From Patescibacteria group bacterium (GTDB lineage Bacteria; Patescibacteriota; Saccharimonadia; CAILAD01; JADZBC01), in the NCBI GenBank assembly GCA_052034495.1, contig JBPOIL010000001.1, positions 84,293-148,292 of the forward strand: a DNA stretch of 64,000 nt, written 5' to 3'. The notes beneath the pieces are model-generated. The model worked only from the letters and a program-made list of their open reading frames with translations. It was not told the DNA's origin and searched no databases. Shown piece by piece: positions 1-64,000 of this stretch. The position numbers were made by a program, and so were the translations under genes. Positions within the stretch are counted from its first letter, which is position 1; the number at the start of each line of letters is the position of its first letter.

Positions 1-1
1 A

Positions 2-1324
2 CTTGTTTATATTGACCCGCCTTACAACACCAAAGGTGCTAACGACATATTTACCTACAATAATAGTTTCAACCACAGTGCGTGGCTAACCTTTATGAAG
101 AACCGTCTTGAAGTAGCCCACGAAATGCTTCGCAACGATGGTTTCATAGCGATAACTATTGACCACGTTGAGTTGTTCTATCTTGGTGCATTGGCAGATG
201 AGGTTTTTGGTGCGGAAAACCGTGTAGGCGTTGTAACTATTCTTATCAACCCAAAGGGGCGTCAGCACGAGAAGTTCTTTTCTGCTTCAACGGAGTATAT
301 GCTCGTCTATGCCAAAGACATTTCAAAGGCACAATTTGAGCAAGTTACTCTTGATGATGAAATTGCCCAAACCTTTGACCAGCAAGACGAACAGGGCAAG
401 TTTAGGTGGCAGTCATTTGCTCGTATTAGAACAAGCACAAGCCGTGAAGCAAAGCCCGCTTTTTATTACCCGATATACGTCAGTCCAGACTTACAGCATA
501 TTACTACTGACAACCTAGATGGTTATACCCCTGTTTACCCTGTATCAAATGGTAAGGATTATAGCTGGAAAACAAAGCCAGATACCTTTGCCGAACGTCT
601 TGCTGATGGTCAATACCGAGCTTATAAAAACGGAAATGGAAACATTGAAATACAGCACAAATATCGTGAACAGCAAGTTCTAAAAAACTTATGGACCGAC
701 AAAAAGTATTTCCCAGAGTTTCAGGGAACAAACCTATTGAAAAAGATAGTAGGCGAAGGTAAGTTCAGTTACCCTAAGTCGCTTTATGCTGTTATGGACA
801 CTATAAAACTTATGTCGTCAGGCGATGATATTGTATTGGACTTTTTCGCTGGTTCAAGTACCACTGGACACGCCGTTCTTGAATTGAACGCAATTGACGG
901 CGGAAACAGGCGGTTTATACTCGCAGAACAAATTGAGAAACATTATGACGTTGGTGTTGAACGAATTACAAAGGTAACGAAGGCACTGGATAGTAACGCT
1001 GAAACAATTTGCTTTGAACTAAAAAAATACAACCAAGAATACCTAGACGCCATTATGGAAGCAACGAGCATAAAGGAACTTGAAGACTTGTATGTTGATA
1101 TGCGTAACAATGCCTTCTTGAAGTTTTGGTTTGACCGAGCCGAGTTTGAGAAAGACGAAAACTTCCGAAGCAAAGATTTAGAAGGTCGCAAACAGGCACT
1201 TGCCGACATACTAGACGAAAACCAACTATACCTCAACTACGCCGATATGAACGATACACGTCATACAGTGTCGTCAGACGAGAAGGCACTAACGGACAAG
1301 TTCTATGGCGAAAACGAAAACTAA
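2..1324 (+). CDS. mod: Type III restriction-modification Mod subunit, N6-adenine DNA methyltransferase; 5' end cut by window edge
   Basis: Frame from nt 2 reads LVYIDPPYNT (the DPPY catalytic motif). Long ORF is 20 nt upstream-overlapped by a DEAH helicase-type res gene. Confidence 0.8.
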   Translation, partial: LVYIDPPYNTKGANDIFTYNNSFNHSAWLTFMKNRLEVAHEMLRNDGFIAITIDHVELFYLGALADEVFGAENRVGVVTILINPKGRQHEKFFSASTEYMLVYAKDISKAQFEQVTLDDEIAQTFDQQDEQGKFRWQSFARIRTSTSREAKPAFYYPIYVSPDLQHITTDNLDGYTPVYPVSNGKDYSWKTKPDTFAERLADGQYRAYKNGNGNIEIQHKYREQQVLKNLWTDKKYFPEFQGTNLLKKIVGEGKFSYPKSLYAVMDTIKLMSSGDDIVLDFFAGSSTTGHAVLELNAIDGGNRRFILAEQIEKHYDVGVERITKVTKALDSNAETICFELKKYNQEYLDAIMEATSIKELEDLYVDMRNNAFLKFWFDRAEFEKDENFRSKDLEGRKQALADILDENQLYLNYADMNDTRHTVSSDEKALTDKFYGENEN

Positions 1325-4133
1325 AATAAATGCGACACTTGGCGACTTCCTATTCAACCAAATAGAAAACGACCCTGCCTACATAGCGTGGCAAGCTGAT
1401 TTTACTATTCCTGAATACGTTACTGACAATTTGAGTAAGACCCTGCGTGAATACCAAATAAAAGCCTTGAAGCACTTTATTTGGCTGTATGAAACCGACA
1501 GAGCCAGAGCAAAGCACCTGCTGTTCAATATGGCGACAGGTACAGGTAAAACGCTCGTAATGGCGTCTGTGGTGCTATACCTATACGCACAAGGCTATCG
1601 CAACTTCCTGTTTCTAGTCCATCAGATACAAATCAAAGACCAAGCACTGAAAAACTTTACCGATTATAAGTTTGAGAAGTACCTATTCAATCCAAAGGGC
1701 GTAAGAATAAACGGGCGTAATGTAGCCGTAAAAGAAGCAAAGAGCATAACAGACACAGACCGCAACGCTATCAACTTTATGTTCTTCAGCACTTCGCTAC
1801 TTTATAATCGCCTGCTTGAAGATAAAGAAAACGGACTTACAGCCCAAGACTTTGCCGACAATGATGTAGTTGTAATTGCTGACGAAGCCCATAGGCTCAA
1901 CGTAGATACCCGAAGCAAAAAGAAGGCTGACATTGAAGAAGTCCGAAACTGGGAAACTGCCGTAATGTCGGCGGTCAAAGCTCGTGAAGGAAACCTGCTA
2001 CTTGAATATACGGCAACTGTTGATTTAGCCAACCAAGCAATTCACGAAAAGTACAAAGACAAGTTAGTTCATCGCTACGACTTTTTGGAGTTCAATCGTG
2101 ATGGTTATAGCAAGGACGTAAAGTTCTTATACAACAAAGAGGTTCATACCGAAGACCAAAAGCGTCTGCTTATCATCAACGCCGTTGCTTTGAGTGAATA
2201 TCGCAGGTTGCTTGCCGAGCGTGAAATGGGCGTTGATATGAAGCCGATTGTGCTAGTAAAGTCAGTCAAAATTGCCCAAAGTGAAGAAGACCGTGCGTTC
2301 TTTGACGGCGTTATTTCTAGCCTACGTCCAGACGACTTGAACCGATTGAAGGAACTTGCCAAGCAAAACGTAAACCACGAACACGAAATACTCAACGATA
2401 TGTTTGCGTGGCTCAAAGAGCCTAAAAACGGCTTTGTTTCGCAAGGCGATTGGGAAGGCTTGAATAAGTTTGTTAGTGAAATACGAGCCAGTTTTGCCCA
2501 CGATAATACGCTCATATACAACAGCCAGAAGAAGGAAAAAGCCGAACTGTTACCGTTGCTGGACAGCCCACGCAACACTATTCGTGCCATATTCAGCGTC
2601 AATGCTTTGAACGAAGGCTGGGACGTATTGAGCCTATACGACATTATTCACTTTGATATTAGCGAAAGTAAGAAAGTCAGTCTTCAAGATATTCAGTTGA
2701 TTGGTCGTGGTGCTAGGTATTTCCCTTATGAACTGCCACGCTCGTATAAGCCAGATGATGATAGCAATAAACTTTCTCTTGATTTTGCTCAACGCAATTT
2801 AGAGTTTGATAAAGACCGCCGAAAGTTTGATAACGCACCTTTTGAGCGTGGTCGTGTGTTGGAAACTTTTGTTTATCACTTCGTAAAGACTGGTATGTTC
2901 CTAGAAAACTTACAGCGTGATTTGCTTGGCGAAGGCATAATCAACGAAGGTGTTGAGCGAAAGACTATTACGCTAAAGACGAAGTTCCTTGAAAGCGAAA
3001 CCTACAAAAAAGGCTTTGTGCTAGTCAACCATACCGTCAAGCGAACCAAAACAACCGAAGACGAAATTGACACAACTTTCAACCGCACTATCAAGGCTGG
3101 TTTGTATAACCTACGGTCAAGGGGCTTATCTGACTATGAGCAAAACCAACAAATTGCGAGCCAGAAAACAAAGGTTATTCGTATTACCGATGAGTTTTTT
3201 GCCGAGCCGATAATACGCAAAGCGTTGGTATCTGCCGAAGCCAACTTTTTCCGCTACAACAACCTAGTTCAGCACATACCTGATTTGAAGACAGTTGACG
3301 AGCTGATAAACGAATACCTGCCAAAATACGAAATTACCTACACTTACGAAGACGGCAAAGATATTGGGTTATTGAACGCACAAGAAAAGTTACAACTGCT
3401 TGTTGGTGCTATTTTGCCAGAAGTTCGTAAGCGTATCGACATTTATATGCCACGAGAAGCAGGAAGTAACAAGTTTCGTCCAGTGTCATTATCGCAGGTG
3501 TTTGGTAAGGAAAAGAACATATACCTTATGTCGTTTCCAAGTATTGACCCTGCGACTGGCGAGAAGGTGTTCATTAGCACTGACGAGCGAGCCAAAGCCC
3601 AAAGCGACCACGACAACCCCGACTTACAGTTCAACGTAAAAGGTGCTGATTGGTATGCGTATAGTGAAAACTATGGCACAAGCGAAGAAAAGAAGTTTGT
3701 GAAATACCTTGCGAGCCAGATTGACGACTTACATATCAAATACAAAGGTGCGGAAATATACCTTGTTCGTAACGAATTGGACTATTGGCTATACAGCCTG
3801 AAAGATGGCCGTAGGTTCAGTCCAGACTATATGCTTATCATCAACGATGTTGCCAATGGCGAACTGTATTATCAGGTAATTATAGAGCCGAAAGGCGGTC
3901 ATTTGCTTGAACAGGACGCTTGGAAAGAAGAAGCCTTGATAAGCCTGAACGATGACAGTGAAGTTGTGTTTGATACCAACGAAAATGACAAGCAAGCATA
4001 CAAAGAATACTTGGCTGAAATGAGCAAGCACGGCTACAAAGAGATAAAGCCAATCGGCATAAAGTTCTATAACACTGACCCACGCCCTGAAAGCGAGTTT
4101 GCCCTAGATTTTGAGAGCAAGTTGCTGGCGTAA
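1305..4133 (+). CDS. res: Type III restriction enzyme Res subunit (SF2 helicase/endonuclease)
   Basis: Walker A ATGTGKTLV, DEAH box VVIADEAHRL, 942 aa. Overlaps the mod stop by 20 nt. Confidence 0.8.
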   Translation: MAKTKTKINATLGDFLFNQIENDPAYIAWQADFTIPEYVTDNLSKTLREYQIKALKHFIWLYETDRARAKHLLFNMATGTGKTLVMASVVLYLYAQGYRNFLFLVHQIQIKDQALKNFTDYKFEKYLFNPKGVRINGRNVAVKEAKSITDTDRNAINFMFFSTSLLYNRLLEDKENGLTAQDFADNDVVVIADEAHRLNVDTRSKKKADIEEVRNWETAVMSAVKAREGNLLLEYTATVDLANQAIHEKYKDKLVHRYDFLEFNRDGYSKDVKFLYNKEVHTEDQKRLLIINAVALSEYRRLLAEREMGVDMKPIVLVKSVKIAQSEEDRAFFDGVISSLRPDDLNRLKELAKQNVNHEHEILNDMFAWLKEPKNGFVSQGDWEGLNKFVSEIRASFAHDNTLIYNSQKKEKAELLPLLDSPRNTIRAIFSVNALNEGWDVLSLYDIIHFDISESKKVSLQDIQLIGRGARYFPYELPRSYKPDDDSNKLSLDFAQRNLEFDKDRRKFDNAPFERGRVLETFVYHFVKTGMFLENLQRDLLGEGIINEGVERKTITLKTKFLESETYKKGFVLVNHTVKRTKTTEDEIDTTFNRTIKAGLYNLRSRGLSDYEQNQQIASQKTKVIRITDEFFAEPIIRKALVSAEANFFRYNNLVQHIPDLKTVDELINEYLPKYEITYTYEDGKDIGLLNAQEKLQLLVGAILPEVRKRIDIYMPREAGSNKFRPVSLSQVFGKEKNIYLMSFPSIDPATGEKVFISTDERAKAQSDHDNPDLQFNVKGADWYAYSENYGTSEEKKFVKYLASQIDDLHIKYKGAEIYLVRNELDYWLYSLKDGRRFSPDYMLIINDVANGELYYQVIIEPKGGHLLEQDAWKEEALISLNDDSEVVFDTNENDKQAYKEYLAEMSKHGYKEIKPIGIKFYNTDPRPESEFALDFESKLLA

Positions 4134-4300
4134 TGAAGCCAATCATATCAGTCAAAGAAGCTCGTAAGTTGCTTGGTAAAGATTATGAAAAGCTGACTGA
4201 CGAGAAGATAGCCGAACTGATTGAGCAACTACACGAACTAGCCAAGTTATCTTTAGATATGGCTCGTGAACAACGCCTCAAAAAACGCTTGGCAAAATGA
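4134..4300 (+). CDS. small hypothetical protein (55 aa) translationally coupled to res
   Basis: ATG overlaps the res stop (TAATG). Basic/helical sequence MKPIISVKEARKLLGKDYEKLTDEKIAELIEQLHELAKLSLDMAREQRLKKRLAK. Below the ORF-track cutoff. Confidence 0.3.
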
Positions 4301-4366
4301 CCCCCAAAAATTCGGCATTTCATATAGCGGAGTGTCAAACAGCGAAACAAAGGGCGACTACCCCCC

Positions 4367-5326
4367 CTATGTTACCTCTGTTGGAACGCCTGTATAGAAG
4401 GCAAGTAAGTCTTCTAAATACTCTTTATTATTGGCATAAGCGTAGTCTTTAGACCAACGCACAAGCAGTAAATTACTTTGAATTATCATCTCCTCGTTTG
4501 TTATAGCGTGTCGTTTCTGCTTTTTACCAGACTTTAGTGGGTCTATAAGTTCAATAAGTATTTCTGGCGTAAGAGCAAAATAGTGTCGTCTTTGGGCTAT
4601 ATGGTTACTGTACATCTTCTCAACCATTGTTTTGCCAGTATTGTTGAACACTTCAACCACTGGCGTATCGGTAGTGATAAACTTCTTTGAGCCTTTAGCC
4701 AGATAGAACCACCATTTCTTTATTACAAACCACCTATGAAACTCTTCGCAATTAGTAATGAGCTGTAAGTGATTGACGTTATTATCAAAAGTCAGTTCAT
4801 ATTCGCCACTTACAAATGTTTTCCTTGCGTCTTCAATCTGTTCATCTGTTACTTGATGTCCTTCTTCTTCCATAGCCTTTTTAGCACCATCGGCAAAGTT
4901 TGGGTGCGTAGCCATTAGTGTAGTGATTTGTTTCATACCGTCAGCCATAGTCTTGTTTATTTGTCTTCGCATATGTGGACTTCTAATCCAAAGGGAAGCC
5001 ATAAACCACGCTAGAATATCTAATTGCTGGTCTGTTAGTGGTCGGTAATTTAGTATAGCGTCAACAATGGCGTCATACTCTTTGGCAAACTTATCTTCAA
5101 TTTCGCCAAAAAATTGCTCAAAGACTTGGCTTGTTTCGTCTTCTTTTCCAGTTTCAACAGCGTAATAAAAATCAGCATAACAAACACCGCTATAAGGTCG
5201 GGGCTTTATGAGTTTGCCTTTTTGAATATCTAAAGTCTGTAACATATTATCAACCGCAAACCGCTTGAAGTAAAAACGAGGTGCGAAATGCTGTTTCTTT
5301 GTTATCTGCTTGGTCATAATTTCCAT
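4367..5326 (-). CDS. DUF4238 family protein (defence-island associated, function unknown)
   Basis: N-terminal KKQHFAPRFYFKRF matches the DUF4238 H-x-P-x-F-Y-L-K-x-F signature. Convergent with the R-M operon. Confidence 0.6.
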   Translation of the reverse strand: MEIMTKQITKKQHFAPRFYFKRFAVDNMLQTLDIQKGKLIKPRPYSGVCYADFYYAVETGKEDETSQVFEQFFGEIEDKFAKEYDAIVDAILNYRPLTDQQLDILAWFMASLWIRSPHMRRQINKTMADGMKQITTLMATHPNFADGAKKAMEEEGHQVTDEQIEDARKTFVSGEYELTFDNNVNHLQLITNCEEFHRWFVIKKWWFYLAKGSKKFITTDTPVVEVFNNTGKTMVEKMYSNHIAQRRHYFALTPEILIELIDPLKSGKKQKRHAITNEEMIIQSNLLLVRWSKDYAYANNKEYLEDLLAFYTGVPTEVT

Positions 5327-5626
5327 TTTACATCTGTATAGGTATGTGTTGAACTGATTGTCTTTCCCAACATTTTATTCCCAACAAGCTGACCACTGTT
5401 AGTGTGTTTGAATTGTTGGGCTATTTTGGAAACAAACGATTTTTTGATACTGACACATTTTTAGGTAGTATGTGCGTTTACGGACTTTCTAAAATATCAA
5501 GGTCAAGGCATAGGGGGGGCTATGCTACGCTAAGCAACAGCCCCTTTATATTACGAACTTCGCTATCGGCATAGCCCATACTTGCCGTTCGCAGTTCGTT
5601 TGCCAGTGCGAGCCAGTAATTATTCA

Positions 5627-5650
5627 AGGAGACCCAAGGGTCTCTTTTTG
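5627..5650 (+). terminator. GC hairpin plus T-run (gagacc-caag-ggtctc-ttttt) immediately upstream of the next CDS; terminator or attenuator
   Basis: Perfect 6-7 bp stem that includes an AGGAG sequence, followed by TTTTTGG. Confidence 0.3.
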
Positions 5651-5657
5651 GTAATAT

Positions 5658-5942
5658 ATGTGCATGAGCAACACCCTAAAGGCAGGTCCTGTACACACGC
5701 TACCATCAGATCTCAAGAAAGCTTTGGTGGCGAGCCCAAAGGCGCAGGTTGCCTGGAATGATATTACGCCGCTCGCCCGCAACGAGTGGATATGCTGGAC
5801 GATTACCGTAAAGAAGCAAGAGACCCGAGACAACCACGTAAAGAGAACAGTCGAAGAGCTTGCCCAGGGTAAGCGCAGGCCTTGCTGCTGGCCTGGCTGT
5901 CCACACCGTAATCCAAAGGCAGCACGATTTATTAAGCCTTAG
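5658..5942 (+). CDS. YdeI/OmpD-associated (OmdA) family protein
   Basis: C-terminal KKQETRDNHVKRTVEELAQGKR resembles the family consensus ...ETR..RI...E.LA.GK. GC is higher than in the neighbouring genes. Confidence 0.5.
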   Translation: MCMSNTLKAGPVHTLPSDLKKALVASPKAQVAWNDITPLARNEWICWTITVKKQETRDNHVKRTVEELAQGKRRPCCWPGCPHRNPKAARFIKP

Positions 5943-5982
5943 CCCAGGTGTTATAATTCGGTTATAAATAGGGAACTATAAG

Positions 5983-6261
5983 ATGGCAAAAGCAGATAAA
6001 AACAGTCCAGAGCTCGAGATCAAGGCTAGTCTAAAAGGCGCAGAAGACTGGAAGGAATGGTGCAAAGAAAAAGGGAATTCTAACGCGAGCACCCATGGCA
6101 CAAGCGGCGCGCTGTACTTTGTAGGCTTCATTGGCTCGCTCGTATACTGGATGCAAGCGGCTACTAACTTTGGCGCTGTTCTAACCGGCTTTTTGAAGTC
6201 TATGGTTTGGCCGGCGTACTTGGTGTACAAAATGCTCGAAACCTTCTACGGTAAAGTTTAG
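5983..6261 (+). CDS. small hypothetical membrane protein
   Basis: 92 aa ORF with a C-terminal hydrophobic segment. Purine-rich sequence sits ahead of the ATG. Confidence 0.4.
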   Translation: MAKADKNSPELEIKASLKGAEDWKEWCKEKGNSNASTHGTSGALYFVGFIGSLVYWMQAATNFGAVLTGFLKSMVWPAYLVYKMLETFYGKV

Positions 6262-6330
6262 ATAAAGGTCACTGGCTGAGCTAGCCTTCGGTTTTCATAA
6301 AATACCTGTATACTTATAAGCATAAGCGGA

Positions 6331-7752
6331 GTGGAGGTAGTGAAGCGGAGGGCAGATTCCTTAGCAAAAATAGTCGTAGTTGGCACAATGACATTGTCTG
6401 CTTTGCTCCCCTGGATGAGTTCTTCGGCACTTGCCTTTTCGGGCGGGAACGGCAGTGCGGATAGTCCATACAGAATATCTTCATGCGCGGATCTTGCGAA
6501 TATAGCCAGTGACTTGGGCGCTTACTACGAATTGGCAAGCTCGATTAACTGCGATGCTCAGACTGCAGCACCTATCGGCTCTCAGGGTAGCCCCTTTACT
6601 GGCAGCCTAGATGGTAAAGGATACACAATATCCAATATTACCTATGTGGAAAACGCTTCAAAAATGGGGATTTTTGGCGTTACAGATGGAGCGACGATCA
6701 CGAATATGTTTCTTGACAATATCTACTACGGAGGACAAACAGATATTGGCTTAGTCGTTGGCTATGCAGCATCTACCACCATCTCCAAAATTGGAGTTAT
6801 GAATTCAATAGTTGAGGGGGCGAGCCTCCATACTGGCGCTCTAGTTGGATACTTGGGAGGGTCCACAATAGAAGAGAGCTACGCGGTAAACACTACGGTT
6901 ACAGGCGGAGCTATTGTGGGCGGCCTAGTCGGCAATGCTATTGGCCCATCAGGGGTGAGTAATAGCTACTTTCAGGGTACAGTTAACGCAAATGTAGAAG
7001 TCGGCGGTATAGCGGGTGCGGCGGGCCCTGGGCCAGCGTATGTGCAAAAGTCTTATGCAGACGCTATCTTTACTACCGCCGGGAGCGATGTGGTCGGTAC
7101 TGTTGGCGGCGGCGCCTGGGCTAGTGAGAACTTTATTGCGAGCAGTCCGTATCGAGGGAATGATACTGAGCCACCTATGGGCAGCTGGGATTTTGATTCA
7201 GTCTGGGTTGTCCGCACGAATGCCTATCCCACACTGAGGTGGTCGACCAATCTAGCCGACCTAAACGGGGATAGCATCTTAGATATTGATCAGCCAAACA
7301 TTGGCGGCTACGTAAGCTCACTTACTGGCAAGACTGTAGCAATCGACGTCGGGGCTGGCTGCGAACTAACCACTGACGATATGACTACCGAGGCTCAGTT
7401 GGCGGTTCAGGATCCGGCCTATGACTACGTGGACGGATTATGGGCTTTTGAAGCAGACTGCGGCGAGCAAGGAGCAAGTACAACTATAAAACTTTACTAC
7501 TACGATATTGCTGCCGAGGGGCTTGTAGCGCGCAAGCACAACCCAAATACAAATGCTTTCTTTAATATTCCTGGGGCAACGTTTACTCAGCAGACCATAG
7601 ACGGTCACGCCGTGATGGTAGTAACATATCAGATTGAAGATGGCGGCTCCCTAGACACAGACGGAGTGGTAGACGGGATGATCAATGACCCCGCAGGAGT
7701 TGCTAGATTGGTGTTATCGGCTCCAAATACCGGGCTAGGAGGTATAGAATAA
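6331..7752 (+). CDS. secreted GLUG-motif / beta-helix surface protein ending ...APNTGLGGIE
   Basis: Signal peptide present. N-terminus SPYRISSCADLANI...PIG..PFTGSLDGKGYTISNI. Repeated VGGLVG GLUG-type motifs. C-terminal domain is homologous to that of the next gene. Confidence 0.6.
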   Translation: MEVVKRRADSLAKIVVVGTMTLSALLPWMSSSALAFSGGNGSADSPYRISSCADLANIASDLGAYYELASSINCDAQTAAPIGSQGSPFTGSLDGKGYTISNITYVENASKMGIFGVTDGATITNMFLDNIYYGGQTDIGLVVGYAASTTISKIGVMNSIVEGASLHTGALVGYLGGSTIEESYAVNTTVTGGAIVGGLVGNAIGPSGVSNSYFQGTVNANVEVGGIAGAAGPGPAYVQKSYADAIFTTAGSDVVGTVGGGAWASENFIASSPYRGNDTEPPMGSWDFDSVWVVRTNAYPTLRWSTNLADLNGDSILDIDQPNIGGYVSSLTGKTVAIDVGAGCELTTDDMTTEAQLAVQDPAYDYVDGLWAFEADCGEQGASTTIKLYYYDIAAEGLVARKHNPNTNAFFNIPGATFTQQTIDGHAVMVVTYQIEDGGSLDTDGVVDGMINDPAGVARLVLSAPNTGLGGIE

Positions 7753-8843
7753 TGCTTAAAACCCACACACAAAGACTAGCTAGCCTCACAACAGTCTTTG
7801 CCTTGCTGTCCTCGGTAATTCTAAACACAAGTGCATTTACTGGTGTAGCCGTAGCTGCTGGCGAACCAGTAGTGGCTATCACTTCTCAGCCGAGTAATCC
7901 AAGCAATTTAGTTGCTCCTACTTTTGAATTCACCACAGATGAGCCCGCAGACACGTATTGCAGGGTTGACCTCGGCGCTTATGAGATATGCACCAGTCCA
8001 TACGAATTAAGCCCTCTTGCCGAAGGCGCCCACATCTTTCAAGTCTATGCATCGAACGGAGACGGTGACGGTTCAGTGGCCAGTGCTGCTTGGGAAATAG
8101 ACGTTACACCACCCGACACATCTATCGTGGAATCACCGAGCAGCCCCACATCGGATAACACCCCTGTGTTCACATTCACTAGCGCCGACCCAGGGGCAAC
8201 ATTTGAATGCTCAGTTGATGGTGCTGCTGCCGCCGCCTGCACGAGCCCTTACACCACAAGCCCGCTCGCCAATGGCCCTCATGAATTTGAGGTCTACGCT
8301 ATCGACGCCGCAGGTAATGTTGACGCAACGCCAGCTCAAGCATCTTTTGAGGTTGAAACGGGAGTGAACGACTACGAAATCCAAATGAGCTCAGCAGAAG
8401 ACGGCTCACTTATTAACTTTGTAGAAAATGGCTGCAGCACTCTGGGCGAGTGGGAGACTAAAAAGGAATCGGCTCTGGCAGTGCAAGATACCGCCTACGC
8501 CTATCCTGTCGGCCTAGTAAAGTTCCAGCTTGCTGGCTGCCCTATTGCAGGCACGGCAACGATACAGTTGACGTTTACGAGCAACCTCGAACCCAGCGCC
8601 GTGACCATACGAAAGTTCAATGAAGTAACCGGCGCCTTTACCACGCTAACGCAACAGAATAGCGGTCTACAAGTTAACCGCACCACCCAAGAGGGTAAGC
8701 AGGCCCTGCTGGTTGAATACGAGATCGTAGATGGTGGTTTGTTCGACCAAGACGGTGAAGCTAATGGGCAGATTCAAGACCCAGTAGGCTTGGCTACGCA
8801 AGTTGTCGGCATACCGAATACAGGCATAGGCCCAGGTAGATAG
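7752..8843 (+). CDS. secreted protein with two tandem ~80-aa Ig-like repeats, ending ...IPNTGIGPGR
   Basis: Signal peptide present. Repeats: PTFEFTTDEP..YCRVDLG..CTSPYELSPLAEGAHIFQVYA and TPVFTFTSADPGATFECSVDGAAAAACTSPYTTSPLANGPHEFEVYAIDAAGN. ATG overlaps the preceding stop. Confidence 0.6.
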   Translation: MLKTHTQRLASLTTVFALLSSVILNTSAFTGVAVAAGEPVVAITSQPSNPSNLVAPTFEFTTDEPADTYCRVDLGAYEICTSPYELSPLAEGAHIFQVYASNGDGDGSVASAAWEIDVTPPDTSIVESPSSPTSDNTPVFTFTSADPGATFECSVDGAAAAACTSPYTTSPLANGPHEFEVYAIDAAGNVDATPAQASFEVETGVNDYEIQMSSAEDGSLINFVENGCSTLGEWETKKESALAVQDTAYAYPVGLVKFQLAGCPIAGTATIQLTFTSNLEPSAVTIRKFNEVTGAFTTLTQQNSGLQVNRTTQEGKQALLVEYEIVDGGLFDQDGEANGQIQDPVGLATQVVGIPNTGIGPGR

Positions 8844-8858
8844 GCGCTTAGCGAGTAT

Positions 8859-9575
8859 TTGCAGGTCAAACGGAGTTTCGTACGGGTATATCGCTGGGGT
8901 ATACTGGCTTTTATGAAGAAGCATTCCTTTAGTCGATTAGGCGGCATGGTGGAGAGAAGATGGCTAGTGCTGGCATTGATTTTAGCCATGTTTCTAAGCA
9001 TTTGCGCCTTACTAATTGTAAAAAGAGAAAAGCCAGCTCGACAAGCAGCGAGTGTCGTCTCTTACTCTACCAATAAGCCTGATGAAACGAAGCCAAATAA
9101 GTCATACGAGTGGACAGGAAAACCAGAAGACCCGAAGAAGATCTTGATCTCAAGCTTGGGGATAGATGGCTACATGCAGAACGTCGGCGTTGATCAGAAC
9201 AAGGAAGTAGCTGTTCCCAATAATATCCATGTCGCAGGTTGGTTTGTGGAGAGTGTGCGTCCCGGGGAGAAGGGGCTGAGCATTATCGACGGCCACGTGG
9301 ATGGACGGACACAAGGTGGAATATTCGAAGATCTGGCAAAGATAAAACCTGGCGCTGAGGTGCAAATACAATTTGGGAATGGGGCAAAGAAGAAATTCAA
9401 AGTGATGAAGGTCGAGGAGGTTGCAGAGGACAAGGCCGCCAGCGTGTTGTTCTCGCAAAGCCCGAAGACCACGAACCAACTCAACTTGATCACATGCAGC
9501 GGAGACTTTAATAAGAACACTGAACGGTATGAAAAGCGTGTTATTGTCAGCACGGAGCTAGTGCCGCAAAGCTAG
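8859..9575 (+). CDS. sortase family transpeptidase (likely true start at ATG 8913, MKKHSF...)
   Basis: N-terminal TM anchor. Conserved His in IDGHVDGR. Active-site LNLITCSG (TLxTC motif). Confidence 0.7.
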   Translation: MQVKRSFVRVYRWGILAFMKKHSFSRLGGMVERRWLVLALILAMFLSICALLIVKREKPARQAASVVSYSTNKPDETKPNKSYEWTGKPEDPKKILISSLGIDGYMQNVGVDQNKEVAVPNNIHVAGWFVESVRPGEKGLSIIDGHVDGRTQGGIFEDLAKIKPGAEVQIQFGNGAKKKFKVMKVEEVAEDKAASVLFSQSPKTTNQLNLITCSGDFNKNTERYEKRVIVSTELVPQS

Positions 9576-9631
9576 GCTTGCTTGAAGATTCTTCTCGGTT
9601 AGTATATCCTTAGCGTAAGCACTAAAACAAA

Positions 9632-11401
9632 ATGAAAAGAAAAAAATACACATTATTATTCAGTCTGGCTTTGCTCGCAGTCACTGTGGGTGGAGCCCTT
9701 TTGTATTTTAATGACTGGGTAGGTCCGGTAGCGTCAAGCACGCCAAGGCCGGTCAAGGTGGAAGACAGCCTTATTGCCCCGCGTCAGGATGAGGGGATAG
9801 CAGGAGGCGAAAAGAAGCCTCAAGCAACTGCAGATTATCCTGAACCGAAAGCCAAGAGTACCGGCGCTATGCCACTTGTGCGCTTTGAATCACCCAGTGC
9901 CAAGGCTCTGTTTTTGAAAGAGAACAGGCTCTCGTTAGCCGATGTAAACTACATCGATGAACTAGATGTTTATAGGATTAATAGGTCAGGCATTAAGTCT
10001 ACGAGAGGTTCGAGACTGTATGAGCCGCAGCGCTACCGAGCACTCCTAACCCCGAACGATACCTTCTACAGTTCGCAATGGCACTTGCATAAGGTAAACG
10101 CTTTACCAGCCTGGAACAATACCATGGGTGACGAGTCGGTCGTGATTGCAGTAATTGACACGGGCTTTGGCCTGCAGCACGAAGACTTGGATGAAAAGTG
10201 GGCCATCGATAGCGGGGAGGTCGGGCCGACTGCCAACGAGGGCGGTGCGCCAAACTGCACGAGTCGTGGTCTAGCGCTAGACAAGTCATGTAATAATATT
10301 GACGATGACGGCAATGACTATATTGACGACTACAGAGGCTGGGACTTTACCGGGGCGGATAATAGTGTGCAGGCAGGTGAAACAAGCCCGGCCGATCCTT
10401 CTGCAACTCACGGCACCTTCGTAGCTGGTTTGGCTGCAGCCGAATCCAGCAATGCACAGGGTGTAAGTGGCGTTTCGTGGGGCTCAAAGGTCTTACCAAT
10501 TCAGGCACTAAGCGATACAGGGGATGGCGATACGGTGTCTGTGGCACTGGCTATAAACTATGCAGTAGCACAGGGCGCAGGGGTAATAAACATGAGCTTG
10601 GGCTCGGACGGGGACGACCCGTTGGTTGCCGAGCAAGTTCAGGCGGCAATTGATGCTGGGGTATCAGTCGTTGCCGCCGCTGGTAATGACGGCTGGGCAC
10701 AACTGTCTTACCCCGCAAGCTACCCAGGTGTAATCGCGGTCGGGGCTACTGATAGCTCTGACAATAGGGTCAGCTTTTCGAACTACAGTTCAAACCTTGC
10801 GCTTGTAGCACCTGGCACGAGCTCGATTTGTTCTACCGCCTGGACAGAGGGTCAGCCAATCGATCGGTACGTCTGTGGCTACAGCGGCACATCATTTTCT
10901 TCGCCAATAGTCGCCGGAGCCGCTGCACTGCTGATCTCGCAGAATAGTACTTTGACGCCAGCCCAGGTCAAGACGGCACTTACCTCGACAGCTACGAAGG
11001 TTGCAGGTATGGCCGGCCAGAACTTTACGACTCGTTATGGCTATGGTCGATTGAACACCTATGAAGCACTCAAAAGTATTTCGCTTGCCGCACCACTTGG
11101 CCACGTCCTCAATACCCATACGGTTAGCTTGGCTGCCACCACAGGAATCTACCGTCCGGAAATGAATTCCACATGCACGAGTTACCATGCGTCTGCTCAG
11201 TGCAGAGTGCGCGCAATCAATACGGCTAGCAACCAGGTAGTATGGCTGGCAAACGAGCCGGGAGCGGCATCTGAGCTGAACACATATTGGAACGCTTCGA
11301 GTAGCAACCTTGGTGTCGGTACTTGGTTGGTTCAAGCATTTGCCGAGGCGACTGGCAGGCGCAGTTTAGTGCGCGAAGAGAGCCTTACGGTAAATCCTTA
11401 A
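9632..11401 (+). CDS. S8 family (subtilisin-like) serine peptidase, secreted
   Basis: Catalytic triad motifs VIAVIDTG (Asp), HGTFVAG (His) and GTSFSSPIVAG (Ser). N-terminal signal/TM. Confidence 0.8.
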   Translation: MKRKKYTLLFSLALLAVTVGGALLYFNDWVGPVASSTPRPVKVEDSLIAPRQDEGIAGGEKKPQATADYPEPKAKSTGAMPLVRFESPSAKALFLKENRLSLADVNYIDELDVYRINRSGIKSTRGSRLYEPQRYRALLTPNDTFYSSQWHLHKVNALPAWNNTMGDESVVIAVIDTGFGLQHEDLDEKWAIDSGEVGPTANEGGAPNCTSRGLALDKSCNNIDDDGNDYIDDYRGWDFTGADNSVQAGETSPADPSATHGTFVAGLAAAESSNAQGVSGVSWGSKVLPIQALSDTGDGDTVSVALAINYAVAQGAGVINMSLGSDGDDPLVAEQVQAAIDAGVSVVAAAGNDGWAQLSYPASYPGVIAVGATDSSDNRVSFSNYSSNLALVAPGTSSICSTAWTEGQPIDRYVCGYSGTSFSSPIVAGAAALLISQNSTLTPAQVKTALTSTATKVAGMAGQNFTTRYGYGRLNTYEALKSISLAAPLGHVLNTHTVSLAATTGIYRPEMNSTCTSYHASAQCRVRAINTASNQVVWLANEPGAASELNTYWNASSSNLGVGTWLVQAFAEATGRRSLVREESLTVNP

Positions 11402-11443
11402 ACCAAGCCCTCCAACAGGTATATCCTCGATAACGCTTATGAT

Positions 11444-13132
11444 ATGATAGAGGCTATGCAAGGAACTTTTGCCGAAATTGGGATGATCATGGCGGTTGCA
11501 GTGGCTGTGGCGGGCATCATGCACGCACTCAAGCAACCTCTTATTATTGCCTATATTATTACGGGCCTGATAGTCGGCCCGTACTTCTTGGACCTCATTC
11601 AGTCCAAAGAGACGTTCGAAGTATTCTCGTCTATCGGCGTAGCCTTGCTCCTCTTTATTATCGGGCTTGGCTTAAATCCAAGAGTTGTTAAAGATGTCGG
11701 TAAGATCGCACTTATTACTGGTGTCGGCCAGGTGGTGTTTACTTTTGTAATCGGTACTATTCTGGCGACAGTTCTTGGCTTTGCCCCAGTCACAGCTGCG
11801 TTTATTGGTGCTGCATTGACCTTCAGTAGCACCATCATCGTGCTAAAGCTTCTTTCGGACAAAAAGGAACTAAACCATTTGCACGGCAAGGTCTCGATTG
11901 GTTTTCTGCTCGTCCAAGATATTATTGCCGCACTCTTACTCGTTGTGCTCGTTGCGGTCTCCAAGGGCGGTAGCGTAGCTCAGTCCTTAACGAAAATGGG
12001 GGTTATAGCGATCGTGGCAGCGGTGGTATTCCTACTCTTCACTCACTTTGTGCTACCAGCCCTGAATAAGCTGTTAGCTTCCTCTCAAGAATTCCTATTC
12101 TTATTTGCCCTCGCCTGGGGCTTTGGCATAGCAGCTCTCATGAAGTGGGTCGGGCTCTCAGTCGAGATTGGGGCTTTGTTCGCCGGGGTAATGCTGGCCA
12201 GCTCGCCGTACAGCTTGGAGATTAGCTCTAAATTTAAGCCGCTTCGGGATTTCTTCCTCATTGTTTTCTTCATTCTCCTTGGCGCTAAACTGCAGCCATC
12301 CGACTTAGGTGCAATTCTGGTGCCCGGAATTCTGTTCTCACTCCTTGTACTCATTGGCAATCCAATTATCGTAATGAGCCTGATGGGCTCTATGCGATAT
12401 AGCAAAAAGACGAGTTTCAAATCGGGCTTGGCTGTAGCGCAGATTAGTGAGTTTTCTTTGATCCTTGTGGTGCTGGGGCAGAATCTAGGCAAAGTAGATA
12501 GTCAGGTAGTCTCCCTCGTTACCTTTGTGGCGATTGTGACGATTGCGGCCTCTTCCTACATGATTATGTACTCCGACTGGCTGCTCGATAAGCTGAGTAG
12601 GCCACTTTCTATATTTGAACGCTCTGTCATTAAGCAGCACAGAGTAAGTAATGAAAAGTGGGATATTGTAGTCTTTGGCTTCCGTAGCTCTGGCAAAAGG
12701 TTCTTGCAGTCGATTAAAAAGAGCGGCCGTAAAGTTCTGGTAGTCGACTACGATCCGGTTGCGATCGACCAGCTTACTGCTATGGATGTGCCATACAAGT
12801 ATGGGGATGCAGGCAACGTAGATCTACTCGATGAGATTGGGCTGAATACAGCAAAGCTTGTCGTGTCCACCATTACCGACCCTGCCACTAATATGCTGAT
12901 CGTAGAGAAGGCTAAGGAGCCTGGCGCACGTACATTAGTGGTAGTCACAAGCGACGAGATTGACTACGCGGCTGACCTGTATGAAGCAGGCGCACACTAT
13001 GTGATTATGCCTCACTACATTGGTGCGATGAAGACCGGCGAGATCATGGAGCGCGAGAAGTTTGACCTAAGTGACTTCTTAAAGGAAAAAGAGAAGCACC
13101 TGAAGTACATGGAAAGTGTTCGAAGCTTGTAG
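11444..13132 (+). CDS. CPA2-family cation:proton antiporter with C-terminal RCK/TrkA-N domain
   Basis: Multi-TM N-terminal region. Rossmann fold in the C-terminal domain: IVVFGFRSSGKRFLQSIKKSGRKVLVVDYD. Confidence 0.7.
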   Translation: MIEAMQGTFAEIGMIMAVAVAVAGIMHALKQPLIIAYIITGLIVGPYFLDLIQSKETFEVFSSIGVALLLFIIGLGLNPRVVKDVGKIALITGVGQVVFTFVIGTILATVLGFAPVTAAFIGAALTFSSTIIVLKLLSDKKELNHLHGKVSIGFLLVQDIIAALLLVVLVAVSKGGSVAQSLTKMGVIAIVAAVVFLLFTHFVLPALNKLLASSQEFLFLFALAWGFGIAALMKWVGLSVEIGALFAGVMLASSPYSLEISSKFKPLRDFFLIVFFILLGAKLQPSDLGAILVPGILFSLLVLIGNPIIVMSLMGSMRYSKKTSFKSGLAVAQISEFSLILVVLGQNLGKVDSQVVSLVTFVAIVTIAASSYMIMYSDWLLDKLSRPLSIFERSVIKQHRVSNEKWDIVVFGFRSSGKRFLQSIKKSGRKVLVVDYDPVAIDQLTAMDVPYKYGDAGNVDLLDEIGLNTAKLVVSTITDPATNMLIVEKAKEPGARTLVVVTSDEIDYAADLYEAGAHYVIMPHYIGAMKTGEIMEREKFDLSDFLKEKEKHLKYMESVRSL

Positions 13133-13187
13133 CTATTTAATTACGTAATTAGTTGCAAATGCCTTTCTGGGCGCTTACTATCGATGT

Positions 13188-13367
13188 ATGGCGCGACCCG
13201 AAAATGATCAAACAAGCATACGCAGCCTTTCCTTGGTAGGTGCGAAGTCGTTTGCCGTTAGCCTGCCAATTGAAATTATTCGTCAGCTCGGCTGGCAGAA
13301 GTCGCAAAAGCTGATCGTACGGCGCATGGGAGACAAGGTCGTAATCGAAAAGAAAGTGGACGAGTAG
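13188..13367 (+). CDS. AbrB/MazE (SpoVT-AbrB) family small DNA-binding protein, antitoxin-like, 59 aa
   Basis: Translation ...KSFAVSLPIEIIRQLGWQKSQKLIVRRMGDKVVIEKKVDE. Stop lies 1 nt before the glmS ATG. Below the ORF-track cutoff. Confidence 0.45.
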   Translation: MARPENDQTSIRSLSLVGAKSFAVSLPIEIIRQLGWQKSQKLIVRRMGDKVVIEKKVDE

Positions 13368-13368
13368 T

Positions 13369-15177
13369 ATGTGCGGGATTATGGCATATGTGGGCGGTCG
13401 ACCGGCCAAGGACGTAATCTATCCTGGACTAAGGCGTCTTGAGTATCGCGGTTATGATTCGGTTGGCATCGCGCTGCTTGGCGACAAGATCATCACTACC
13501 AAGGCTTTGGGCGCAACGGAAAACATTGACCTAACTTCCATTACTAGTACCGCTCGTGTTGGTATTGGGCACACTCGCTGGGCAACTCACGGCAGGCCAT
13601 CGGTCACAAATGCTCACCCCCATACCTTTGGTCGAGTAACCCTAGTCCATAACGGTATTATAGAAAACTACGAGGAGCTCAAAAATGCTATAGATAGCTC
13701 GAAGCTCGTAAGCCAGACTGATAGCGAAGTTCTAGCAGGGTTAATTGACAGCTACTTTGTCGGCAAAGTGAGCTTGCTAGAGGCAACTAAGCTTGCTCTA
13801 GCGGAAGTGAAGGGTACTTTTGGCATCGCGGTGATTTCTGCTGACGAGCCGAGCCAGATTATTACCGCCCGTCGAGGCAGCCCGATTGTGGTTGGTGTAG
13901 GTGACGGCCAGTACTACATCGCGAGTGATTCGTCTGCAATTGTGGACCACACAGACAAGGTCATTTACCTAGAAGATGATCAGATTGCCGTAGTGAAGAG
14001 TGATTCGCTGGTGCTGTATGATCTTAAATTAAACCACCAAGAAGTTCGCATGGAGAAGCTTGGTAGGTCTGAACAGGACTTGGGACATACTGGCTTTGAG
14101 AGCTTCCTAGACAAAGAAATACATGACCAGCCTGACACGATTGAGGACGTGATGCGCGGCCGCGTAAGTAGTGATGGCTCGATTAAGCTAGGTGGGCCGA
14201 ACTTGTCGCAAACGGAGATGATGCGACTCAAGCACATCGTAATTATTGGCTGCGGCACGGCGTACTATGCCGGCTACTACGCAAAGTATGAACTGGAGCA
14301 GCTGCTGGGCTTGCAGGTAAGTGTTGAGTTTGCGAGTGAGTTCCGCTATCGCTATGGGTCGTATGACGCGCCGTCGACACTCGCAATATTTATGAGTCAG
14401 TCCGGCGAGACCGCTGATACACTAGCATCGCTACGCGAAGCAAGGCGACGGGGTATTAAAACTCTTGGCATTATCAACACCGTGGGCTCGACAATTGCTC
14501 GCGAGGTTGATCATGGCGGCATATATTTGCATGCAGGGGTGGAGTCTTCGGTTGCTAGCACTAAGGCATATAGCTCTATGGTCGTGGCGCTGCTCATGCT
14601 TGGTGGGGTGCTAAATTATCACAGAGGTGGAGCAGAGGAGAAGACACGGAACTTAGCCTACGAGCTCTTGCGCCTGCCCGACGAGATTCGCGCAACTCTG
14701 AAGCTTAAGCAACAAGTTGATAAGATCGCAGATAAGCTAGACAAACACCATGATTGGTTCTTCCTCGGCCGCGGGAACTTGTACCCAGTTGCGCTCGAGG
14801 GAGCACTTAAGATAACTGAAGTAGCCTACGTTCATGCCCAGGCATTCCCAGCGGGCGAGATGAAGCACGGCCCGATCGCGCTGGTGGACGGCAAGCATCT
14901 TTCGGTTCTACTCCTGCCCGAGGATGATTTGCTCTACAAGAAGAGCCTCTCTGCCCTCGAGGAACTTAAGGCCCGCGGTGGGCGGGTACTGACCGTGTCC
15001 ACGAGGCCAAAGGAGAATCTAAGCGACTATCATATTGAGGTTGCACATAGTGGCGGTAGTACCGACGGACTTATATATAACGTTTGCTTGCAGCTCTTAG
15101 CCCTCGCAGTTGCGAATCAAAAGAACGTGAACGTGGACAGGCCGAGGAACTTGGCTAAATCAGTCACGGTAGAGTAG
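13369..15177 (+). CDS. glmS: glutamine--fructose-6-phosphate aminotransferase (isomerizing)
   Basis: MCGIMAYVG N-terminal Cys nucleophile, SIS domains, 602 aa. Confidence 0.9.
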   Translation: MCGIMAYVGGRPAKDVIYPGLRRLEYRGYDSVGIALLGDKIITTKALGATENIDLTSITSTARVGIGHTRWATHGRPSVTNAHPHTFGRVTLVHNGIIENYEELKNAIDSSKLVSQTDSEVLAGLIDSYFVGKVSLLEATKLALAEVKGTFGIAVISADEPSQIITARRGSPIVVGVGDGQYYIASDSSAIVDHTDKVIYLEDDQIAVVKSDSLVLYDLKLNHQEVRMEKLGRSEQDLGHTGFESFLDKEIHDQPDTIEDVMRGRVSSDGSIKLGGPNLSQTEMMRLKHIVIIGCGTAYYAGYYAKYELEQLLGLQVSVEFASEFRYRYGSYDAPSTLAIFMSQSGETADTLASLREARRRGIKTLGIINTVGSTIAREVDHGGIYLHAGVESSVASTKAYSSMVVALLMLGGVLNYHRGGAEEKTRNLAYELLRLPDEIRATLKLKQQVDKIADKLDKHHDWFFLGRGNLYPVALEGALKITEVAYVHAQAFPAGEMKHGPIALVDGKHLSVLLLPEDDLLYKKSLSALEELKARGGRVLTVSTRPKENLSDYHIEVAHSGGSTDGLIYNVCLQLLALAVANQKNVNVDRPRNLAKSVTVE

Positions 15178-15205
15178 CGCCTGGTACATGTGCTAGGATA
15201 GGGAT

Positions 15206-15397
15206 ATGAGTAAAACATCACACGCTCGTCATGAGCACGAACAACCAACCAACCCTAATGCACACGCCGAGCTAGAGGCAATGGAAGCGAACAGCTTCGC
15301 TCACCGCCACAAAACCCTTATATGGGTGGTAATTATTGGCATGTTTATAATGTTCCCAATAGTATTTGGAGTTCTCGCAGTACTAAACGCGTTCTAA
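15206..15397 (+). CDS. small hypothetical membrane protein
   Basis: 63 aa with a C-terminal TM helix. Weak RBS. Confidence 0.35.
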   Translation: MSKTSHARHEHEQPTNPNAHAELEAMEANSFAHRHKTLIWVVIIGMFIMFPIVFGVLAVLNAF

Positions 15398-15398
15398 G

Positions 15399-15692
15399 CT
15401 AGTCGCCTTTGACCTTGTAGGTCGGGACTTGGCTGCGATAGACGTATGATTGGCTGTAGTTGGCAATGTCCATAAGAGCGCCGATACCTACGAAGAGCCA
15501 GCCACCAAAGTTAACAGGACCGGATGACGCTACGAGCATGTAGAACAGCGTAGTCCATGGCGCGAAAATGAGCCCTAGCAGGGGTAGCAGCACTCCGTTG
15601 TACGCCCGAGACACGATATTCGTAAACGCCCAGAGCAGAATTATTCCGAAACGTGGTGAAAGCATGATAATGAGGGCAAATAAACATCCCAT
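15399..15692 (-). CDS. hypothetical multi-TM membrane protein
   Basis: AAGGAG RBS 7 nt upstream. Hydrophobic 97 aa. Confidence 0.5.
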   Translation of the reverse strand: MGCLFALIIMLSPRFGIILLWAFTNIVSRAYNGVLLPLLGLIFAPWTTLFYMLVASSGPVNFGGWLFVGIGALMDIANYSQSYVYRSQVPTYKVKGD

Positions 15693-15860
15693 AATGAGAC
15701 TCCTTGTTACTCTTTTATACTAGTCCTCGAATGAACTTTTGACAAGCGGAGGCTCTGGTTGTATAAAATCTTAGCCTCAATTTGTAATAATGCGTATTGA
15801 CTTGGATGCCTGTTCATACGATTATCAGGTTAGAACGTAATTTTAAGGAGGAAATATAGT

Positions 15861-16268
15861 ATGGCGGAAAGCAAAGCTGAAGCTAAAGTATCTGGATGGG
15901 TAGGCTGGGTCCTATTCGCTGGCGTAGTATTAATGGTGGCAGGTGCGGTGCAGGCGCTCTATGGCCTAGGGGCATTGTTGAATAATACATTCTTGCTCGT
16001 AACACCTGCTCGAGCAGCAGTCGTAGACGTTACAGCCTGGGGTTGGGTCCACTTGATCGGCGGTTTACTACTTGTAGCAGCTGGCTACTCAGTCACTGCA
16101 GGTAACGCCTTCGGTCGTATCGTAGCAGTTGTGCTAACGTCACTCGCGCTCATTGCGAACATGACTTACGTAACTGCATACCCAGTATGGACAATCATGC
16201 TGATTACGGTGAACGTACTTGTGCTATACGCACTCGTGGTTCACGGTAAGGATCTTAAGAAGTCCTAG
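15861..16268 (+). CDS. hypothetical multi-TM membrane protein
   Basis: Strong RBS TAAGGAGGA. 135 aa with 4 predicted TM segments. Confidence 0.55.
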   Translation: MAESKAEAKVSGWVGWVLFAGVVLMVAGAVQALYGLGALLNNTFLLVTPARAAVVDVTAWGWVHLIGGLLLVAAGYSVTAGNAFGRIVAVVLTSLALIANMTYVTAYPVWTIMLITVNVLVLYALVVHGKDLKKS

Positions 16269-16283
16269 ACTACTTAGATTGTA

Positions 16284-16320
16284 AAGAGGGAGCTTGGCAG
16301 AAACGCCAGCTCCTTTTTTG
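16284..16320. terminator. hairpin ggagcttggc-agaaac-gccagctcc flanked by a T-run; likely bidirectional terminator
   Basis: Inverted repeat followed by TTTTTTGC on the + strand. Lies between convergent genes. Confidence 0.5.
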
Positions 16321-16350
16321 CTATAATACATCCATGCAAAAGATATTCAT

Positions 16351-16749
16351 CTACATAATTCTAGGCTTCTTTTTGATCGCTTCTGTCGTTCCCTTCCTGG
16401 CTCTGTAGGACTTGACAATTAGCCTCGTGTCAGATGTAGCGATATATGTTATAGGGATTATTGCCAGAAAGATTAATGGGTTCATTGCCCATGCATCAGA
16501 GATTCTGGTGTGCAGGAGGAGCCAGTAGGCCCGAGTTAGCCCTATAGACGGAGAGTTTATCCCGGTATTGCTGAAGAGTGAGACCGAAGGCATGCTTACC
16601 AAGAGGTTGTAAGGAATAATTAGCAGAAAAAGACTACCCCCCAAAACTACAAAGAGTCGGGCAGGGGGCGTCTGAAGTCCGATGAGGTTGACTGCCCTAT
16701 TTCTTAATGAGCGGCTGTCCATAGGCATCTTTAAGTGAGCCCGTTGCAA
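16351..16749 (-). CDS. hypothetical membrane protein (start uncertain; overlaps the upstream TM2 gene)
   Basis: 132 aa hydrophobic ORF. Its 5' end overlaps the stop of the 16697..16981 ORF, so an internal start is likely. Confidence 0.3.
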   Translation of the reverse strand: MQRAHLKMPMDSRSLRNRAVNLIGLQTPPARLFVVLGGSLFLLIIPYNLLVSMPSVSLFSNTGINSPSIGLTRAYWLLLHTRISDAWAMNPLIFLAIIPITYIATSDTRLIVKSYRARKGTTEAIKKKPRIM

Positions 16750-16981
16750 TCATAATAATATCTATAATATAGAGGATTCCGCACAGCCCGAAAGTAAATA
16801 GCTTAAGAAGGCCAAGTCCAGTGTGGCCCATGTAGAAACGATCTACACCCCAGTAGCCAAGAAATATCGATAACAGCAGGGCAGTTAGCCAATCTTTCTG
16901 CTCATGGGGTCCTTGCTGTGGCCCAATGTTATTTATAGTGATGTTTGGCTGATTAGCTTCTTGTGGTTTGTTTGTCGCCAT
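16697..16981 (-). CDS. TM2 domain-containing protein
   Basis: LLSIFLGYWGVDRFYMGHTGLGLLKLFTFG matches the TM2 domain motif. Confidence 0.65.
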   Translation of the reverse strand: MATNKPQEANQPNITINNIGPQQGPHEQKDWLTALLLSIFLGYWGVDRFYMGHTGLGLLKLFTFGLCGILYIIDIIMIATGSLKDAYGQPLIKK

Positions 16982-17105
16982 ATAAAAGTTGCTCCCTGAA
17001 TTAGTATAGACATTACACTAAACGATTTTCTTATTCTTTGCAATTATGTTATTTGTGTTATCGTTCGCAAGGTGTAGAATGTAGATATAAACAAGGTATA
17101 CAGTC

Positions 17106-17504
17106 ATGGACTTTATCGCGCCAGTAATTCTTTTTATCTTCTCTTATGTTTATTATCTTATATTTTTCTTGACCTACATGGCTTTTTTGGCGCTACCGTT
17201 TTTGACAGTATGGTCTATGTGGCGAATGTTTAGAAAAGCAGACGAGGAGGGCTGGAAAATATTTATCCCATTCTACAATCTATACATGATTTTCAGAATA
17301 GCAGGAAGAAACGGCTGGGGCTTCTTCTTGTTGCTAATTCCGGTCATTAATATTATTGCTGCTATCGTAGTTGCAATTGATTTAGCCAAACACTTCGGTA
17401 AGAACACACTTTTTGGCCTGTTTGGGTTAGCCTTGTTGCCGACCGTGGGCGTCTTGATACTAGGCCTCAGTGACGCTGAGTACGTTGGCCCTAAGCACGC
17501 CTAG
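17106..17504 (+). CDS. DUF5684 family membrane protein
   Basis: MFRKADEEGWKIFIPFYNLYMIFRIAGRNGWGFFLLLIP pattern typical of DUF5684. Confidence 0.55.
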   Translation: MDFIAPVILFIFSYVYYLIFFLTYMAFLALPFLTVWSMWRMFRKADEEGWKIFIPFYNLYMIFRIAGRNGWGFFLLLIPVINIIAAIVVAIDLAKHFGKNTLFGLFGLALLPTVGVLILGLSDAEYVGPKHA

Positions 17505-17517
17505 GAAGTAAATCTAT

Positions 17518-17676
17518 ATGGCAATCGCCCCGAAATGCGACATCTGTAACAAAGAGTTGCGCGCATTTGGGGCGATTTTGTTTAGTCCTCCAAATGAAAA
17601 TTCAGAGGTAAAGAAGTTCCACGTTTGTGTGACTTGCTACGAGAACTTGTTAGCTACTTTCAAGATTAAAGAGTAG
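17518..17676 (+). CDS. small zinc-ribbon protein (two CxxC pairs), 52 aa
   Basis: CDICN ... CVTCY. Below the ORF-track cutoff. Overlaps the 3' end of the convergent kinase gene. Confidence 0.35.
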   Translation: MAIAPKCDICNKELRAFGAILFSPPNENSEVKKFHVCVTCYENLLATFKIKE

Positions 17677-18813
17677 CTTCGCTACACCCAGCGCCGTTCC
17701 ATTATGAGTACTCAGGCGCTTGGTTTTGATTCCATTGAGCCTTTCTTGTTCTGCCAAGATGTCATCATTCTGGCTGATCCCGCCGTCCACATAGACCACT
17801 TCGCCTGGGTCGAATAGATTCGCTATTACCGGAGCTGCTTCGTTGGCCAGAGAGATCATAAGTGAGTCAAAGGCTGATTTGTCTATGCCGTAAACTTTTG
17901 ACACCCGTGGGGCGGCATTCTCTATTTTGCCCTCAAGGGCGTAGGCGGGCTTGCCGTGCGGTCCTATGGCCAATGTTGTCAGGAAGCCGTCTTTGAGTTG
18001 GAACGTGTCACCAATGAGTCGCATGGGGAATATGCCCGTTCCATAGGTGATCTTTGCAGTTCCTGGCTCGGAGCCCGCGGCGTATAGGCTAGCCTGTTGG
18101 TCACCAATGACTGCCCGAATACCATGCGCCATGTGTGTACTGCTTGTTGCGTAGGAGCCAAAGTTGGACCAGCTGTGCTGAACTTCGGCTAACACACCAC
18201 GATCAACCTTAAATATATGGAGGAGTTCTTCATCCCATTTATGAGTATGGATGTTGAAGAGCATGGTGCGAGATGCGTTCGTATAATCAGTTAAAAAATT
18301 CCCGGTTAACTTGAAGATGAGCCAGCTATCCAAGGTTCCAATCGCGAGATCTTCACATGTCTTGATTGCATCTTGTTGCATGAGCCAATGGATTTTTGGG
18401 GCTGACGAGTAGGGGGTGAGGGCAAGTCCGGTTTTGTAGCGAATAACATCTTCGTAGCCGCGTGACTTTAGCTCATTGCAGTAACCTTCGGTACGCTTAT
18501 CGCTCCACAGAAGGAGTGGTGATAGCGCCTCGCCATTCGACTTATCCCAGGCAACAACACTCTCGCGCTGGTTTGTAATACCAAGGTTTGTTGGTTTAGT
18601 CCCGATAAACACTTCGGCCTGGGCCAGTAAAGATTTACAGGTTGCTAGTATTGTTTCGGGGTCTTGCTCCGCCCAGTCAGTGTGTTTGTGGGTGGTTTGT
18701 ACTGCCTGTTCCTTCGTGAAGACAGATTCAAGTTCCGAGCTGAACACCACTACACGAATGTTTGTGGTGCCTACATCTAGGACGACTGCGAGTTCATTTG
18801 TTGATGAGGTCAC
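17650..18813 (-). CDS. glpK: FGGY-family carbohydrate kinase, glycerol-kinase-like (short form)
   Basis: N-terminal LAVVLDVGTTNIRVVVF. DWAEQDPETIL. GTGIF motif. Confidence 0.6.
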   Translation of the reverse strand: MTSSTNELAVVLDVGTTNIRVVVFSSELESVFTKEQAVQTTHKHTDWAEQDPETILATCKSLLAQAEVFIGTKPTNLGITNQRESVVAWDKSNGEALSPLLLWSDKRTEGYCNELKSRGYEDVIRYKTGLALTPYSSAPKIHWLMQQDAIKTCEDLAIGTLDSWLIFKLTGNFLTDYTNASRTMLFNIHTHKWDEELLHIFKVDRGVLAEVQHSWSNFGSYATSSTHMAHGIRAVIGDQQASLYAAGSEPGTAKITYGTGIFPMRLIGDTFQLKDGFLTTLAIGPHGKPAYALEGKIENAAPRVSKVYGIDKSAFDSLMISLANEAAPVIANLFDPGEVVYVDGGISQNDDILAEQERLNGIKTKRLSTHNGTALGVAKLLFNLESS

Positions 18814-19720
18814 GAAACTGCTCCGCCGGGGCTTTATTTACGATAATGTGGTGTAGGCTGCTCAGGATAGGGAAGTTTGCGATGTCAATCACGCTGGGGA
18901 TCTCCATTAGTGAATTAAGGCCTTCTCCGCTAAGTCCATCCGTTTCGCCACCACCAATCTCTATGCCAATATGATGGTTGTACGACGTAGACCCCCATCC
19001 TGTTGCCAGTAGATCTCCAAGCCCGCACTGGCTATACGCCAAACTGCGGTCGAGCTGAAGTTTGCCAAGTACCGCTGCTAGCTCCGCGGCCATTCGAACA
19101 GTCATGGCCGCTTTAGCATTCGTACCAGCTTGCATGCCGTCGAGCACGCCAAGGCCAAGCGCGTAAATGTTCTTGAGCGTACCGCAGGCGGCAACCGTCG
19201 CTACGTCGCTTGTTGGCTCCAGGTGTAGGCCACCTGTTTTGAAGTCGGCTAGAATGTCTCCCGCAGGCCTCTTTGTGGCAAGGAAGCCGGAGCCGCCATC
19301 GCCCGCCATGACTTCTGCGGCTAGCATAGGGCCATAAATGAGGCCAAAGTTTTGCTTGGAGGGCAGCTCGGATTTGAGGACTTTATCCATAGTCACAAAC
19401 TTCGACTCCACGCCTTTTGCTACCGTTAGTACTATGTGGTCCTCGTCGAGACCGTCTTTAATATCTACCAAGATCTTTCTGAGGGCTCCTGATGGTACTG
19501 CCAAAATCATGACATTACTCTTCTGCATCAGCTCCGGTAGGCTCTGAACACTTCGCTTAGCTGGTTCTAGGTCCCAGAATGAGATCTGTCGGCCTGATTG
19601 TTTTAAGACTGCCGCAAGCGCCTGGCCAATCGCTCCAGCCCCGATAATCCCATATTTGTTCTGTCCGCCCATAACCCTCCTGTTAGCTGTATTATAGTCG
19701 GGAATGAGGCTCGATGCCAA
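18794..19720 (-). CDS. gpsA: NAD(P)H-dependent glycerol-3-phosphate dehydrogenase
   Basis: KYGIIGAGAIGQALA Rossmann motif. KNIYALGLG. 308 aa. Confidence 0.8.
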   Translation of the reverse strand: MASSLIPDYNTANRRVMGGQNKYGIIGAGAIGQALAAVLKQSGRQISFWDLEPAKRSVQSLPELMQKSNVMILAVPSGALRKILVDIKDGLDEDHIVLTVAKGVESKFVTMDKVLKSELPSKQNFGLIYGPMLAAEVMAGDGGSGFLATKRPAGDILADFKTGGLHLEPTSDVATVAACGTLKNIYALGLGVLDGMQAGTNAKAAMTVRMAAELAAVLGKLQLDRSLAYSQCGLGDLLATGWGSTSYNHHIGIEIGGGETDGLSGEGLNSLMEIPSVIDIANFPILSSLHHIIVNKAPAEQFRDLINK

Positions 19721-20252
19721 CCAAATATGCTATTATCGGCTTATGAAGAGCCGCATAGTAGTTGTGAATGACAAGATGCAAAAAGACTATAGCTACGAGC
19801 TTGTGGCGTCGCCAGGTAAGGAGTTTGATCCGGAGTTCACGCCCGAACTAACTCCAGCCGAGATGCTTGAGTTGGGTGTTTTTGGTGGGCGATATATGCG
19901 CGACTGTGGCAGCGAGTTCCCAAAAGAGTGGTTTAGCTCCGCTAAGTTTGCGGTCGGCGCTTCTGACCCAACGATTAACTACTTTGGCCTGCAGGCCAGC
20001 CAGCCGCTGAGTGTATGGCAGAAGAAGGGCTGGATATATCCGGAAGACCCACGTGGGTGGTTCCAGTGGTATTGCAGATACTATATGGGGCGACGCATTC
20101 CAGGCGAGGATATGCGCCAGATTAAGCGCTGGAAGGCAATGCGTAGGCACATTGGACAGATTAAGGCTAACTGCGCGTCGGGCGATTTAGAGTGTCGTCC
20201 AAGGCAGCGCCAAGCGTTGCTTCATTGGACTTACGATAGTCGGAAGATGTAG
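19704..20252 (+). CDS. conserved hypothetical protein (Trp/Tyr-rich); alternative start at 19742
   Basis: INYFGLQASQPLSVWQKKGWIYPEDPRGWFQWYCRYYMGRR. No family confidently recognised. Confidence 0.45.
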   Translation: MRLDANQICYYRLMKSRIVVVNDKMQKDYSYELVASPGKEFDPEFTPELTPAEMLELGVFGGRYMRDCGSEFPKEWFSSAKFAVGASDPTINYFGLQASQPLSVWQKKGWIYPEDPRGWFQWYCRYYMGRRIPGEDMRQIKRWKAMRRHIGQIKANCASGDLECRPRQRQALLHWTYDSRKM

Positions 20253-21002
20253 CTATTTTTTGCGGACTTTGAAGAAGATGCTTGGACCGAAGTAGAACTT
20301 AGCAAGTGCGGGCTGCAAGATTCTTTCGATTCTGATCATAGTCTTTTCGGGTAAGACCTTTTTAACTCCAGGCGACCGTAGGTTCGATACAGATAGGATC
20401 CTTTCTACTTTGAACCCTGCGGCTTCGAGCTGATCGTTCACGACCTTCGGATGATGGTTCACAAAGGCAATTGACTCGTTTTTAATATTCGATTCGCTAC
20501 GGCGCTCTACCGGTTCTTTGGAGACAGACTTTAGCTTCATGGCAGCCTTAATGCGTGATTTGAAGTGGAGTGAATTGGCTACTTCCAAGATGAGCGTGCC
20601 GTCCTTTTCTAGTACGCGATTAAGCTCTTTAAATGTTGGCTTAGGGTCGGGGAGGTGGTGCATAACGCGAATCATTGTGATGAGGTCGAGTTCAGCATCT
20701 TTGAACGGCAGCTTGTCGCCCTGGCCGTCTTTGAAGTCTACAGACGTAAGTCCCTTGGTAACGTCCTTGCCTCGATCGCGCTGTTGCTTGGATGGCTCAA
20801 CTACCGTTACGTGCTTGGCGTAAGAACGAAGTAGCTTTGCCAATCGTCCAAAGCCGCCACCTACATCGGCCGCATCTTTGTACACCTTCTTGCCCAAGAG
20901 CATATTAAGAGCGAGCTCTTCGGCCGCGTTTTCGTAGTCTCGGCCGTTCCAGTAGTCTACGTAGTTAAAGTTTGGGTCGTCGTATTGGTTGGCTTTCTTC
21001 AT
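20253..21002 (-). CDS. class I SAM-dependent methyltransferase
   Basis: Motif I VADVGGGFGRLA. Confidence 0.7.
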   Translation of the reverse strand: MKKANQYDDPNFNYVDYWNGRDYENAAEELALNMLLGKKVYKDAADVGGGFGRLAKLLRSYAKHVTVVEPSKQQRDRGKDVTKGLTSVDFKDGQGDKLPFKDAELDLITMIRVMHHLPDPKPTFKELNRVLEKDGTLILEVANSLHFKSRIKAAMKLKSVSKEPVERRSESNIKNESIAFVNHHPKVVNDQLEAAGFKVERILSVSNLRSPGVKKVLPEKTMIRIERILQPALAKFYFGPSIFFKVRKK

Positions 21003-21170
21003 AGATTCATTATACCACCTTAGAGCTTAGCGAATACCCAACAAAAAGCATAAGCACTCTTGACAGATAATAAAAAATGATATATAGTTTCAACACTATG
21101 TCAAATAACACACACATTAAGCCGAATGTTGCTCGCGCAATTCTAGGAATGGAAATGCGAGCGGTGCTGC

Positions 21171-21298
21171 GCTAAGTTCTTTTATTATTGGATTCTCTTT
21201 GAACACAGTATGAGCTCGGCGCAGTCCGAGCTCTTTCGTTTTGGCCCAGGTTTCTGGTCGCCTTAACGCTGTGTTCTTTAACAATCCAATAAGTTCTT
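21171..21298. mobile_element. MITE-like element: ~24-bp imperfect terminal inverted repeats (TTATTGGATT..TTGAACACAG / CTGTGTTC..AATCCAATAA) flanked by direct AAGTTCTT repeats, with a GC hairpin terminator inside
   Basis: Inverted repeats at 21185-21208 and 21268-21292. AAGTTCTT at 21175-21181 and 21292-21298. Hairpin gagctcgg-cgcagt-ccgagctc plus T-run at 21213-21245. Confidence 0.3.
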
Positions 21299-21337
21299 CA
21301 ATCTAACCCTAACCAATCCCGACCGAAAGGGGCGCCC

Positions 21338-23128
21338 ATGTTGGGTGCAATCCGTAAACTGTTCGAGCTCGTTGGCCTGATCGCCAAGGAGCCTGGAGGA
21401 GACAAGAAGGTACGACAGGTTAAAAAGGATGCCAAGAAGGCACTCTTTTGGCTGGTCGTTACAGAACTGCTGGAGATCGTTCAGATCTATCCGGTGAAGT
21501 ACTTCGTTGATGGAATCGCCCAGGGCAAGAGTCTCGGCTACCTGCTGAGCATTGTCGGTGTGATGCTGGCCATCGACGTGGTTGTGCGCATTGTTGCCAA
21601 CACGATGAACCATACTCGGCATGTTGCTGCGTGGCATCAGTACGTCATGCTGCTTGGCTTCGGTCAGGCAAAGCAAATGAGCATGGACGTGGCGTGGCAC
21701 CTTGAGCACGGCACAGGCGAAAAGGAATCCTTGATCGCCAAGAACCTCAATCGGATCGACAACTTGACGGATCGAGTCATTTACAACGGCTTGCCCGTGG
21801 TGATTCGGATCGTGTTGACGATTGTGGCTTTGTTCATCTTCGGTCCGGTTTTCGCACTGTTTGGTGTGATTGTGGTTGGGCTGTTCGTGGCTGTCATGGC
21901 CTACAACGGTCGCTACATCAAGCCAATCGACAAGGCCGGCCATCATGCCTGGAAGGACATGCATACTCGCGGGACTGAGCTGTCAGCAAAGTCACGTACT
22001 CTGAAGCAATTCGGGGTCGAAGCGAGCTTTGCGCGGCGCTATCAGTCTGTTCTAGACGGCTATGCCGAAGACGACATTGAACGCAACCGTGCTTGGCGCC
22101 GTTATCAGCGTCGTCCCGAATACGTCCTGATGGCTGCTTTCCTTGGCATGTATGCGTTGCTGGCGCTGTTGCACAACGGAACCGGTGGCGCTGTCACTGT
22201 TGGTACAGTGGTGCTGGTGATTGACTGGTTGAGGCGAATCTTCATCAACCTTTACCAGTTCCGAGATGTGCAGCGAGCCATTTCGGATGGCAGCGAGGCG
22301 CTCAATGAGTACATCGGGCTTTTCAAGACCGTTCCGAGCATTCGACAGCCCGCTACTCCCCAGAAGCCCACTGCGGCAGAGGGGAGGATTGAGCTGCGCT
22401 GCATGGGCTTTACGCATGCTGGTAATTGCGTGCCGACTCTTAAGGAGTTGGATTTGGTCATTGAGCCAAATACCACTATTGCGCTGGTTGGTCCCTCTGG
22501 GGCTGGCAAGTCAACGGTGGCCGCACTGCTGGCACGTGAGGCTGATCCGACCGAAGGGGAGATTCTCTTTGACGGCATTAGCTTGCGGCAGTTTGACTAC
22601 GACTACCTGCGCCAGCAGATGGTTACGGTCGTGTCGCAAGACGTGCAGCTGATCGATGGCAGCATCGCTGACAACATTCGCATGGGCAATGCCCTGGCAA
22701 GTGACGAAGCGGTGCACCAGGCTGCGCAGCGCGCTCATGCAGATGAGTTCATTGCCAGGCTGCCACACGGCTATGCCAGCCAGGTGGGCGAGAATGGCGT
22801 GCGGCTGTCAGGCGGACAGAGGCAGCGCGTGGCGATTGCCCGGGCTCTTCTGCGCAACCCCAAACTGTTGATCCTGGACGAGGCTACGAGCGCGCTCGAT
22901 GCACGCTCGCAAGACTTCGTGAAGGCGACGGTGGACGAGATGATTCAGTCTCGTCAGGCCACCATTGTGGTCATTGCTCACCGCTTGAGCACCGTGGAGT
23001 CGGCCGACGTGGTCTACTACATGGAAGACGGCCGTATTGTTGAGCATGGCGCTCACGCAGAGCTTTTGGCTCAAGGTGGCCGTTACGCCGAGATGGTGGC
23101 GCGTGAGATTGGAGAGCATTTGGACTGA
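21338..23128 (+). CDS. ABC transporter, fused permease/ATP-binding exporter
   Basis: Walker A GPSGAGKST, ABC signature LSGGQRQRVAIARAL, Walker B LLILDEATSALD, N-terminal TM domain. GC clearly above the window average. Confidence 0.85.
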   Translation: MLGAIRKLFELVGLIAKEPGGDKKVRQVKKDAKKALFWLVVTELLEIVQIYPVKYFVDGIAQGKSLGYLLSIVGVMLAIDVVVRIVANTMNHTRHVAAWHQYVMLLGFGQAKQMSMDVAWHLEHGTGEKESLIAKNLNRIDNLTDRVIYNGLPVVIRIVLTIVALFIFGPVFALFGVIVVGLFVAVMAYNGRYIKPIDKAGHHAWKDMHTRGTELSAKSRTLKQFGVEASFARRYQSVLDGYAEDDIERNRAWRRYQRRPEYVLMAAFLGMYALLALLHNGTGGAVTVGTVVLVIDWLRRIFINLYQFRDVQRAISDGSEALNEYIGLFKTVPSIRQPATPQKPTAAEGRIELRCMGFTHAGNCVPTLKELDLVIEPNTTIALVGPSGAGKSTVAALLAREADPTEGEILFDGISLRQFDYDYLRQQMVTVVSQDVQLIDGSIADNIRMGNALASDEAVHQAAQRAHADEFIARLPHGYASQVGENGVRLSGGQRQRVAIARALLRNPKLLILDEATSALDARSQDFVKATVDEMIQSRQATIVVIAHRLSTVESADVVYYMEDGRIVEHGAHAELLAQGGRYAEMVAREIGEHLD

Positions 23129-23317
23129 CATAGAAAGGAGGGTGACGGCGGGACGCGGGTGAATAACCTTGCGCCCCGCCTATCCCAAGTTGATAAGCCG
23201 AGAGGGGCTCTGACGTACTTTATAACGACATAGTAAAGAATTCAGAGTCCCTTCCGGCAGAGCAACAAGGCTCTCCGGCCCGCACGTTGGCGGGTTAGTT
23301 CGAAAGGGCGTACGTGT

Positions 23318-23863
23318 ATGTACGGACCAGTTATTGAAGGGGCAAAGTGCAAGCTTCGGCCTCATGTTGAGAAGGATGCCCATCTGTTCGTGCAGATGTT
23401 GGCCGACCCGGAGGTGAACAGGTACCTCTCGATGCAGTCGCCACCGAGCATCAGGTCTGAGCTGGAGTGGATCGAGGCACGCGCCAAGGATCCGCGGACC
23501 CTCGGCTGGACTATCGAGGTCGAGGGCAAGTGCGTCGGCTACGTTGGCGTAGACGCCATTAATTGGCGCAATGGCCACGGAACGGTTGGCATCTTCATCG
23601 GCCGCTCAGACCTGTGGGGCAAGGGCATCACGACCGAGGTTGCCCAGCTGGTGGCGCGCTATGTGTTCACCCAGACACCTCTGCGCAAGATCAAGGCCGG
23701 CTACCTGGCCCCCAATGTGGCGTCAGCCAAGGCCCAGGCTCGGATTGGCCTACGTGAGGTTGGCCGTTGGCACGCCGAGTATTTCCGCGATGGCCAGTGG
23801 GTCGACCATGTGTTGACCGAGCTGACCCGCGAGGAGTGGGTGGCAGCCCAGCTGAGTCGGTAG
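23318..23863 (+). CDS. GNAT family N-acetyltransferase (RimJ/RimL-like)
   Basis: GWTIEVEGKCVGYVGVDAINWRNGHGTVGIFIG...GKGITTEV. GC-rich. Confidence 0.65.
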   Translation: MYGPVIEGAKCKLRPHVEKDAHLFVQMLADPEVNRYLSMQSPPSIRSELEWIEARAKDPRTLGWTIEVEGKCVGYVGVDAINWRNGHGTVGIFIGRSDLWGKGITTEVAQLVARYVFTQTPLRKIKAGYLAPNVASAKAQARIGLREVGRWHAEYFRDGQWVDHVLTELTREEWVAAQLSR

Positions 23864-23952
23864 GCTCACCAACCCCCATCCACGCAAGCCCCTGGCGACT
23901 CGTTCGTCGGGGGCTTCTACCTTTAGCGCCGCTTCTCCGTTATACTTAGAAC

Positions 23953-24591
23953 ATGATTGTAATCGACGTAGAAGCAACGGGGATTGACCCTAAAAGAAAT
24001 TCACTTTTGAGTATTGGTGCGGTTAATTTTCACAACCCTAAAGAACAGTTTTATAAAGAATGTTATGCGTTCGAGGGCGCCGAGATCGATGAGTCGGCGA
24101 TTGCTTATTGTGGCTTTACCATGGAGCAAGCCACTGACAAGTCTAAACTAAGTGAAGGCGAGATGGTCCAAGCTTTCTTTGACTGGGCTAAGCAGTTTGA
24201 TCAGATTACCTTGGCTGGAGAAAACGTAGTGTGGTTGGATTTGGCCGCCTTAAGCTATGCTGCCGAGAGGCACGGACTTAAACATGACTTCGCGTTCAAG
24301 AGTCAGTTCGCGTATCAACAACCCATGCCCTTTGGCTTTCGAACCGTAGACCTGCACTCAATATCTTATGCGCACCACCTAAAGCGCGGCGTAAAGCCTC
24401 CGATGGAAAAGGGCCTAACTCGCTTAAGCGCCGACACTACATTACAGTATGTAGGCATCCCGCCAGAACCAAAGCCTCACCATGCTCTGAACGGAGCCAA
24501 ATACGAAGCCGAGGCTTTTTCCCGGTTCATTTATGGCAAGAACTTACTTCCAGAGTTCGCCGAATATCCAATCCCAGAGTATCTTCAATAA
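23953..24591 (+). CDS. DEDD-family 3'-5' exonuclease (DnaQ-like)
   Basis: MIVIDVEATGIDPKRNSLLSIGAV Exo I motif. Confidence 0.6.
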   Translation: MIVIDVEATGIDPKRNSLLSIGAVNFHNPKEQFYKECYAFEGAEIDESAIAYCGFTMEQATDKSKLSEGEMVQAFFDWAKQFDQITLAGENVVWLDLAALSYAAERHGLKHDFAFKSQFAYQQPMPFGFRTVDLHSISYAHHLKRGVKPPMEKGLTRLSADTTLQYVGIPPEPKPHHALNGAKYEAEAFSRFIYGKNLLPEFAEYPIPEYLQ

Positions 24592-24704
24592 TAATTCCTT
24601 CGTCATTACTTAGCTGTTGGTCAGGTAGACTTCACGCTTGCGCTAACCTGAAAAGCGTACTATCATCAACTTAAAGCATAACAATTAAGTAAAGGGACAT
24701 CGCC

Positions 24705-25055
24705 ATGGCAGAATCAGTAGAAAAAGCTCCGAAATCAGGTACAGAGAAGGACCAGAACATTAAGAACATGGCCGCACTGGCTTACATCATCTTCTTTATC
24801 CCGATGATTACTAACAAGGATTCGAAGTTTGCCATGTATCATGCAAACCAAGGCCTTGTTTTGTTGCTAACGGTTATCGGATTGAATATTGTAACTGGCT
24901 TCTTGGGTGGAATACTCTTTTTCTTTGGCGGCTTCTTCCTCTGGATGGTCCCAGGGATCGTTGGCCTAGTATTCGCCGTGCTTGGCATTATGGCCGCGCT
25001 TAACGGTGAGATGAAGCCACTTCCAGTTGTCGGTTCAATAAGCATCATCAAGTAG
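24705..25055 (+). CDS. DUF4870 family membrane protein
   Basis: AALAYIIFFIPMI...FAMYHANQGLVL motif. Confidence 0.55.
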   Translation: MAESVEKAPKSGTEKDQNIKNMAALAYIIFFIPMITNKDSKFAMYHANQGLVLLLTVIGLNIVTGFLGGILFFFGGFFLWMVPGIVGLVFAVLGIMAALNGEMKPLPVVGSISIIK

Positions 25056-25059
25056 CGCA

Positions 25060-25731
25060 ATGGCAGACAATAAACCAACCCCCACCAAGCAAACCCGCCC
25101 AGTAGAGTCAATTAGTCGACCTCAGCCCACGTTAGACACGAGCTCGCCAAAGGTAGAGGCCAGCCCAGCAAAGCCCGCTTCTAGCAGTAAGACGACAAAG
25201 CCGACCGACAAGAACAAGACTCTGAAGGTCGTGCTGATCGTCGTTGGAGTACTCGTATTGCTGAGTATTATTGGCAGTATCGTTGCCGGCTTTGCAGCGA
25301 AAAGCTTATTCGAAGGTGGAATAAAGGCAGTGACAGGCAACGAAGCCAAGGTCGATTCCAAGAGCGGCCAAGTAACCGTAACAAGCAAAGATGGCAAATC
25401 GACGGTAAGTACGGAGCAAAAACTTCCCGCTGGCTTCCCCGAAGATGTCCCAGTCTATGAGCCATCAACCATTCGTTTTTCGGCAAGCCTAACTAAAGGC
25501 TCCTACAACGTAACGCTCAGTACGAACGATAGCTCAGACAAAGTGAAGAGTTATTATGACAAGGAGCTCAAGGCAGAAGGCTGGCAAATGAAGGAAAACA
25601 CCCAGATTACCTTTGGTTCGGTTACTACTACCTCATACACGAAAGACAAGAGTGAACTTACGGTAGTAATAACTGGCGACAGTGATGTTTCTAAGTCTAC
25701 CGCCGTTAGTCTGAGCGTGAAAACTAACTAA
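25060..25731 (+). CDS. hypothetical membrane-anchored/secreted Ser/Thr/Lys-rich protein
   Basis: N-terminal low-complexity region, one TM segment, 223 aa. Confidence 0.5.
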   Translation: MADNKPTPTKQTRPVESISRPQPTLDTSSPKVEASPAKPASSSKTTKPTDKNKTLKVVLIVVGVLVLLSIIGSIVAGFAAKSLFEGGIKAVTGNEAKVDSKSGQVTVTSKDGKSTVSTEQKLPAGFPEDVPVYEPSTIRFSASLTKGSYNVTLSTNDSSDKVKSYYDKELKAEGWQMKENTQITFGSVTTTSYTKDKSELTVVITGDSDVSKSTAVSLSVKTN

Positions 25732-25733
25732 GT

Positions 25734-26300
25734 ATGAAGAAGATCTTTGCAGTATCGTATCTGCAATTCGTTCTAGGCATAGTGTTTACTGCTGCTACAT
25801 TCGCTTTGACGTTTTATGTAGACATTGTTGCCAAGTTAACTGGGCAAGAAAACATTAGCGAGAGTATTCTACGGCAAACATTAGGCGACCAAATTAGCGA
25901 CTTTAGCGGGATTGGTACCGTGAACACCGTGGTGATCGTGCTGTTCTGGAGCGCAGTGGGCCTGGCTGCTTATACGGCCGTTTGGTCTATGGCGAGTAGC
26001 TACATTAATGCTCGCAATGGCGTGAAGGTCGAGCAGGAGTATACCAACAGAGGGGATATTAAGGAGCGTATGCGCGTGCCGTTACTGCGTGCCGGTATTA
26101 TCATTGGTTTGATAATTCTGCTTATTGTCACATTGCAGAGCTTATGGCCAAGCTGGCTAGGCATGTTTGGGCAGTTCCTTACGACGGTTAGCACAGATGT
26201 CGTAGCTGCGCTTGGTTATTTTGTCGCAGCATTTGTAGGCGCTCTACTAAACTTATATGTTTTTAAAGTTGGAATAAGCGCAGCCCGAGCACTTAAGTAG
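25734..26300 (+). CDS. hypothetical multi-TM membrane protein
   Basis: Starts 3 nt after the previous stop. 188 aa, hydrophobic. Confidence 0.5.
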   Translation: MKKIFAVSYLQFVLGIVFTAATFALTFYVDIVAKLTGQENISESILRQTLGDQISDFSGIGTVNTVVIVLFWSAVGLAAYTAVWSMASSYINARNGVKVEQEYTNRGDIKERMRVPLLRAGIIIGLIILLIVTLQSLWPSWLGMFGQFLTTVSTDVVAALGYFVAAFVGALLNLYVFKVGISAARALK

Positions 26301-26369
26301 ATCGGCCTTTCCGGCGCATCTAAAAACCACTCCAAATAGGAGTGGTTTTTAGATAGCGTTAGCTGACTT

Positions 26370-26993
26370 TTAGTATTTTCGGATTAAGCCGATTACAGTA
26401 CCCTGGATCTTGAGGGGCGTACCTGGCTCTACGTAGATAGGCTCCATGGCTGCGTTCGAGGGCTGTAGGCGTATTCGTCGAGCTTCCTTGTAATAGCGCT
26501 TCAGGGTAGCTTCAGAGTTGTTCACCAGGGCCACCACAAGCTGCCCATTACTGGCAGTCTCTTGTTCCTGTACTACCACGTAGTCGCCGTCATTAATGCC
26601 TTCATCGATCATGCTTTGTCCTTTTACTTGGAGCACATAGGAGTTCTTGCGGCCGACCATGAATGGGGGCACCTCGAGAGTTTCAGTTTGCCCTTCCATG
26701 GCCTCTATGGGGCTACCTGCGGCAATTCTACCTAGGATCGGCAAAGCTACACCAGGCATCTCCATCCCGGCCTGTACGTCTTCTACCGGCATGAGCGAGC
26801 GAGCTGAGTTGCTGCCCTTGGTGAGGAGGCCCTTTGCTACCAGCGAGTCAATATGCTGCGCAACCGTTGCGACAGAGTTCAGCTTGAGCCCCGTTGCGAT
26901 CTCGCGATAGCTAGGGGAGTAGCCTTTTTGTTCGATAAAGCCCGTTACGTAGTCGAGCATACGACGTTGTTTTTTGGTAAGTGCGGTTTTCAT
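26370..26993 (-). CDS. lexA: LexA repressor (S24 peptidase)
   Basis: HTH GYSPSYREIATGL. VKGQSMIDEGINDGDYVVV (Ser nucleophile). Catalytic Lys in TLKRYYKE. Confidence 0.85.
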   Translation of the reverse strand: MKTALTKKQRRMLDYVTGFIEQKGYSPSYREIATGLKLNSVATVAQHIDSLVAKGLLTKGSNSARSLMPVEDVQAGMEMPGVALPILGRIAAGSPIEAMEGQTETLEVPPFMVGRKNSYVLQVKGQSMIDEGINDGDYVVVQEQETASNGQLVVALVNNSEATLKRYYKEARRIRLQPSNAAMEPIYVEPGTPLKIQGTVIGLIRKY

Positions 26994-27022
26994 TTTGAGC
27001 CCTCCTTAAGATACTTAAGCGT

Positions 27023-27052
27023 ATTATAGCGAACAGCTTACGAACTTGTCAA
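27023..27052 (-). promoter_or_regulatory. sigma70-type promoter of lexA (TTGACA-18 nt-TATAAT) whose spacer carries a GTTCG-N6-GTTCG direct repeat
   Basis: Minus-strand read: ttgacaAGTTCGTAAGCTGTTCGCtataat, then AAGGAGGG RBS before the lexA ATG. Confidence 0.55.
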
Positions 27053-27068
27053 CACCATTTGTGTAAAC

Positions 27069-27096
27069 AAAAACACCCCTCTTTTGAGGGGTGTTT
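27069..27096 (-). terminator. rho-independent terminator (aacacccctc-tttt-gaggggtgtt) for the minus-strand 69-aa gene
   Basis: Perfect 10-bp stem. On the minus strand it is followed by TTTTTGTTT. Confidence 0.7.
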
Positions 27097-27111
27097 AGCC
27101 TAGAAAAGGTT

Positions 27112-27321
27112 CTAGTTTTCTTCTGGAACGTTTAGGCCCATGTAAGTTGCTTCTGAAACAAACTTAGTTAGGTTCGTGCCGTTGTTGTTCGCACGGATCG
27201 CGTAACGTACTTGAGTAGCACCACTTTTGGTTGTTCGCTCGTACTTTTTACGCTTAATCTGACTCTCGTCAATTTGTACCTTCTCTCGAAGTTTGACATC
27301 GTAAAATTCAATTGTTGCCAT
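27112..27321 (-). CDS. small basic hypothetical protein (69 aa), possibly nucleic-acid binding
   Basis: Strong RBS AAGGAG. Followed by a terminator. No family recognised. Confidence 0.55.
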   Translation of the reverse strand: MATIEFYDVKLREKVQIDESQIKRKKYERTTKSGATQVRYAIRANNNGTNLTKFVSEATYMGLNVPEEN

Positions 27322-27576
27322 TTGTAGATTCTCCTTAAATTGATGATAAGGCTAGCTTCGCATGACGTAGCCTCACCTGCAAGCGTAAGCGATTACAAAA
27401 AAAAGTGCAAACTTTGTAGGCAGCTACAGCCCGCTGGGACAATAAAATCATTGCAGTTACAGGGATAATCTGTTATACTTGGCTCACACATTAATTAGTT
27501 CTACACAGTCCTCGTTTTCGTAAGCTCTCTTTGGTCCTTACAAGCGTTCGCTGGTAGGGTTCAAAAGGAGTATATT

Positions 27577-27834
27577 ATGAAAAAATTATTTGTTGGTAGC
27601 TTGCCATGGTCAGTAAATGACCAGCAACTAGGTGAAATCTTTGCCGAAGTTGGAACAGTTGAGTCTGCAAACGTAGTACTAGACAAGATGACTGGCCGTT
27701 CACGCGGTTTCGGTTTTGTCGAAATGAGTAGCGTTGAAGAAGCTCAAAAGGCTGTAGAAGTGCTTAACGGCAAAGAAGTTGACGGTCGTACGATCATCGT
27801 TTCTGAAGCTAAGCCTCAGGTAGACCGCCGCTAA
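27577..27834 (+). CDS. RRM-type RNA-binding protein
   Basis: RNP-2 LFVGSL and RNP-1 RGFGFVEM motifs. 85 aa. Confidence 0.85.
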   Translation: MKKLFVGSLPWSVNDQQLGEIFAEVGTVESANVVLDKMTGRSRGFGFVEMSSVEEAQKAVEVLNGKEVDGRTIIVSEAKPQVDRR

Positions 27835-27847
27835 GTAGCGACACTAC

Positions 27848-27878
27848 AACAAAAAACCGCTGATTCGTCAGCGGTTTT
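27848..27878 (+). terminator. rho-independent terminator (aaccgctga-ttcg-tcagcggtt-TTTTTG)
   Basis: Perfect 9-bp stem plus T-run right after the RRM gene. Confidence 0.75.
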
Positions 27879-27938
27879 TTGTTTGCTTGCAAACAGCAGC
27901 GTAAGGGGGTTTAATGAAGAGGAATAGGGAGGGAGAGT

Positions 27939-29096
27939 ATGAAGAAGTTAATCATTAGCGTTATAGCGGTATCAGTAATAGCATTGGGGTGGGCAGCGAC
28001 AGCTCGGGCGGAGAACGATACCGTTAAGACCTCGAGTGAGGTTATAGCGAGCGACCAGAGCTACACGGGCCTATACACAAAGGTCGCGGACAGAGTTGAG
28101 ATCAACGGCACGGTGAACGGGGACGTTGCCGTCGTGGCGAGCAAGTTCGTCTTGAAGGGCACGGTGAACGGCAATGTATACGTGCTGGCTGAGAACGCAC
28201 GTTTCGAGGGTGTCGTTACAGGTAACATCCACGTACTTGCTTCCGACGTGGAACTCAGCAGCAAAGCTACGTCTGCATATATCTTAGCGTCCCAGCTGAC
28301 GTCAACCAAGACAGCCCAATTGACCGGCTCCCTAGCAGCGGCCGCTTCGGAGGCAGAAGTGAATGGCAGTATCACTCAGTCTGCCTACGTAGGGGCTTCT
28401 GTGGTGCGTTACAACGCGCCCACTGGCGGTTCGGTTAAGCTGGCGGCTAGCCAGATAACAGTTGGCAGCGATGCAACCATAGCTGGGGACTTAAGCTACA
28501 GCCAATCAGCCGAGATAAAGATCAAGAACGATAAGAATATTGAAGGCTCAATAAAACAGTTTGGTCCTCCTGCTAAAGCCGAACAGCCCTCATGGGTGGC
28601 CAAGGCCTCAGGTGCTCTGTATGGCCTCATTGCCAGCTTTATAATCGGTGCTGTCATGCTGTGGCTGGCTCCACGGAGCGTCATAGCAACCGGCGACTAC
28701 GTCCTGCAGAAGCCAGGCCAGTCACTCTTAGCAGGCTTTGGCTTCCTCGTCATGGCACCAATTGCGCTATTGATGATCGCGGTGACCCTTGTTGGCATTC
28801 CGTTGGCGATCATAGGACTCATGGTCTACATCACGGTGCTCATTGTATCCCATATATTTGTAGCCCTTCTTGTTGGCCGACGTGCCCTTGGGACGGCTAA
28901 GAGCAAAAAGGGTAATGGCGCAGGGCAGAACTTGTTGCCATTGCTCCTTGGGCTACTCATAACGGGTGTGCTTGAGCTGCTTCCAGTGCTTGGTGGCTTA
29001 TTCACCTTTGCCATTCTGATAGCTGGCATCGGCGCCCTAGTGAGCCGAAACTGGCTAAGACTACGGCATGTCGCGAGTACTCAGCGCGCAGCCTAA
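27939..29096 (+). CDS. exported beta-helical repeat (bactofilin/DUF4097-like) protein with C-terminal multi-TM anchor
   Basis: Signal peptide. Repeated (V/I)xGx(V/I)xG(N/D) units: VEINGTVNGDVAVV, LKGTVNGNVYVL, FEGVVTGNIHVL. About 4 TM helices at the C-terminus. Confidence 0.55.
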   Translation: MKKLIISVIAVSVIALGWAATARAENDTVKTSSEVIASDQSYTGLYTKVADRVEINGTVNGDVAVVASKFVLKGTVNGNVYVLAENARFEGVVTGNIHVLASDVELSSKATSAYILASQLTSTKTAQLTGSLAAAASEAEVNGSITQSAYVGASVVRYNAPTGGSVKLAASQITVGSDATIAGDLSYSQSAEIKIKNDKNIEGSIKQFGPPAKAEQPSWVAKASGALYGLIASFIIGAVMLWLAPRSVIATGDYVLQKPGQSLLAGFGFLVMAPIALLMIAVTLVGIPLAIIGLMVYITVLIVSHIFVALLVGRRALGTAKSKKGNGAGQNLLPLLLGLLITGVLELLPVLGGLFTFAILIAGIGALVSRNWLRLRHVASTQRAA

Positions 29097-29171
29097 CCTG
29101 TCCCAACCTATTGACAAAGCATTACCAGTTTCGTAACCTGTTAAACATAAGACTAATATAAGGAGAGATTA

Positions 29172-29369
29172 ATGCCATATACACACACTAACTCGAAGGG
29201 ACAGGCCTACATCCTTCACCGACAAGAAGTTACCCTAAAGGGTGGCCGCCAGCAAACTATTTATTACTTCGCTAAAGAAGCTAAGCCAACTGCTATTGAC
29301 GAGCTTCCAGAAGGCTACATTGTAATCGAGAACACTCGAACTGGTTTGCCGATCCTCAAGAAGGGCTAA
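29172..29369 (+). CDS. small hypothetical protein (65 aa)
   Basis: Strong RBS TAAGGAGAG. Followed by a hairpin terminator. Confidence 0.55.
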   Translation: MPYTHTNSKGQAYILHRQEVTLKGGRQQTIYYFAKEAKPTAIDELPEGYIVIENTRTGLPILKKG

Positions 29370-29389
29370 TCTAGCCCCAAGACCATATG

Positions 29390-29411
29390 AGCCCCTTCGG
29401 GGGCTTTTTGG
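29390..29411 (+). terminator. rho-independent terminator (agcccc-ttcg-ggggct-TTTTGG)
   Basis: Perfect stem plus T-run. Confidence 0.65.
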
Positions 29412-29470
29412 TTGCGACTTTATTTATAGGTGTAAATCCGCTATATTTAGCTAGTCCTTACACGCTCTAA

Positions 29471-29546
29471 GGGCCCGTAGCTCAGTGGTTAGAGCAGTCG
29501 GCTCATAACCGATTGGTCGCTGGTTCAAATCCAGCCGGGCCCACCA
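29471..29546 (+). tRNA. tRNA with CAT anticodon; sequence closely resembles E. coli tRNA-Ile2 (lysidine; ileX) rather than tRNA-Met
   Basis: GGGCCCGTAGCTCAGTGGTTAGAGCAGTCGGCTCATAACCGATTGGTCGCTGGTTCAAATCCAGCCGGGCCCACCA. Cloverleaf with anticodon loop CTCATAA. Encoded CCA. Confidence 0.85.
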
Positions 29547-29590
29547 AGCATAAGCATTATAGATGAAGACTCCGAAAGGGGTCTTTTGTT
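29538..29590 (+). repeat. repeat A: tRNA 3' end (ggcccacca) plus 44 bp downstream including GNRA-loop terminator hairpin; duplicated at 30573-30625
   Basis: 53-bp direct repeat, about 90% identical to the copy at 30573..30625. Confidence 0.7.
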
Positions 29591-29927
29591 GTTATGTTTG
29601 AAATTGTGCAGGATTCAACTTATCATCAGGGTTGATGGTAGCGCCCTGCTGCCCGTACCGATGGAGGACACGATGGCTACCGACGCGAGTGGTTACGACC
29701 ACCTGAACGAAGACACCCCAATAGTGCTCGAGCTTGGAGGAGTGCGGGTGTCGTTGGTAGGGAAAGACCACATGGCCAAGTTGGTCTCAGCCGTTCTTCG
29801 TTCGAACTACGGGATGAACCGCTTCCTTGCAGAGCTCCTTTCCCAGCTCCCTTCCAGAGAGCACCTTTCGCCTGAGGAGCTGAAGCTTCTGGAGGACATA
29901 CGGGCCTACTTCTCAGCCCGGGGCTGA
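29586..29927 (+). CDS. hypothetical protein in GC-elevated cassette (likely start ATG 29661, MEDTMATD...)
   Basis: ORF of about 88-113 aa, roughly 58% GC, followed by a hairpin plus T-run at about 29975-30008. Confidence 0.4.
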   Translation: MLLCLKLCRIQLIIRVDGSALLPVPMEDTMATDASGYDHLNEDTPIVLELGGVRVSLVGKDHMAKLVSAVLRSNYGMNRFLAELLSQLPSREHLSPEELKLLEDIRAYFSARG

Positions 29928-30093
29928 TGCGCTACAGCGCAGATGATGGGGTGAGGCAACAGGGCCCACCCCAGAGCGACTTAGAATCATCTAGGTCGCT
30001 TTTTCGTTATTGACTCTTTATCGGGACAGGTATAGAATTTCACCAACACCTACCAACCGGTTCGTGTTAAGGCCAAATACAAGGGGGAAATCC

Positions 30094-30426
30094 GTGGCCA
30101 TCTTCCCGAGCATGACGCTCAAGTCGGTCAACCGTGTTCGTGTCGCACGTGGCGCCCCGCCGCTCAAGAAGCTGCGGAAGGGCGACCGTCGCAACCAGCA
30201 CATCTGTGCCATCGCCAACTCGCTCAGCGACGTGGCTCCCGGCATCAAGGTGCACAAGCGCCGCATCTCCGGGGTGGACCAGGAGTTCGCGGAGCTCATC
30301 GCCCGCGAGTTCGGCACCCACCTCGACCCGAGCAAGGAGACGCCCCAGGTGGTGATGCCGCTGCACATGCAGGGCTTCGTGTTCGCCTACGACCGAGGCG
30401 CCTACGACGAGCTCGCTCGCACCTGA
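30094..30426 (+). CDS. hypothetical protein, very GC-rich (~65% GC) cassette gene; start uncertain (GTG 30094 after AAGGGGG, ATG 30112, or TTG 30010)
   Basis: Strong GC3 bias picks this frame over the five overlapping ORFs. Translation ...MTLKSVNRVRVARGAPPLKKLRKGDRRNQHICAIANSLSDVAPGIKVHKRRISGVDQEFAELIAREFGTHLD... Confidence 0.45.
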   Translation: MAIFPSMTLKSVNRVRVARGAPPLKKLRKGDRRNQHICAIANSLSDVAPGIKVHKRRISGVDQEFAELIAREFGTHLDPSKETPQVVMPLHMQGFVFAYDRGAYDELART

Positions 30427-30430
30427 CCCA

Positions 30431-30524
30431 TCCATGTCCTGCGCGCATAGCAATACTGCGCAGCGTCTGCCAGACGATACCTGGCATCACCCAAGTTCAT
30501 GAATGTGATTCGTGAGTTTAGGTG
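30431..30524 (+). repeat. repeat C: structured ~95-bp element (stems ctgcgc/gcgcag, cgtctg/cagacg, tgccag/ctggca; ttcatgaa palindrome) directly after the cassette stop
   Basis: Homologous to repeat D at 31166-31288, with compensatory stem changes. Confidence 0.6.
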
Positions 30525-30572
30525 AGATTACCTCCGCTAGAGCTTGCAGATGGTTACAAGTGAGTCCAGTAA

Positions 30573-30625
30573 GGCCCACCAAGCATAAGAATTATAGATA
30601 AAGAATCCGCAAGGGGTCTTTTGTT
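30573..30625 (+). repeat. repeat B: second copy of the tRNA(CAT) 3' end plus downstream 44 bp (att-like remnant)
   Basis: ggcccaccaagcataagaattatagataaagaatccgcaaggggtcttttgtt compared with 29538-29590. Confidence 0.7.
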
Positions 30626-30648
30626 ATGCTTGATATCATTATCACGAA

Positions 30649-31155
30649 GTGTCATTATATGCCCACGAAGCAAACAATAGCTTCACGACCATAGGGGGTT
30701 CGTTGAAAACGCAGTCCTTGCAGTTCCACTTCGTTGGAAACCACTTGCTCGATGGCGGAGAGTACATCCTCTTCCTCATCCCAATCGTTGCCCTGCTGAC
30801 CGGAGTCGGTCTCCTCGTCGACGACAGAAAGAAGCATGCCGACAAGGTGCTCGTGTGCGCCCTCGTCTTCTTCTTCGGTCTCTTCATAGCGATGCACAAC
30901 AGCGGCGCTCACTACGACGTTCAGTACGTCAAGGGAGAGCTGGAGTCACAGGGGCTAAACGTTGTGAGGAGCAACGTCACAGGGGATGACAAGAACGACA
31001 ACACGGTCACCTTCGGCAACGGCGGGTGTGAGCTCGGTGACTTCAAGTTCTACTACGAGAAGGGCACCGTGCGTGCCTACGTCCGCCGAGGTGAGTACGA
31101 TGTGCTCATCACCCCGCAGCTCCTCGAGCGCATGTGCGCGTCTACCGGCGGCTGA
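30649..31155 (+). CDS. hypothetical membrane protein, very GC-rich cassette gene (2 TM segments plus soluble C-terminal domain); N-terminus/start uncertain
   Basis: GC3 about 85% in this frame from about 30740 on. TM segments ILFLIPIVALLTGVGLLV and VLVCALVFFFGLFIAM. The leader resembles that of the 30094 gene. Confidence 0.45.
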   Translation: MSLYAHEANNSFTTIGGSLKTQSLQFHFVGNHLLDGGEYILFLIPIVALLTGVGLLVDDRKKHADKVLVCALVFFFGLFIAMHNSGAHYDVQYVKGELESQGLNVVRSNVTGDDKNDNTVTFGNGGCELGDFKFYYEKGTVRAYVRRGEYDVLITPQLLERMCASTGG

Positions 31156-31165
31156 CCGCGTCGCC

Positions 31166-31288
31166 AACCATGTCCTGCACGCATCGCAATACTGTGCAGC
31201 GTTCGCCAGAACGATACTCTGGCGGGTGGGAGCTTCCGAGCTCCTGCCGTCACCCAAGTTCATGAATAGGATTCGTGAGTTTAGGTGA
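31166..31288 (+). repeat. repeat D: second copy of the structured element (stems ctgcac/gtgcag, cgttc/gaacg, gccag/ctggc; extra ggagct-tccg-agctcc hairpin)
   Basis: Shares ccatgtcctgc(g/a)cgcat(a/c)gcaatactg(c/t)gcagcg... and tcacccaagttcatgaat..gattcgtgagtttaggtga with repeat C. Confidence 0.6.
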
Positions 31289-31324
31289 AGCCGTCGTATC
31301 TTCTTGTGTGGTAGCATATAGTCT

Positions 31325-31765
31325 ATGAATCAACATCTGTCAGACGAAGAGTATCAAGCGGTCTATTCAAAAGTTCCTAGGCTGAATGTCGAGTTGGTTA
31401 TTATGGAGCGAGGAAAAGTTCTCCTCTCGAAGAGAGTAATAGAGCCTTGGCAGGGGCATTGGCACTTGCCAGGTGGCCGTGTCCTGATGAATGAAACCCT
31501 GGAAGAGGCAGTGGCCAGGATAGGAAGACTAGAACTTGGGCTTGAGGTAAAAGCAGTAGACGTCCTCGGCTCAATCACATATCCGAGCATAAAAGGCCAG
31601 CCCAAGGATTTTGAGTGGCCTATAGGAGTTGTTTATAGCGCGGATGTTTTGAAAGGAGAGATAAAAGGCTGGGAGTTAGCCCCTAGAGTCGAGTGGTTTA
31701 GCGAGCTGCCCAGACCAATAATTGAAGAGCAAAAGACTTTCCTCCTCGACAGAGCCTTGTTTTAG
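31325..31765 (+). CDS. NUDIX hydrolase
   Basis: GHWHLPGGRVLMNETLEEAVARIGRLELGL Nudix box. Confidence 0.7.
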   Translation: MNQHLSDEEYQAVYSKVPRLNVELVIMERGKVLLSKRVIEPWQGHWHLPGGRVLMNETLEEAVARIGRLELGLEVKAVDVLGSITYPSIKGQPKDFEWPIGVVYSADVLKGEIKGWELAPRVEWFSELPRPIIEEQKTFLLDRALF

Positions 31766-31834
31766 TATCCTAGGCGAGACTACTGCCGACCTTCTATAGC
31801 CCATTGCATATAAAATCATAAAAGCTAGCATAGT

Positions 31835-32248
31835 GTGATGCGCAGGAGTATTACACAGAAAAGAGAATATGGCTGTGGTGTGGCCTGCTTTGCGTTTGCT
31901 ACCAATATGGGCTACCACGAAGCCGAGAACCATCTTGGCAAGGACATCGTAGAGAGGCATGAGTTTAGAGGCGTCATCATGAACAGGCTGCTAAATGAAT
32001 ACGGCCTGGAATATCGAAAGAGGTACACAGGGGCGGGCTGGAGGCCAAAGAAATACCCTAATGGCACAATCGCCTACATTTACGCGAGCGCTACGCACCC
32101 TCACGGGCATTACTTGATTCGACACAATGGTGCATGGATGGATCCATGGATCAATATGAGGGATGATCGTAGAATTCGGTTTGCTAGATCGGGCTACAGA
32201 CCAAAACTACCAGGTAAGCCTATGTTTTTGCTGCTACCAATTACTTGA
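31835..32248 (+). CDS. papain-like cysteine peptidase, C39-like domain protein
   Basis: GCGVACFAFATNMGY (Cys nucleophile motif as in the C39 CGxAxL motif). Downstream HYLIRHNG His. Confidence 0.5.
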   Translation: MMRRSITQKREYGCGVACFAFATNMGYHEAENHLGKDIVERHEFRGVIMNRLLNEYGLEYRKRYTGAGWRPKKYPNGTIAYIYASATHPHGHYLIRHNGAWMDPWINMRDDRRIRFARSGYRPKLPGKPMFLLLPIT

Positions 32249-32283
32249 ACTAGTGTGCGCTTAGTGGTACGATAAAACACTTT

Positions 32284-33063
32284 ATGAAGATTATTACGTT
32301 AAACATTTGGGGCGGGCGAGTGCTTGAGCCACTCTTGGAATTCTTTAAGACTAAGGCCCAAGAAGCTGACGTTATTTGCTTGCAAGAAGTCTTTGCTTCG
32401 GGCTTGGAGCTAGAGGACGTTGATGTTTGTACAAACATGCTGGATAGACTGCTGCCGATAATGCAGGACTATAGATTCGTTTACAATTCCAATGTGGTGG
32501 ACAGGCTGACTTCGCAGATCGAGGGCAGCGATTTACGTTATGGCAACGCTATTTTTGTGCGTAAATCTCTCAGGCTACGCGGTAGTCAGAATCAGTTTAT
32601 CGTAAAATACCCCGGTGACGTTTATGATCTGGAAGCAGGTGATGATCATCCGCGAGCCCTGCAAATCGTGCAGCTTTCCGATGAGTACGGGAATAACTTT
32701 TCTGTAGCGAACTACCATGGCTATTGGAGTAACGGTCCCAAGACTGACGACGAAGTGCGCCTTGAGCAGTCAGTGCGTATTCGTGAAGTGCTTGATGGGC
32801 TGAATGAGCCATTTGTACTTTGTGGCGACTTTAACTTGCTACCAACCACCAAAAGCCTAGATATCCTACGGGATGGCCTAAGCGACATGGTTCAAAAGTA
32901 CAAGTTATCAACTACTCGGTCGCCCTTATATAAGCGCATAGACTATGCGCCGTTTGCCGACTACATGTTTACTACCCCAGAGGTGCGCGACAAGAGCTTC
33001 CGAGCCCTGGACGACGTAGTTTCTGACCACTTGGCGTTAGAGCTCGACTTCGACCTGGTATAA
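32284..33063 (+). CDS. endonuclease/exonuclease/phosphatase (EEP) family protein
   Basis: N-terminal MKIITLNIWGG. C-terminal SDHLALELDFD. Confidence 0.7.
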   Translation: MKIITLNIWGGRVLEPLLEFFKTKAQEADVICLQEVFASGLELEDVDVCTNMLDRLLPIMQDYRFVYNSNVVDRLTSQIEGSDLRYGNAIFVRKSLRLRGSQNQFIVKYPGDVYDLEAGDDHPRALQIVQLSDEYGNNFSVANYHGYWSNGPKTDDEVRLEQSVRIREVLDGLNEPFVLCGDFNLLPTTKSLDILRDGLSDMVQKYKLSTTRSPLYKRIDYAPFADYMFTTPEVRDKSFRALDDVVSDHLALELDFDLV

Positions 33064-33089
33064 TGGAATAGATAAGTGGAGCTAAGGAA

Positions 33090-33908
33090 ATGACGATGCC
33101 AATTGATTTAGTGCTCGTTCGGCACGGACAGTCAGAGCAAAACCTAGCATCACACTTTGCCAAGAATGGCGACCCTAGCCTGTATACCGAGGAGTTCAGG
33201 AAGCGTCACGGCGGACAGCACAGGCTTACGGCCAAAGGCCGAAGTCAGGCAGAAGCAGCAGGTAAATGGCTGCGAAAAAATGATTTAGCGTACTTTGATC
33301 GTCGCTACGTTTCGGCCTACGTGCGCGCTATGGAGACTGCAGGCCTACTGAGCCTTGACGGCCCTGACTGGATGGTAGACCCATTGCTGCGTGAGCGAGA
33401 GTGGGGGGATTTTGATAACATTCCCCATGATGAGCGCGTGGCAAAATCTGAAGAATCAATGGAGATGCGAGACACCGATCCGTTCTTTTGGATACCGCCG
33501 AACGGCGAATCAGTTGCTCAACTAACAGTTCGACTTCGTTCGGTTCTAGATACTCTGCATAGGGAGTGCACGGATCGCAGGGTCGTGATTGTGTGTCACG
33601 GCGAGGTCATGTCGGCCTTCCGGTTCCTACTGGAGCGAATGAGTATCGACAGATGGGCGCAGTTGCAAAAGTCCAAGGAACCAGGCGAGAAGATATTCAA
33701 CTGCCAAGTGTTCCATTACACTCGTCGCAATCCAGATTCGAGTGAACTTTCTCCTCACCTGGATTGGATGCGCTCGATCAGTCCCGCCGACGAGTCAAAC
33801 AGCGGTGACGGCTGGCAGAAAATTACGCGCAAGCGATTCTCTAATAACGAACTACTGGAAGCTGCCGACCAGGTGGGTCATTTATTCCCAGAGCGGGAAG
33901 GCTATTAG
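33090..33908 (+). CDS. histidine phosphatase family protein (phosphoglycerate mutase-like)
   Basis: LVRHGQSEQN RHG motif. Second His in CHGEVM. Confidence 0.7.
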   Translation: MTMPIDLVLVRHGQSEQNLASHFAKNGDPSLYTEEFRKRHGGQHRLTAKGRSQAEAAGKWLRKNDLAYFDRRYVSAYVRAMETAGLLSLDGPDWMVDPLLREREWGDFDNIPHDERVAKSEESMEMRDTDPFFWIPPNGESVAQLTVRLRSVLDTLHRECTDRRVVIVCHGEVMSAFRFLLERMSIDRWAQLQKSKEPGEKIFNCQVFHYTRRNPDSSELSPHLDWMRSISPADESNSGDGWQKITRKRFSNNELLEAADQVGHLFPEREGY

Positions 33909-33909
33909 T

Positions 33910-34335
33910 ATGACGCACTGGTTACTCGTAAGCTCACCAGATAACTTTGAGACGTCTCGCGCTCGTGGGTTCGACATAGCTGGCATGAAGACGCGCTGGC
34001 GCAAGGCGGCCGGGGAAGTTCAAGTAGGAGACACAGTATTCTTTTACCTTACGGGGCTCAAGTCGATCGGTGGGGAAGCAGTCGTAACAGGGCCTGCCTA
34101 CGAAGACTTTGAGAAGATTTGGGAGTCCACTAAGCCCGACGAAGTCTATCCGCACCGCTTTCCAATCAAAATTTCCAAAGCCAGACCCAAAGGGGACTAC
34201 TTAAAAGTAGAAGACTTTTTAGACCAATACGAATACGCCAGGCGCTGGCCAGTTAAGAACTGGACATTGGCGTTCCAGGGTAATGCCCACAGGCTGAACG
34301 AAGCTGACTACCAGCTGATTCACGATCTAATCTAG
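33910..34335 (+). CDS. EVE (PUA-like) domain protein
   Basis: MTHWLLVSSPDNFE... GDTVFFYLTG pattern typical of EVE domains. The ORF-track start at 33742 overlaps the previous gene; ATG at 33910 is preferred. Confidence 0.55.
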   Translation: MTHWLLVSSPDNFETSRARGFDIAGMKTRWRKAAGEVQVGDTVFFYLTGLKSIGGEAVVTGPAYEDFEKIWESTKPDEVYPHRFPIKISKARPKGDYLKVEDFLDQYEYARRWPVKNWTLAFQGNAHRLNEADYQLIHDLI

Positions 34336-35510
34336 CGCACGACTGCTGCCCGCCGGCCAGCTTTGCCCTGATATTTGCCGTCCTCGTGAACGGCTTGTTC
34401 TTGGTGTCCCCAGAACGTTGGGTCGAATGGGGTGTACATGCTGTGCCCGCCCTTGATTACGCCATCGCTGTGAATGCCTGATCGGTGTACGTTGGTATCG
34501 CGACCGACTACCGGTGCCTGTCGGTCTACCGCTAGACCTGCAGCGCCCATGACACTTTTAGCAGTAGTTACGCTGGTCTCAGGACTAAATTGCCATTCGA
34601 TCTCTGCATCTAAGTCGCTAGCAAACTTAAAGAGGTTGCTCGCCACCGTGAACACGTCGGCATTGCCCGCGCGTTCTCCTAGGCCACAAACAGTTGCTTC
34701 GACTTGTACCGTTATGTCTTTCCCGGATCGCTTAACATATTCGCTGGCTGCACGAACAAGCATGAAGCTATTAGTAGCAGCATTTCCTAGATCGTTGTGA
34801 TTGTGTGCCGATATCGTGGCCTGGTCATCTGCGCTAGTTACCCAAGATATTACATCGCGGTAGAAGTCTAGCATCCATATCGGATCTCGTTCGCCAACAG
34901 TATCAGGGACATTAATGATGTCTGCCCCCGCCCGGATGGCAGCTTCTATGACTTGCTTTAGGTATGTAGGCTCTGTAGTGCTAGCTGCTTCGGCCGAAAA
35001 CTCTATGCTCGCTCCAGGGTGTGCTGCGGATACTTGCTTGGCGTAGCTAACGGCATCCGTGGCGATGACTACCAACTCATCACGAGATACGCCAGGGAAC
35101 TTGTTCTGACGATGAAAGTCACTCGTGGAAACAAACGTATGGATACGGGGATACTTGGCCGCACTTACTGCCTGCCATGTCGCATCAATGTCCGAATGCA
35201 CGGCCCTAGAGAGACCAGCAATGACCGGTGTGAACTGGGTTTCGCAGCTAGTACCTGCGGTACTCCAGGTGGAGGTCTTAAAGCTAGCTTGCCCAACTGA
35301 CTTGGCCACGGCCATGACTTCGGCGGCGTCTTCGGGTGTTGCCGGGAATCCAGCCTCTATCACCCCGATCCCTAGCCGGGCTATTGCATCGGCAATTTTA
35401 GTCTTGCTGCCATTTGGGAACTGATGACTGGCGGGTAGTGACTGGGCGCCATCGCGCAGGGTGGTATCGAAGAAATGAACTCTTACTTTTGGCATAATTA
35501 TAAACTCCAA
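34332..35510 (-). CDS. DRE-TIM metallolyase, 2-isopropylmalate/homocitrate/citramalate synthase family (short)
   Basis: FFDTTLRDGAQS and HNHNDLGNAATNS motifs. Confidence 0.65.
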   Translation of the reverse strand: MEFIIMPKVRVHFFDTTLRDGAQSLPASHQFPNGSKTKIADAIARLGIGVIEAGFPATPEDAAEVMAVAKSVGQASFKTSTWSTAGTSCETQFTPVIAGLSRAVHSDIDATWQAVSAAKYPRIHTFVSTSDFHRQNKFPGVSRDELVVIATDAVSYAKQVSAAHPGASIEFSAEAASTTEPTYLKQVIEAAIRAGADIINVPDTVGERDPIWMLDFYRDVISWVTSADDQATISAHNHNDLGNAATNSFMLVRAASEYVKRSGKDITVQVEATVCGLGERAGNADVFTVASNLFKFASDLDAEIEWQFSPETSVTTAKSVMGAAGLAVDRQAPVVGRDTNVHRSGIHSDGVIKGGHSMYTPFDPTFWGHQEQAVHEDGKYQGKAGRRAAVVR

Positions 35511-35702
35511 TTAAAAACGCTTCGTGTGGTGAAGCGCTTCTTGTTGAGCTGTGCCTACCCGCAATTAAGCGGAGAGTGCTTCACCATTGTCAAAGCACAG
35601 CCCGATAAGGCCGAGGAGGAGGATAGCTTGCTTTGGTTGGCGAATATTCATGAAGCCATTATAACTGCTGGGTGCAAGAACACAAAATTCCTCATCGAGG
35701 CT

Positions 35703-36107
35703 ATGCTACAATTGAACCATATGCGCGGACGAATCAACTTCTCACGGATAGCATTTTGGCTTGGCCTTGGCATGGTCATATACATATTCTTTATGTTGAT
35801 TGGCGAGGGGGGCAAGAGCTATAGGCTGCGCAATCAGGCTGATAAGATTAATGTGGAAATCAGTCAGCTTCAAGAGCAAACAGAGCTCCTTGAGTATAAG
35901 ATAGCCTATTATACGACAGATGTTTACAAAGAGCGCTTGGCAAGGGAGAAGCTGGACTTACAGTATGCAGGAGAATCGGTAGTTATCGTTCGCGGTTCAA
36001 AGCCCGAGCGCACAAAATCATCTTTGCAGCTCAACCAGACTGAGGAGGCTTTGCCGGCATCTAACTTTCAGGCTTGGCTAGAGTTCCTATTTGGGAATAA
36101 GCGGTGA
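35703..36107 (+). CDS. septum formation initiator (FtsB/DivIC-like) protein
   Basis: TM helix followed by a coiled coil NQADKINVEISQLQEQTELLEYKIAYY...YKERLAREKLDL. The ORF-track start at 35475 is probably too far upstream. Confidence 0.55.
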   Translation: MLQLNHMRGRINFSRIAFWLGLGMVIYIFFMLIGEGGKSYRLRNQADKINVEISQLQEQTELLEYKIAYYTTDVYKERLAREKLDLQYAGESVVIVRGSKPERTKSSLQLNQTEEALPASNFQAWLEFLFGNKR

Positions 36108-36159
36108 GGCCGCACTTGATTTATTGAGCTTAAAGCAGTACAATATTGAATGCTGATAG

Positions 36160-36236
<77 letters not shown>

Positions 36237-36243
36237 GAATTTA

Positions 36244-36275
36244 TTTAGTCCCTTCGGGGACCTTTCTGTTTCAGC
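36244..36275 (+). terminator. hairpin (gtcccc-ttcg-ggggac) plus T-rich tract after tRNA-fMet
   Basis: Stem-loop followed by CTTTCTGTTT. Confidence 0.45.
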
Positions 36276-36301
36276 AAGATAACACTATAATATGACGGTA
36301 T

Positions 36302-36378
36302 GGCTGAGTAGCTCAGTTGGTTAGAGCGCGGGACTCATAAGCCCGAGGTCGGTGGTTCAATCCCACCCTCAGCCACCA
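36302..36378 (+). tRNA. elongator tRNA-Met (CAT)
   Basis: GGCTGAGTAGCTCAGTTGGTTAGAGCGCGGGACTCATAAGCCCGAGGTCGGTGGTTCAATCCCACCCTCAGCCACCA, similar to E. coli metT. Confidence 0.85.
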
Positions 36379-36392
36379 ATGCATTGATAGGA

Positions 36393-36425
36393 CAAATATG
36401 GACGACATAGGTCGTCCTTTTGTTT
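36393..36425 (+). terminator. rho-independent terminator (ggacgac-atag-gtcgtcc-TTTTGTTTT)
   Basis: Perfect 7-bp stem plus T-run. Confidence 0.65.
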
Positions 36426-36444
36426 TCCTGGTACAATAAAGCTA

Positions 36445-37773
36445 ATGATTGAGCGACTAAACCAACACTTGAGTAAGAGTGGATTGCTTCCGCAGGGCAG
36501 CAGCATTGTTGTGGCTGTTTCGGGCGGTGTAGATTCGGTAGCTCTGCTCGATATGCTGATGGAATTAAAGGAAGAGTATGGCTGGGATATTGCAATTGCA
36601 CACCTGGATCATAAGGTTCGACCAAGTTCGGCCGATGACGCGCAAATGGTTGCCGATATGGCTCGCAAGTACGATGCGAAATACTACCTAGGGCAATTGG
36701 GTGGTGACGAAACACGCGAAGCAGGCCTGCGCCGAGCACGCTATGACTTTCTGGAGGCTATTCGTAGTGGCCACCAGGCCAACTGGATAGTTACGGCCCA
36801 CCATCGTGACGACCGGATAGAAACATCCATCTTTAACACGATTCGTGGTGCCGACCGCTACGGCATGACGGCAATGCGCCCCGTGCGGGGTAGAATCGTT
36901 CGACCACTTTTGCCCTTCCGTAAAGGAGACTTGATAGCCTACGCTCACGCAAAGGGACTGCCCTTTGTGGAGGACGAGACGAACTCCGACCAGTCGTATA
37001 GTCGCAACTTTGTTCGCCATTCGTTGCTACCACTTGCGTCGCAGTACGATACGAACTTCCATGATGATTACCTTAAAAGGCTTGATAAGATGGAAGAGCT
37101 GAATGTGTCGATCGAGCACGGACTGGAGCAGATTATTACCTATCTGGATCGCGGCAGTAAAGGTGATAAGTTGAAGCTCGACCGAGTTGGGTTTGCAAAA
37201 CTTTCGCCAGTTATTCAATTAAACTTGCTTGTCCACATTGCTCGGCAGCTGTGCCCCGGCATTGGTCTATCCGAAGTGAACTTAGGCGAGGCACAGCGCT
37301 ACTTACTCAACGCCAAGACTGGTACGCACAAGACTATCGGCGGCATGCTCGAGCTTCGAAGAGACTACGATGTACTCGTGCTGCTGCCAGTTCAAACAGC
37401 TGTAGATTCAGACCAGGCCAGTAGGGTTGTACCTCTTAGCCTGGGTGGTGCCATAGAGTTTGGGCGCTACTTGCTTGCGCTAAATAGCCCAAGTGGGTCT
37501 GAGGTGTTTGATTCTGCATGGCTGAAACCAGGTAGTTACTACGTGCGGAAGTGGTGCAAAGGTGATAGAATATACCCTGCTGGGATTCAGGGGTCTAAGA
37601 AAATGAGCGATCTTTTCATAGACAAGAAGGTCCCGCAATCAGACAGGCTGGATTGGCCAATTATTGTGAATACCCAAAATGAGATTGTGTGGGTGCCGGG
37701 CCTCGGTATCGGTAGGAAGTTTGTGGGCACACCCGAATCTAATGATTATTATGTAACTTGTGAGGTGATATGA
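36445..37773 (+). CDS. tilS: tRNA(Ile)-lysidine synthetase
   Basis: PP-loop VAVSGGVDSVAL. 442 aa. Conserved tilS-ftsH linkage. Confidence 0.85.
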   Translation: MIERLNQHLSKSGLLPQGSSIVVAVSGGVDSVALLDMLMELKEEYGWDIAIAHLDHKVRPSSADDAQMVADMARKYDAKYYLGQLGGDETREAGLRRARYDFLEAIRSGHQANWIVTAHHRDDRIETSIFNTIRGADRYGMTAMRPVRGRIVRPLLPFRKGDLIAYAHAKGLPFVEDETNSDQSYSRNFVRHSLLPLASQYDTNFHDDYLKRLDKMEELNVSIEHGLEQIITYLDRGSKGDKLKLDRVGFAKLSPVIQLNLLVHIARQLCPGIGLSEVNLGEAQRYLLNAKTGTHKTIGGMLELRRDYDVLVLLPVQTAVDSDQASRVVPLSLGGAIEFGRYLLALNSPSGSEVFDSAWLKPGSYYVRKWCKGDRIYPAGIQGSKKMSDLFIDKKVPQSDRLDWPIIVNTQNEIVWVPGLGIGRKFVGTPESNDYYVTCEVI

Positions 37774-39617
37774 AGAAAATACCAAAGAATATCCTCTATG
37801 TTCTCATCGCATTTATTGCGCTAGGTGTGGTTTTATTCGCCGTGCCTGCTACTACTCCTAAGCCTACCGAAGTAACACTGAGCCGCGTTGCCGAGCAAGT
37901 TAGCAAAGGCGAGGTAGAAAAGATCCTAGTCGCGGGAGACAAATTGACCGTTAAGCTGAAGGATGGCAGCACAGAGCAGACCTTTAAAGAACCCAATGTG
38001 AGCCTCAAAGAATATGGCCTAGATTACAGCAAGGTGACCGTAGAGGTACAAAACCCAGATGACGGCTCTGGACGATGGCTTGATATTCTGTTGGCTATCC
38101 TTCCTATCGCCCTGATAATCGGCTTCTTCTACTTCATGATGCGTCAAGCTCAGGGTTCCAATAATCAGGCAATGAGCTTTGGCAAAAGCCGTGCGAGAGT
38201 ATTTGGTTTGGAAAAAGGGAAGTTTACATTCAAAGACGTCGCCGGAGCGATTGAAGCTAAGCAGGAATTGCAAGAGATCGTTGAGTTCCTAAAGTATCCT
38301 GCAAAGTTCGAGGCACTGGGTGCCAAGATCCCGAAGGGCGTATTGCTGTTTGGTAGTCCGGGAACTGGTAAGACTCTACTTGCTCGTGCAGTCGCGGGCG
38401 AAGCTGACGTGCCGTTCTTTAGCATTTCAGGTTCAGAGTTTGTAGAGATGTTCGTAGGTGTCGGCGCTAGTCGCGTGCGAGACTTATTTGCTAAGGCGAA
38501 GAAGAACTCCCCGTGTATTATCTTCATTGATGAAATTGATGCCGTTGGTCGCCAGCGTGGTACCGGCATGGGTGGTGGGCACGATGAGCGAGAGCAGACT
38601 CTCAACCAGATCTTGGTTGAAATGGACGGCTTCGAGCAGGGAACGAATGTAATCGTTATTGCCGCGACGAACCGGCCAGACGTGCTCGACCCCGCATTAC
38701 TCCGCCCAGGCCGATTTGATCGACGCGTAACGCTCGACAGACCAGACATGAAGGCTCGTGAGGAGATTCTGGGCGTCCACACCACTAAGAAGCCATTGGC
38801 AGATGGGGTTGATCTACATCAAATTGCCGCGAAGACTCCGGGAGTATCGGGTGCCGACCTCGCTAATATTGCTAACGAAGCCGCAATTTACGCAGCCCGC
38901 CATGATCGTAAAAAGATAACTCAAGGCGACTTGAACGAAGCAGTTGAAAAGGTTGCACTCGGCCCTGAGCGCAAGAGTCATATCCTCAACGAGCGTGAAA
39001 AAGAAATTACTGCGTATCATGAGGCAGGACATGCTTTGATCTCCCACTTGTTACCTCATTGTAACCCTGTGCACAAGGTATCGATTGTGTCTCGCGGTAT
39101 GGCTGGGGGAGTTACCTGGAGCTTGCCGACTGAGGACAAGCACTATAGTTCCGTTGCGGATTTTAAGGACGATATGGCAATGGCCTTGGGCGGCCGCGTG
39201 GCTGAAGATATTATATTCGGCGACATCACGACAGGCGCCGAAAGTGACTTGAAGCACGTGAACGACGTGGCCCACCGCATGGTTACAGAGTACGGTATGA
39301 GTCCGAAGCTTTCGAACCGCGTATTCAGTAGCTCGCAAGGCTCACCGTTCTTGGGCAGAAGTTTTGGCGAAGGACGACAATACTCGGAGTCAGTAGCTGC
39401 CGAGATTGATGCCGAAGTGGCGACTCTCGTCGAAGAGGCTACGAAGACAGCATATAAGGTGATAGCGGACAACAAGCCGCAACTCATAAAGATTGCCAAG
39501 AAGCTTATCGAAGTAGAGACGCTTGAAGGTAAAGACTTTACCAAACTGTTTGATCCAATCGATGACAAGGCACCAAAAAAGGCACCTTCCGTCGATACTA
39601 ATAAGACGAAAAAATAA
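37770..39617 (+). CDS. ftsH: ATP-dependent zinc metalloprotease FtsH
   Basis: AAA Walker A GSPGTGKT. Zn motif HEAGHAL. N-terminal TM segments. Confidence 0.95.
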
Positions 39618-39667
39618 TGCCTAGCTCGCAGCAAACATGCGAGCTAGAGCTGATATAATTACATACA

Positions 39668-41254
39668 ATGAAAAAAATCATCGGTAAGCTTAACAAGCAG
39701 CGTACGCTTGGGGCAGCTGCCTTTCTCATTTCACTCTCATACTTACTGAGTCGCTTGCTTGGCTTGGTTAGGGATCGCCTATTAGCGAGTAACTTTGGTA
39801 TTGGTGCTCAGACTGATGCGTATACGACTGCATTTAGGATTCCGGATCTACTATTTACATTGCTGGTATCAGGGGCGTTTGCTGTTGCGTTCATTCCCGT
39901 CTTTGTTGGCTACCTTGAAAAGGATAAGGAGAAGGAAGCCTGGAAGGTGGCAAACATCTTGCTCAACGGCATTATCCTTGTTACGACAGTTCTTGGCATT
40001 CTGGCCTTCATATTCATCGATCCGCTCGTGAAGATGATCGCTCCAGGATTCAGTGCTGCGCAACTAGAGTTAACCGCCAATCTAACCCGTATTATGCTCA
40101 TTACGCCGCTACTATTTGGGTTGGCGAACATCTTTGGAGCGATCCAGCAGTCGTTTAACCGCTTCTTACTGTTTGCTCTCGCAAGTGTATTCTATAACCT
40201 TGGAATTATCTTCGGCATATTATTCCTAAGTGACTTCTTTACACCATCTATTTACGGAGTGGCTTGGGGTGTCGTCCTGGGAACCGCGCTGCAGGCAATC
40301 ACTCAGTTTGCTGGTGCAGTGTCTCTAGGCTTTCGCTATAGCTTCAATGTGCAGTTTACACATCCTTCGGTCCGTAAGATCGTAGGCCTTATGATACCTA
40401 GGTCTCTAGATCTGGGCCTTGATCAAATTCACGTAATACTCGTGACTGCGATTGGTTCGAATCTGGCAACCGGCAGCCTGACGTCGTACTACTATGCAAA
40501 TAATTTGCGTAACGTGCCGATGGGCTTGTTCGGTGGAGCTATCGCAACCGCTGCGTTTCCACGGTTAATTCGCGCCGCTAAGTCGAAGGACCCCTCAAAG
40601 CTGCCTTCGGCGATTGTGCGCAACGTTGGGCTGGTTGTGTTCCTAACCGTCCCTGCTGCTATCATTGCTATAATTCTTCGTGGCTACATAGTGCGGCTGC
40701 TCTTTGGTTTTGGGGATCAGGTCACGGCGGATGCACTTGGTTGGCTTGCTGCCTCGATCGTTGCACAGAGCGTATTCTTCCTAATAGCACGAGTGTTCTA
40801 TGCACTTGAAGATACCAAGACACCTTTGTTTGCCAGCCTCGCTGCGATAGGTGCAAACATTGTGCTGAGCATTATCCTTGGTAAGCTCTACGGTGTGTCT
40901 GGACTCGCTATGGCACTTTCAATTACGACCACCATTGAGCTTATAGGGTTAATGTTACTCTTGCGTCGCAAGATTGGCCCTTATGGCCTCAATTCAATTT
41001 TCAAACAGGGAGTGAAAGTAACGCTCGCCTCGCTCGTTATGGGAGCCGCTATGTACGGCCTCGTTAGCCAGGTCCTTCCGCTGTTGCGCGGAGATATTGG
41101 GTTCATGGTTGTTGGTACCAAGTTTGCGATCATTTCTGCAGGTGGGCTCATTGTGTACCTGCTTGTAGCTCGATTGCTAAGGATTGGCGAGACTGATGTA
41201 GCATTCCGTTCGTTCGATAAGTTTAAAGCTAAGTGGCCAAAACTCAATGGATAA
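39668..41254 (+). CDS. murJ: lipid II flippase MurJ
   Basis: 528 aa, 14-TM MOP-family layout. RLLASNFGIGAQTDAYTTAFRIPDLLF N-terminal MurJ signature. Confidence 0.8.
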   Translation: MKKIIGKLNKQRTLGAAAFLISLSYLLSRLLGLVRDRLLASNFGIGAQTDAYTTAFRIPDLLFTLLVSGAFAVAFIPVFVGYLEKDKEKEAWKVANILLNGIILVTTVLGILAFIFIDPLVKMIAPGFSAAQLELTANLTRIMLITPLLFGLANIFGAIQQSFNRFLLFALASVFYNLGIIFGILFLSDFFTPSIYGVAWGVVLGTALQAITQFAGAVSLGFRYSFNVQFTHPSVRKIVGLMIPRSLDLGLDQIHVILVTAIGSNLATGSLTSYYYANNLRNVPMGLFGGAIATAAFPRLIRAAKSKDPSKLPSAIVRNVGLVVFLTVPAAIIAIILRGYIVRLLFGFGDQVTADALGWLAASIVAQSVFFLIARVFYALEDTKTPLFASLAAIGANIVLSIILGKLYGVSGLAMALSITTTIELIGLMLLLRRKIGPYGLNSIFKQGVKVTLASLVMGAAMYGLVSQVLPLLRGDIGFMVVGTKFAIISAGGLIVYLLVARLLRIGETDVAFRSFDKFKAKWPKLNG

Positions 41255-43022
41255 GATTCGCAACTTTTGCATTATTGCTCATATTGACCACGGCAAGAGC
41301 ACCCTGGCCGATCGACTTATAGAGATAACAGGAACGGTTGAACGCAGAGACATGCAGGCCCAGCTACTTGATAGTATGGACCTGGAGCGCGAAAAGGGAA
41401 TTACGATTAAGCTCCAGCCAGTACGTATGAAGTGGAATGACTATACGCTAAACCTCATAGATACTCCTGGGCACGTAGATTTTAGCTACGAGGTTTCTCG
41501 TAGCTTGGCGGCTTGCGAGGGGGCAATCCTGGTCGTCGATGCTGCACAGGGCATCCAGGCGCAAACTCTTGCCAACGTGTACTTGGCAATCGAAGCCAAT
41601 CTAACGGTCATACCTGTTTTGAACAAAATCGACTTGCCTGCGGCGGAGCCTGAGCGTGTCGCTGCAGAGATTTCAAGCCTGATTGGCTGTGACCCGGACG
41701 AGATACTTCGCGTCTCTGCCAAAGACGGCACGAATGTTGATAAGGTGTTGGATATGATTGTGGAGCAAGTTCCTGCCCCACGTGGTAACGAGCAAGATCC
41801 GCTCAGGGCACTAATATTTGACTCAGTTTATGATGAATACCGTGGAGTAATCCTCTACATTAGGGTGGTTGATGGCGCACTGATTGGGGGCAAGACTTTG
41901 CGGCTCATGAGCAACAGTGAAGATACGCTAGCGATTGAATCTGGCTACTTTAGCCCACACAAGGTGGCTGCGGCTTCGTTGGAGTGTGGGCAAATTGGCT
42001 ATGTGGTAACCAATTTAAAATCAATTTCCGACGCTCGTGTAGGAGACACGGTTACCCTGGCTTCGGCGCCAGCCACTACCGCACTGGACGGCTATAAAAA
42101 GGTTAAGCCCTACGTGTACGCTGGTGTTTTCCCATCGTCTGGCGAGGACTATCCGGCGCTTCGTGATGCAATCGATAAGCTGAAATTGAACGATTCAGCG
42201 CTGGAATACACTCCAGAAACATCTATGGTACTTGGCTTTGGATTTCGGCTAGGCTTTTTGGGCTTGTTGCACTTAGAGATTGTAAAGGAGCGACTGGAGC
42301 GCGAGTATAACTTGAGCCTCGTTATTACAAACCCGTCGGTTGACTACGAAGTTACTACCACGCAGGGTGAGGAGGTTATGGTGAAGAACGCAGCTGACTT
42401 GCCGGATGTGAGTCGCATCGCCGAGATTCGCGAGCCTTGGATTAAAGGCGAAGTAGTTGTCCCGAGTGGCTACGTTGGCCAAGTTATCCAGTTAGTTAAT
42501 AGTATTCGCGGCATTCAGAGGCAGCTGGAATATATCGAGGAGACTCTATGTTTGCTGAATTTCGAAGCACCACTGGCCAACGTACTAACTGACTTTTATG
42601 ATTCGCTCAAGAGCATTACATCGGGTTACGGATCCTTCAACTACGAGGTGTCAGACTATCGTGCCGAAAAGCTCGTAAAGGTAGACGTATTGGTTGGCGG
42701 CGAATTGGTCGATAGTCTGAGCTTGATAGTGCACCGTACCGAGGCCGAGCGATTGGGCAGGACAATGGTAGAAAAACTCAAGGAGGTTATTCCGAAGCAG
42801 TTATTCGTGATTAGCCTGCAGGCCGCAATAGGGGGCAAGGTGATCGCTCGCGAAGATGTGAAGGCAATGGGGAAGAACGTAACCGCCAAACTGTATGGAG
42901 GTGATGTAACACGTAAGAATAAGTTGCTCGATAAGCAAAAGAAGGGTAAAAAGAGGATGAAGAAGATCGGTAAGGTTGACATTCCGCCCGAGGCATTTAT
43001 GGTACTAGTAAAGCGCGATTAA
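41247..43022 (+). CDS. lepA: elongation factor 4 (LepA)
   Basis: IRNFCIIAHIDHGKSTLADRL G1 motif. C-terminal LepA domain. 591 aa. Confidence 0.95.
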   Translation: MDKIRNFCIIAHIDHGKSTLADRLIEITGTVERRDMQAQLLDSMDLEREKGITIKLQPVRMKWNDYTLNLIDTPGHVDFSYEVSRSLAACEGAILVVDAAQGIQAQTLANVYLAIEANLTVIPVLNKIDLPAAEPERVAAEISSLIGCDPDEILRVSAKDGTNVDKVLDMIVEQVPAPRGNEQDPLRALIFDSVYDEYRGVILYIRVVDGALIGGKTLRLMSNSEDTLAIESGYFSPHKVAAASLECGQIGYVVTNLKSISDARVGDTVTLASAPATTALDGYKKVKPYVYAGVFPSSGEDYPALRDAIDKLKLNDSALEYTPETSMVLGFGFRLGFLGLLHLEIVKERLEREYNLSLVITNPSVDYEVTTTQGEEVMVKNAADLPDVSRIAEIREPWIKGEVVVPSGYVGQVIQLVNSIRGIQRQLEYIEETLCLLNFEAPLANVLTDFYDSLKSITSGYGSFNYEVSDYRAEKLVKVDVLVGGELVDSLSLIVHRTEAERLGRTMVEKLKEVIPKQLFVISLQAAIGGKVIAREDVKAMGKNVTAKLYGGDVTRKNKLLDKQKKGKKRMKKIGKVDIPPEAFMVLVKRD

Positions 43023-43092
43023 GCTTGCGATTTGTAGGCTACTAGGCAATAATGAGTTAGCCTATTTGGTCCCCAACGAGAAAGTAGCAATG

Positions 43093-43257
43093 TGTCTGAC
43101 GACATCAAGGATGATAAACCGACTCCGGACAAAGTGAACAGCTCCTGGTTTAAGGAGCTGGTAGAGCGAGAGGCTCGTGGCGAGAGGCCTCAGACTCACG
43201 TACCAAACTGGAAGGCGACCAAGCCACGCGGCTGTGGCTGCATGGGTGACGCGTAAT
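43093..43257 (+). CDS. small hypothetical protein (55 aa, GTG start) ending GCGCMGDA, in a GC-rich insert
   Basis: Charged peptide MSDDIKDDKPTPDKVNSSWFKELVEREARGERPQTHVPNWKATKPRGCGCMGDA. Stop overlaps the next ATG. Confidence 0.25.
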
Positions 43258-43441
43258 GCCTGACAAGAAACTCTGTGGCTGTCCTGAGTGCAGTTGCAGC
43301 ACCATCGACGAGTGCCTCGATCCACGAACTCGTTGCGAGCATCACGGCGAATGCTGTCGCCCTGATTCGGTGCGAACCGCGGACCACTACACGGCACTCG
43401 GGAGAGTCGATCCGTTCACTCTCCAGCCAGTTCGGGGGTGA
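43256..43441 (+). CDS. Cys-rich small protein (61 aa; 8 Cys + 2 His in 30 residues)
   Basis: MPDKKLCGCPECSCSTIDECLDPRTRCEHHGECCRPD... Strong hairpin terminator follows. Confidence 0.35.
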   Translation: MPDKKLCGCPECSCSTIDECLDPRTRCEHHGECCRPDSVRTADHYTALGRVDPFTLQPVRG

Positions 43442-43464
43442 GGCGTCTAAAGCGTCTCACCCCC

Positions 43465-43495
43465 GCCCGATCCCCAGAATCATTCTGGGGCTTTT
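43465..43495 (+). terminator. rho-independent terminator (ccccagaat-c-attctgggg-CTTTTTG)
   Basis: Perfect 9-bp palindrome plus T-run. Confidence 0.65.
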
Positions 43496-43552
43496 TGATT
43501 CTTGAAAACGCACGGCTTAAAGCTTATGCTTATAGCATAATCAGGAAACACT

Positions 43553-44182
43553 ATGGCAGCATCAGAGTCCAAAGAACCAAACACAAAGTCCCCAGAGGAG
43601 CAGCCGAAAAAGAAGAGCACAGGCAAAGTAATCCTTATTTGCTTGCTGGCCCTTTTGCTGGCCGTACTTCCCGCATACGGCGTATGGTATTGGCAGCAGA
43701 ATGAAGCAAAACAGCAGCAAGAACAACTTCAGGAAGAAATAGACGAACTGCAAAAGGCAAAAGAAAAGCTAGAGAAGGCAGCAAAAGAATTGAGCACAAA
43801 GGCGGCCGATACTTGCCCGGCTGGCCTCACAGGAGCCCAAACAGAGAATGTGCAAGCATCAATTGAGAGCATGAACACGGCAGCCCTTGATCAGCTTATG
43901 ACGGACACGGTAGAAGTTACTTTTGCCGCGAGCGAGAAGGGCGGCAATGTGACTAAAGATCAGGCGATTGCTGACTTAGGTTACTTAAACAGCGCCACGA
44001 TGCCTTGGAACTGGAATATTGATCAGGCAACTCTAAACTCATATAAGAACGGTGACTATAATATTTATCTGGCTGATGATGATATATTCGGTGTTGCCGC
44101 CAATAAGTACTTTGTGAGTTTTCGGGTAAAATGCGGCAAGATTGACCAGGTGTTTGTGTCGGCATCGAGTGACTTGCTATAG
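43553..44182 (+). CDS. hypothetical membrane-anchored protein with coiled coil
   Basis: TM helix ILICLLALLLAVL. QQQEQLQEEIDELQKAKEKLEKAAKEL. 209 aa. Confidence 0.55.
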   Translation: MAASESKEPNTKSPEEQPKKKSTGKVILICLLALLLAVLPAYGVWYWQQNEAKQQQEQLQEEIDELQKAKEKLEKAAKELSTKAADTCPAGLTGAQTENVQASIESMNTAALDQLMTDTVEVTFAASEKGGNVTKDQAIADLGYLNSATMPWNWNIDQATLNSYKNGDYNIYLADDDIFGVAANKYFVSFRVKCGKIDQVFVSASSDLL

Positions 44183-44211
44183 TCTAGTAATAATAGAAAG
44201 GTTATAAGAAC

Positions 44212-44514
44212 ATGACAGAACAAAAACAAGCAGAGAAGTACGTAGCGGTTAAAAAGGTAGACCCAGTTTCGATCGGAAAATACTTGGCAGGTATATACTT
44301 GCTCATCTTTATGATTATTGGGGCCTTCATGATTGTAGGCGGGCTATTTGCCCTAATAATGGGCGAGTGGGAGCTAGTGCTCATAGGCCTGGGTGTCGCC
44401 ACTCTGGGCGCGGCGTTTTATGCCATGATTGGCTTTGTAGCTGGAGTGATCGGCGGCTTTATTTATAACGTCGTAGCTTCTAAAATGGGTGGAATCCGTA
44501 TTGTTTTAGAGTAG
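44212..44514 (+). CDS. small hypothetical membrane protein
   Basis: 100 aa with two TM helices. RBS GAAAGG. Confidence 0.5.
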   Translation: MTEQKQAEKYVAVKKVDPVSIGKYLAGIYLLIFMIIGAFMIVGGLFALIMGEWELVLIGLGVATLGAAFYAMIGFVAGVIGGFIYNVVASKMGGIRIVLE

Positions 44515-44539
44515 TAAGCTGAAAAGTCTTAAAGACCAC

Positions 44540-44566
44540 CTAGCACTCTTGACACGAGAGTGCTAG
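44540..44566 (+). promoter_or_regulatory. CIRCE operator (cTAGCACTC-N9-GAGTGCTAg) with embedded promoter (-35 TTGACA, -10 TACAAT)
   Basis: Near-consensus TTAGCACTC-N9-GAGTGCTAA inverted repeat 55 bp upstream of hrcA. Confidence 0.85.
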
Positions 44567-44584
44567 TTTTTTACAATTAAGTCA

Positions 44585-44611
44585 TTAGCACAAAGGTTAA
44601 TACAGTGCTAA
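44585..44611 (+). promoter_or_regulatory. second CIRCE-like inverted repeat (TTAGCAC-N13-GTGCTAA)
   Basis: Outer heptamers are perfect; inner TC/GA positions diverge. Ends 10 nt before the hrcA ATG. Confidence 0.55.
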
Positions 44612-44620
44612 GGACCGATT

Positions 44621-45334
44621 ATGACCGAGAGACAATTCGACATACTAAGCAAGATTGTGCAGCATTATGCTGAAACTGCCGAGCCAGTTGGTTCGTTGGC
44701 TTTGGCTGACTATTTTGAGGTTAGTCCGGCTACAGTTCGTTCGGAAATGGCAGCACTCGAGCGATCAGGGTATATTTACCAGCCACATATATCTGCAGGT
44801 CGAGTCCCTACTGACGCGGGATACCGTCTCTACGTGAACAGCTTGAGCAAAAGCTCAGCTCAGAGTACTGAGCTAACGAGTACTCGAAGTGCCCAGACGA
44901 TCTCGAAGCGAGTTGAAAGCCTCAAGGACAGGACTGACGCGGCAATTAAGATTGCTGCCGAGACTCTGAGCGAGCTTACTGGCAACACTGCCTTCGCTAC
45001 ATTGAGCGACACCGTCTACTTCCACGGTCTACACCAGCTCTTTAGTCAACCAGAGTTCATAGACCAACTGCGGGCAGCTCAGGCGGCTCGGTTCCTGGAC
45101 CAAATGGGAGAGTGGCTCTTCGGGCATGAGTTTGCACAAGACCTGGGGGTGTTCATAGGCGAAGAGAACCCGTTTTTGCGCACAAGTGGCATGACCATGG
45201 TGGTGAGCAGATTTGAATCCCCGTATAGCACCAGTAGCTACATCGGGATTGTTGGGCCGACTAGGCAGAACTACAGCAAGGTCACGGCACTCGTTCGACT
45301 GACCGGTGAAAAATTAGAGGAGGCATTAGCATGA
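44621..45334 (+). CDS. hrcA: heat-inducible transcription repressor HrcA (short form)
   Basis: MTERQFDILSKIVQHYAETAEPVGSLALAD N-terminal wHTH. CIRCE upstream. grpE-dnaK downstream. Confidence 0.8.
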   Translation: MTERQFDILSKIVQHYAETAEPVGSLALADYFEVSPATVRSEMAALERSGYIYQPHISAGRVPTDAGYRLYVNSLSKSSAQSTELTSTRSAQTISKRVESLKDRTDAAIKIAAETLSELTGNTAFATLSDTVYFHGLHQLFSQPEFIDQLRAAQAARFLDQMGEWLFGHEFAQDLGVFIGEENPFLRTSGMTMVVSRFESPYSTSSYIGIVGPTRQNYSKVTALVRLTGEKLEEALA

Positions 45335-45867
45335 AACAAGACAGTAGTAAGCCAAAAGTTCAGAAGCGCGCCAAGCAGCCTTCGACTCAGGATTATCAGC
45401 AGCAAATAGGCGAGTTGACTGAGCACCTACAGAGGCTGCAAGCAGAATTTGAAAACTACAAAAAACGAGCTGAGTCGGAGCGAAGTGAAGTTATGAACCT
45501 AGCCAAGCTGTCGGTTTTGACAGAGCTTTTGCCGGCACTCGACAATTTTGACAGGGCTGCGACTCACCTACCACCCGAGTTAGAAGATAATGCCTGGGCG
45601 AAAGGCATGAGTTATGTAGGGTCACAATTAGAACAAATCCTCGACGGAATTGGGGTGCGCAAGTTCTCTGCTAAAGGGGAGGCGTTTGATCATAACCGCC
45701 ACGAAGCAATGGAGTATGTGGAGAGAGCTGGACCACCGGATATGATTGTCGAAGAGCTAACGCCGGGGTACGAGATAAACGGCAAAGTAGTTCGCCCCGC
45801 GACAGTAAAGGTTAGCAAAGCAATTAATCATGAAGTTAGTGAAGAGCAAGTAAAGGAAGAGGAGTAG
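45331..45867 (+). CDS. grpE: nucleotide exchange factor GrpE
   Basis: Coiled-coil N-terminus. [12 protein letters not shown]. 178 aa. Overlaps the hrcA stop. Confidence 0.85.
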
Positions 45868-45871
45868 CAAT

Positions 45872-47773
45872 ATGAGCAAGATTATCGGAATCGATTTAGG
45901 AACAACCAATAGTGCGATGTCAGTCATGGAGGGCGGTGACGCTACGGTGATTACAAACATTGAAGGCGCGCGTACTACGCCATCAATAGTGGCAGTAAAT
46001 AAGAACGGCGAGCGTTTGGTGGGCCAGGTGGCCAAGCGTCAGGCAGTTATTAACCCAGATAACACCATCTTTTCGGTCAAACGATTAATTGGGCGAACCT
46101 TCGATGATCCTGAAGTGCAGCGGGATATCGAACTCATGCCCTACAAGATCGAGAAGGCTGATGGCCACGTAAAGGTAAAGATGGGCGATAAGAGCTACAC
46201 GGCCGAGGAAGTCAGCGCTATGATTCTGGGCAAGCTCAAGGCTGACGCTGAAAAGTACCTTGGACAGCCTGTTACCGAGGCCGTCATTACTGTGCCGGCT
46301 TACTTTAACGATGCGCAGCGCCAGGCCACTAAGGATGCTGGTAAGATCGCAGGGCTTGAGGTTAAGCGAATTATCAATGAGCCAACTGCTGCTGCCCTAG
46401 CTTACGGACTCGATAAAAAGAAGGAAGAAAAGATCGTGGTTTACGATCTCGGTGGTGGTACCTTCGACGTGTCAGTGCTTGAATTGGGCGACGGCGTGTT
46501 CGAAGTGAAGTCTACCAATGGCGACACACACCTTGGTGGTGATGACTTTGATCTAACCATCATTAACTACTTGATCGAAGAGTTTAAGAAGGATCAGGGA
46601 ATTGACCTAAAGGGCGACAAAGCAGCCATGCAGCGACTCAAAGAAGCTGCCGAAAAGGCCAAAATTGAGCTCTCGACCACAAATGAAAGCAGTGTAAACA
46701 TTCCATTTGTTACAGCTGATGCCAGCGGACCGAAGCACATGGACCTCATGCTGACTCGTTCGCAGTTCGAAAAGATCGTAGGCGAGTTGGTAGATAAGAC
46801 CATGAAGCCATGCGAAGCCGCACTTAAAGATGCTGGACTTAAGGCATCTGACATCGACGAAGTTATCTTGGTTGGTGGTATGACCCGTATGCCTTTGGTT
46901 CAGAAGAAGGTCGAAGAGTTCTTTGGGAAGAAGCCACTACAGGGTGTTAACCCGGATGAGGTCGTAGCCATTGGCGCTGCAATCCAGGGTGGCGTGCTTG
47001 GTGGAGATGTTAAGGACGTATTGCTGCTCGATGTAACTCCGCTCTCACTATCAATCGAAACGATGGGTGGCGTAGCTACGCGCATGATTGAGCGCAACAC
47101 CACGATCCCTACAAGCAAAAGCCAGGTGTACTCTACTGCTGCCGACAATCAGACTTCGGTAGAAATTAATGTATTGCAGGGCGAGCGCGAGATGGCTGCC
47201 GACAACAAATCGCTTGGCCGATTCATCCTAGATGGTATCCCGCCAGCACCACGCGGTGTGCCGCAAGTTGAGGTTAGCTTCAATATCGACGCGAACGGCA
47301 TTGTAAATGTATCTGCCAAGGATAAGGCAACCGGCAAAGAACAGAAGATTACCATTACAGGTGGCGGTAGCTTGAGCGATGAAGACATTAAGAAGATGCA
47401 AGCAGACGCCGAGGCCCACGCCGACGAAGACAAGAAGAAGAAAGAAGCGGCAGAAGCTAAGAACCATGCCGATACCATGATCTACACCGCCGAAAAGTCG
47501 CTTAAAGACGCTGGCGATAAGGCCCCAGAGGAAGACAAGAAGGCCGTAGAGGATGCTATAAAGGCGTTGCGCGACAAACTTGATAGTGGTGACGCCGAAG
47601 AGCTCAAGAAGCTTACAGAGGATCTTTCGACTAAGCTGACCAAGATTGGGGAAGCAATGTACAAAGAGGCTGAAGCCGAGCAAAAAGCCGAAGAGGCAAA
47701 GACCGAGGGTGAAGCGAAGAAAGAAGCTGACGCCGAAGAGGGCGAAGTAGTCGACAAGGAAGAAACTAAGTAA
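45872..47773 (+). CDS. dnaK: molecular chaperone DnaK (Hsp70)
   Basis: [18 protein letters not shown]. 633 aa. Confidence 0.97.
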
Positions 47774-48163
47774 GTGTCAAAAGTCGCAGAGGGTGCTGAC
47801 TTCCTGGGTAGGACGATCGATATAACCTTTGATCGTCCCTTGGGGTCGGTGCACCCTCGACATGCCGACATGGTCTACCCTGTGAATTATGGCTTTGTGC
47901 CAGGTACTAAAGCAGGAGATGGGATGGAGATCGATGTGTATTATCTGTCTGCTGATAAGCCGTTGAAAGAAGCCAGTGCAACATGCATAGGTTACGTTCG
48001 TCGGCTCGACGACAACGAAGACAAGCTTATCGCCACAGATGGCGAGACGCCAACGCTAGATGAAGTTGAAAAAATACTTGAGTTTCAAGAAAAGTGGTTC
48101 AAGCATGAGATAATCTTAATGAAGGATTCGAGCAAGGAAGAATTGGAGCAAGATAAAGCATGA
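47774..48163 (+). CDS. ppa: inorganic pyrophosphatase-family protein (short form)
   Basis: YPVNYGFVPGTKAGDGMEIDV resembles the PPase YPxNYGFIPxTxxxDGDPxDV. GTG start abuts the dnaK stop. Confidence 0.5.
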   Translation: MSKVAEGADFLGRTIDITFDRPLGSVHPRHADMVYPVNYGFVPGTKAGDGMEIDVYYLSADKPLKEASATCIGYVRRLDDNEDKLIATDGETPTLDEVEKILEFQEKWFKHEIILMKDSSKEELEQDKA

Positions 48164-48801
48164 AGACAGTAATATTCATCGATGGCGAAAACTTTATGCA
48201 TCAGGTACGGGATGTATTGTATAAACGTCGAATGATTCGCAACCGCGATGAACTGACTCATTACGATATTCGTGCATTGCTTGGTTTGGCGCTGAAGGAT
48301 CTTCCTGACTTTGATTCAAGTCGTGGCAAGGTGCTGTACTACTCAACAAAAGTTCATATAAGCGATGTCAGTGAATCGCTCAAAGAACGCACTGAGAACA
48401 TCAAAGCCTGGAGCGATAAGCTAAAGGAACAACTCATTAAGCAGAATGTAGAGTTTATCGAAGCGGGTCACCTGCTCGTCCGAGAGGGCAAGAAGTGTAT
48501 GGAATGTGGGCATCGTGAACCAGTGCTTATGGAAAAAGGAGTCGACGTACAGTTGGCAACTGATCTTATACGTACGTCCGGAGATAACGTGCGCTTGATC
48601 CTGCTCAGCTCTGATGGTGACTTAACCCCAGCCGTTGTCGAAGCTCGTCGTCGAGGTTCGGAGATGATCTACGTTGGTTTTCGGGGCGTGAGTAACGCAA
48701 CCCTTGGACACGCGGCCGGACAGCGATATACCATTGGCGCCAAACAGGTTATTGAGGTTTATCAGAAGAACGCTAAGCTAGAGGAAAAGGCCGATGAGTA
48801 A
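48160..48801 (+). CDS. NYN (LabA-like) domain protein with CxxC...CxxC zinc ribbon
   Basis: MKTVIFIDGENFMHQV N-terminal NYN signature. CMECGH. Embedded in the dnaK operon. Confidence 0.55.
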   Translation: MKTVIFIDGENFMHQVRDVLYKRRMIRNRDELTHYDIRALLGLALKDLPDFDSSRGKVLYYSTKVHISDVSESLKERTENIKAWSDKLKEQLIKQNVEFIEAGHLLVREGKKCMECGHREPVLMEKGVDVQLATDLIRTSGDNVRLILLSSDGDLTPAVVEARRRGSEMIYVGFRGVSNATLGHAAGQRYTIGAKQVIEVYQKNAKLEEKADE

Positions 48802-49687
48802 GCGCGATTATTACGAGGTACTGGGCGTTGCTAAGTCGGCGACTGCCGACGATGTAAAGCGTGCTTTTCGCAAAAAGGCCGTAGAGCTCCACCCAGACCG
48901 CGGTGGAGACGAAGAGAAGTTCAAAGAACTTAACGAAGCCTATGAAGTCCTCAAGGATCCGCAGAAGAAGTCGGCCTACGATCAGTTTGGTCATGCGGCT
49001 GGCGCGCACCAGGCGGGGGGTGGTCCATACGGTGGCGGGGCCGGAGCGCAAGGCTTTGATGGCTTTGACTTTGGAGGCCAAGCTGGTTTCAGCGGCTTCG
49101 AGGACTTGTTTGGCGCATTCTTTGGCGGTGCACGATCGCGCCCGCGTGACGTTGAAGTATCTATGACTATAGACTTTCGCGAGGCAGTATTTGGCACAAC
49201 CAAGGAGATTACATTGCGCGTGGCGGATCATCAAAAGGGCGAACGCAAGCAGGAGGAAGTAAAGGTTAAGATTCCTGCCGGAATTGATGATGGGCAATCA
49301 ATTCGACTCACGGGCCATGGAGAGGTAAATCAGCAGGGAGCAAAAGGCGACCTCTACGTCCACATCAGGGTGCGACCTGATAAAGATTTTGAGCGCCAAG
49401 GGGCTCATATTATTTCGCATGTGAAAGTCGGCATGGTGGACGCCGCACTTGGTACGACCGCCGAGGTAAAAACACTTGATGGCAAGGTCAAGGTAAAAGT
49501 TCCAGCAGGCACTCAACATGGCAAGGTACTTAAGTTGACCGGCAAGGGCGTGCCGATGGTGAACAGTACCCGACGGGGAGACCATTTAATTGAAATTCTC
49601 ATCGAGGTGCCACATAAGCTAAATGCCAAGCAAAAGAAGTTGCTTGAAGAGTTCAGGGCTAGCGAGGGCAAAAAGAAACTCTGGTAG
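48794..49687 (+). CDS. dnaJ: DnaJ-family co-chaperone (J domain + G/F region + C-terminal domains; no CxxCxGxG zinc finger, CbpA-like)
   Basis: DYYEVLGVAKSATADDVKRAFRKKAVELHPDR with HPD motif. Gly/Phe-rich linker. Confidence 0.8.
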   Translation: MSKRDYYEVLGVAKSATADDVKRAFRKKAVELHPDRGGDEEKFKELNEAYEVLKDPQKKSAYDQFGHAAGAHQAGGGPYGGGAGAQGFDGFDFGGQAGFSGFEDLFGAFFGGARSRPRDVEVSMTIDFREAVFGTTKEITLRVADHQKGERKQEEVKVKIPAGIDDGQSIRLTGHGEVNQQGAKGDLYVHIRVRPDKDFERQGAHIISHVKVGMVDAALGTTAEVKTLDGKVKVKVPAGTQHGKVLKLTGKGVPMVNSTRRGDHLIEILIEVPHKLNAKQKKLLEEFRASEGKKKLW

Positions 49688-49736
49688 CACCTTAGGGGGC
49701 ACGGTATACTAGTAAGCATAATAGGTATACGCTTTC

Positions 49737-50231
49737 ATGCCGGATCTAAGCTTCAATACAGTCTTGTTTGCCTCCCTTGGGGCAGGGTTTGCACTGGCCT
49801 TCTTTGCTGGTGAAGCACGAGTAAGGAAGCTCGCTGCCGGTGCTCTCGTGGGCTATTTAGTTGCCATGCAGCTTGGAGAATTTGTACTTGCTCAGCTTGG
49901 CAAAGTAAGCTTCATCCCAGAGTTGAGCCTTGGCACTGTGCAGATCATTTTGTTTGCTTTCATTACCCTCTCGTTCAATCTCGGTAGGGCACACCAATTA
50001 GAAGGGCGGCCACGAGTGAATGTAGAATCTATTGTGGTGGCTGTAATTACGGCGACGTTCATATTCACTTCGGTATTGGGCTTTTTGGGTGAAGAGACCC
50101 GCTCGGGCCTCATGAATGATTACAACTTAGCCGCCATGCTGTATGAGTGGCGCTTGTTGCTACTTGGGCTCACTGCTGGCGGCCTTATCCTGCTAGAGGT
50201 CATGGGCGCAAACACGAAGAAGCCAAGGTAA
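49737..50231 (+). CDS. hypothetical multi-TM membrane protein
   Basis: 164 aa, hydrophobic. Confidence 0.5.
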   Translation: MPDLSFNTVLFASLGAGFALAFFAGEARVRKLAAGALVGYLVAMQLGEFVLAQLGKVSFIPELSLGTVQIILFAFITLSFNLGRAHQLEGRPRVNVESIVVAVITATFIFTSVLGFLGEETRSGLMNDYNLAAMLYEWRLLLLGLTAGGLILLEVMGANTKKPR

Positions 50232-50281
50232 GACTTCATTTTTTGTACCTGGAGTGTTATTATTGCTCGACTAATTAGACA

Positions 50282-51580
50282 TTGCTCATAATGAAAATCC
50301 AAAGAAAAAAAACCATCCAACGCTTTACAACCCGCTTCGTTAATTGGGCGGCCATTCGTGTTAATAAAATTCACAAACCCGTTGTAATTGTTGTAACCGG
50401 ATCGATAGGCAAGACTTCTACTCGCAAGGCCATATCTGACGTGCTTGATTCTAAGTATAGAATCTACCACAGTACATCTAGTATTAATTCGAAGAGGGGC
50501 CTGCGACTACACTTTTTTGGAATTCACTCCATGTATGGAATCAAAAGGTTTCGTGATTGGCTTGGCTACATGGCGCGGATCTGCTGGATGATGTTCTCGT
50601 ACCCGTATGACGCAGTGGTTCTTGAAGTTGCTGAGAACTATATAGACAGTAGCCTCGCAATTTTGAGGAAGATTGATCCTAAGATTTGCGTAGTCACTGG
50701 CGTTGCGGACGCCCATATGGAGCATTTAGGAAGTAAACGACGCCTGATGAAGAATATCCGCAAGATAGCTGAGTGTTGTGATGAAGTTATATACTCCGCT
50801 GACTTTGATGAACTGCAGGTTCTCTTCGGCAGTTCTCGGGCAAAGAGTTATGGTATTGAAGGCGGCGAATATCGACCATCAAACATCACAAGAATGAGGG
50901 ATGGCTTACTAAGCTTCGACATCGTGGTTGACGGAGCAAGGAGACGAGTTAAAACCCAAATGATTGCACGACACCTACTCCTTCCATACGCTGCTGCCGC
51001 AATAATAGGAAAAGAACTGGGCCTGGATGCTAGCAGTATAGTTTCTGCACTAGAAGACCTTGAGCCTGTGCATGGCAGGATGAATCTGCTTAAGGCCAAC
51101 TGCGGCGCTTCTATTATCGACGATAGCTACAATGCTAACCTAGTTAGTGCCAAGGCGGCTCTTGATCAACTTAAAGAATTTAGCGGCTATAAGGTTGCAG
51201 TTATTGGTACCATGAACGAGCTTGGAGCTAAGGCTGACGAGCATCATGCCGAACTGGCAATGTATGCCTCAACTGTCGCTGATAAGCTCATATTCGTGGG
51301 AGAGAGGGCTGAATATATGAAATCAAAGGCTACAAAGAATTTGGCGCGCAGTGGTGACCTATATGCTTTTCATGATACTAAGGCGGCCGGAAAATTCTTA
51401 AACGAGAATATAGGTAATACCTGGACGGTTTTGTTTAAAGGTTCCGGTGCTAATGTCTACCTCGAGGAGGCAATCAAGCGGTTAATTCCTGCGGCCGAAG
51501 TGTCCTCCTTGGTGCGACAAAGTCCGAATTACATTCGCCGAAAAGAAGAGTACTTCGCCCTTCTTGATATTGACAATTAG
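50282..51580 (+). CDS. murF: Mur ligase family protein, MurF-like (UDP-MurNAc-pentapeptide synthetase-like)
   Basis: VVTGSIGKTSTR P-loop. ASIIDDSYNANLVSAKAAL. C-terminal VLFKGSGANVYLEE. Confidence 0.65.
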   Translation: MLIMKIQRKKTIQRFTTRFVNWAAIRVNKIHKPVVIVVTGSIGKTSTRKAISDVLDSKYRIYHSTSSINSKRGLRLHFFGIHSMYGIKRFRDWLGYMARICWMMFSYPYDAVVLEVAENYIDSSLAILRKIDPKICVVTGVADAHMEHLGSKRRLMKNIRKIAECCDEVIYSADFDELQVLFGSSRAKSYGIEGGEYRPSNITRMRDGLLSFDIVVDGARRRVKTQMIARHLLLPYAAAAIIGKELGLDASSIVSALEDLEPVHGRMNLLKANCGASIIDDSYNANLVSAKAALDQLKEFSGYKVAVIGTMNELGAKADEHHAELAMYASTVADKLIFVGERAEYMKSKATKNLARSGDLYAFHDTKAAGKFLNENIGNTWTVLFKGSGANVYLEEAIKRLIPAAEVSSLVRQSPNYIRRKEEYFALLDIDN

Positions 51581-51663
51581 CCTCAAAAAACCTATAATAG
51601 GTTAAAAGATAGGTACTAGTCTTAGCCCTGTTGGAATACAATTAACCCAAAGAGGGATTTTTT

Positions 51664-52569
51664 ATGCGCATCGTCATCTTGAGCAGTCACAAAAACGGCA
51701 AAGGACCTCAAAGGTTGCTACAAGCCGCGCTCGACCGTGGTCATGAGGCTGAAATCATTGACTACCGCAAATGCTACTGCAACATCGTGAAGAGCAAGCC
51801 TCAGGTTTATTATCAGGGCAAAGCCCTGGAAGGAGTAGACGCAATTATTCCTCGTATTGCAATTGCCAACCAGTCGTACGGTAGTGCTATTATTCGCCAG
51901 TTTGAAATGATGGGCGTGTTTACTACCACGGGCTCGCTGGCCTTCCTGCGCGCTCGAGATAAGCTACGCAGTGCCCAGCTTTTTGCGCGTCACGACATCG
52001 ATCTTCCCAAGACTGTTTTCGCCCGCGAGACAAAAAATGTAGACGAGCTAATCGATATGGTTGGGGGTGCTCCGCTTATCGTTAAGCTCGCCCGCGGCAG
52101 TCTAGGAGCTGGTGTTATTTTGGCCGAAACTCGCAAAGCTGCGAAGTCGATTATTCAAGCATTCTACTCAGAGAATATGAACATTTTAGTGCAGGAATTT
52201 ATAGAGGAATCACGCGGTACCGATATCCGTGTATTTATCGTGAATGGGAAAATATCCGCCGCCATTAAGCGTCAAGCAAAAGGGGATGAGTTTAGGTCTA
52301 ATATATCACTTGGCGCAACTGCAGAGGAGATCGAGCTTAAAAAGAAAGAAGCTAATCTTGCCCTTAAGGCCGCTCAGAGAATGAATCTGGCTATAGCGGG
52401 TGTTGATATTCTTCGCTCCAAGCGCGGCCCGCTTATTATGGAGGTGAATGCTTTTCCAGGTTTTGCCGGTATTGAAAAAACTACTGGCAAAGACGTTGCA
52501 GGCCAGGTGATTGAGTATATCGAAGAGAATGTCTCAAAGAAACGACGCCGAGACAAAGTAGGGGCTTAA
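51664..52569 (+). CDS. rimK: RimK-family ATP-grasp alpha-L-glutamate ligase
   Basis: Close to E. coli RimK: GVDILRSKRGPLIMEVNAFPGFAGIEKTTGKDVAGQVIEYIE. Confidence 0.8.
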   Translation: MRIVILSSHKNGKGPQRLLQAALDRGHEAEIIDYRKCYCNIVKSKPQVYYQGKALEGVDAIIPRIAIANQSYGSAIIRQFEMMGVFTTTGSLAFLRARDKLRSAQLFARHDIDLPKTVFARETKNVDELIDMVGGAPLIVKLARGSLGAGVILAETRKAAKSIIQAFYSENMNILVQEFIEESRGTDIRVFIVNGKISAAIKRQAKGDEFRSNISLGATAEEIELKKKEANLALKAAQRMNLAIAGVDILRSKRGPLIMEVNAFPGFAGIEKTTGKDVAGQVIEYIEENVSKKRRRDKVGA

Positions 52570-52578
52570 GTTCTCAAG

Positions 52579-53148
52579 ATGAAGGTCCTGATTATTGATA
52601 ACAATACTCAGCATATTGCTAAGATAAAGCGACTGCTGCGGGACTACGATTGTATGGTAGTCTCCGCTGAAGATTTAGGGAGTGTGCGGGCCGAGGAATT
52701 CGACCTTATTGTTCTTAGTGGCGGGCGGGGTAGGGCCGTTGTGCGTAATCGCAAGTACTACATCTTGGAGAGAGAAATAATCTCAGAGTCCAATGTGCCT
52801 ATCATAGGCATCTGCCTCGGTGCCCAGATGATAGCGGACGTATATGGCGGAAGGCTAGAGCGATTAGGTGTTCGTCGCCGGCTATACAATAAGATTAGTT
52901 TTGTAGATGGTAGCGAGTACGACCTTGGCCATAGAATCAACTGGGTTTTTCAGATGCATAAGTGGGCGATCAGGAAGTTGCCAGATACGTTCAGAACCCA
53001 TGCGGTGTCGGGTGACGGCATAGAGCTCTTTGAGCACGCCTCACGTCCGCTATACGGTATGCAGTTTCATCCCGAAGTTCGCTATGGCAGTAGCCATGGG
53101 GCAGATATCTTTCACGCTGTAGTCTCGCAGATCACCAAGTCGACGTAG
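52579..53148 (+). CDS. class I glutamine amidotransferase (GATase1) domain protein
   Basis: Catalytic Cys in IIGICLGAQM. GMQFHPE His/Glu motif. Confidence 0.7.
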   Translation: MKVLIIDNNTQHIAKIKRLLRDYDCMVVSAEDLGSVRAEEFDLIVLSGGRGRAVVRNRKYYILEREIISESNVPIIGICLGAQMIADVYGGRLERLGVRRRLYNKISFVDGSEYDLGHRINWVFQMHKWAIRKLPDTFRTHAVSGDGIELFEHASRPLYGMQFHPEVRYGSSHGADIFHAVVSQITKST

Positions 53149-53217
53149 GTGCATACTAACTTCATTGACTCGTAGCCTCAATCTGGCATAAAATGTATTG
53201 GTTCCGTTGCCCGTCTT

Positions 53218-53294
53218 GGGCCTGTAGCTCAGTTGGTTAGAGCACCTGCCTTTTAAGCAGGGTGTCATGGGTTCGAGTCCCATCAGGCCCTCCA
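53218..53294 (+). tRNA. tRNA-Lys (TTT)
   Basis: GGGCCTGTAGCTCAGTTGGTTAGAGCACCTGCCTTTTAAGCAGGGTGTCATGGGTTCGAGTCCCATCAGGCCCTCCA. Anticodon loop CTTTTAA. Confidence 0.85.
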
Positions 53295-53298
53295 AAGA

Positions 53299-53335
53299 AA
53301 GCGCCTCACGCAAGTGGGGCATTTTCTTTTTACTC
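53299..53335 (+). terminator. hairpin (gcgcctcac-gcaa-gtggggc) plus T-run after tRNA-Lys
   Basis: Stem with one G-U wobble pair, followed by ATTTTCTTTTT. Confidence 0.5.
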
Positions 53336-53375
53336 ATGCTTGCAGGCAAAAATAACTCCGCGATATCCTTAGTTA

Positions 53376-54830
53376 ATGCATAGGTCGACACAAATACTGA
53401 TTGCTGCTATCGGCTTGATGTGCGGCATTGTGTTCGCGCGATACTACGGTTCGGCTTGGAGTTGGCAAATGCTTGGCTGGGCAGTGCTGGCGCTTGCGGC
53501 AGCTGTCGTTATCCGCAGGAGTAGCCTCGCATATGTCCTAATCTGCTTGCTTGCGTTTGCCATAGGCATGTTGCGTCAAGACATATTTATCGCGCAGCAG
53601 CCCGCCAGGACGATTGATAGTTTGCAGTATAGCAAACACATAGTAGTCGGCACCGTAGCTAGCGAGCCCTTTCGCGACGACAAGACAAACTATGTATCTT
53701 ACTTTAAGGATTTGGTAGTCGATGGAGAGCCTGTCGCAGGCGATCTTCGAGTTAAGTCGCTCGTGGCAAGTGCCAAAGAAGGCTATCGGGTCGAAGTGCA
53801 GGGCAAAGTATTGCCCAGCTTGGGCAAAGCTAGCAGTTCTGTCAGTTATGCAAAAGTATCAATACTTTCAACCCGGCAAAGCATCCTTGTCCAAGCAAAG
53901 AGCGAGTTTAGTAAGGGAGTTAGAAGAGCATTACCCGAGCCTGTCGGGAGCTTTATGCTCGGTATCCTAATAGGTGCCCGCTCGACATTACCGAAGGAGC
54001 TACAAGACACGATGGCACTCATTGGTCTGTCCCATCTCATCGCCGTATCGGGTTATAACTTAACGATAATAACCCTGGCTATTCAGGGCTTGGCCGGCAA
54101 GAAGTGGCAGTGGGCAAGCCTGGTTGGTACATTGTGGCTAATCGTTGGTTTCGTGGTCTTAACTGGTGCATCAGCGTCGATCGTACGGGCGGGGATTATG
54201 TCCACACTCTTCTTGCTCGCATCGTATTACGGCCGTAAGCTTGAGGTTCTAACGTGCTTGGCCTTGGGCATCATCATTACCCTCATGTGGAGCCCAGCAT
54301 ATATTTCCGACCTAAGCTGGCAGCTATCATTCTTGGCGCTTGGAGGTATCGTCCTGCTCACCCCAGTTGTACGGGCATTGATACCGCAACGGTTCGGGGC
54401 TGCAGGGGAGATAGCTGCAGTTTCTGTCGCCGCACAAATCGCCACTATGCCGCTCGTTGCCTATGTATTTGGTAGCATATCTGTCGTGGCGCCATTAGCA
54501 AATGTGATCTTCCTGCCCTTCGTGCCAATACTGATGCTACTCGGGCTCTTAGCCGGCCTAATTGGCATGCTCGCCCCAGGCGTTGCGTTCGCGGCTGCAT
54601 GGCCAATTGGGGGTGTTGTGAATGCGATGCTGGATTGCATGAGGTATCTGGCCGGCTTGCCGGGCGCCGCAATCAATGGCACTACGCCCTCGGAGTTTGC
54701 CGTACTGGCGTTCTACGCTCTACTCGTCACACTGGGTCTGCTAGCGCATCGTCGTGGCTTGGGCTCGTCGGTGGCTAATGCTATAATTACAGGTAGAAAA
54801 GAAGGAACTACAGATGAGCGGACACAGTAA
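53376..54830 (+). CDS. comEC: ComEC/Rec2-family DNA-uptake channel (competence domain only; no metallo-beta-lactamase domain)
   Basis: Multi-TM. LIGLSHLIAVSGYNLTII competence-domain motif. 484 aa. Confidence 0.7.
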   Translation: MHRSTQILIAAIGLMCGIVFARYYGSAWSWQMLGWAVLALAAAVVIRRSSLAYVLICLLAFAIGMLRQDIFIAQQPARTIDSLQYSKHIVVGTVASEPFRDDKTNYVSYFKDLVVDGEPVAGDLRVKSLVASAKEGYRVEVQGKVLPSLGKASSSVSYAKVSILSTRQSILVQAKSEFSKGVRRALPEPVGSFMLGILIGARSTLPKELQDTMALIGLSHLIAVSGYNLTIITLAIQGLAGKKWQWASLVGTLWLIVGFVVLTGASASIVRAGIMSTLFLLASYYGRKLEVLTCLALGIIITLMWSPAYISDLSWQLSFLALGGIVLLTPVVRALIPQRFGAAGEIAAVSVAAQIATMPLVAYVFGSISVVAPLANVIFLPFVPILMLLGLLAGLIGMLAPGVAFAAAWPIGGVVNAMLDCMRYLAGLPGAAINGTTPSEFAVLAFYALLVTLGLLAHRRGLGSSVANAIITGRKEGTTDERTQ

Positions 54831-55551
54831 ATGGCACTCCATTAAGCATAAAAAGGGCGCGGCAGACGCTAAGCGAGGCAAGATCTTTACCAAAGTGGCT
54901 GCGGAAATAGCCGTTGCTGCCAAGGATGGCGGTGATCCAGACATGAACTTTAAGCTTCGGCTGGCCATACAGAAGGCAAAAGCCGTGAATATGCCGTCTA
55001 CCAATATAGATCGGGCCATTGCTCGCGGCAGTGGTACTGCTGGCGGGCCTGCGCTCGAAGAACTTACTTACGAAGGCTATGGACCGAGCGGCGTTGCGGT
55101 AATGGTTAGCGCGCTGACTGACAATCGCAATCGTACAGGCGCAGAAATCAAATCGGCCTTTTCTAAGTACGGCGGAAATCTAGGTGCTGTTGGGTCGGTG
55201 GGCTACTTATTCGAAAAGAAGGGCGTAGTGGTGTGCAAAGAGGGTGCTGATAAGGAGAAACTAGAACTTATTGCGATAGATGCTGGCGCGACAGACATTG
55301 ATGACTCCGCAGAACAGTTGATAATCTATACCGCGCCGAACGATGTCGATAAGATGCGGGAAGCTTTGGGTGAAGACAATGTAGAGAGCGCCGATACTGA
55401 ACAAATTGCATCTCAGACGATACAAGTTGATGACGAAAAGAAGGCGAGCAGTTTAATGAAGATGGTTGATATGCTCGAAGGCTTTGAGGATGTAGTCGAG
55501 GTCTCTGGTAACTATGATATCTCAGATGAGATTATGGAGAAGTTAGGCTAA
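54814..55551 (+). CDS. yebC: YebC/PmpR family DNA-binding transcriptional regulator
   Basis: [27 protein letters not shown] N-terminus. Confidence 0.9.
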   Translation: [245 protein letters not shown]

Positions 55552-55941
55552 GCTTTCCACTAGCTCGCGAAGCTGGTCGCGGATGGGTCGTACTCGTTCA
55601 ATCGGTTTGCCTTTAGGATCTTCAATGTCTAGCACTATGGATCGAGGGTCAGACCTTAGCCATGCTGGAATATTATCATCTTCAGCTGTTACGATGATCT
55701 TATCAAATCCCGCCAGCAGCTCTTTTGTCAGTTGATTGGCAGTGTTACGGGACATGTCGAACCCAACCTCTTTCATGGCCTGGATTACCACTCGTGCTCC
55801 AGGCCTATCCCCAAGTCGTTGGTTGTCGGTGTCAACTAAAGTTCCAGCAGACTTTGCTTGGCCTGGGTGAATGTGATTATAGAACTCTTCGCCCATTTGG
55901 CTGCGGCCAATGTTGCCTCTGCAGATAAATAGTACCTTCAT
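55543..55941 (-). CDS. low-molecular-weight protein-tyrosine phosphatase / ArsC-like
   Basis: P-loop VLFICRGNIGRS (CX5R). Confidence 0.7.
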   Translation of the reverse strand: MKVLFICRGNIGRSQMGEEFYNHIHPGQAKSAGTLVDTDNQRLGDRPGARVVIQAMKEVGFDMSRNTANQLTKELLAGFDKIIVTAEDDNIPAWLRSDPRSIVLDIEDPKGKPIERVRPIRDQLRELVESLA

Positions 55942-56420
55942 GTGTCGAGCTTTTCACTCCAAAAGATCTTCTCCACCTTTCGCTCGGTCTTGCCTTCGGG
56001 TGGATTGTCGCGGAACAGCCAGTCGTGCTCAGCTGGTGTCCGCTTGGATGCACTTGTACTTATTGCCCTTTCCCCGCCAACGTAAAAGCCAAGATGCGTG
56101 AAGCTACCTTCTGGACCGAAGTCTTGGGCTTCCCACGCCATGACCGCACCTGGCCTTGGCTGTGCGACCTCTTTCCAGCCACTTTCCAGCAAGTCATTGA
56201 CTACGCTGTCGACCGTCATGTGGACTGACTTTGACATGCCGAACAAAGTGGTAATTGAGGAGACGAAAAAAGAGCAGGAATGAGTGCCGTCGTTTAGAAC
56301 ATCACGTTCGGTTCCGTGGTCTAGGGCATAGAAGTTGCGCCAAGTATTAGCCCCTACGCTATTACGAATCACGGCCATGTAGCTTTTGTATAACAGCTTA
56401 GTTATGTTCGGGTCTGCCAT
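55938..56420 (-). CDS. putative papain-fold (CHAP/NlpC-P60-like) cysteine hydrolase
   Basis: Cys in DGTHSCSFFV followed downstream by His in FTHLGFYVG. Family assignment is tentative. Confidence 0.4.
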   Translation of the reverse strand: MADPNITKLLYKSYMAVIRNSVGANTWRNFYALDHGTERDVLNDGTHSCSFFVSSITTLFGMSKSVHMTVDSVVNDLLESGWKEVAQPRPGAVMAWEAQDFGPEGSFTHLGFYVGGERAISTSASKRTPAEHDWLFRDNPPEGKTERKVEKIFWSEKLDT

Positions 56421-56451
56421 GCCTCAATTATACACCTGTTACAATGGGTAT

Positions 56452-56937
56452 ATGAGAATTCTTGGAGTAGACCCAGGCACTGCAACTACAGGCTTTGCTG
56501 TAATCGATATAGTCGGCCAACAGCGTAGCGTAATTGACTATGGTGTAATCAGTACACCGCCAGATCATGCCATGCCATTTCGACTCAAGACAATCTATGA
56601 TGATCTAAGTGAGCTAGTGCAGCATCATTCGCCACAATGCATTGCTATTGAGCAACTGTTTTTCACAAACAATATTACAACTGGAATTTCAGTTGGTCAG
56701 GCTCGAGGGGTAGTAATGCTGGTGGGCGAGCAGCATGGCTTAGAGCTAGCAGAGTATACGCCGCTGCAAGTTAAGCAGTCTGTTACGGGTTATGGCAAGG
56801 CTACAAAAAGCCAAGTTCAGCAAATGGTTAAAACGATCTTGGGGCTCAAAGAAATACCAAAACCAGACGACGCAGCCGATGCACTTGCCATTGCGATTTG
56901 CCACGGCGCCACCCTTAAGCCGTCCGATCTGGTATAA
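56452..56937 (+). CDS. ruvC: crossover junction endodeoxyribonuclease RuvC
   Basis: MRILGVDPGTATTGFAVID. The ORF-track start at 56386 is too early. Confidence 0.85.
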   Translation: MRILGVDPGTATTGFAVIDIVGQQRSVIDYGVISTPPDHAMPFRLKTIYDDLSELVQHHSPQCIAIEQLFFTNNITTGISVGQARGVVMLVGEQHGLELAEYTPLQVKQSVTGYGKATKSQVQQMVKTILGLKEIPKPDDAADALAIAICHGATLKPSDLV

Positions 56938-56945
56938 TCGGTATA

Positions 56946-57502
56946 TGATCGCATTACTAAGGGGTATAGTTGCGCAGAAAGAGGTCGAGCACATTGTGCT
57001 GGATGTCGGCGGGGTTGGCTATGCAGTTCATACCACCCCGCAGGTTATGCACGGGCTTGCTGAGGGCCAAGAGGCAACCTTGCTCATTGCCGAGAATATA
57101 AAAGAAGATAGCTATACCCTCTATGGTTTTCTAGATAGCGAGCAGAAGAACTTATATCTGCGCTTACTAAGTGTAAATGGCGTGGGTTCAAAAGTCGCCA
57201 TGGCAATTTTGGCTAGTAACGAAGCTGGAACATTGGTCGAAGCCGTCCGCGCCGGTAACGTCGTCGTTTTTTCTAGCGTGAGCGGAGTAGGCGCCAAGAC
57301 TGCTCAGCGAATTGTTCTGGAGCTCAAAGGCAAGATTGATCTGAGTGGTCCTTCCGCTCAAGAAGGCGGAGATCCAGCGCATCAGGCGCTTGTTAGCTTG
57401 GGGTATTCATCGCAGCAGGCCAATGATGCCCTACGCGGTATTGATCCAAAGCTCGACACAGGCAGCAAGGTGAAGGCTGCACTGAAGGGCCTTAAGCAAT
57501 GA
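56946..57502 (+). CDS. ruvA: Holliday junction DNA helicase RuvA
   Basis: [13 protein letters not shown]...VGGVGYAVH. The ORF-track start at 56792 overlaps ruvC. Confidence 0.85.
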
Positions 57503-58536
57503 TAGAGCGAGCCGAGCCAACACAAGACCCGCGCGAAGAAGCGCTCGGGCCAGAGGAGCAGCAGCTCGAAGAGAAGCTGCGCCCCGGTAAGTTCAATGAA
57601 TATGTGGGCCAAGAGCAAATTAAGTCCAGTTTAAATCTAGCCATTTCGGCATCATTAAAACGCGGGGACTCCCTTGACCACGTATTGCTTTATGGCCCAC
57701 CAGGCCTCGGTAAGACAACACTAGCTCACGTAGTGGCGAACGAAATGGGCAAAACCGTGAAGGTAACGAGCGGGCCAGCGATTGAGCGCGCGGGGGATCT
57801 AGCATCAATCCTTACCAACATGGCGGAAGGCGACATTCTATTTATTGATGAGATCCATCGCTTGCCCCGTACTGTGGAGGAAATATTGTACCCTGCAATG
57901 GAAGATTACGCACTCGACATTATGTTAGGCAAGGGACCTTCAGCCCAAAGCTTGCGGCTTGATCTGCCAAAGTTCACCATCATTGGGGCGACTACTCGCT
58001 ATGGTGCTCTTTCGGGGCCACTACGCGATCGTTTCGGTTTAATCCACCGCCTGGAATACTATAAGCCAGAAGAGATAACCAAGATACTTGTTCGCACCGC
58101 TCGTCTTATGGATATGGATGCTAGTACTGACGTGTTGGCCTCTATGGCTCAGCGGTCGCGTTTGACCCCTAGGATTGCAAATAGGCTGATTCGACGTGTT
58201 CGAGATTATGCCCAGGTGCATGGTAATGGCACAATAGATCTCGGCTCCCTAGAAGGCACCCTGGATCTTTTAGACATCGATGAGTTTGGTTTAGACAGGA
58301 GTGACAGAAGGATCTTGGAGACGATTATTTCGCATTATAAGGGCGGACCGGTTGGCGTAGCTGCGATCGCCGCCGCATCTGGAGAAGAAACTCAGACAAT
58401 TGAAGACGTGTATGAGCCGTACCTCATTCAGATTGGTTTCTTAGAGCGAACGCATCGCGGGCGCAAAGTTACCGATAAGGCGTATACTCACTTGGGCGTG
58501 CAGCCACCGGCCGAACCTCAGTCTAAGCTTTTGTAA
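57499..58536 (+). CDS. ruvB: Holliday junction DNA helicase RuvB
   Basis: [14 protein letters not shown] Walker A. 345 aa. Confidence 0.95.
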
Positions 58537-58563
58537 GTTGCCATGGTGGAGTAAACTGTAGAT

Positions 58564-59181
58564 ATGGAAAAAGACCCAGCAAAATGCACATACCCTGGCC
58601 AACCAAACGAGGAGGTGACTCAGCGAGTCTTCTATAAGTCTTTCGTTATGGTTTTACCAATCATGCTTGCTAGCGTAGTGGTCGGCGCCGTGTCTTTGTT
58701 TGGGATGTCGTACGGCGCGGCAAATCCGCAAATTGTAATTGACGAGAACTTGCCGACGATTAGTGGCTCGACCGTCGCATTCGTCAGCTTCATGGCTCTG
58801 ATATTGATCGGCCTTCTAACTTTCGGTGCCCTATGGATATGGCGCAATAATCGCATCTTGGTGACGAATGAGCACATTGTGGACATTGACCAAAACACTC
58901 TTTTTCACCGCAGTGTAGCCACTTTAACACTTAGTCGCATTCAGGATGTGAGCGCTGAGGTTGACGGTCCGGCCCAGACCTTGTTGCAGTATGGTACGGT
59001 AGTGGTTCAGACCGCCGGGCAAAAGGAAAACTTCCGTTTTGACTACATTACGAACCCATACGAAGCTGAGCAATACATTCTCAGAACACACAAAGACTAC
59101 ATGGCTACGCACAAGATTGAGCATGATGGCCTGCGTGACGCCGAAGAAGCTGAGTCTAGCGAAAACCCTTTAGAGAAGTAG
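58564..59181 (+). CDS. membrane protein with bacterial PH (bPH_2/YdbT-like) domain
   Basis: Two TM helices, then TNEHIVDIDQNTLFHRSVATLTLSRIQDV. Confidence 0.5.
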   Translation: MEKDPAKCTYPGQPNEEVTQRVFYKSFVMVLPIMLASVVVGAVSLFGMSYGAANPQIVIDENLPTISGSTVAFVSFMALILIGLLTFGALWIWRNNRILVTNEHIVDIDQNTLFHRSVATLTLSRIQDVSAEVDGPAQTLLQYGTVVVQTAGQKENFRFDYITNPYEAEQYILRTHKDYMATHKIEHDGLRDAEEAESSENPLEK

Positions 59182-59184
59182 GCC

Positions 59185-59421
59185 CTATCGATATCTTTGA
59201 TCTAAGCGGAGGCGAAAATCATCGACGGCTTTCTGCGCAGCGGCAGCCCTATCAGTATCTCCAGATCTTATAGCCCCCTCAAGCTCGGCCTCTAGCCTGC
59301 TTTCTGTCTGAGTCTCATTATCTTGGGTTGGCGCCTTGGTATCTAGCTCTTCGGCCTCAGCTATTTGTTTAGTCTGGTCTGCTGCTTTAGCATCGTGGGG
59401 TATTTCGGGTCGAGGTTCCAT
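59185..59421 (-). CDS. small acidic hypothetical protein
   Basis: 78 aa. Directly downstream of the pseudopilin gene on the same strand. Confidence 0.35.
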   Translation of the reverse strand: MEPRPEIPHDAKAADQTKQIAEAEELDTKAPTQDNETQTESRLEAELEGAIRSGDTDRAAAAQKAVDDFRLRLDQRYR

Positions 59422-59433
59422 GGCGATCTCTAA

Positions 59434-59853
59434 TTAGTTCGCGCTTTGTAGCTCGTATACGTCTATAGTGCCCTTTTTAATGTCTTTGTCCTTTGGATTC
59501 TCCAGGTTTGTTTGTAGTACATATGCACTAATTGGGTTGCCGCTCGTGCTGTAACGATATTGGGTCTTCGACTTAGGGTCTGTGGGGAGCGGGGGCTTAA
59601 TGTACGGGGTGGCACCTTCCGCAAGGGTAACGAGCTGCGCTGGATAGCTGCCGTTCTCCTGGTAATAGCGTTCGAGCGCGTTCTTGACCTTCGACAGGTC
59701 TTGCTTACGATCTGCGTCCCGGGCATTGATTGGACCTGCGACAAGGCGGGGATAGAGCACAAAGGCCAAGAGGCTGATAATGACAATTACCAATAGTAGC
59801 TCTAAAAGGGTAAAACCGTTTTGCTGTCTAAGCTTGCTGCTGAAAGAATTCAT
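59434..59853 (-). CDS. type IV pilin-like / T2SS GspG-like pseudopilin (prepilin N-terminal methylation domain)
   Basis: GFTLLELLLVIVIISLLA prepilin signal. YYQENGSYPAQL GspG-like motif. Confidence 0.75.
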   Translation of the reverse strand: MNSFSSKLRQQNGFTLLELLLVIVIISLLAFVLYPRLVAGPINARDADRKQDLSKVKNALERYYQENGSYPAQLVTLAEGATPYIKPPLPTDPKSKTQYRYSTSGNPISAYVLQTNLENPKDKDIKKGTIDVYELQSAN

Positions 59854-59976
59854 TCCACCTCTATAGTTCTTTAGCTCATATTGTATGACTTTTATGCTTT
59901 GGGGGCAAGTTGTGAGATCTTACAAAACACACTGCTCATGCTTTACGCTTCGAAAAACAGTTTTTAGAATTGGGCA

Positions 59977-61272
59977 ATGAAAAAATATTTGTTCCTCACT
60001 ATCCTGATTATTAGTCTTAGTTCGTATCCATCCGTAGTGTTGCGGGCAAGTGCTTCAGCGCAAAGTGGCGTTGTCATGAGTGAGGTTGTAACGGGCCACA
60101 CGGATAGCCTAAGTAAAGAATTTATCGAGCTATATAACAACGGAGTCGAGCCTGTTGATGTATCGGGCTGGACACTAGACTATAAGTCCGCGACAGGGAA
60201 AACCTGGTCTAAACGAGCTACAATATCCGAAGCTACCGTAATGGGCTCAAGAACGATCTTGGTCGTCAGTACCGAAGACGCCGCAGAACGCAAGCTCACT
60301 AGCGGGATGTCTCAGACTGGTGGCAACGTTCGACTTAGGGATAAGCAGGGCAATGTCGTGGATCAGCTAGCGTGGGGTGATGGTGATAGCCCAGAGTTGC
60401 AGGCCGTACTTGCTCCTGCGGTCGGGCAGGCAATTACCCGGAGTTTAGCCGAGGATCCCTCTGCACTTGTGGACACAGACAATAACTATGAAGACTTTGT
60501 ACTGAGCCCTGCCCCAACACCAGGACTACTAGGAACGCCAGAAGTGGTAGAAGACGAACCTGTGCCAACTTCCGAATCCGTGGTGGACGCAAATAGGCTG
60601 TTCATTAGCGAGCTTTTGCCCGATCCAGAATCTCCTCTGAGTGATGCGCAGGATGAATACATTGAGCTCTACAATGAAGGGGATACTGCAATCAGTCTTG
60701 AGGGATGGAGTCTGCGTGACAAAACGAACCATGTTTATAGACTTACCAATCTAAGTGTCGACGCCAAGAGCTTCCTGGTACTTAAAAGCGACGAGACGAA
60801 AATTAGCCTTAACAACGATGGCGACGAAATCTTCCTTGTTGATCCAACTGGCAACATTGTCGATAACAGCCCTGATTACGGTAGCGCGAAGCCGGGTCTC
60901 GCATGGGGCTTGAGTGACGGAGGCTGGGCATGGCTGAGCGAGCCTACTCCGGGCTCCTCGAACGCTACTGCTGTTCCCCCTAAGGCCGTGGCTCAGAGTT
61001 TATCTGCGAAGAAGTCTGTGGCTAAGAAGTCAACAGCCAAGCCAAAGAAGGCAAAGGTGGCTAAAAAAGCGAAGAAAACAAGTAAGCTCGCGTCCGCACG
61101 TGCGGCTAGCTCGCGACCATATACAGAGCCTGTTATGAACAGCAATGCAGGTATTTGGTCATGGTTGCTGATCGGTCTCGGTGCGGGTACCATAGGGTAT
61201 GGAATATATGCATACAAACCCGAAATTACACATACAATCCACCAGCTTAGAGCAAAGCTTAGCGATCGGTGA
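59977..61272 (+). CDS. lamin tail domain (LTD) protein with two LTDs, Lys/Ala-rich linker and C-terminal TM anchor
   Basis: EFIELYNNGVEPVDVSGWTL and EYIELYNEGDTAISLEGWSL LTD signatures. Signal peptide. Confidence 0.7.
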   Translation: MKKYLFLTILIISLSSYPSVVLRASASAQSGVVMSEVVTGHTDSLSKEFIELYNNGVEPVDVSGWTLDYKSATGKTWSKRATISEATVMGSRTILVVSTEDAAERKLTSGMSQTGGNVRLRDKQGNVVDQLAWGDGDSPELQAVLAPAVGQAITRSLAEDPSALVDTDNNYEDFVLSPAPTPGLLGTPEVVEDEPVPTSESVVDANRLFISELLPDPESPLSDAQDEYIELYNEGDTAISLEGWSLRDKTNHVYRLTNLSVDAKSFLVLKSDETKISLNNDGDEIFLVDPTGNIVDNSPDYGSAKPGLAWGLSDGGWAWLSEPTPGSSNATAVPPKAVAQSLSAKKSVAKKSTAKPKKAKVAKKAKKTSKLASARAASSRPYTEPVMNSNAGIWSWLLIGLGAGTIGYGIYAYKPEITHTIHQLRAKLSDR

Positions 61273-61681
61273 AAAGATTGGCTTGCACGTGCGACCAGGG
61301 CAGCTCATTGAGCTGGTGGGCGACTTGGGTGGGGGGAAGACCACGCTTACAAAAGGCATCGCCAAGGGTCTTGGTATCACTAAAACGATCACGAGCCCAA
61401 CATTCAGCATACAGCGTAGCTATGAACTGTCTGACGGTGCGAGTCTCGAACACTTTGATCTTTATCGACTGGAAGGCGAAGACGCTGTTAAGCAAGAGAT
61501 AGCAGAATATCTTGATGACCCTAGCGTGATAACAGTAATTGAGTGGGCTAAGCCGTTCATCGCGAGTTTAAAGCCAGATCGTCTTGTGGTTGATATGCAC
61601 TGGACGGGCGACAATACTCGCGATATCACAGTGAGCGCCACTGGTAACGATAGCGCAAGGACATTAGAGGCCCTACGATGA
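61208..61681 (+). CDS. tsaE: tRNA threonylcarbamoyladenosine biosynthesis protein TsaE
   Basis: LIELVGDLGGGKTTLTKGIAKGLG P-loop. Start 61199 or 61208 lies inside the 3' end of the LTD gene. Confidence 0.75.
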   Translation: MHTNPKLHIQSTSLEQSLAIGEKIGLHVRPGQLIELVGDLGGGKTTLTKGIAKGLGITKTITSPTFSIQRSYELSDGASLEHFDLYRLEGEDAVKQEIAEYLDDPSVITVIEWAKPFIASLKPDRLVVDMHWTGDNTRDITVSATGNDSARTLEALR

Positions 61682-62058
61682 TTCTAGCAATCCGTACAGA
61701 TAGCCCATTGGCAGAGCTCTATCTGGTAGGTAGCACCGGCCAGATCTTAGGGCAACATGAGTTTCAGGCTGACCGTAAGCTGGCCAGTATGCTCACTAAG
61801 GAGATTGAGAGATTCTTGTCGAGCGAGGGCGGTTTTGCAGCCTTGGAGGGCGTTGCATACTTTAGTGGCAGCGGGTCGTTTACTGGCTTACGGATTGGCG
61901 CTAGCGTTGCGAACGCATTGGGGTATAGTCTTGGCATCCCCGTCGGCAAGGTTTCAGGCAAGGACTGGATCGACATGATACCATCTGCTGTGGCAGGGGC
62001 AAAGTTGGGAGAGTACCCAGCTCCCGATTATGACCGTGAAGCGAATATTACTCGCTGA
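61678..62058 (+). CDS. tsaB: TsaB-like protein (N-terminal YeaZ domain only, 126 aa)
   Basis: MILAIRTDSPLAELYLV...FSGSGSFTGLRIGASVANAL. Confidence 0.55.
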   Translation: MILAIRTDSPLAELYLVGSTGQILGQHEFQADRKLASMLTKEIERFLSSEGGFAALEGVAYFSGSGSFTGLRIGASVANALGYSLGIPVGKVSGKDWIDMIPSAVAGAKLGEYPAPDYDREANITR

Positions 62059-62162
62059 GGTTGCTTGACTGGATGCGGTCAAAAGCCTTTAATAAGTAAA
62101 GGTAGCAAATTCAGAGAAGCTTGTACGCTGCCAGGTGATTCACGACTATACAGATACAGTAA

Positions 62163-63695
62163 TTGAGGCATCTACATATGGAACTATTATTTGTTATTGC
62201 CGCTCTAACAGTTGGTGCTGGAGCTGGCTATCAGGCGAAAGCAATTGTTGCCAAACAGAAGGGCGACAAAGCAGAGCAAAAGGCCAACCAGCTTATCGAG
62301 GATGCCAAGTCTAAAGCTAAGGAGGTTGCCTTAGCGGCAAAAGAGGAGGCACTAAAGGTCGCGCAGCAGGCAAAGGCAGAGGATGACGCACGGCGTAAGC
62401 GACTCGAAGAGCAGGAGCAGCGCGTTAGTAAACGAGAGACTATTTTGGATGGCAAAATGGAGGTGTTAGATCGTAAGACTGATACACTGGCCCAAAGCGA
62501 ATCCGAGATATCGGAGATCAAAGAGGAGCTAAAGGCTATAAGAGTCAAGCAAGAGCTCAACTTGGAAAAGATTGCGAAGCTAAGTCGCGACGAGGCACGA
62601 GAAAAGCTACTCCAGATGACTGAAAAAGACATGAAGGCTGACATGGTTAGCTACATTGCCAAGAGGCAGGACGAAGCAAAAGAGAAGGCCGATGAGTACG
62701 CAAAAGAAATCTTAGCAGACGCTATGGCGCGTATGGCCACAGAGGCATCGGGGGAGCGGACTATAACTACCGTTAAACTTCCAGATGACGACATGAAGGG
62801 TCGTATAATCGGTAAGGAAGGTCGCAATATCCAGACGATTGAGCGATTAACTGGCGTTGATGTGCTCGTAGATGAGACCCCTGGGGTGGTGGTTCTGTCG
62901 AGCTTCGACCCGATTCGCCGACAGGTTGCACGAGTAGCGATAGAGCAGCTGGTGTCAGACGGCAGAATACATCCGGCACGCATCGAAGAGGTGGTACATA
63001 AAGCTGAGAAAGAAATTGATAACGAGATCAAGAAGGCTGGCGAAGACGCCGCCCGGGAGGCAAAAGTCCTCGGCTTGCCACCTGAGATCAATAAAACAAT
63101 GGGCATGCTGAAGTATCGCACCAGTTATTCCCAGAACGTTTTGCACCATAGCATAGAGATGGCCCATTTGGCCGCGATGATCGCTAGTGAGATTGGAGCT
63201 GATGCCCAGGTTGCCCGCGCAGCGGCCTACCTGCACGACCTTGGGAAGGCCGTTACGCACGAGGTCGACGGCAACCACCATCACATTACTGGCGAGATGT
63301 GTCGTAAGTACGGTATTGATGAAGCGATCTGCCATGCCGCAGAGGCACACCACGATGACATCGAGGCAACTACTCCTGAGGCAATGATCGTTCGCGCTGT
63401 TGACGGCTTGAGTGGTGGCAGACCCGGCGCTCGCGGCGATACCTTGGAGCGTTTTGCAGATCGCATGAAGGATTTGGAGAACCTGGCCAAGACGTTTCCT
63501 GGTATTCAGAAGTCGTTTGCCATGAGCGCAGGCCGTGAGATTAGAATCTTTGTAACCCCCAATGAGATTGATGACCTAAGTGCCATTAAGCTGGCTCGGG
63601 ACATTGCCAACAAGATCGAGGCGACACTCAAGTATCCTGGTACAATAAAGGTTAATGTAATTCGCGAAACAAGAGCAGAGGAGTACGCTAAATGA
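62163..63695 (+). CDS. rny: ribonuclease Y
   Basis: N-terminal TM segment and coiled coil. KH domain GRIIGKEGRNIQTIE. HD domain HSIEMAHLAAMIA...HDLGK. Confidence 0.9.
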   Translation: MRHLHMELLFVIAALTVGAGAGYQAKAIVAKQKGDKAEQKANQLIEDAKSKAKEVALAAKEEALKVAQQAKAEDDARRKRLEEQEQRVSKRETILDGKMEVLDRKTDTLAQSESEISEIKEELKAIRVKQELNLEKIAKLSRDEAREKLLQMTEKDMKADMVSYIAKRQDEAKEKADEYAKEILADAMARMATEASGERTITTVKLPDDDMKGRIIGKEGRNIQTIERLTGVDVLVDETPGVVVLSSFDPIRRQVARVAIEQLVSDGRIHPARIEEVVHKAEKEIDNEIKKAGEDAAREAKVLGLPPEINKTMGMLKYRTSYSQNVLHHSIEMAHLAAMIASEIGADAQVARAAAYLHDLGKAVTHEVDGNHHHITGEMCRKYGIDEAICHAAEAHHDDIEATTPEAMIVRAVDGLSGGRPGARGDTLERFADRMKDLENLAKTFPGIQKSFAMSAGREIRIFVTPNEIDDLSAIKLARDIANKIEATLKYPGTIKVNVIRETRAEEYAK

Positions 63696-63997
63696 GCCAA
63701 AGTAATGGTATGAGCAGGAAAGAAGTAGTGCAGGTCATGGCTCGTAAGACCGGCTTGACGAAGAAAACTACGGCCGAATTCCTCCATGCCTTTGAAGCTT
63801 TAGTTGTTAGCGAAATTAATGCAGGGCGAAGTCTGACATTAACTGGCTTCGGCACGTTCTTTATGGCTGAACGCAAGCCGCGCAAAGGGATAAATCCAAA
63901 TACGAAAGAGTCCATGGATATACCGGGTATGCCTATGCCTCGTTTTCGCGCGGGCTCAGCGCTAAAAGCCGCAGCCCGTAATGAAGGGAAAAAGTAG
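63692..63997 (+). CDS. hup: HU family DNA-binding protein (probable start at the MSRKEV ATG, 63710)
   Basis: MSRKEVVQVMARKTGLTKKTTAEFLHAFEALV...GFGTF...RKGINPNT. Confidence 0.8.
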   Translation: MSQSNGMSRKEVVQVMARKTGLTKKTTAEFLHAFEALVVSEINAGRSLTLTGFGTFFMAERKPRKGINPNTKESMDIPGMPMPRFRAGSALKAAARNEGKK

Positions 63998-64000
63998 GCT

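What the first reader, a model, noticed from the sequence alone, without database searches (positions are those of the whole stretch)
29471..31320. tRNA(CAT)-anchored tandem array of cassette-like modules: duplicated tRNA 3' end, GC-rich cargo ORFs and structured terminal repeats
The 3' 9 nt of the tRNA-Ile2-like gene plus 44 bp downstream (repeat A, 29538-29590) recur about 1 kb away as repeat B (30573-30625, about 90% identity). This is the classic footprint of site-specific integration into a tRNA 3' end, yet no integrase is present and the segments are only about 1.1 kb and 0.7 kb. Each segment carries an ORF of foreign composition and ends in a homologous ~100-bp structured repeat (C at 30431-30524, D at 31166-31288). 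The two cargo ORFs (30094 and 30649) also share a similar low-GC leader (..TTATA..CAA.A.A..TTCAC.A.C..AGGGGG..), so whole modules appear to have been duplicated or serially captured. The architecture (promoter-poor ORF plus structured recombination-site-like repeat, arrayed at one attachment site) resembles an integron-like or otherwise undescribed capture system more than a conventional genomic island.
Basis: seen in the sequence. Interest (0 to 1): 0.85.

Follow-up and report, generated by a model that had tools for sequence, protein, structure and literature searches.

The report
Integrase-less gene cassettes stacked at a tRNA
Downstream of a tRNA gene in a tiny-genome (Saccharimonadia/CPR) bacterium sits a strain-variable stack of very small, self-contained foreign gene cassettes, each bounded by a copy of the tRNA's 3' end, which looks like repeated site-specific integration by a recombinase that is encoded somewhere else.

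Summary
tRNA(CAT) 29471-29546 is followed by three modules, not two. Each begins with a copy of the tRNA 3' end (GGCCCACC at 29538, 29962 and 30573), then a terminator hairpin, its own sigma-70-like promoter, a Shine-Dalgarno sequence and one ORF of foreign composition (GC3 0.69-0.90 against 0.50-0.56 for native genes). Repeats A/B (61 nt, 89%) and C/D are confirmed and occur nowhere else in the window.

Related Saccharimonadia contigs carry different cassettes at the same tRNA, and other relatives have an empty site. Module 2 is shared with a lineage whose flanking genes are saturated at synonymous sites (module dS 0.24), so that cassette moved horizontally.

No integrase was found in the 64-kb window. 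There are no attC sites, and the cassettes are not promoterless, so this is not an integron.

The best reading is tandem accretion of minimal, integrase-less integrative cassettes at a tRNA attB site, serviced in trans. The nearest known cases are CIMEs and the remnant arrays in tycheposon islands. C/D is the conserved, hairpin-rich 3' arm of one cassette subfamily.

It is a new variant of a known kind, of moderate interest. The recombinase and any excision remain unshown.

The parts
29471..29546 (+). tRNA(CAT), the attachment-site gene. It is probably tRNA-Ile2 (lysidine type).
   Evidence: ARAGORN and Rfam RF00005 at 76.7 bits. The two other CAT tRNAs, at 36160 and 36302, look like initiator and elongator Met, and tilS is at 36445-37773. 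The Ile2 identity is inferred by elimination.
29538..29590 (+). Repeat A: the core GGCCCACCA (end of the tRNA) plus the type-1 left arm of module 1, including a terminator hairpin at 29565-29586.
   Evidence: The same roughly 55-nt arm heads module 3 and also the methyltransferase and MOSC cassettes of L002.
29598..29626 (+). Promoter-like site of module 1 (TTGAAA, 17 nt, TATCAT).
29673..29927 (+). ORF1 (84 aa), cargo of module 1. No family match. GC3 0.69.
   Evidence: It is called as a gene on contig L006.
29942..29970 (+). Junction between modules 1 and 2. It holds a degenerate partial tRNA 3' end (..CAACAGGGCCCACC), with the core at 29962-29970.
   Evidence: The block shared with L002 starts at 29942. 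The same junction is present in L029 in front of a different gene.
29973..30002 (+). Terminator hairpin of the type-2 left arm of module 2.
   Evidence: Conserved in L002 and L029.
30010..30038 (+). Promoter-like site of module 2 (TTGACT, 17 nt, TAGAAT).
30094..30426 (+). ORF2 (110 aa from GTG, or 104 aa from ATG 30112), cargo of module 2. It belongs to a small uncharacterised family of roughly 110-aa proteins that also occurs in phage-like contigs.
   Evidence: GC3 0.90. dN/dS 0.42 against L002. 29 remote relatives. Conserved motifs. Three of 30 members hit phrog_19191. Genomic contexts are L151 and L152.
30428..30527 (+). Repeat C: three consecutive hairpins that form the conserved 3' arm of module 2.
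   Evidence: Folding z-score -2.7.
30551..30581 (+). Pseudo T-arm plus core (TGGTTACAAGTGAGTCCAGTAAGGCCCACCA). This is the right end of module 2 and the junction with module 3.
   Evidence: Local alignment to the tRNA 3' half scores 26, against a null 95th percentile of 18. The block shared with L002 ends at 30582.
30565..30625 (+). Repeat B: the core plus the type-1 left arm of module 3, with a weakened terminator hairpin at about 30600-30621.
30630..30658 (+). Promoter-like site of module 3 (TTGATA, 17 nt, CATTAT, with TG extension).
30703..31155 (+). ORF3 (150 aa from TTG 30703, or 168 aa if read from GTG 30649), cargo of module 3. It has two predicted transmembrane helices and a C-terminal beta-rich domain. 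No homologue was found other than itself.
31164..31290 (+). Repeat D: the same 3' arm as C, with one extra hairpin. No pseudo T-arm or core follows it.
   Evidence: Folding z-score -4.6.
31325..32248 (+). NUDIX gene (31325-31765) and a 137-aa ORF (31835-32248). Both are further variable genes of the same hotspot. Their composition is native-like and no att copies could be recognised.
   Evidence: Pfam NUDIX. Absent from every other locus in hand. Conserved synteny with L002 resumes at 32267.

Best explanation
The locus is an accretion array. Minimal integrative cassettes of 0.4-1.5 kb were inserted one after another by site-specific recombination into the 3' end of the tRNA(CAT) gene.

Each cassette is laid out as follows:
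- a copy of the tRNA 3' end (core GGCCCACC[A]);
- a terminator that closes the upstream transcript;
- a promoter and Shine-Dalgarno sequence;
- one cargo gene;
- a 3' arm that ends in a T-arm-like sequence.

The next core follows directly. Integration regenerates an intact tRNA, so the tRNA-proximal site can be used again and older cassettes are pushed distally.

The cassettes encode no recombinase. The enzyme, most likely a tyrosine integrase of a phage or other element that uses the same attB, acts in trans. C/D is the conserved hairpin-rich 3' arm of one cassette subfamily (modules 2 and 3). It is either an arm of the attachment site or a 3'-UTR structure.

Shown here: the anatomy, the variability between lineages, the horizontal movement of module 2 and the absence of an integrase in 64 kb. 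Inferred: the recombination chemistry, the trans-acting enzyme and the order of insertion.
For: Repeat anatomy in the window:
- There are three cores, each followed by a terminator and a promoter at the same relative position.

Other lineages have the same layout with other cargo:
- L002/L003: tRNA | methyltransferase | core | MOSC | core | module 2 | core | conserved Exo_endo_phos.
- L029: two ORFs | type-2 junction | 165-aa ORF.
- L031: a 1052-nt cassette. L032: a 618-nt cassette. Both have GC-rich ORFs.
- More distant relatives have the empty site, tRNA plus terminator only: L045, L047, L048, L055, L060.

Evidence for att-like arms:
- The sequence left of internal cores resembles the tRNA T-arm, as expected for attP core-type sites.
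- Arms are shared between cassettes with unrelated cargo. The type-1 arm is in 4 cassettes. The type-2 arm is in module 2 and in an L029 cassette. A homologous 3' arm of about 170 nt is shared by L031 and L032.

Evidence for horizontal movement of module 2:
- It is 88% identical between the window and L002 over 643 nt, with ORF2 dS 0.24.
- Flanking genes have dS 0.56-1.09 or are saturated.
- The shared block ends exactly at the right-hand core.

Cargo:
- It is compositionally heterogeneous and foreign.
- Relatives of ORF2 lie in phage-like contigs.

Precedent:
- Serial integration at one tRNA, with the elements separated by partial tRNAs, is documented for tycheposon islands (10.1101/2020.12.28.424599).
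- The same holds for accretion of CIMEs with ICEs or IMEs (PMC5704250).
Against: - No recombinase was found. None of about 30 tested window ORFs, and none of the precomputed annotations of neighbouring genes, hits an integrase family. Only 64 kb of the genome could be examined.
- There is no direct evidence of excision, circles or an empty site within the same species. The three Logan assemblies of this species agree with the window.
- The invariant core is only 9 nt. Fuzzy matches to it are no commoner than in shuffled sequence. The case therefore rests on the longer repeats and on their positions.
- Module 3 has no recognisable right-hand core.
- The NUDIX and 137-aa genes have no att copies at all.
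- Compensatory changes keep the C/D hairpins intact. That points to a folded RNA or single strand rather than a classical double-stranded arm site.
Confidence: 0.6

Rival explanations
1. The locus is a recombination hotspot maintained by natural transformation and homologous recombination. The conserved tRNA, the repeated 55-60-nt linkers and the conserved flanking genes act as homology handles. Cassettes are swapped between strains by double crossover, with no dedicated site-specific recombinase. This would resemble the minimal mobile elements of Neisseria (comparison from my own knowledge).
For: - ComEC is encoded in the window at 53376-54830.
- RuvA is also present.
- No integrase was found.
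- The linkers are long enough, at 55-61 nt and 84-93% identity, to serve as short homology.
- The array is framed by conserved genes, the 65-aa gene and tRNA on one side and Exo_endo_phos on the other.
Against: - Homologous exchange moves existing cassettes. It does not explain why each junction carries a partial copy of the tRNA 3' end with a T-arm-like sequence to its left.
- It also does not explain why unrelated lineages (L031, L032) show the same core duplication with different arm sequences.
Confidence: 0.2
2. The locus is a dedicated, integron-like capture platform. The tRNA site and a specific unlinked recombinase form a system whose substrates are the minimal cassettes. C/D-type folded arms would play the role of attC.
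For: - The cassettes are uniform, single-gene units with conserved arms and variable cargo.
- The hairpins in C/D are kept by compensatory changes, and several pairs are G-U on the + strand.
- Cassette content varies at a fixed site.
Against: - There is no IntI-like gene beside the array or anywhere in the window.
- The junctions read GGCCCACC(A), not GTTRRRY.
- C/D occurs in only two cassette types, and the covariance model found no further copy in 38 sources.
- The cassettes carry their own promoters and terminators.
- Minus-strand folds are about as stable as plus-strand folds.
Confidence: 0.1
3. The array consists of decayed remnants of ordinary larger prophages or islands that integrated at this tRNA and were then whittled down by deletion in a streamlined genome. 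On this view nothing here is mobile as a minimal unit any longer.
For: - This is the standard route to CIMEs (PMC5704250).
- Relatives of ORF2 are phage-borne.
- L014 has an ImmA/Peptidase_M78-like ORF abutting the same tRNA. This hints at a larger element at the same site in that genome.
- Module 3 is truncated on its right side.
Against: - Module 2 was exchanged as an intact 0.64-kb unit with both junctions, long after the host lineages split.
- At least eight cassettes in five lineages show the same tidy layout of terminator, promoter, one gene and arm. Independent random deletions would not be expected to produce that.
Confidence: 0.1

Closest known systems
CIMEs (cis-mobilizable elements) and tandem accretion with ICEs or IMEs at tRNA genes in streptococci and Streptomyces (PMC5704250)
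   Same: - The elements are bounded by att repeats and have no integrase or transfer genes.
- They are stacked in tandem at the 3' end of a tRNA gene.
- New arrivals use the regenerated att site.
   Different: - CIMEs are usually several kb long and visibly derived from a decayed ICE or IME.
- Here the units are 0.4-1.5 kb, hold a single gene, and have a stereotyped frame of terminator, promoter and arm.
- No parent element or cognate integrase has been identified.
- The host is a CPR bacterium.
Tycheposon islands of Prochlorococcus (10.1101/2020.12.28.424599)
   Same: - The host genome is streamlined.
- The islands sit next to tRNA genes.
- Successive integrations are separated by partial tRNA copies, and degenerate remnants lie further in.
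- The cargo is of varied origin.
   Different: - Tycheposons are defined by their tyrosine recombinase and replication module. None is present here.
- The units here are far smaller.
- No relationship of sequence was found.
Integron cassette arrays
   Same: - They are a tandem array of mostly single-gene cassettes at one attachment site.
- The cassettes lack a recombinase.
- A structured repeat follows some of the ORFs.
- Content differs between strains.
   Different: - There is no intI next to the site, no attI and no attC.
- The junction is the tRNA 3' end.
- The cassettes bring their own promoter and terminator.
ssrA- or tRNA-specific tandem genomic islands of Dehalococcoides (PMC3146451)
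   Same: - The host has a small genome.
- There are repeated site-specific insertions at one small-RNA gene.
- Direct repeats of its 3' end separate tandem islands.
   Different: - Those islands are larger. From my own knowledge, not checked here, they carry their own integrases.
- For this paper I read only the abstract and title.
Neisseria minimal mobile elements and Acinetobacter pdif modules (from my own knowledge, not checked here)
   Same: They are small gene modules without their own recombinase. They are exchanged at fixed positions, either by homologous recombination or by host Xer recombinases.
   Different: - Minimal mobile elements have no att repeats.
- pdif modules are bounded by XerC/D sites on plasmids. 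By eye, no dif-like site could be recognised in the arms here.

Membership tests
Integron | An IntI-type tyrosine recombinase gene adjacent to the array | tested here: not met
   No integrase family hit in about 30 window ORFs, nor in the precomputed Pfam annotation of neighbouring genes. The genes upstream of the tRNA are a 65-aa ORF, DUF8173/bactofilin, an RRM protein and LexA.
Integron | An attC site (imperfect palindrome with R''/R' boxes, GTTRRRY at the junction) at the end of every cassette | tested here: not met
   The junctions read GGCCCACC(A). C/D follows only ORF2 and ORF3. A covariance model of C/D finds no other copy in 38 sources.
Integron | Promoterless cassettes expressed from a common Pc promoter | tested here: not met
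   Each module has its own sigma-70-like promoter directly after its terminator. This is a consensus match only; transcription was not measured.
Integron | Cassette content varies between strains while the flanks stay fixed | tested here: met
   The window, L002/L003, L029, L031 and L032 carry different cassettes at the same tRNA.
tRNA-targeting integrative element (tyrosine-recombinase genomic island) | Insertion at the 3' end of a tRNA gene, with the tRNA regenerated | tested here: met
   The tRNA is intact at 76.7 bits, and the array starts at its last 9 nt.
tRNA-targeting integrative element (tyrosine-recombinase genomic island) | Direct repeats of the tRNA 3' end on both sides of the element | tested here: met
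   Modules 1 and 2 are bounded on both sides (cores at 29538, 29962 and 30573). T-arm-like extensions are present at 4 of 7 internal junctions. Module 3 has only the left copy.
tRNA-targeting integrative element (tyrosine-recombinase genomic island) | An integrase encoded by the element itself | tested here: not met
   The cassettes hold a single small ORF each, with no family hit.
CIME / accretion array | attL and attR retained, with recombination and transfer genes absent | tested here: met
   As in the rows above.
CIME / accretion array | Derived by decay from an ICE, IME or prophage that has a cognate integrase, and mobilisable in cis by such an element | not testable with these tools
   No parent element was found. 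The viral-contig scans for the arms were negative.
Tycheposon | The tycheposon-type tyrosine recombinase and replication module | tested here: not met
   No recombinase, primase or helicase gene in or beside the array.
   A/B and C/D occur only in this array within the 64 kb. In related contigs they occur only at the same locus.

The most novel reading that the evidence does not exclude
Minimal attP-bearing cassettes (left arm with terminator, promoter, one gene, folded right arm) are themselves the mobile units of a cassette-capture system in Saccharimonadia. An unlinked or phage-borne recombinase inserts and excises them at the tRNA-Ile2 3' end. That would give these reduced-genome epibionts an integron-like way to sample phage-derived and other foreign genes.
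Probability: 0.2. Interest if true: 0.8.

Novelty: new variant of a known kind. Interest (0 to 1): 0.55.

Why it matters
CPR and Saccharibacteria genomes are tiny, and how they gain genes is poorly understood. This locus shows a fixed chromosomal site where ready-to-express single genes of foreign composition, at least one with phage-borne relatives, are stacked and exchanged between lineages without a linked recombinase.

If the cassettes are mobile as minimal units, that would be a compact gene-capture route in an important uncultivated group. The conserved arms would also provide a sequence handle for finding such cargo in metagenomes, and perhaps a docking site for genetic tools.

If they are only remnants, the locus is still a clear example of island formation by serial integration in a streamlined genome.

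Tried and rejected
- **Rfam.** No known RNA family other than tRNA in 27000-34000 at E up to 1.
- **Cargo function.** Pfam, PHROGs, PADLOC and NCBIfam gave nothing for ORF1-3, the 137-aa ORF or the L029 and L031 cassettes.
- **Structure prediction.** AlphaFold models of ORF2 and ORF3 had mean pLDDT 49. They were too poor for fold searches, so none were run.
- **Phage genomes.** tblastn of ORF2 and ORF3 gave no usable hit.
- **Viral contigs, arms.** No C/D and no type-2 arm were found. The one type-1 core hit lies in an AT-rich coding region and is chance.
- **Viral contigs, tRNA 3' 17-mer.** 28 contigs matched. They were mostly phage tRNA genes or coding-sequence coincidences. One (L129) has a 46-nt partial tRNA typical of an att site, but none is related to this lineage.
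- **Viral contigs, 65-aa protein as anchor.** This gave one unrelated phage contig.
- **Integrase search.** It was limited to the window and to short related loci, and found none.
- **Population variants.** Searching exact-protein contigs for cassette-less or rearranged variants found only colinear contigs.
- **dif/Xer-like site in the arms.** Considered by eye and rejected.
- **Shared ORF2/ORF3 leader.** Rejected after alignment.
- **Continuation of the arm beyond D.** The idea that D is followed by a degenerate right arm and core overlapping the NUDIX start was rejected. The alignment score of 19 is below the null 95th percentile of 23.
- **Two weak core-like matches at 14182 and 14593.** They lie inside glmS and are taken as chance.
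Full report
**1. What is in the sequence**

ARAGORN and Rfam place a tRNA with anticodon CAT at 29471-29546. Two more CAT tRNAs lie at 36160 and 36302. The first has an initiator-like 1:72 mismatch and a GGG/CCC anticodon stem. The second looks like an elongator. tilS sits next to them. The tRNA at 29471 is therefore probably tRNA-Ile2, by inference.

The repeat finder confirms repeat A (29530-29590) against repeat B (30565-30625), 61 nt at 89% identity. It also confirms the two blocks of C/D, at 87% and 91%. All of these repeats are unique to this place in the 64 kb.

The finder also reports a third partial copy of the tRNA end, CAACAGGGCCCACC at 29957-29970. The array therefore has three modules:
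- M1, 29547-29961
- M2, 29962-30572
- M3, 30573 to about 31290

**2. Anatomy of a module**

The promoter and terminator scan of 29300-32300 finds three + strand sigma-70-like sites, at 29598, 30010 and 30630. Each lies a few bases after the hairpin that follows a core. A G-rich Shine-Dalgarno sequence and one ORF come next.

Every module thus reads: core GGCCCACC(A), terminator, promoter, Shine-Dalgarno, ORF, 3' arm. The claimed common leader of ORF2 and ORF3 does not survive alignment.

The coding frames are real:
- ORF2 has GC1/2/3 of 0.66/0.43/0.90, and dN/dS of 0.42 against its homologue in L002.
- ORF3 has GC3 0.78.
- ORF1 has GC3 0.69.
- Most neighbouring genes have GC3 0.50-0.56.

**3. 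The C/D repeat**

C folds into three consecutive hairpins. D has the same three plus one extra hairpin, which is the 27-nt insertion. Folding z-scores are -2.7 for C and -4.6 for D.

Reading the sequences directly:
- Between C and D, stem 1 changes G-C to A-U.
- Stem 2 changes U-A to C-G and gains one pair, while keeping the loop ACGATAC.
- The long third stem (TCACC-C-AAGTTCATGAAT / ATTCGTGAGTTT-A-GGTGA) varies only in its loop, including in the L002 copy.

The folds are therefore under selection. Several pairs are G-U on the + strand. However, the minus strand folds about as well overall, so the strand is not settled.

In M2, C is followed by 48 nt that end in a T-arm-like sequence and the next core (TGGTTACAAGTGAGTCCAGTAAGGCCCACCA). 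In M3 nothing comparable follows D. Rfam has no match. A covariance model of C/D finds only the known copies among 38 sources.

**4. Comparison with relatives**

ORF2 has only one close homologue cluster among 5.8 billion clusters, and ORF3 matches only itself. The contigs that carry the ORF2 homologue (L001-L005) are syntenic with the window on both sides. Between the tRNA and the conserved Exo_endo_phos gene they hold a different set:

tRNA, type-1 arm, a 459-aa methyltransferase, core plus type-1 arm, MOSC, core plus type-2 arm, the M2 cassette, core, about 265 nt, Exo_endo_phos.

ORF1, ORF3, the NUDIX gene and the 137-aa ORF are absent there and from every other locus in hand.

Other related MAGs:
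- L029 has two other ORFs, then the type-2 junction and terminator, in front of yet another gene of 165 aa.
- L031 carries a cassette of 1052 nt and L032 one of 618 nt. Both have the same layout, GC-rich ORFs and a second AGGCCCACCA.
- The 3' arms of the L031 and L032 cassettes are homologous to each other over about 170 nt, although the ORFs are unrelated.
- More distant relatives found through the conserved 65-aa gene have only the tRNA and a terminator (L045, L047, L048, L055, L060).

**5. Evidence of mobility**

M2 is 88% identical between the window and L002 over 643 nt. The shared block runs from 20 nt left of the left core to the last base of the right core.

Synonymous divergence:

| Gene | dS |
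|---|---|
| ORF2 | 0.24 |
| RRM gene (flank) | 0.56 |
| 65-aa gene (flank) | 1.09 |
| Exo_endo_phos (flank) | saturated |
| His_Phos (flank) | saturated |

The cassette was therefore shared long after the two lineages separated, and it sits in the same tRNA-linked array in both.

The arms are modular:
- The type-1 left arm, about 55 nt, heads four cassettes with unrelated cargo.
- The type-2 arm heads M2 and the L029 165-aa cassette.
- Left of the internal cores the sequence resembles the tRNA T-arm, with a few extra loop bases, at four of seven junctions.

This is what one expects of the core-type half-site of an attP that pairs with a tRNA attB. That expectation comes from general knowledge of tyrosine integrases.

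**6. What is missing**

No integrase or other recombinase family was detected in about 30 ORFs spread across the window, or in the precomputed annotations of neighbouring genes. The window does encode ComEC and RuvA, so exchange by homologous recombination is possible.

Scans of viral contigs for the arms were negative. The three short-read assemblies of the same species are colinear with the window. They give no sign of excision or alternative junctions.

**7. Cargo**

A full HMMER scan places ORF2 in a small family of roughly 110-aa proteins with conserved motifs. Three of 30 members hit phrog_19191, which has no known function.

Two relatives lie in phage-like contigs made of dozens of small co-directional ORFs with interspersed tRNAs (L151, L152). 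One is a single-gene insert in another genome of about 47% GC (L149).

The other cargo gave no hints. The structure models were too poor to use. Cassette GC ranges from 0.44 (the L002 methyltransferase) to 0.66 (ORF2), so the sources are diverse. An actinobacterial origin could not be tested, because these tools carry no taxonomy for the hits.

**8. Interpretation**

The best-supported reading is serial site-specific integration of minimal, integrase-less cassettes at the tRNA 3' end.

This process is documented for larger elements:
- accretion of CIMEs with ICEs or IMEs (PMC5704250);
- tycheposon islands, where new arrivals push older elements inward and leave partial tRNAs behind (10.1101/2020.12.28.424599).

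The locus fails the defining tests for an integron. It has no intI and no attC, and its cassettes carry their own promoters.

What is unusual:
- the very small, uniform, self-contained cassettes;
- the sharing of arms between unrelated cargo;
- the evidence that such a 0.64-kb unit moved between lineages;
- the host group.

Whether the minimal cassettes are still mobile, and which enzyme acts on them, remains open.

Noticed in passing
L002 7229-7603 (also L003 388-762 and L029 about 2303-2680, minus strand): In the L002 and L029 lineages an 88-aa GIY-YIG gene is inserted immediately 5' of the same tRNA. The first 13 nt of the tRNA (GGGCCCGTAGCTC) are duplicated upstream of the insert. Three short perfect hairpins precede the ORF, and the ORF's stop codon lies inside the tRNA. 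The tRNA is therefore a hotspot on both sides.
   Followed up: partly
L020 1395-1617 (minus strand): In a Peregrinibacteria MAG the homologous tRNA(CAT) is split between positions 33 and 34 by a group I intron (Rfam RF00028, 63.2 bits).
   Followed up: yes
L014 1681-2487: A 268-aa ORF with a Peptidase_M78/ImmA-like domain runs convergently into the 3' end of the same tRNA in a related Saccharimonadia MAG. It may be the edge of a larger integrated element, possibly one with an integrase. The held locus ends before this can be seen.
   Followed up: partly
window 21338-23863: The ABC transporter and acetyltransferase genes have raised GC (0.56-0.62) and GC3 (0.67-0.77) compared with their neighbours. 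This may be another acquired segment.
   Followed up: no
window 1-5326: A low-GC segment (0.41-0.43) encodes a DNA methylase, a ResIII helicase/restriction subunit (type III restriction-modification-like) and a DUF4238 protein.
   Followed up: no
window 29172-29369: The 65-aa protein just upstream of the tRNA belongs to a very widespread family, with more than 519 confirmed metagenome stretches. In several lineages it is followed directly by a tRNA (Met-CAT or Phe-GAA). One relative lies on a phage contig, L155.
   Followed up: partly
L149 10001-10366: A member of the ORF2 family sits as a lone gene with raised GC (0.55 against 0.47), with a TATAAT-like box upstream that was read by eye, between the ribosomal protein L31 gene and a fatty-acid desaturase gene. 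It is not next to a tRNA.
   Followed up: no
window 53376-54830 and 56792-57502: ComEC and RuvA are encoded in the window. This bears on the homologous-recombination rival.
   Followed up: partly

What the first reader, a model, noticed from the sequence alone, without database searches (positions are those of the whole stretch)
29640..31160. Cargo ORFs with Actinobacteria-like composition (>60% GC, GC3 about 85%) embedded in a ~49% GC genome; possible host-derived DNA
Segments 30120-30426 and 30740-31155 run about 65% GC with extreme third-position G/C bias, and 29640-29927 is about 58% GC. This is unlike every housekeeping gene in the window. Each GC-rich body is spliced onto a low-GC leader carrying the RBS and start, so the genes look like chimeras of native 5' ends and foreign coding sequence. 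If the organism is a Saccharibacteria-type epibiont (an inference from gene content), Actinobacteria are the usual hosts and high-GC DNA at a capture hotspot would fit host-to-symbiont transfer. Products are unknown: one soluble ~100-aa protein, one 2-TM protein with a soluble C-terminal domain, one ~88-aa protein.
Basis: partly seen in the sequence, partly recalled or inferred. Interest (0 to 1): 0.65.

Follow-up and report, generated by a model that had tools for sequence, protein, structure and literature searches.

The report
Strain-variable gene-cassette array beside a tRNA
The three GC-rich small genes are real accessory genes in a fast-changing array of one-gene cassettes stacked behind a tRNA gene and separated by decayed copies of that tRNA's end; nothing shows that they were taken from an actinobacterial host chromosome.

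Summary
The composition anomaly is real but uneven. GC3 is 0.69 for ORF1, 0.90 for ORF2 and 0.81 for ORF3, against 0.525 +/- 0.045 for background genes. Only ORF2 exceeds 60% GC.

The ORFs sit directly 3' of tRNA(CAU) 29471-29546 in an array of self-contained cassettes. Each has a terminator hairpin, a promoter-like site, an RBS and an ORF. Junctions consist of a decayed copy of the tRNA's last ~35 nt plus a conserved ~50-nt tail. ORF2 and ORF3 are each followed by a conserved three-hairpin module.

Between the same flanking genes, related strains carry entirely different cargo, with GC3 from 0.38 to 0.90. Cassettes are far more similar between lineages than core genes are (ORF2 dS 0.24 versus 0.56 to saturation). 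Four independent assemblies reproduce the junctions, so this is not a chimera.

The best reading is tandem accretion of integrase-less elements at a tRNA, then shuffling by homologous recombination. No recombinase was found.

ORF1 and ORF3 have no homologues outside this lineage. ORF2 belongs to an uncharacterised ~110-aa family with a confident model, no known fold relative, and a distant relative in Streptomyces phage Hiyaa. Host-chromosome origin is unsupported. A high-GC mobile or phage gene pool is plausible.

The parts
29471..29546 (+). tRNA with anticodon CAT, the anchor of the array. ARAGORN calls it Met. From memory it resembles E. coli ileX, so it may be tRNA-Ile2; this was not tested.
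   Evidence: ARAGORN; Rfam tRNA, 76.7 bits
29547..29597 (+). Junction tail, copy 1 (AGCATAAGCATTAT, hairpin GACTCCGAAAGGGGTC, T-run). Read as the element-derived arm of attL. It contains the terminator-like hairpin 29565-29586.
   Evidence: 61-nt direct repeat D1, 29530-29590 and 30565-30625, 89% identical. Pattern found twice, 0 expected by chance. nhmmer model J. Terminator scan.
29598..29626 (+). Promoter-like site of cassette 1 (TTGAAA, 17 nt, TATCAT)
29673..29927 (+). ORF1, 84 aa, GC3 0.69, preceded by RBS GGAGG. No homologue outside this strain.
29948..30038 (+). Upstream module of ORF2: hairpin GGGGTG...CACCCC, terminator-like hairpin 29973-30002, and promoter-like site 30010-30038 (TTGACT, 17 nt, TAGAAT). 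The same module precedes ORF2 homologues and DUF6886 genes in relatives. Its GGGCCCACC is part of the hairpin, not a tRNA scar.
30094..30426 (+). ORF2, 110 aa, GC 0.66, GC3 0.90, GTG start after RBS AAGGGGGA. Member of an uncharacterised ~110-aa family with invariant Cys38 and Asp100.
30428..30529 (+). Module X, copy 1: three hairpins. Includes repeats D3 (30428-30474) and D2 (30480-30525); D2 is a 38-nt imperfect palindrome. It starts right after the ORF2 stop codon.
30547..30581 (+). Decayed copy of the tRNA 3' part (AGATGGTTACAAGTGAGTCCAGTAAGGCCCACCA), read as an att scar
30582..30702 (+). Junction tail, copy 2, followed by the ORF3 leader. Contains hairpin 30602-30619, promoter-like site 30630-30658 and RBS GGGGG 30694-30698. 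The leader is shared with an unrelated gene in L016/L030.
30703..31155 (+). ORF3, about 150 aa from TTG 30703; the mechanical ORF starts at GTG 30649. GC3 0.81. Two predicted TM helices plus a C-terminal domain. No homologue outside this lineage.
31164..31290 (+). Module X, copy 2, carrying a 27-nt extra hairpin. The tRNA-like scar that should follow it is missing here.
31289..31777 (+). NUDIX gene insertion (ORF 31325-31765). Absent at this position in L015. Flanked by TAGGTGA (31282-31288) and TAGGCGA (31771-31777).

Best explanation
The GC-rich ORFs are accessory genes in a strain-variable array of miniature, self-contained gene cassettes stacked directly 3' of a tRNA(CAU) gene.

Anatomy. 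Each unit has a terminator hairpin, a sigma-70-like promoter, an RBS and one or two ORFs. Units are separated by junctions made of a decayed copy of the last ~35-40 nt of the tRNA followed by a conserved ~50-nt tail. ORF2 and ORF3 are each followed by a conserved ~100-125-nt three-hairpin module (X).

Mechanism (inferred). This is the scar pattern of repeated site-specific integration of circular elements into the tRNA 3' end:
- attL is the tRNA plus the element arm, which is the tail.
- Each internal junction is element arm X, then the displaced tRNA 3' copy, then the tail of the older element.

This is tandem accretion of elements that carry no integrase of their own, like cis-mobilizable elements. 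The recombinase would be supplied in trans from elsewhere in the genome or from a phage.

Spread (shown). Once in place, cassettes and their conserved junctions are exchanged among strains by homologous recombination.

Composition (inferred). The high GC3 reflects a mobile gene pool of higher GC than the chromosome. For ORF2 that pool has remote relatives in Streptomyces phages.

Status of each step:
- Shown: the anatomy, the hypervariability, the excess similarity of cassettes, and the independent assemblies.
- Inferred: integrase-mediated origin, supply of the recombinase in trans, and a high-GC donor pool.
For: Anatomy:
- tRNA at 29471-29546.
- A 61-nt repeat of the tRNA 3' end plus tail, and two copies each of D2 and D3, none expected by chance.
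- One promoter-like site per cassette, and terminator-like hairpins before ORF1 and ORF2.
- tRNA-like scars aligned to the tRNA 3' half in the window, L005, L015, L012 and L030.
- In L005 the last junction is X, then the tRNA 3' copy, then unrelated flank. That is what attR should look like.

Hypervariability between the same flanking genes:
- window: ORF1, ORF2, ORF3, NUDIX, 137-aa gene
- L005: 459-aa methyltransferase-like gene, MOSC, ORF2
- L012: GIY-YIG, 151-aa gene, DUF6886
- L015: 298-aa gene, ORF3
- L016: membrane-protein gene, DUF6886
- L030: at least five cassettes

Mobility:
- ORF2 dS is 0.24 between the window and L005, while five neighbouring genes give 0.56 to saturation.
- The ORF3 cassette is 97.8% identical to L015, against 87-92% for the flanks.
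- Window and L003 are 100% identical over 30422-33063 and 85-88% beyond. L003 has a different GC-rich ORF upstream of X1.

Genes are real:
- ORF2 dN/dS is 0.42.
- ORF2 has a 35-member family and an AF2 model with pLDDT 96.

Related system: a second lineage (L026) has the same tail joined to copies of a different tRNA-like 3' end.

Precedent: tandem islands bounded by repeats of a tRNA or tmRNA 3' end, including integrase-less units, are described in PMC3146451 and PMC5704250.
Against: - No tyrosine or serine recombinase was found in any array or among the 30 window ORFs scanned with Pfam. The rest of the genome was not available.
- No circular form or empty site was observed.
- The right end of the window's array lacks the expected final tRNA 3' copy.
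- In L026 the junction elements also flank an aminoacyl-tRNA synthetase gene and no intact tRNA is present. The junction could therefore be a general intergenic repeat.
- In L015/L016 the tRNA is followed by only the distal part of the tail.
- dS for ORF2 is underestimated to some extent, because GC3 near 0.9 restricts synonymous change.
Confidence: 0.55

Rival explanations
1. One reading: DNA taken directly from a high-GC actinobacterial host chromosome was captured at the hotspot and fused to native 5' ends.
For: - GC3 is 0.69-0.90, and GC1 is also raised: 0.66 for ORF2, above the top of the window's range.
- ORF3's leader is shared with an unrelated coding body, and homology ends at the RBS.
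- ORF2 has a remote relative in Streptomyces phages.
Against: - No actinobacterial or any other outside homologue was found for ORF1 or ORF3 among 5.8 billion clusters.
- ORF2's near relatives are only syntenic strains.
- Closer ORF2-family members lie in 45-57% GC contigs.
- ORF2's leader co-travels with the gene even at 42% protein identity.
- Cargo at the same hotspot ranges down to GC3 0.38.
- A resident syntenic GNAT keeps GC3 0.67-0.77 across lineages whose dS is saturated, so high GC3 alone does not mark recent import.
- The organism's identity and its host are untested.
Confidence: 0.1
2. A hotspot driven only by homologous recombination, like the 'minimal mobile elements' of Neisseria (recalled from memory). 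Whole cassettes are swapped by DNA uptake and recombination between conserved flanks and junctions. The tRNA-like repeats arise by local duplication, with no site-specific recombinase involved.
For: - A 100% identity tract 30422-33063 lies inside 85-88% flanks.
- The conserved junction, leader and X modules could serve as homology arms.
- No recombinase was found.
Against: - Homologous recombination moves existing cassettes. It does not explain how unrelated genes come to lie between copies of the tRNA 3' end.
- The L005 layout (tRNA plus tail ... X plus tRNA copy plus unrelated flank) matches attL/attR exactly.
- The GIY-YIG unit in L012 is bounded by a precise 12-nt repeat of the tRNA end.
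Confidence: 0.2
3. The GC3 excess is produced locally, by GC-biased gene conversion or selection at a recombination hotspot, in genes that are native to the lineage.
For: - The locus is a demonstrated recombination hotspot.
- The excess is strongest at third codon positions.
- The ORFs occur only in this lineage.
Against: - Low-GC cassettes (GC3 0.38-0.46) sit in the same arrays next to GC-rich ones.
- The non-coding junctions in the same tracts are 42-51% GC.
- GC1 of ORF1 and ORF2 is raised as well.
Confidence: 0.08
4. Assembly chimera or contaminant contig.
For: Contigs in several assemblies break at the tRNA or at X.
Against: - L001 (DRR438528) spans 29489-36198 at 99.9% identity.
- L009 and L002 (SRR34217545) together cover tRNA, ORF1, ORF2, X1, ORF3 and the flank.
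- L003 and L015 carry the ORF3 cassette joined to the same right flank.
Confidence: 0.01

Closest known systems
Tandem genomic islands at the 3' end of a tRNA or tmRNA gene, including integrase-less cis-mobilizable elements (CIMEs). Examples: Dehalococcoides ssrA islands (PMC3146451) and ICE/IME/CIME accretion in streptococci (PMC5704250).
   Same: - Anchored at the 3' end of a small RNA gene.
- Units bounded by direct repeats of that 3' end.
- Extra conservation around the repeat.
- Strain-specific cargo.
- Some units lack any integration gene.
   Different: - Units here are 0.4-1.5 kb with one or two genes, against several kb to tens of kb.
- No unit in any array seen carries an integrase or integration module.
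- Each unit has its own promoter and terminator.
- Some units have a conserved three-hairpin 3' module.
Integron gene-cassette arrays
   Same: - Arrays of mostly single-ORF units of unknown function.
- Order and content differ between close strains.
- A conserved structured element follows the ORF.
- The recombinase is not encoded in the cassettes.
   Different: - No intI was found.
- Cassettes carry their own promoters.
- The recombination core is a tRNA 3' end rather than attI/attC.
- X does not show the R''-L''/L'-R' layout on inspection (no attC model was available to run).
Hypervariable genomic islands of Prochlorococcus, with repeated tRNA 3' ends, and Neisseria minimal mobile elements. 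Both are recalled from memory and were not checked in the library.
   Same: - Flexible islets lie between conserved flanking genes and differ among close strains.
- In Prochlorococcus, repeats of a tRNA 3' end inside the island are taken as traces of repeated integration.
   Different: - Those islands are much larger, or lack internal att-like repeats (the Neisseria elements).
- No conserved cassette arms have been described for them.
gp83 of Streptomyces phage Hiyaa and its homologues in phages Spocter and Keanu (hypothetical proteins)
   Same: - Same length (108 aa).
- Shares the Cys motif and the C-terminal P-x-x-L-x-x-F-x-x-F-D-x-G-x-Y-P-E-L motif with the ORF2 family.
- hhalign probability 94.6%; top Foldseek hit in BFVD.
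   Different: - Only about 19-30% identity over 73 columns.
- Function unknown.
- Says nothing about ORF1 or ORF3.

Membership tests
tRNA-anchored tandem integrative elements / CIME-type accretion | Located immediately 3' of a tRNA or tmRNA gene | tested here: met
   The tRNA ends at 29546 and the array begins at 29547.
tRNA-anchored tandem integrative elements / CIME-type accretion | Units bounded by direct repeats of the tRNA 3' end (attL/attR) | tested here: met
   - 17 nt of tRNA end plus 44 nt repeated at 30565-30625.
- tRNA-like 3' halves at junctions in L005, L012, L015 and L030.
- The final attR copy is missing in the window itself.
tRNA-anchored tandem integrative elements / CIME-type accretion | A cognate site-specific recombinase somewhere in the genome or on a helper element | tested here: inconclusive
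   None was found among 30 window ORFs or in any array gene scanned with Pfam. The rest of the genome and its phages could not be searched.
tRNA-anchored tandem integrative elements / CIME-type accretion | Excision to a circle and re-integration | not testable with these tools
   This needs read-level data or an experiment.
tRNA-anchored tandem integrative elements / CIME-type accretion | Presence/absence polymorphism among close strains, with the same unit in different neighbourhoods | tested here: met
   - The ORF3 cassette follows ORF2 in the window and a 298-aa gene in L015.
- The ORF2 unit follows ORF1, MOSC or a 119-aa gene.
Integron | intI integrase gene with attI and Pc next to the array | tested here: not met
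   No integrase is present. The neighbours are a 65-aa ORF, a bactofilin-like gene and LexA upstream, and NUDIX downstream.
Integron | attC site after each cassette (imperfect palindrome with R''/L''-L'/R' cores) | tested here: inconclusive
   X ends in a 38-nt imperfect palindrome, but its arms do not fit RYYYAAC/GTTRRRY on inspection. No attC covariance model was available.
Integron | Mostly promoterless cassettes expressed from Pc | tested here: not met
   Each cassette has its own promoter-like site, and terminator-like hairpins precede ORF1 and ORF2.
Recent transfer from Actinobacteria | Closest homologues are actinobacterial | tested here: not met
   - ORF1 and ORF3 match only themselves.
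- ORF2 matches itself plus a syntenic relative.
- In the full HMMER search the next relatives are 42% identical or less. Those looked up lie in contigs of 45-65% GC and unknown taxon.
Recent transfer from Actinobacteria | Donor-like composition | tested here: inconclusive
   GC3 of 0.69-0.90 and raised GC1 fit any donor of about 60-67% GC. No reference genomes were available for a codon-usage match.
ORF2 / Hiyaa gp83-like small protein family (uncharacterised) | About 110 aa with conserved N13, R16, G20, C38, A41, P89, F95, F99 and D100 | tested here: met
   Alignment A2 of 33 members; 35 hits at E < 1e-3; AF2 pLDDT 96.

The most novel reading that the evidence does not exclude
This may be a dedicated, integron-like gene-capture system of small-genome bacteria. 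One-gene circular cassettes would carry a conserved two-arm attachment site (three-hairpin X, tRNA-like core, tail). A trans-acting recombinase would insert them serially at a tRNA 3' end. Sister systems would target other tRNAs (L026), and the cassette pool would be partly shared with phages of high-GC bacteria.
Probability: 0.2. Interest if true: 0.75.

Novelty: new variant of a known kind. Interest (0 to 1): 0.45.

Why it matters
If the organism is a reduced-genome epibiont, this locus is one of the few places where its gene content turns over quickly. The array is compact and sequence-defined, and its conserved junctions could serve as PCR or probe targets. That would allow tracking of which accessory genes such cells exchange, and testing whether a trans-acting recombinase drives the exchange. 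The locus also corrects a tempting inference: high GC3 at a hotspot is not by itself evidence of host-to-symbiont transfer. Separately, ORF2 defines an uncharacterised small-protein family with a confident predicted fold, no solved relative, and members in Streptomyces phages.

Tried and rejected
RNA and DNA searches that found nothing:
- Rfam on the region and on the whole window: only tRNAs.
- D2 pattern scans: IMG/VR 0, GTDB species representatives 0, JGI metagenomes 2 chance hits inside coding sequence.
- The search for related loci with the bactofilin-like neighbour in genome contigs: nothing. The organism could therefore not be named.
- Paper search for the sample and assembly accessions: nothing.
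- The listing of cluster members returned no taxon names.
- blastn of the array against phages and plasmids: no match.

Protein searches that found nothing:
- Pfam, PHROGs and PADLOC on the three ORFs and on cargo from relatives: no informative hit.
- tblastn of ORF1, ORF2, ORF3, P0051 and P0055 against phages: no significant match.
- The search for related loci in IMG/VR with ORF2, P0051 and P0050: nothing.
- PHROGs on neighbours of distant ORF2 homologues (L028, L029): inconclusive. Their 'phage-like' look is only an impression from gene layout.

Leads rejected:
- A weak crAss-like phage hit (E = 0.05) lies inside a giant protein and is not recognised by the family HMM, so it is spurious.
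- I first took GGGCCCACC at 29962-29970 for a third tRNA scar. It is part of a conserved hairpin in the ORF2 upstream module, which is also present in L025 with a different sequence.

Structure work that led nowhere:
- ORF3 single-sequence AF2 model: pLDDT 49, unusable.

Tools unavailable:
- The afdb50 fold library was not on the machine.
- Alignment A2 was too diverse for a collection scan.
Full report
OBSERVATION.

The window is 49.3% GC. The third, given as about 65%, was overestimated.

With the most likely start codons:
- ORF1 (29673-29927, 84 aa) has GC3 0.69.
- ORF2 (30094-30426, 110 aa) has GC3 0.90.
- ORF3 (30703-31155, about 150 aa) has GC3 0.81.

Fifty-three background ORFs have GC3 0.525 +/- 0.045, maximum 0.607. 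In 646 windows of 85 codons from those genes the maximum is 0.706. The anomaly is therefore real and far beyond chance for ORF2 and ORF3, and at the extreme tail for ORF1.

Two caveats apply. Only ORF2 exceeds 60% GC. The ABC transporter 21338-23128 (GC3 0.67) and the GNAT 23318-23863 (GC3 0.77) are also GC-rich, yet they are syntenic residents in relatives. The GNAT keeps GC3 0.67-0.77 in two lineages whose synonymous sites are saturated. High GC3 alone therefore does not prove recent import in this genome.

ANATOMY.

A tRNA with anticodon CAT lies at 29471-29546. Its last 17 nt plus the next 44 nt recur at 30565-30625 with 89% identity (0 copies expected by chance).

After the stop codons of ORF2 and ORF3 lies a conserved module X, at 30428-30529 and 31164-31290. 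It folds into three hairpins (four in copy 2). Two base pairs change on both sides between the two sequence types. Several G-U pairs form only on the + strand. It matches no Rfam family.

Each ORF is preceded by a promoter-like site:
- ORF1: terminator-like hairpin 29565-29586, promoter-like site 29598-29626.
- ORF2: terminator-like hairpin 29973-30002, promoter-like site 30010-30038.
- ORF3: promoter-like site 30630-30658.

The 'low-GC leaders' are thus promoter, 5'UTR and terminator sequence. The 30649 GTG start of the mechanical ORF3 would lie inside its own promoter. TTG 30703, after RBS GGGGG, is the likelier start (inference).

Aligned with the tRNA, the segment 30547-30581 and the corresponding junctions in relatives are decayed copies of the tRNA from about the anticodon stem to the CCA end.

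NOT AN ASSEMBLY ARTEFACT.

- A Logan contig from DRR438528 matches 29489-36198 at 99.9%.
- Two contigs from SRR34217545 cover the tRNA, ORF1, ORF2 and X1, and then X1 onward, at 100%.
- SRR12712864 and a JGI contig carry the ORF3 cassette joined to the same right flank.

COMPARATIVE EVIDENCE: A HYPERVARIABLE CASSETTE ARRAY.

The 65-aa protein just upstream of the tRNA is identical in many strains. Looking it up, together with the one ORF2 relative, returned syntenic loci in which the stretch between this tRNA and the Exo_endo_phos gene holds different genes:
- window: ORF1, ORF2, ORF3, NUDIX, 137-aa gene.
- L005: 459-aa methyltransferase-like gene, MOSC, ORF2 homologue.
- L012: GIY-YIG, 151-aa gene, a non-coding stretch, DUF6886.
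- L015: 298-aa gene, ORF3.
- L016: small membrane-protein gene, DUF6886.
- L030: at least five units.

Cargo GC3 spans 0.38 to 0.90.

Junctions of the same kind (tRNA-like 3' copy plus tail AGCATAAGCATTAT, hairpin, T-run) separate the units.

L005 shows the textbook layout. The tRNA is followed by the tail. Internal junctions follow. The array ends with X, then a tRNA 3' copy, then unrelated flank. That is attL ... attR.

In L012 a GIY-YIG gene is bounded by an exact 12-nt repeat of the tRNA end.

A more distant lineage (L026) has the same tail attached to copies of a different tRNA-like 3' end. There the junctions also flank an aminoacyl-tRNA synthetase gene, and no intact tRNA is present. 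This is the main observation that does not fit a simple att-scar reading.

MOBILITY.

Between the window and L005, five neighbouring genes show dS of 0.56 to saturation, while ORF2 shows dS 0.24 with dN/dS 0.42. The skewed GC3 lowers the apparent dS somewhat. Even so, the raw synonymous difference is 0.21, against 0.40-0.88 for the neighbouring genes.

The ORF3 cassette is 97.8% identical to L015, against 87-92% for the flanks.

Window and L003 are identical from 30422 to 33063 and only 85-88% identical beyond 33090. Upstream of X1, L003 carries a different GC-rich ORF end.

Cassettes therefore move between lineages, and recombination tracts end at the conserved modules.

LEADERS.

ORF3's leader, from the distal part of the tail to the RBS, is shared with an unrelated GC-rich membrane-protein gene in L016 and L030. 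Homology stops at the RBS.

ORF2 behaves differently. Its upstream hairpin, terminator, promoter and 5'UTR accompany the gene in L005 and L030, and in a homologue of 42% identity in L025.

WHAT THE GENES ARE.

None of the three ORFs matches Pfam, PHROGs or PADLOC. In 5.8 billion protein clusters, ORF1 and ORF3 find only themselves. ORF2 finds itself and the L005-type relative.

A full HMMER search of 1.84 billion cluster representatives gives 35 relatives of ORF2 at E < 1e-3. Most are 103-129 aa and 28-42% identical. The aligned family has invariant Cys38 and Asp100.

Against predicted viral structures, the top hit is a 108-aa protein of Streptomyces phage Hiyaa (E = 0.018, probability 0.98, TM about 0.48). 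Three further results support that hit:
- The family HMM independently picks the same protein, gp83, from the phage's six-frame translation (E about 1e-4 for that small search).
- hhalign gives 94.6% probability over 73 columns, including the Cys and the C-terminal FD-G-YPEL motif.
- Homologues occur in Streptomyces phages Spocter and Keanu.

This is a remote relationship. It shows that the family exists in high-GC phages, not that ORF2 came from one.

Other family members lie in contigs of 45-65% GC and unknown origin.

MECHANISM.

The best-supported account is tandem accretion at a tRNA 3' end of small elements that lack their own integrase, followed by homologous exchange among strains.

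Precedents are the tandem islands at Dehalococcoides ssrA, bounded by 20-bp repeats with extra conserved sequence around them and including integrase-less units (PMC3146451), and CIME accretion (PMC5704250).

What differs here:
- The units are miniature (0.4-1.5 kb).
- Each has its own promoter-like site.
- Some have the conserved X arm.
- No integration gene appears in any array seen.

No recombinase was found among 30 window ORFs or among the array genes. The recombinase step is therefore inference. I put the whole account at 0.55.

Rivals:
- Homologous recombination only: 0.2.
- Direct transfer from a host chromosome: 0.1.
- A local GC-biasing process: 0.08.
- Mis-assembly: 0.01.

VERDICT.

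- The compositional observation is largely right.
- The 'cargo at a capture hotspot' idea is strongly supported.
- The Actinobacteria-host origin is not supported. At most it is replaced by a hint of a high-GC phage or mobile gene pool for one of the three genes.
- The Saccharibacteria assignment could not be tested here. A sortase, Flp-type pilin in relatives, and the general gene content are compatible with it but not diagnostic.

I rate this a new variant of a known kind, with interest 0.45.

Noticed in passing
L012 6376-6733; L005 7230-7669: Small GIY-YIG genes (105 and 88 aa) are inserted at the hotspot tRNA in relatives. The L012 copy sits after the CCA end and is bounded by an exact 12-nt repeat, CCGGGCCCACCA. 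The L005 copy sits inside the 5' part and duplicates GGGCCCGTAGCTC, so an intact tRNA is kept.
   Followed up: partly
window 30428-30529 and 31164-31290: Module X is a conserved three-hairpin element right after the stop codons of ORF2 and ORF3. Two base pairs change on both sides between the two sequence types. Its G-U pairs form only on the + strand. It has no Rfam match. It could be a 3'UTR RNA structure or a single-strand recombination site. Only about three distinct sequences are available.
   Followed up: partly
window 21338-23863: The ABC transporter (GC3 0.67) and the GNAT acetyltransferase (GC3 0.77) form a second GC-rich patch. Both are syntenic in relatives, and the GNAT stays GC-rich across saturated divergence.
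   Followed up: partly
window 31282-31777: The NUDIX gene is an insertion relative to L015. It is flanked by TAGGTGA and TAGGCGA, placed just after X copy 2.
   Followed up: partly
window 30422-33063 versus L003: The window is 100% identical to a strain that is 85-88% identical beyond 33090 and has different cargo upstream of 30422. This is a recent recombination tract whose left edge lies at the X1 module.
   Followed up: yes
window 30640-30700; L016 440-490; L030 330-379: The leader shared by ORF3 and an unrelated membrane-protein gene contains repeated CACGAA motifs. It may be a common regulatory 5'UTR or operator.
   Followed up: no
window 1-6000: A low-GC stretch (41-43%) holds a DNA methylase, a type III restriction helicase subunit (ResIII) and a DUF4238 gene. 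It is probably a separately acquired restriction-modification island.
   Followed up: no
window about 33063-33090; L004 3934-4922; L007 3229-3786; L012 10185-10696: A second variable spot lies between the Exo_endo_phos and His_Phos_1 genes. Relatives carry extra small ORFs there, while the window has none.
   Followed up: no
L012 7330-7670: A GC-rich stretch of about 340 nt, with no called gene, lies between two cassettes.
   Followed up: no
window 29471-29546, 36160-36236, 36302-36378: There are three tRNAs with anticodon CAT. From memory, the hotspot tRNA closely resembles E. coli ileX (tRNA-Ile2, lysidine). The other two look like initiator and elongator Met. This was not tested.
   Followed up: no
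[not shown]
   Followed up: partly

What the first reader, a model, noticed from the sequence alone, without database searches (positions are those of the whole stretch)
30431..31288. Repeats C and D preserve stem-loops through compensatory substitutions
In the shared core, stem ctgcGc/gcGcag of repeat C becomes ctgcAc/gTgcag in D. Likewise cgtctg/cagacg becomes cgttc/gaacg, and tgccag/ctggca becomes gccag/ctggc. Paired co-variation implies selection on secondary structure (ssDNA recombination site such as attC-like, or a structured RNA/terminator) rather than neutral drift. Both copies start 2-12 nt after a cassette stop codon and end with tcacccaagttcatgaat..gattcgtgagtttaggtga. D carries an extra perfect hairpin, ggagct-tccg-agctcc.
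Basis: seen in the sequence. Interest (0 to 1): 0.65.

Follow-up and report, generated by a model that had tools for sequence, protein, structure and literature searches.

The report
Structured 3' module of mobile gene cassettes
Repeats C and D are two copies of an undescribed ~100-base, three-hairpin element whose stems are kept by paired mutations; it follows foreign genes in a fast-changing gene-cassette island beside a tRNA gene and most likely acts in the cassette mRNA, not as an integron-type recombination site.

Summary
C (30428-30527) and D (31164-31288) share three hairpins, and D has one extra. I found six more distinct copies in related metagenomic genomes. Across the eight copies, 97% of pair cells are standard pairs and seven pairs changed on both sides; register-shifted controls give 32-40%.

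Context: the element lies in a hypervariable cassette array between tRNA-Met and an Exo_endo_phos gene. Cassette junctions are copies of the tRNA 3' end plus its terminator. In sister strains the same site is empty, holds a cassette, or holds 5-7 kb elements encoding a large serine recombinase. Those elements lack C/D.

The element always follows the stop codon of a high-GC orphan ORF, on the sense strand. Its wobble pairs form only on that strand. The long hairpin is stable as RNA but weak as DNA.

- **Best reading (about 0.5):** a 3'-UTR RNA module for stabilising or processing the cassette mRNA.
- **Tested and not met:** integron attC, intrinsic terminator, serine-recombinase att site.
- **No match:** Rfam, phage and plasmid collections.
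- **Function:** untested.

The parts
29471..29546 (+). tRNA-Met (CAT). Its 3' end (GGGCCCACCA) is the integration point that anchors the cassette array.
   Evidence: ARAGORN and Rfam. Empty and occupied states of the same site in sister strains.
29547..29590 (+). Sequence just downstream of the tRNA (agcataagc... plus an intrinsic terminator).
   Evidence: Repeat family D3, terminator scan, junction list.
29661..29927 (+). Cassette ORF1: orphan, 58% GC, with its own promoter-like site at 29598-29626.
   Evidence: No Pfam or PHROG match.
29948..30006 (+). Alternative cassette 3'/junction module 'J2': hairpin ggggtg/cacccc containing GGCCCACCC, followed by a terminator hairpin.
   Evidence: Recurs in L002, L011, L013, L021 and L026.
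30010..30038 (+). Sigma-70-like promoter of the ORF2 cassette (TTGACT-17-TAGAAT).
   Evidence: Conserved upstream of ORF2 in L002 and L010.
30094..30426 (+). Cassette ORF2: 110 aa, orphan, 66% GC.
   Evidence: Its homologues in L002 and L010 are each followed by a C-type element.
30428..30527 (+). Repeat C: three-hairpin element. H1 is 30439-30463, H2 is 30468-30486, H3 is 30487-30525.
   Evidence: (107.9 bits).
30526..30581 (+). 47-nt spacer followed by a pseudo-tRNA 3' end: T-arm-like atggtt...tccag, then the core GGCCCACCA at 30573-30581. This is the recombinase 'P-half' scar that marks the end of the cassette.
   Evidence: The same half-site sits at the attR of the serine-recombinase elements.
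30582..30625 (+). Copy of the tRNA-downstream sequence plus a slightly degraded terminator.
30630..30658 (+). Promoter-like site of the ORF3 cassette (TTGATA-17-CATTAT with an extended TG).
30649..31155 (+). Cassette ORF3: called as 168 aa, with an alternative TTG start at 30703. Predicted membrane protein, orphan, 58% GC.
31164..31288 (+). Repeat D: the same element with an inserted fourth hairpin. H1 is 31175-31199, H2 is 31204-31224, the extra hairpin is 31225-31248, H3 is 31250-31288.
   Evidence: 90.4 bits. Variant D' in strain L022.
31289..31781 (+). NUDIX gene segment, present here but absent in strain L022. It is flanked by TAGGTGA and TAGGCGA.

Best explanation
C and D belong to a small, lineage-specific family of ~85-125-nt elements made of three consecutive hairpins.
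- H1 and H2 are short.
- H3 is an ~18-bp stem. Its lower half is invariant in sequence and carries one C.A mismatch and three G.U pairs.

**Where the element sits.** It starts within about 0-17 nt of the stop codon of foreign, high-GC orphan genes. Those genes are carried as small cassettes, each with its own promoter, in a hypervariable island. The island is built by site-specific integration, by a large serine recombinase in sister strains, at the 3' end of tRNA-Met.

**Proposed role.** The element most likely works in the sense transcript as a 3'-UTR module. It would be a stable multi-hairpin block, and possibly a protein or RNase recognition site in the invariant lower stem of H3. It would protect or define the 3' end of the cassette mRNA, upstream of the junction terminator.

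**Shown:** the family exists, its stems are conserved through compensatory change, its strand and position are as described, the island has this architecture, and the recombinase is present in sister strains.

**Inferred:** that the active form is RNA, and that the effect is on mRNA stability or processing.
For: **Structure conservation**
- 96-97% of pair cells are standard pairs, and 6-7 pairs changed on both sides, against 32-40% paired in slid controls.
- RNAalifold independently finds H2 and H3.
- Eight distinct copies in five lineages score 40-108 bits with the covariance model.

**Strand**
- All three invariant wobble pairs in H3, the two in D's extra hairpin, and the one-sided changes U-A to U.G (variant F, L011) and G-C to G.U (F, H1) pair only on the + strand. 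This is the sense strand of the upstream ORF.
- H3 as + strand RNA is a continuous helix of -10.6 to -15.6 kcal/mol.
- As - strand RNA it is -7 to -13 kcal/mol with internal loops.
- As DNA on either strand it is only -2 to -6 kcal/mol, and variant F does not form the hairpin at all.

**Position**
- The element lies between a predicted promoter plus ORF and a downstream terminator.
- It directly follows the stop codon of four unrelated ORF families with 58-68% GC, against 49% for the genome.
- It stays attached to the ORF even where the downstream att scar has been lost: D in the window, D' in L022, C'' in L010.

**Not needed for integration**
- Two serine-recombinase elements use the same site and lack the element.
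- Cassette boundaries map to the GGCCCACCA core.

**Other cassettes.** Other cassettes in the array end in a different two-hairpin module (J2). This fits a general pattern of structured 3' ends on these cassettes.
Against: - There are no expression data. Transcription through the element is inferred only from consensus promoter and terminator matches.
- There are only eight copies and few independent substitution events. The structure was derived from the same sequences used to test it.
- Whole-element folding energies do not favour the + strand for C: -34.2 kcal/mol against -36.1.
- The lower stem of H3 is invariant in sequence, so it says nothing about pairing. It could equally be a DNA or protein recognition site.
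- The distance from H3 to the att core is exactly 47 nt in all five copies that keep the core. This could mean a link to recombination.
- Copy number in the rest of the genome is unknown, because only 64 kb could be searched.
Confidence: 0.5

Rival explanations
1. The element is a folded single-stranded DNA site, a functional analogue of integron attC, an HUH-nuclease or oriT hairpin, or a single-strand origin. It would be recognised on the + strand during replication, transformation or transfer, and would be used to mobilise or capture cassettes.
For: - It sits at the 3' end of cassettes, right after the ORF, as attC sites do.
- It keeps a fixed 47-nt distance to the att half-site in five copies.
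- Its structure is strand-specific.
- The + strand is the lagging-strand template, judged from the steadily rising GC skew.
- The genome encodes ComEC, so DNA can enter as single strands.
- The NUDIX indel has one edge at the 3' base of H3.
Against: - As DNA, H3 is only -2 to -6 kcal/mol with no strand preference, and variant F does not fold.
- The 5' and 3' ends do not pair, and there is no GTTRRRY or RYYYAAC motif.
- No tyrosine, integron or HUH enzyme appears among the window ORFs scanned or in the gene tables of related loci.
- Insertion boundaries in four alternative occupancy states map to CCCACCA|A, not to the element.
- Recombinase-bearing elements lack it.
- The NUDIX indel is explained more simply as a deletion between 7-nt microhomologies.
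Confidence: 0.13
2. The element is a dispersed selfish or neutral intergenic repeat of the REP/BIME, BOX or RUP kind. It would occur at many sites in the genome and happen to be present twice in this island.
For: - Its build is modular, with an extra hairpin inserted in D and an H3-only derivative at L013:11474-11528.
- It lies after stop codons.
- Different copies are mosaics of each other. For example, C'' in L010 combines C-type H1 and H2 with an E-type top of H3.
- Assemblies break inside it.
Against: - A filter-off covariance-model search of the 64-kb window finds only the two island copies. The next hit, 16.8 bits at 26275-26357, is an ordinary bidirectional terminator.
- All copies in related loci also lie within the island.
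- There are no terminal inverted repeats or target duplications.
- Pattern scans of three public collections found nothing, although those collections seem not to hold these genomes.
Confidence: 0.12
3. The element is a double-stranded DNA accessory or arm-type protein-binding region next to the cassette's attP half-site. It would work like the arm sites, or the excisionase and bending-protein sites, of integrative elements.
For: - It lies 47 nt upstream of the P-half and core in five copies. In a circular cassette it would therefore flank attP.
- The lower stem of H3 is invariant in sequence.
Against: - Paired changes keep complementarity rather than sequence.
- The arm mismatches are mainly wobble-type on one strand.
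- Large serine recombinases use short att sites without arms (established knowledge of serine integrases).
- The two recombinase elements that use this attB lack the element.
- Three copies persist with no att half-site nearby.
Confidence: 0.07
4. There is no function. The element is a relic of one ancestral cassette end, spread by duplication and gene conversion, and the hairpins are incidental.
For: - Copies are few and related.
- The shuffle control does not account for relatedness among the sequences (tool notes).
Against: - Seven pairs changed on both sides, and a two-sided insertion adds one pair at the top of H2 in D and in E/F.
- 97% of cells are paired, against 32-40% in slid registers.
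- Loops and flanks diverge freely while stems hold.
- The element is kept after four unrelated ORFs in five lineages.
Confidence: 0.08

Closest known systems
Integron attC sites
   Same: - A structured, sequence-variable element placed immediately 3' of the ORF in each mobile gene cassette.
- Strand-specific folding.
- Stems kept by compensatory change.
- Arrays of small cassettes encoding orphan proteins.
   Different: - attC is one long bulged hairpin, formed when R''-L'' pairs with L'-R'. It has extrahelical bases and a GTTRRRY crossover box, and IntI recombines it as ssDNA.
- Here there are three or four separate hairpins whose ends do not pair, and no such boxes.
- No integron integrase is nearby.
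- The cassettes carry their own promoters and terminators.
- Cassette boundaries lie at a tRNA-3'-end core, where a serine recombinase acts in sister strains.
Structured intergenic repeats that act in mRNA 3' ends (REP/BIME in enterobacteria, BOX and RUP in pneumococcus, RNase III hairpins between T7 genes)
   Same: - Stem-loop modules just downstream of stop codons.
- Modular gain and loss of hairpins.
- A plausible role as a barrier to 3' exonucleases or as a processing site.
   Different: - Those repeats are dispersed in tens to hundreds of copies across a genome.
- This family has so far been seen only inside one island, after foreign high-GC ORFs.
- It shares no sequence or Rfam match with them.
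tRNA-anchored genomic islands built by repeated site-specific integration (e.g. tycheposon islands of Prochlorococcus, bioRxiv 10.1101/2020.12.28.424599; tandem integrase-less elements in other bacteria)
   Same: This matches the context of C and D.
- Partial tRNA copies separate successive inserts.
- Newer inserts sit next to the tRNA.
- Some occupants carry a recombinase and others are remnants without one.
- Strains of one species differ in content.
   Different: - The recombinase here is a large serine recombinase acting at the extreme 3' end of tRNA-Met.
- The inserts are very small, 0.35-2.3 kb.
- Each junction repeats the tRNA's own terminator.
- Tycheposons are not reported to have a conserved three-hairpin 3' module.

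Membership tests
Integron attC | A single imperfect hairpin in which the 5' end (R''-L'') pairs with the 3' end (L'-R'), with extrahelical bases | tested here: not met
   MFE and centroid folds of C and D on both strands give three or four independent local hairpins, with no pairing between the ends. The consensus fold shows the same.
Integron attC | Conserved R' box GTTRRRY at the 3' end and RYYYAAC at the 5' end | tested here: not met
   The 3' end reads GAGTTTAGGTGA. GTTTAGG has T at the first R position. The 5' end reads CCATGTCC or CCAACCATG.
Integron attC | An adjacent integron integrase (IntI, a tyrosine recombinase) with attI and Pc, followed by promoterless cassettes | tested here: not met
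   No recombinase was found among the 30 window ORFs scanned with Pfam or in the gene tables of syntenic loci. Not every small ORF of the window was scanned. The cassettes have their own promoter-like sites. The only recombinases at this locus are large serine recombinases in L012 and L030.
Integron attC | Cassette boundaries (the recombination point) lie inside the element | tested here: not met
   Comparison of empty and occupied sites places the junctions at CCCACCA|A, 47 nt or more downstream of H3.
Rho-independent (intrinsic) terminator | A GC-rich hairpin followed directly by a T/U run | tested here: not met
   The scan finds terminators at 29389, 29565 and 29973 but none in C or D. H3 is followed by GATTACC in C and AGCCGTC in D.
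Large serine recombinase attP/attB site | A short (~40-50 bp) site centred on the crossover and present in every element that uses the recombinase | tested here: not met
   The crossover lies at the tRNA 3' end core. C-type elements lie 47 nt outside the half-site and are absent from both recombinase-bearing elements.
Any described RNA family (Rfam 15) | A covariance-model match at or near the gathering score | tested here: not met
   The gathering-threshold search of the window returns only the four tRNAs. Permissive E-value searches over the island and over the L013 array return only chance-level hits outside C and D.
Dispersed REP/BOX-like intergenic repeat | Many copies scattered through intergenic regions of the genome | tested here: inconclusive
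   There are no copies outside the island in the 64-kb window with filters off, or in the non-island parts of about 0.3 Mb of related loci. The rest of these genomes could not be searched.
Cis-acting 3'-UTR RNA structure | It is transcribed as part of the upstream gene's mRNA and affects that mRNA's stability, processing or translation | not testable with these tools
   Only indirect support is available: its position between promoter-like and terminator-like sites, sense-strand wobble pairs, and RNA versus DNA stability.

The most novel reading that the evidence does not exclude
The tRNA-Met island is an integron-like cassette platform in a small-genome, probably Saccharibacteria-like, wastewater bacterium. 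Tiny promoter-bearing cassettes would be captured at a tRNA 3' end by a large serine recombinase supplied in trans. The C/D three-hairpin module would be the cassette-side, structure-specific recognition element, read as a folded strand during uptake, replication or excision. That would make it a functional analogue of attC that evolved independently of tyrosine-recombinase integrons.
Probability: 0.1. Interest if true: 0.8.

Novelty: new member of a known kind. Interest (0 to 1): 0.42.

Why it matters
- **A new structured-element family.** If the RNA reading is right, this is a new cis-acting RNA motif tied to horizontally acquired genes. It would suggest that mobile cassettes carry their own expression parts (promoter, structured 3' end, terminator) so that foreign high-GC genes can work in a reduced genome.
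- **A natural example of strain-level gene flux.** One tRNA-Met site is found empty, holding recombinase-free mini-cassettes, or holding 5-7 kb serine-recombinase elements within a single species.
- **A testable system.** The recombinase and its att site could be tested directly, and serine integrases are useful genome-engineering tools.
The finding does not reveal a new recombination chemistry. The attC-like idea failed each feature that could be tested.

Tried and rejected
1. **Pattern scans of public collections.** Exact and gapped patterns for H3 found no hits in genome contigs, metagenome contigs or viral contigs. The att half-site pattern also found no hits in viral contigs. A related JGI contig that does contain the pattern was not found either, so these collections appear not to hold this lineage. 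The zeros therefore say little.
2. **Locus search with the flanking protein.** The search for related loci with the bactofilin-like protein found no relative in genome contigs.
3. **Phage and plasmid collections.** Searches with the element's DNA and with ORF2 gave only chance-level hits.
4. **Rfam.** No match.
5. **attC, terminator and serine-recombinase att site.** Each failed a defining feature (see the membership table).
It overlaps H2 and is not conserved.
7. **tRNA-like cloverleaf.** I asked whether the three hairpins plus the downstream pseudo-tRNA end form one. There is no acceptor-stem partner, and the H2 loops break anticodon-loop rules (read from the sequences).
8. **An att core at the element's 5' edge.** The edge resembles GCCCACCA (E has it exactly; C reads CCCATCCA; D reads GCCAACCA). 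No half-site precedes it, so I treat the resemblance as unproven and probably chance.
9. **The NUDIX indel as site-specific recombination at H3.** The flanking repeat is only 7 nt and imperfect, so a microhomology deletion is simpler.
10. **Shine-Dalgarno mimic.** AGGTGA at the 3' end of H3 resembles a ribosome-binding site, but no start codon lies at a suitable distance.
11. **Identifying the organism.** Protein clusters carry no names and accession searches found nothing. The only lead is that sample 3300056999 comes from a wastewater nutrient-removal pilot plant (PMC10949500). The Saccharibacteria-like label is my inference from gene content.

Full report
**1. The observation**

C (30428-30527) and D (31164-31288) align over their whole length, apart from a 25-nt insertion in D. 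Their conserved blocks occur exactly twice in the 64-kb window, against 0-0.05 expected by chance. Both start shortly after a stop codon (30424-30426 and 31153-31155). Both end with the same 39-nt hairpin.

As RNA the + strand folds into consecutive local hairpins, with z-scores of -2.9 and -3.4 against dinucleotide shuffles.

- H1: ctgcGc/gCgcag in C becomes ctgcAc/gTgcag in D.
- H2: tgccag/ctggca becomes cgccaga/tctggcg. That is a U-A to C-G change plus one extra A-U pair gained by a two-sided insertion.
- H3: 18 bp, with one C.A mismatch and three G.U pairs. The stems are identical in C and D and the loops differ.
- D adds a 10-bp hairpin (31225-31248) around the perfect ggagct-tccg-agctcc.

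It would leave a 1-nt loop in C. It is absent from three other family members, whereas H2 is the minimum-energy fold in all six.

**2. More copies**

ORF2, the gene before C, has homologues only in close relatives. Their contigs, and contigs found through flanking proteins, gave syntenic loci from five lineages. I found six further distinct copies.

| Copy | Location |
|---|---|
| C' | L002:10338-10434 |
| C'' | L010:12044-12139 |
| E | L013:12993-13077 |
| F | L011:12568-12655 |
| H3-only derivative (G) | L013:11474-11528 |
| D' | L022:2039-2162 |

These copies add more compensatory events.
- In H2, tgcCAG/CTGgca becomes tgcTGGA/TCCAgca.
- In H3, a G-C pair is replaced by A-U, and the top pair changes among A-U, C-G and U-A.

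The pair counts are as follows.
- On a MAFFT alignment of six variants, with D's extra hairpin removed, 96.4% of pair cells are standard pairs. Six pairs changed on both sides. Registers slid by 1-3 columns give 32-40%.
- On the model-fitted alignment of all eight copies, 97.2% are paired and seven pairs changed on both sides.
- RNAalifold independently predicts H2 and H3.

The number of independent events is small, and the structure was derived from these same sequences. The evidence is good but not overwhelming.

A covariance model searched with filters off finds only C and D in the window. The next hit (26275-26357, 16.8 bits) is an ordinary bidirectional terminator.

**3. Context**

The window is a bacterial chromosome encoding TilS, FtsH, LepA, ComEC, RNase Y, sortase and RuvB. 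One related sample is from a wastewater nutrient-removal plant (PMC10949500). I suspect a Saccharibacteria-like organism but could not test this.

The stretch between tRNA-Met (29471-29546) and the Exo_endo_phos gene (32284-33063) is hypervariable in all close relatives. It ranges from 2 to 9 kb and holds small, mostly orphan ORFs.

Strains that share an identical 65-aa flanking protein carry different sets.

| Strain / locus | Array content |
|---|---|
| Window | ORF1, ORF2+C, ORF3+D, NUDIX |
| L021 | GIY-YIG, 151 aa, 375 aa, 83 aa |
| L022 | 298 aa, ORF3+D' |
| L026 | 131 aa, 375 aa |

Cassette junctions are pseudo-copies of the tRNA 3' end (..GGTTCnA..GGCCCACCA), followed by agcataag and a copy of the tRNA's terminator.

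In one sister species the first position after the tRNA is found in four states.
- Empty (L033).
- A 2.3-kb recombinase-free cassette (L013).
- A 5.1-kb element with a 523-aa large serine recombinase carrying Resolvase, Recombinase and Zn_ribbon_recom domains (L012).
- A 6.8-kb element with another serine recombinase, a Y-family polymerase and SRAP (L030).

All of these join at CCCACCA|A. The attR half-site of L030 (ttatggttcgagatgagtctagttaggcccacca) is the same sequence found at the cassette junctions after E and F. The array therefore looks like an accretion of serine-recombinase integration products and their remnants. This resembles tRNA-anchored islands described elsewhere (bioRxiv 10.1101/2020.12.28.424599).

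**4. Where the element sits in that architecture**

- It follows the stop codon of four unrelated ORF families by about 0-17 nt, always on the sense strand. The exception is the decayed H3-only copy.
- Those ORFs have 58-68% GC, against 49% for the genome.
- Low-GC cassettes and both recombinase elements lack it.
- In five copies it lies exactly 47 nt upstream of the att core.
- In three copies (D, D', C'') the att scar is gone but the link to the ORF remains.
- Other cassettes end in a different two-hairpin module, J2 (window 29948-30006), which includes a canonical terminator.

**5. RNA or DNA**

- The wobble pairs form only on the + strand. They are the three invariant pairs in H3, the two in D's extra hairpin, and the one-sided changes U-A to U.G and G-C to G.U in F.
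- Two positions go the other way: the invariant C.A mismatch and an A.C in D'.
- H3 folded as + strand RNA is a continuous helix of -10.6 to -15.6 kcal/mol.
- As - strand RNA it is 1.2-3.6 kcal/mol weaker and is broken by internal loops.
- As DNA it is -2 to -6 kcal/mol on either strand, and variant F does not fold at all.
- Promoter-like sites precede ORF2 and ORF3, and a terminator follows the C junction.

I therefore favour an RNA role in the 3' UTR. A multi-hairpin block would stabilise or define the 3' end of the cassette mRNA, and the invariant lower stem of H3 would be a likely protein or RNase recognition site. This is inference.

- No expression data were available.
- Whole-element energies do not separate the strands for C.
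- The fixed 47-nt spacing leaves room for a link to recombination.

**6. Comparison with known systems**

- **Integron attC:** functionally tempting, but the end-to-end hairpin, the conserved boxes, the nearby integrase and the position of the crossover were each tested and not met.
- **Intrinsic terminator:** not met, because there is no T-run.
- **Serine-recombinase att site:** not met, because the element lies outside the site and is absent from elements that use it.
- **Rfam 15:** no match. The phage and plasmid collections also gave nothing.
- **REP/BOX-like dispersed repeat:** cannot be excluded without the rest of the genome.

**7. Verdict**

This is a real, selected and previously undescribed structured element. 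It is most probably a new cis-acting RNA module of mobile gene cassettes. Novelty is modest: a new family of a familiar kind, in an interesting mobile-DNA setting.

Noticed in passing
window 29471-32283; L013:9229-15400; L012:11525-20620: The whole stretch between tRNA-Met and the Exo_endo_phos gene is a hypervariable array of 0.35-2.3 kb cassettes. The cassettes are separated by pseudo-copies of the tRNA 3' end plus its terminator. Strains with identical flanking proteins carry different cassette sets.
   Followed up: yes
L012:11560-13128 (-) and L030:9329-10864 (-): Two different integrative elements (5.1 and 6.8 kb) encode large serine recombinases and sit exactly at the tRNA-Met 3' end in sister strains. 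L033 shows the empty site. The L012 recombinase ORF reads across attL, so its last ~14 codons are the antisense of the tRNA 3' half.
   Followed up: partly
window 29948-30006; also L002:9855-9915, L021:12890-12950, L013:14590-14655, L011:12080-12140, L026:860-925: A second recurrent cassette-end module (J2). It has a hairpin that varies with compensation (ggggtg/cacccc against ggggc/gcccc) and contains GGCCCACCC in some copies, followed by a conserved terminator hairpin agcgacttaga..tctaggtcgct.
   Followed up: partly
L013:10085-10190 and L013:12430-12545: A repeated 5' leader precedes two different high-GC cassette ORFs: aaactttctcc..ctccccgaacggggagaaaggctggta.tacaggATGgacctgt.ccagttgtt. It includes a hairpin and the first ten codons, MDL(S/F)QL(L/F)SGG. 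No Rfam match.
   Followed up: no
L021:11597-11963: A 355-nt mini-cassette holding only a GIY-YIG nuclease-domain gene is inserted exactly after the tRNA 3' end. It is flanked by a 12-nt direct repeat, CCGGGCCCACCA (11597-11608 and 11952-11963).
   Followed up: no
window 31282-31288 and 31775-31781; L022:2153-2165: The NUDIX gene segment is present in the window but absent in strain L022. It is bounded by TAGGTGA and TAGGCGA. L022 keeps the right-hand version, which puts an A.C mismatch at the base of its H3. A microhomology deletion is the simplest account.
   Followed up: partly
L006 (ends 35 nt into C), L008 (starts 10 nt into C), L018-L020 (end just after the 65-aa gene): Short-read assemblies of the same strain break at the C/D and A/B repeats and at the tRNA. 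This fits either repeat collapse or population heterogeneity at the island.
   Followed up: no
window 36160-37773: Two more tRNA genes with a CAT anticodon lie in tandem directly upstream of tilS, the tRNA-Ile lysidine synthetase gene. One of them may be the TilS substrate, tRNA-Ile2.
   Followed up: no
window 95-4133 and 53376-54830: The window also holds a type III restriction-modification pair (N6_N4 methylase plus ResIII helicase) and a ComEC competence channel gene. Both bear on how foreign DNA enters this genome.
   Followed up: no
L030:17796-18198: An IS1595-family transposase gene follows the E-type element in one strain. This is a further source of rearrangement in the array.
   Followed up: no
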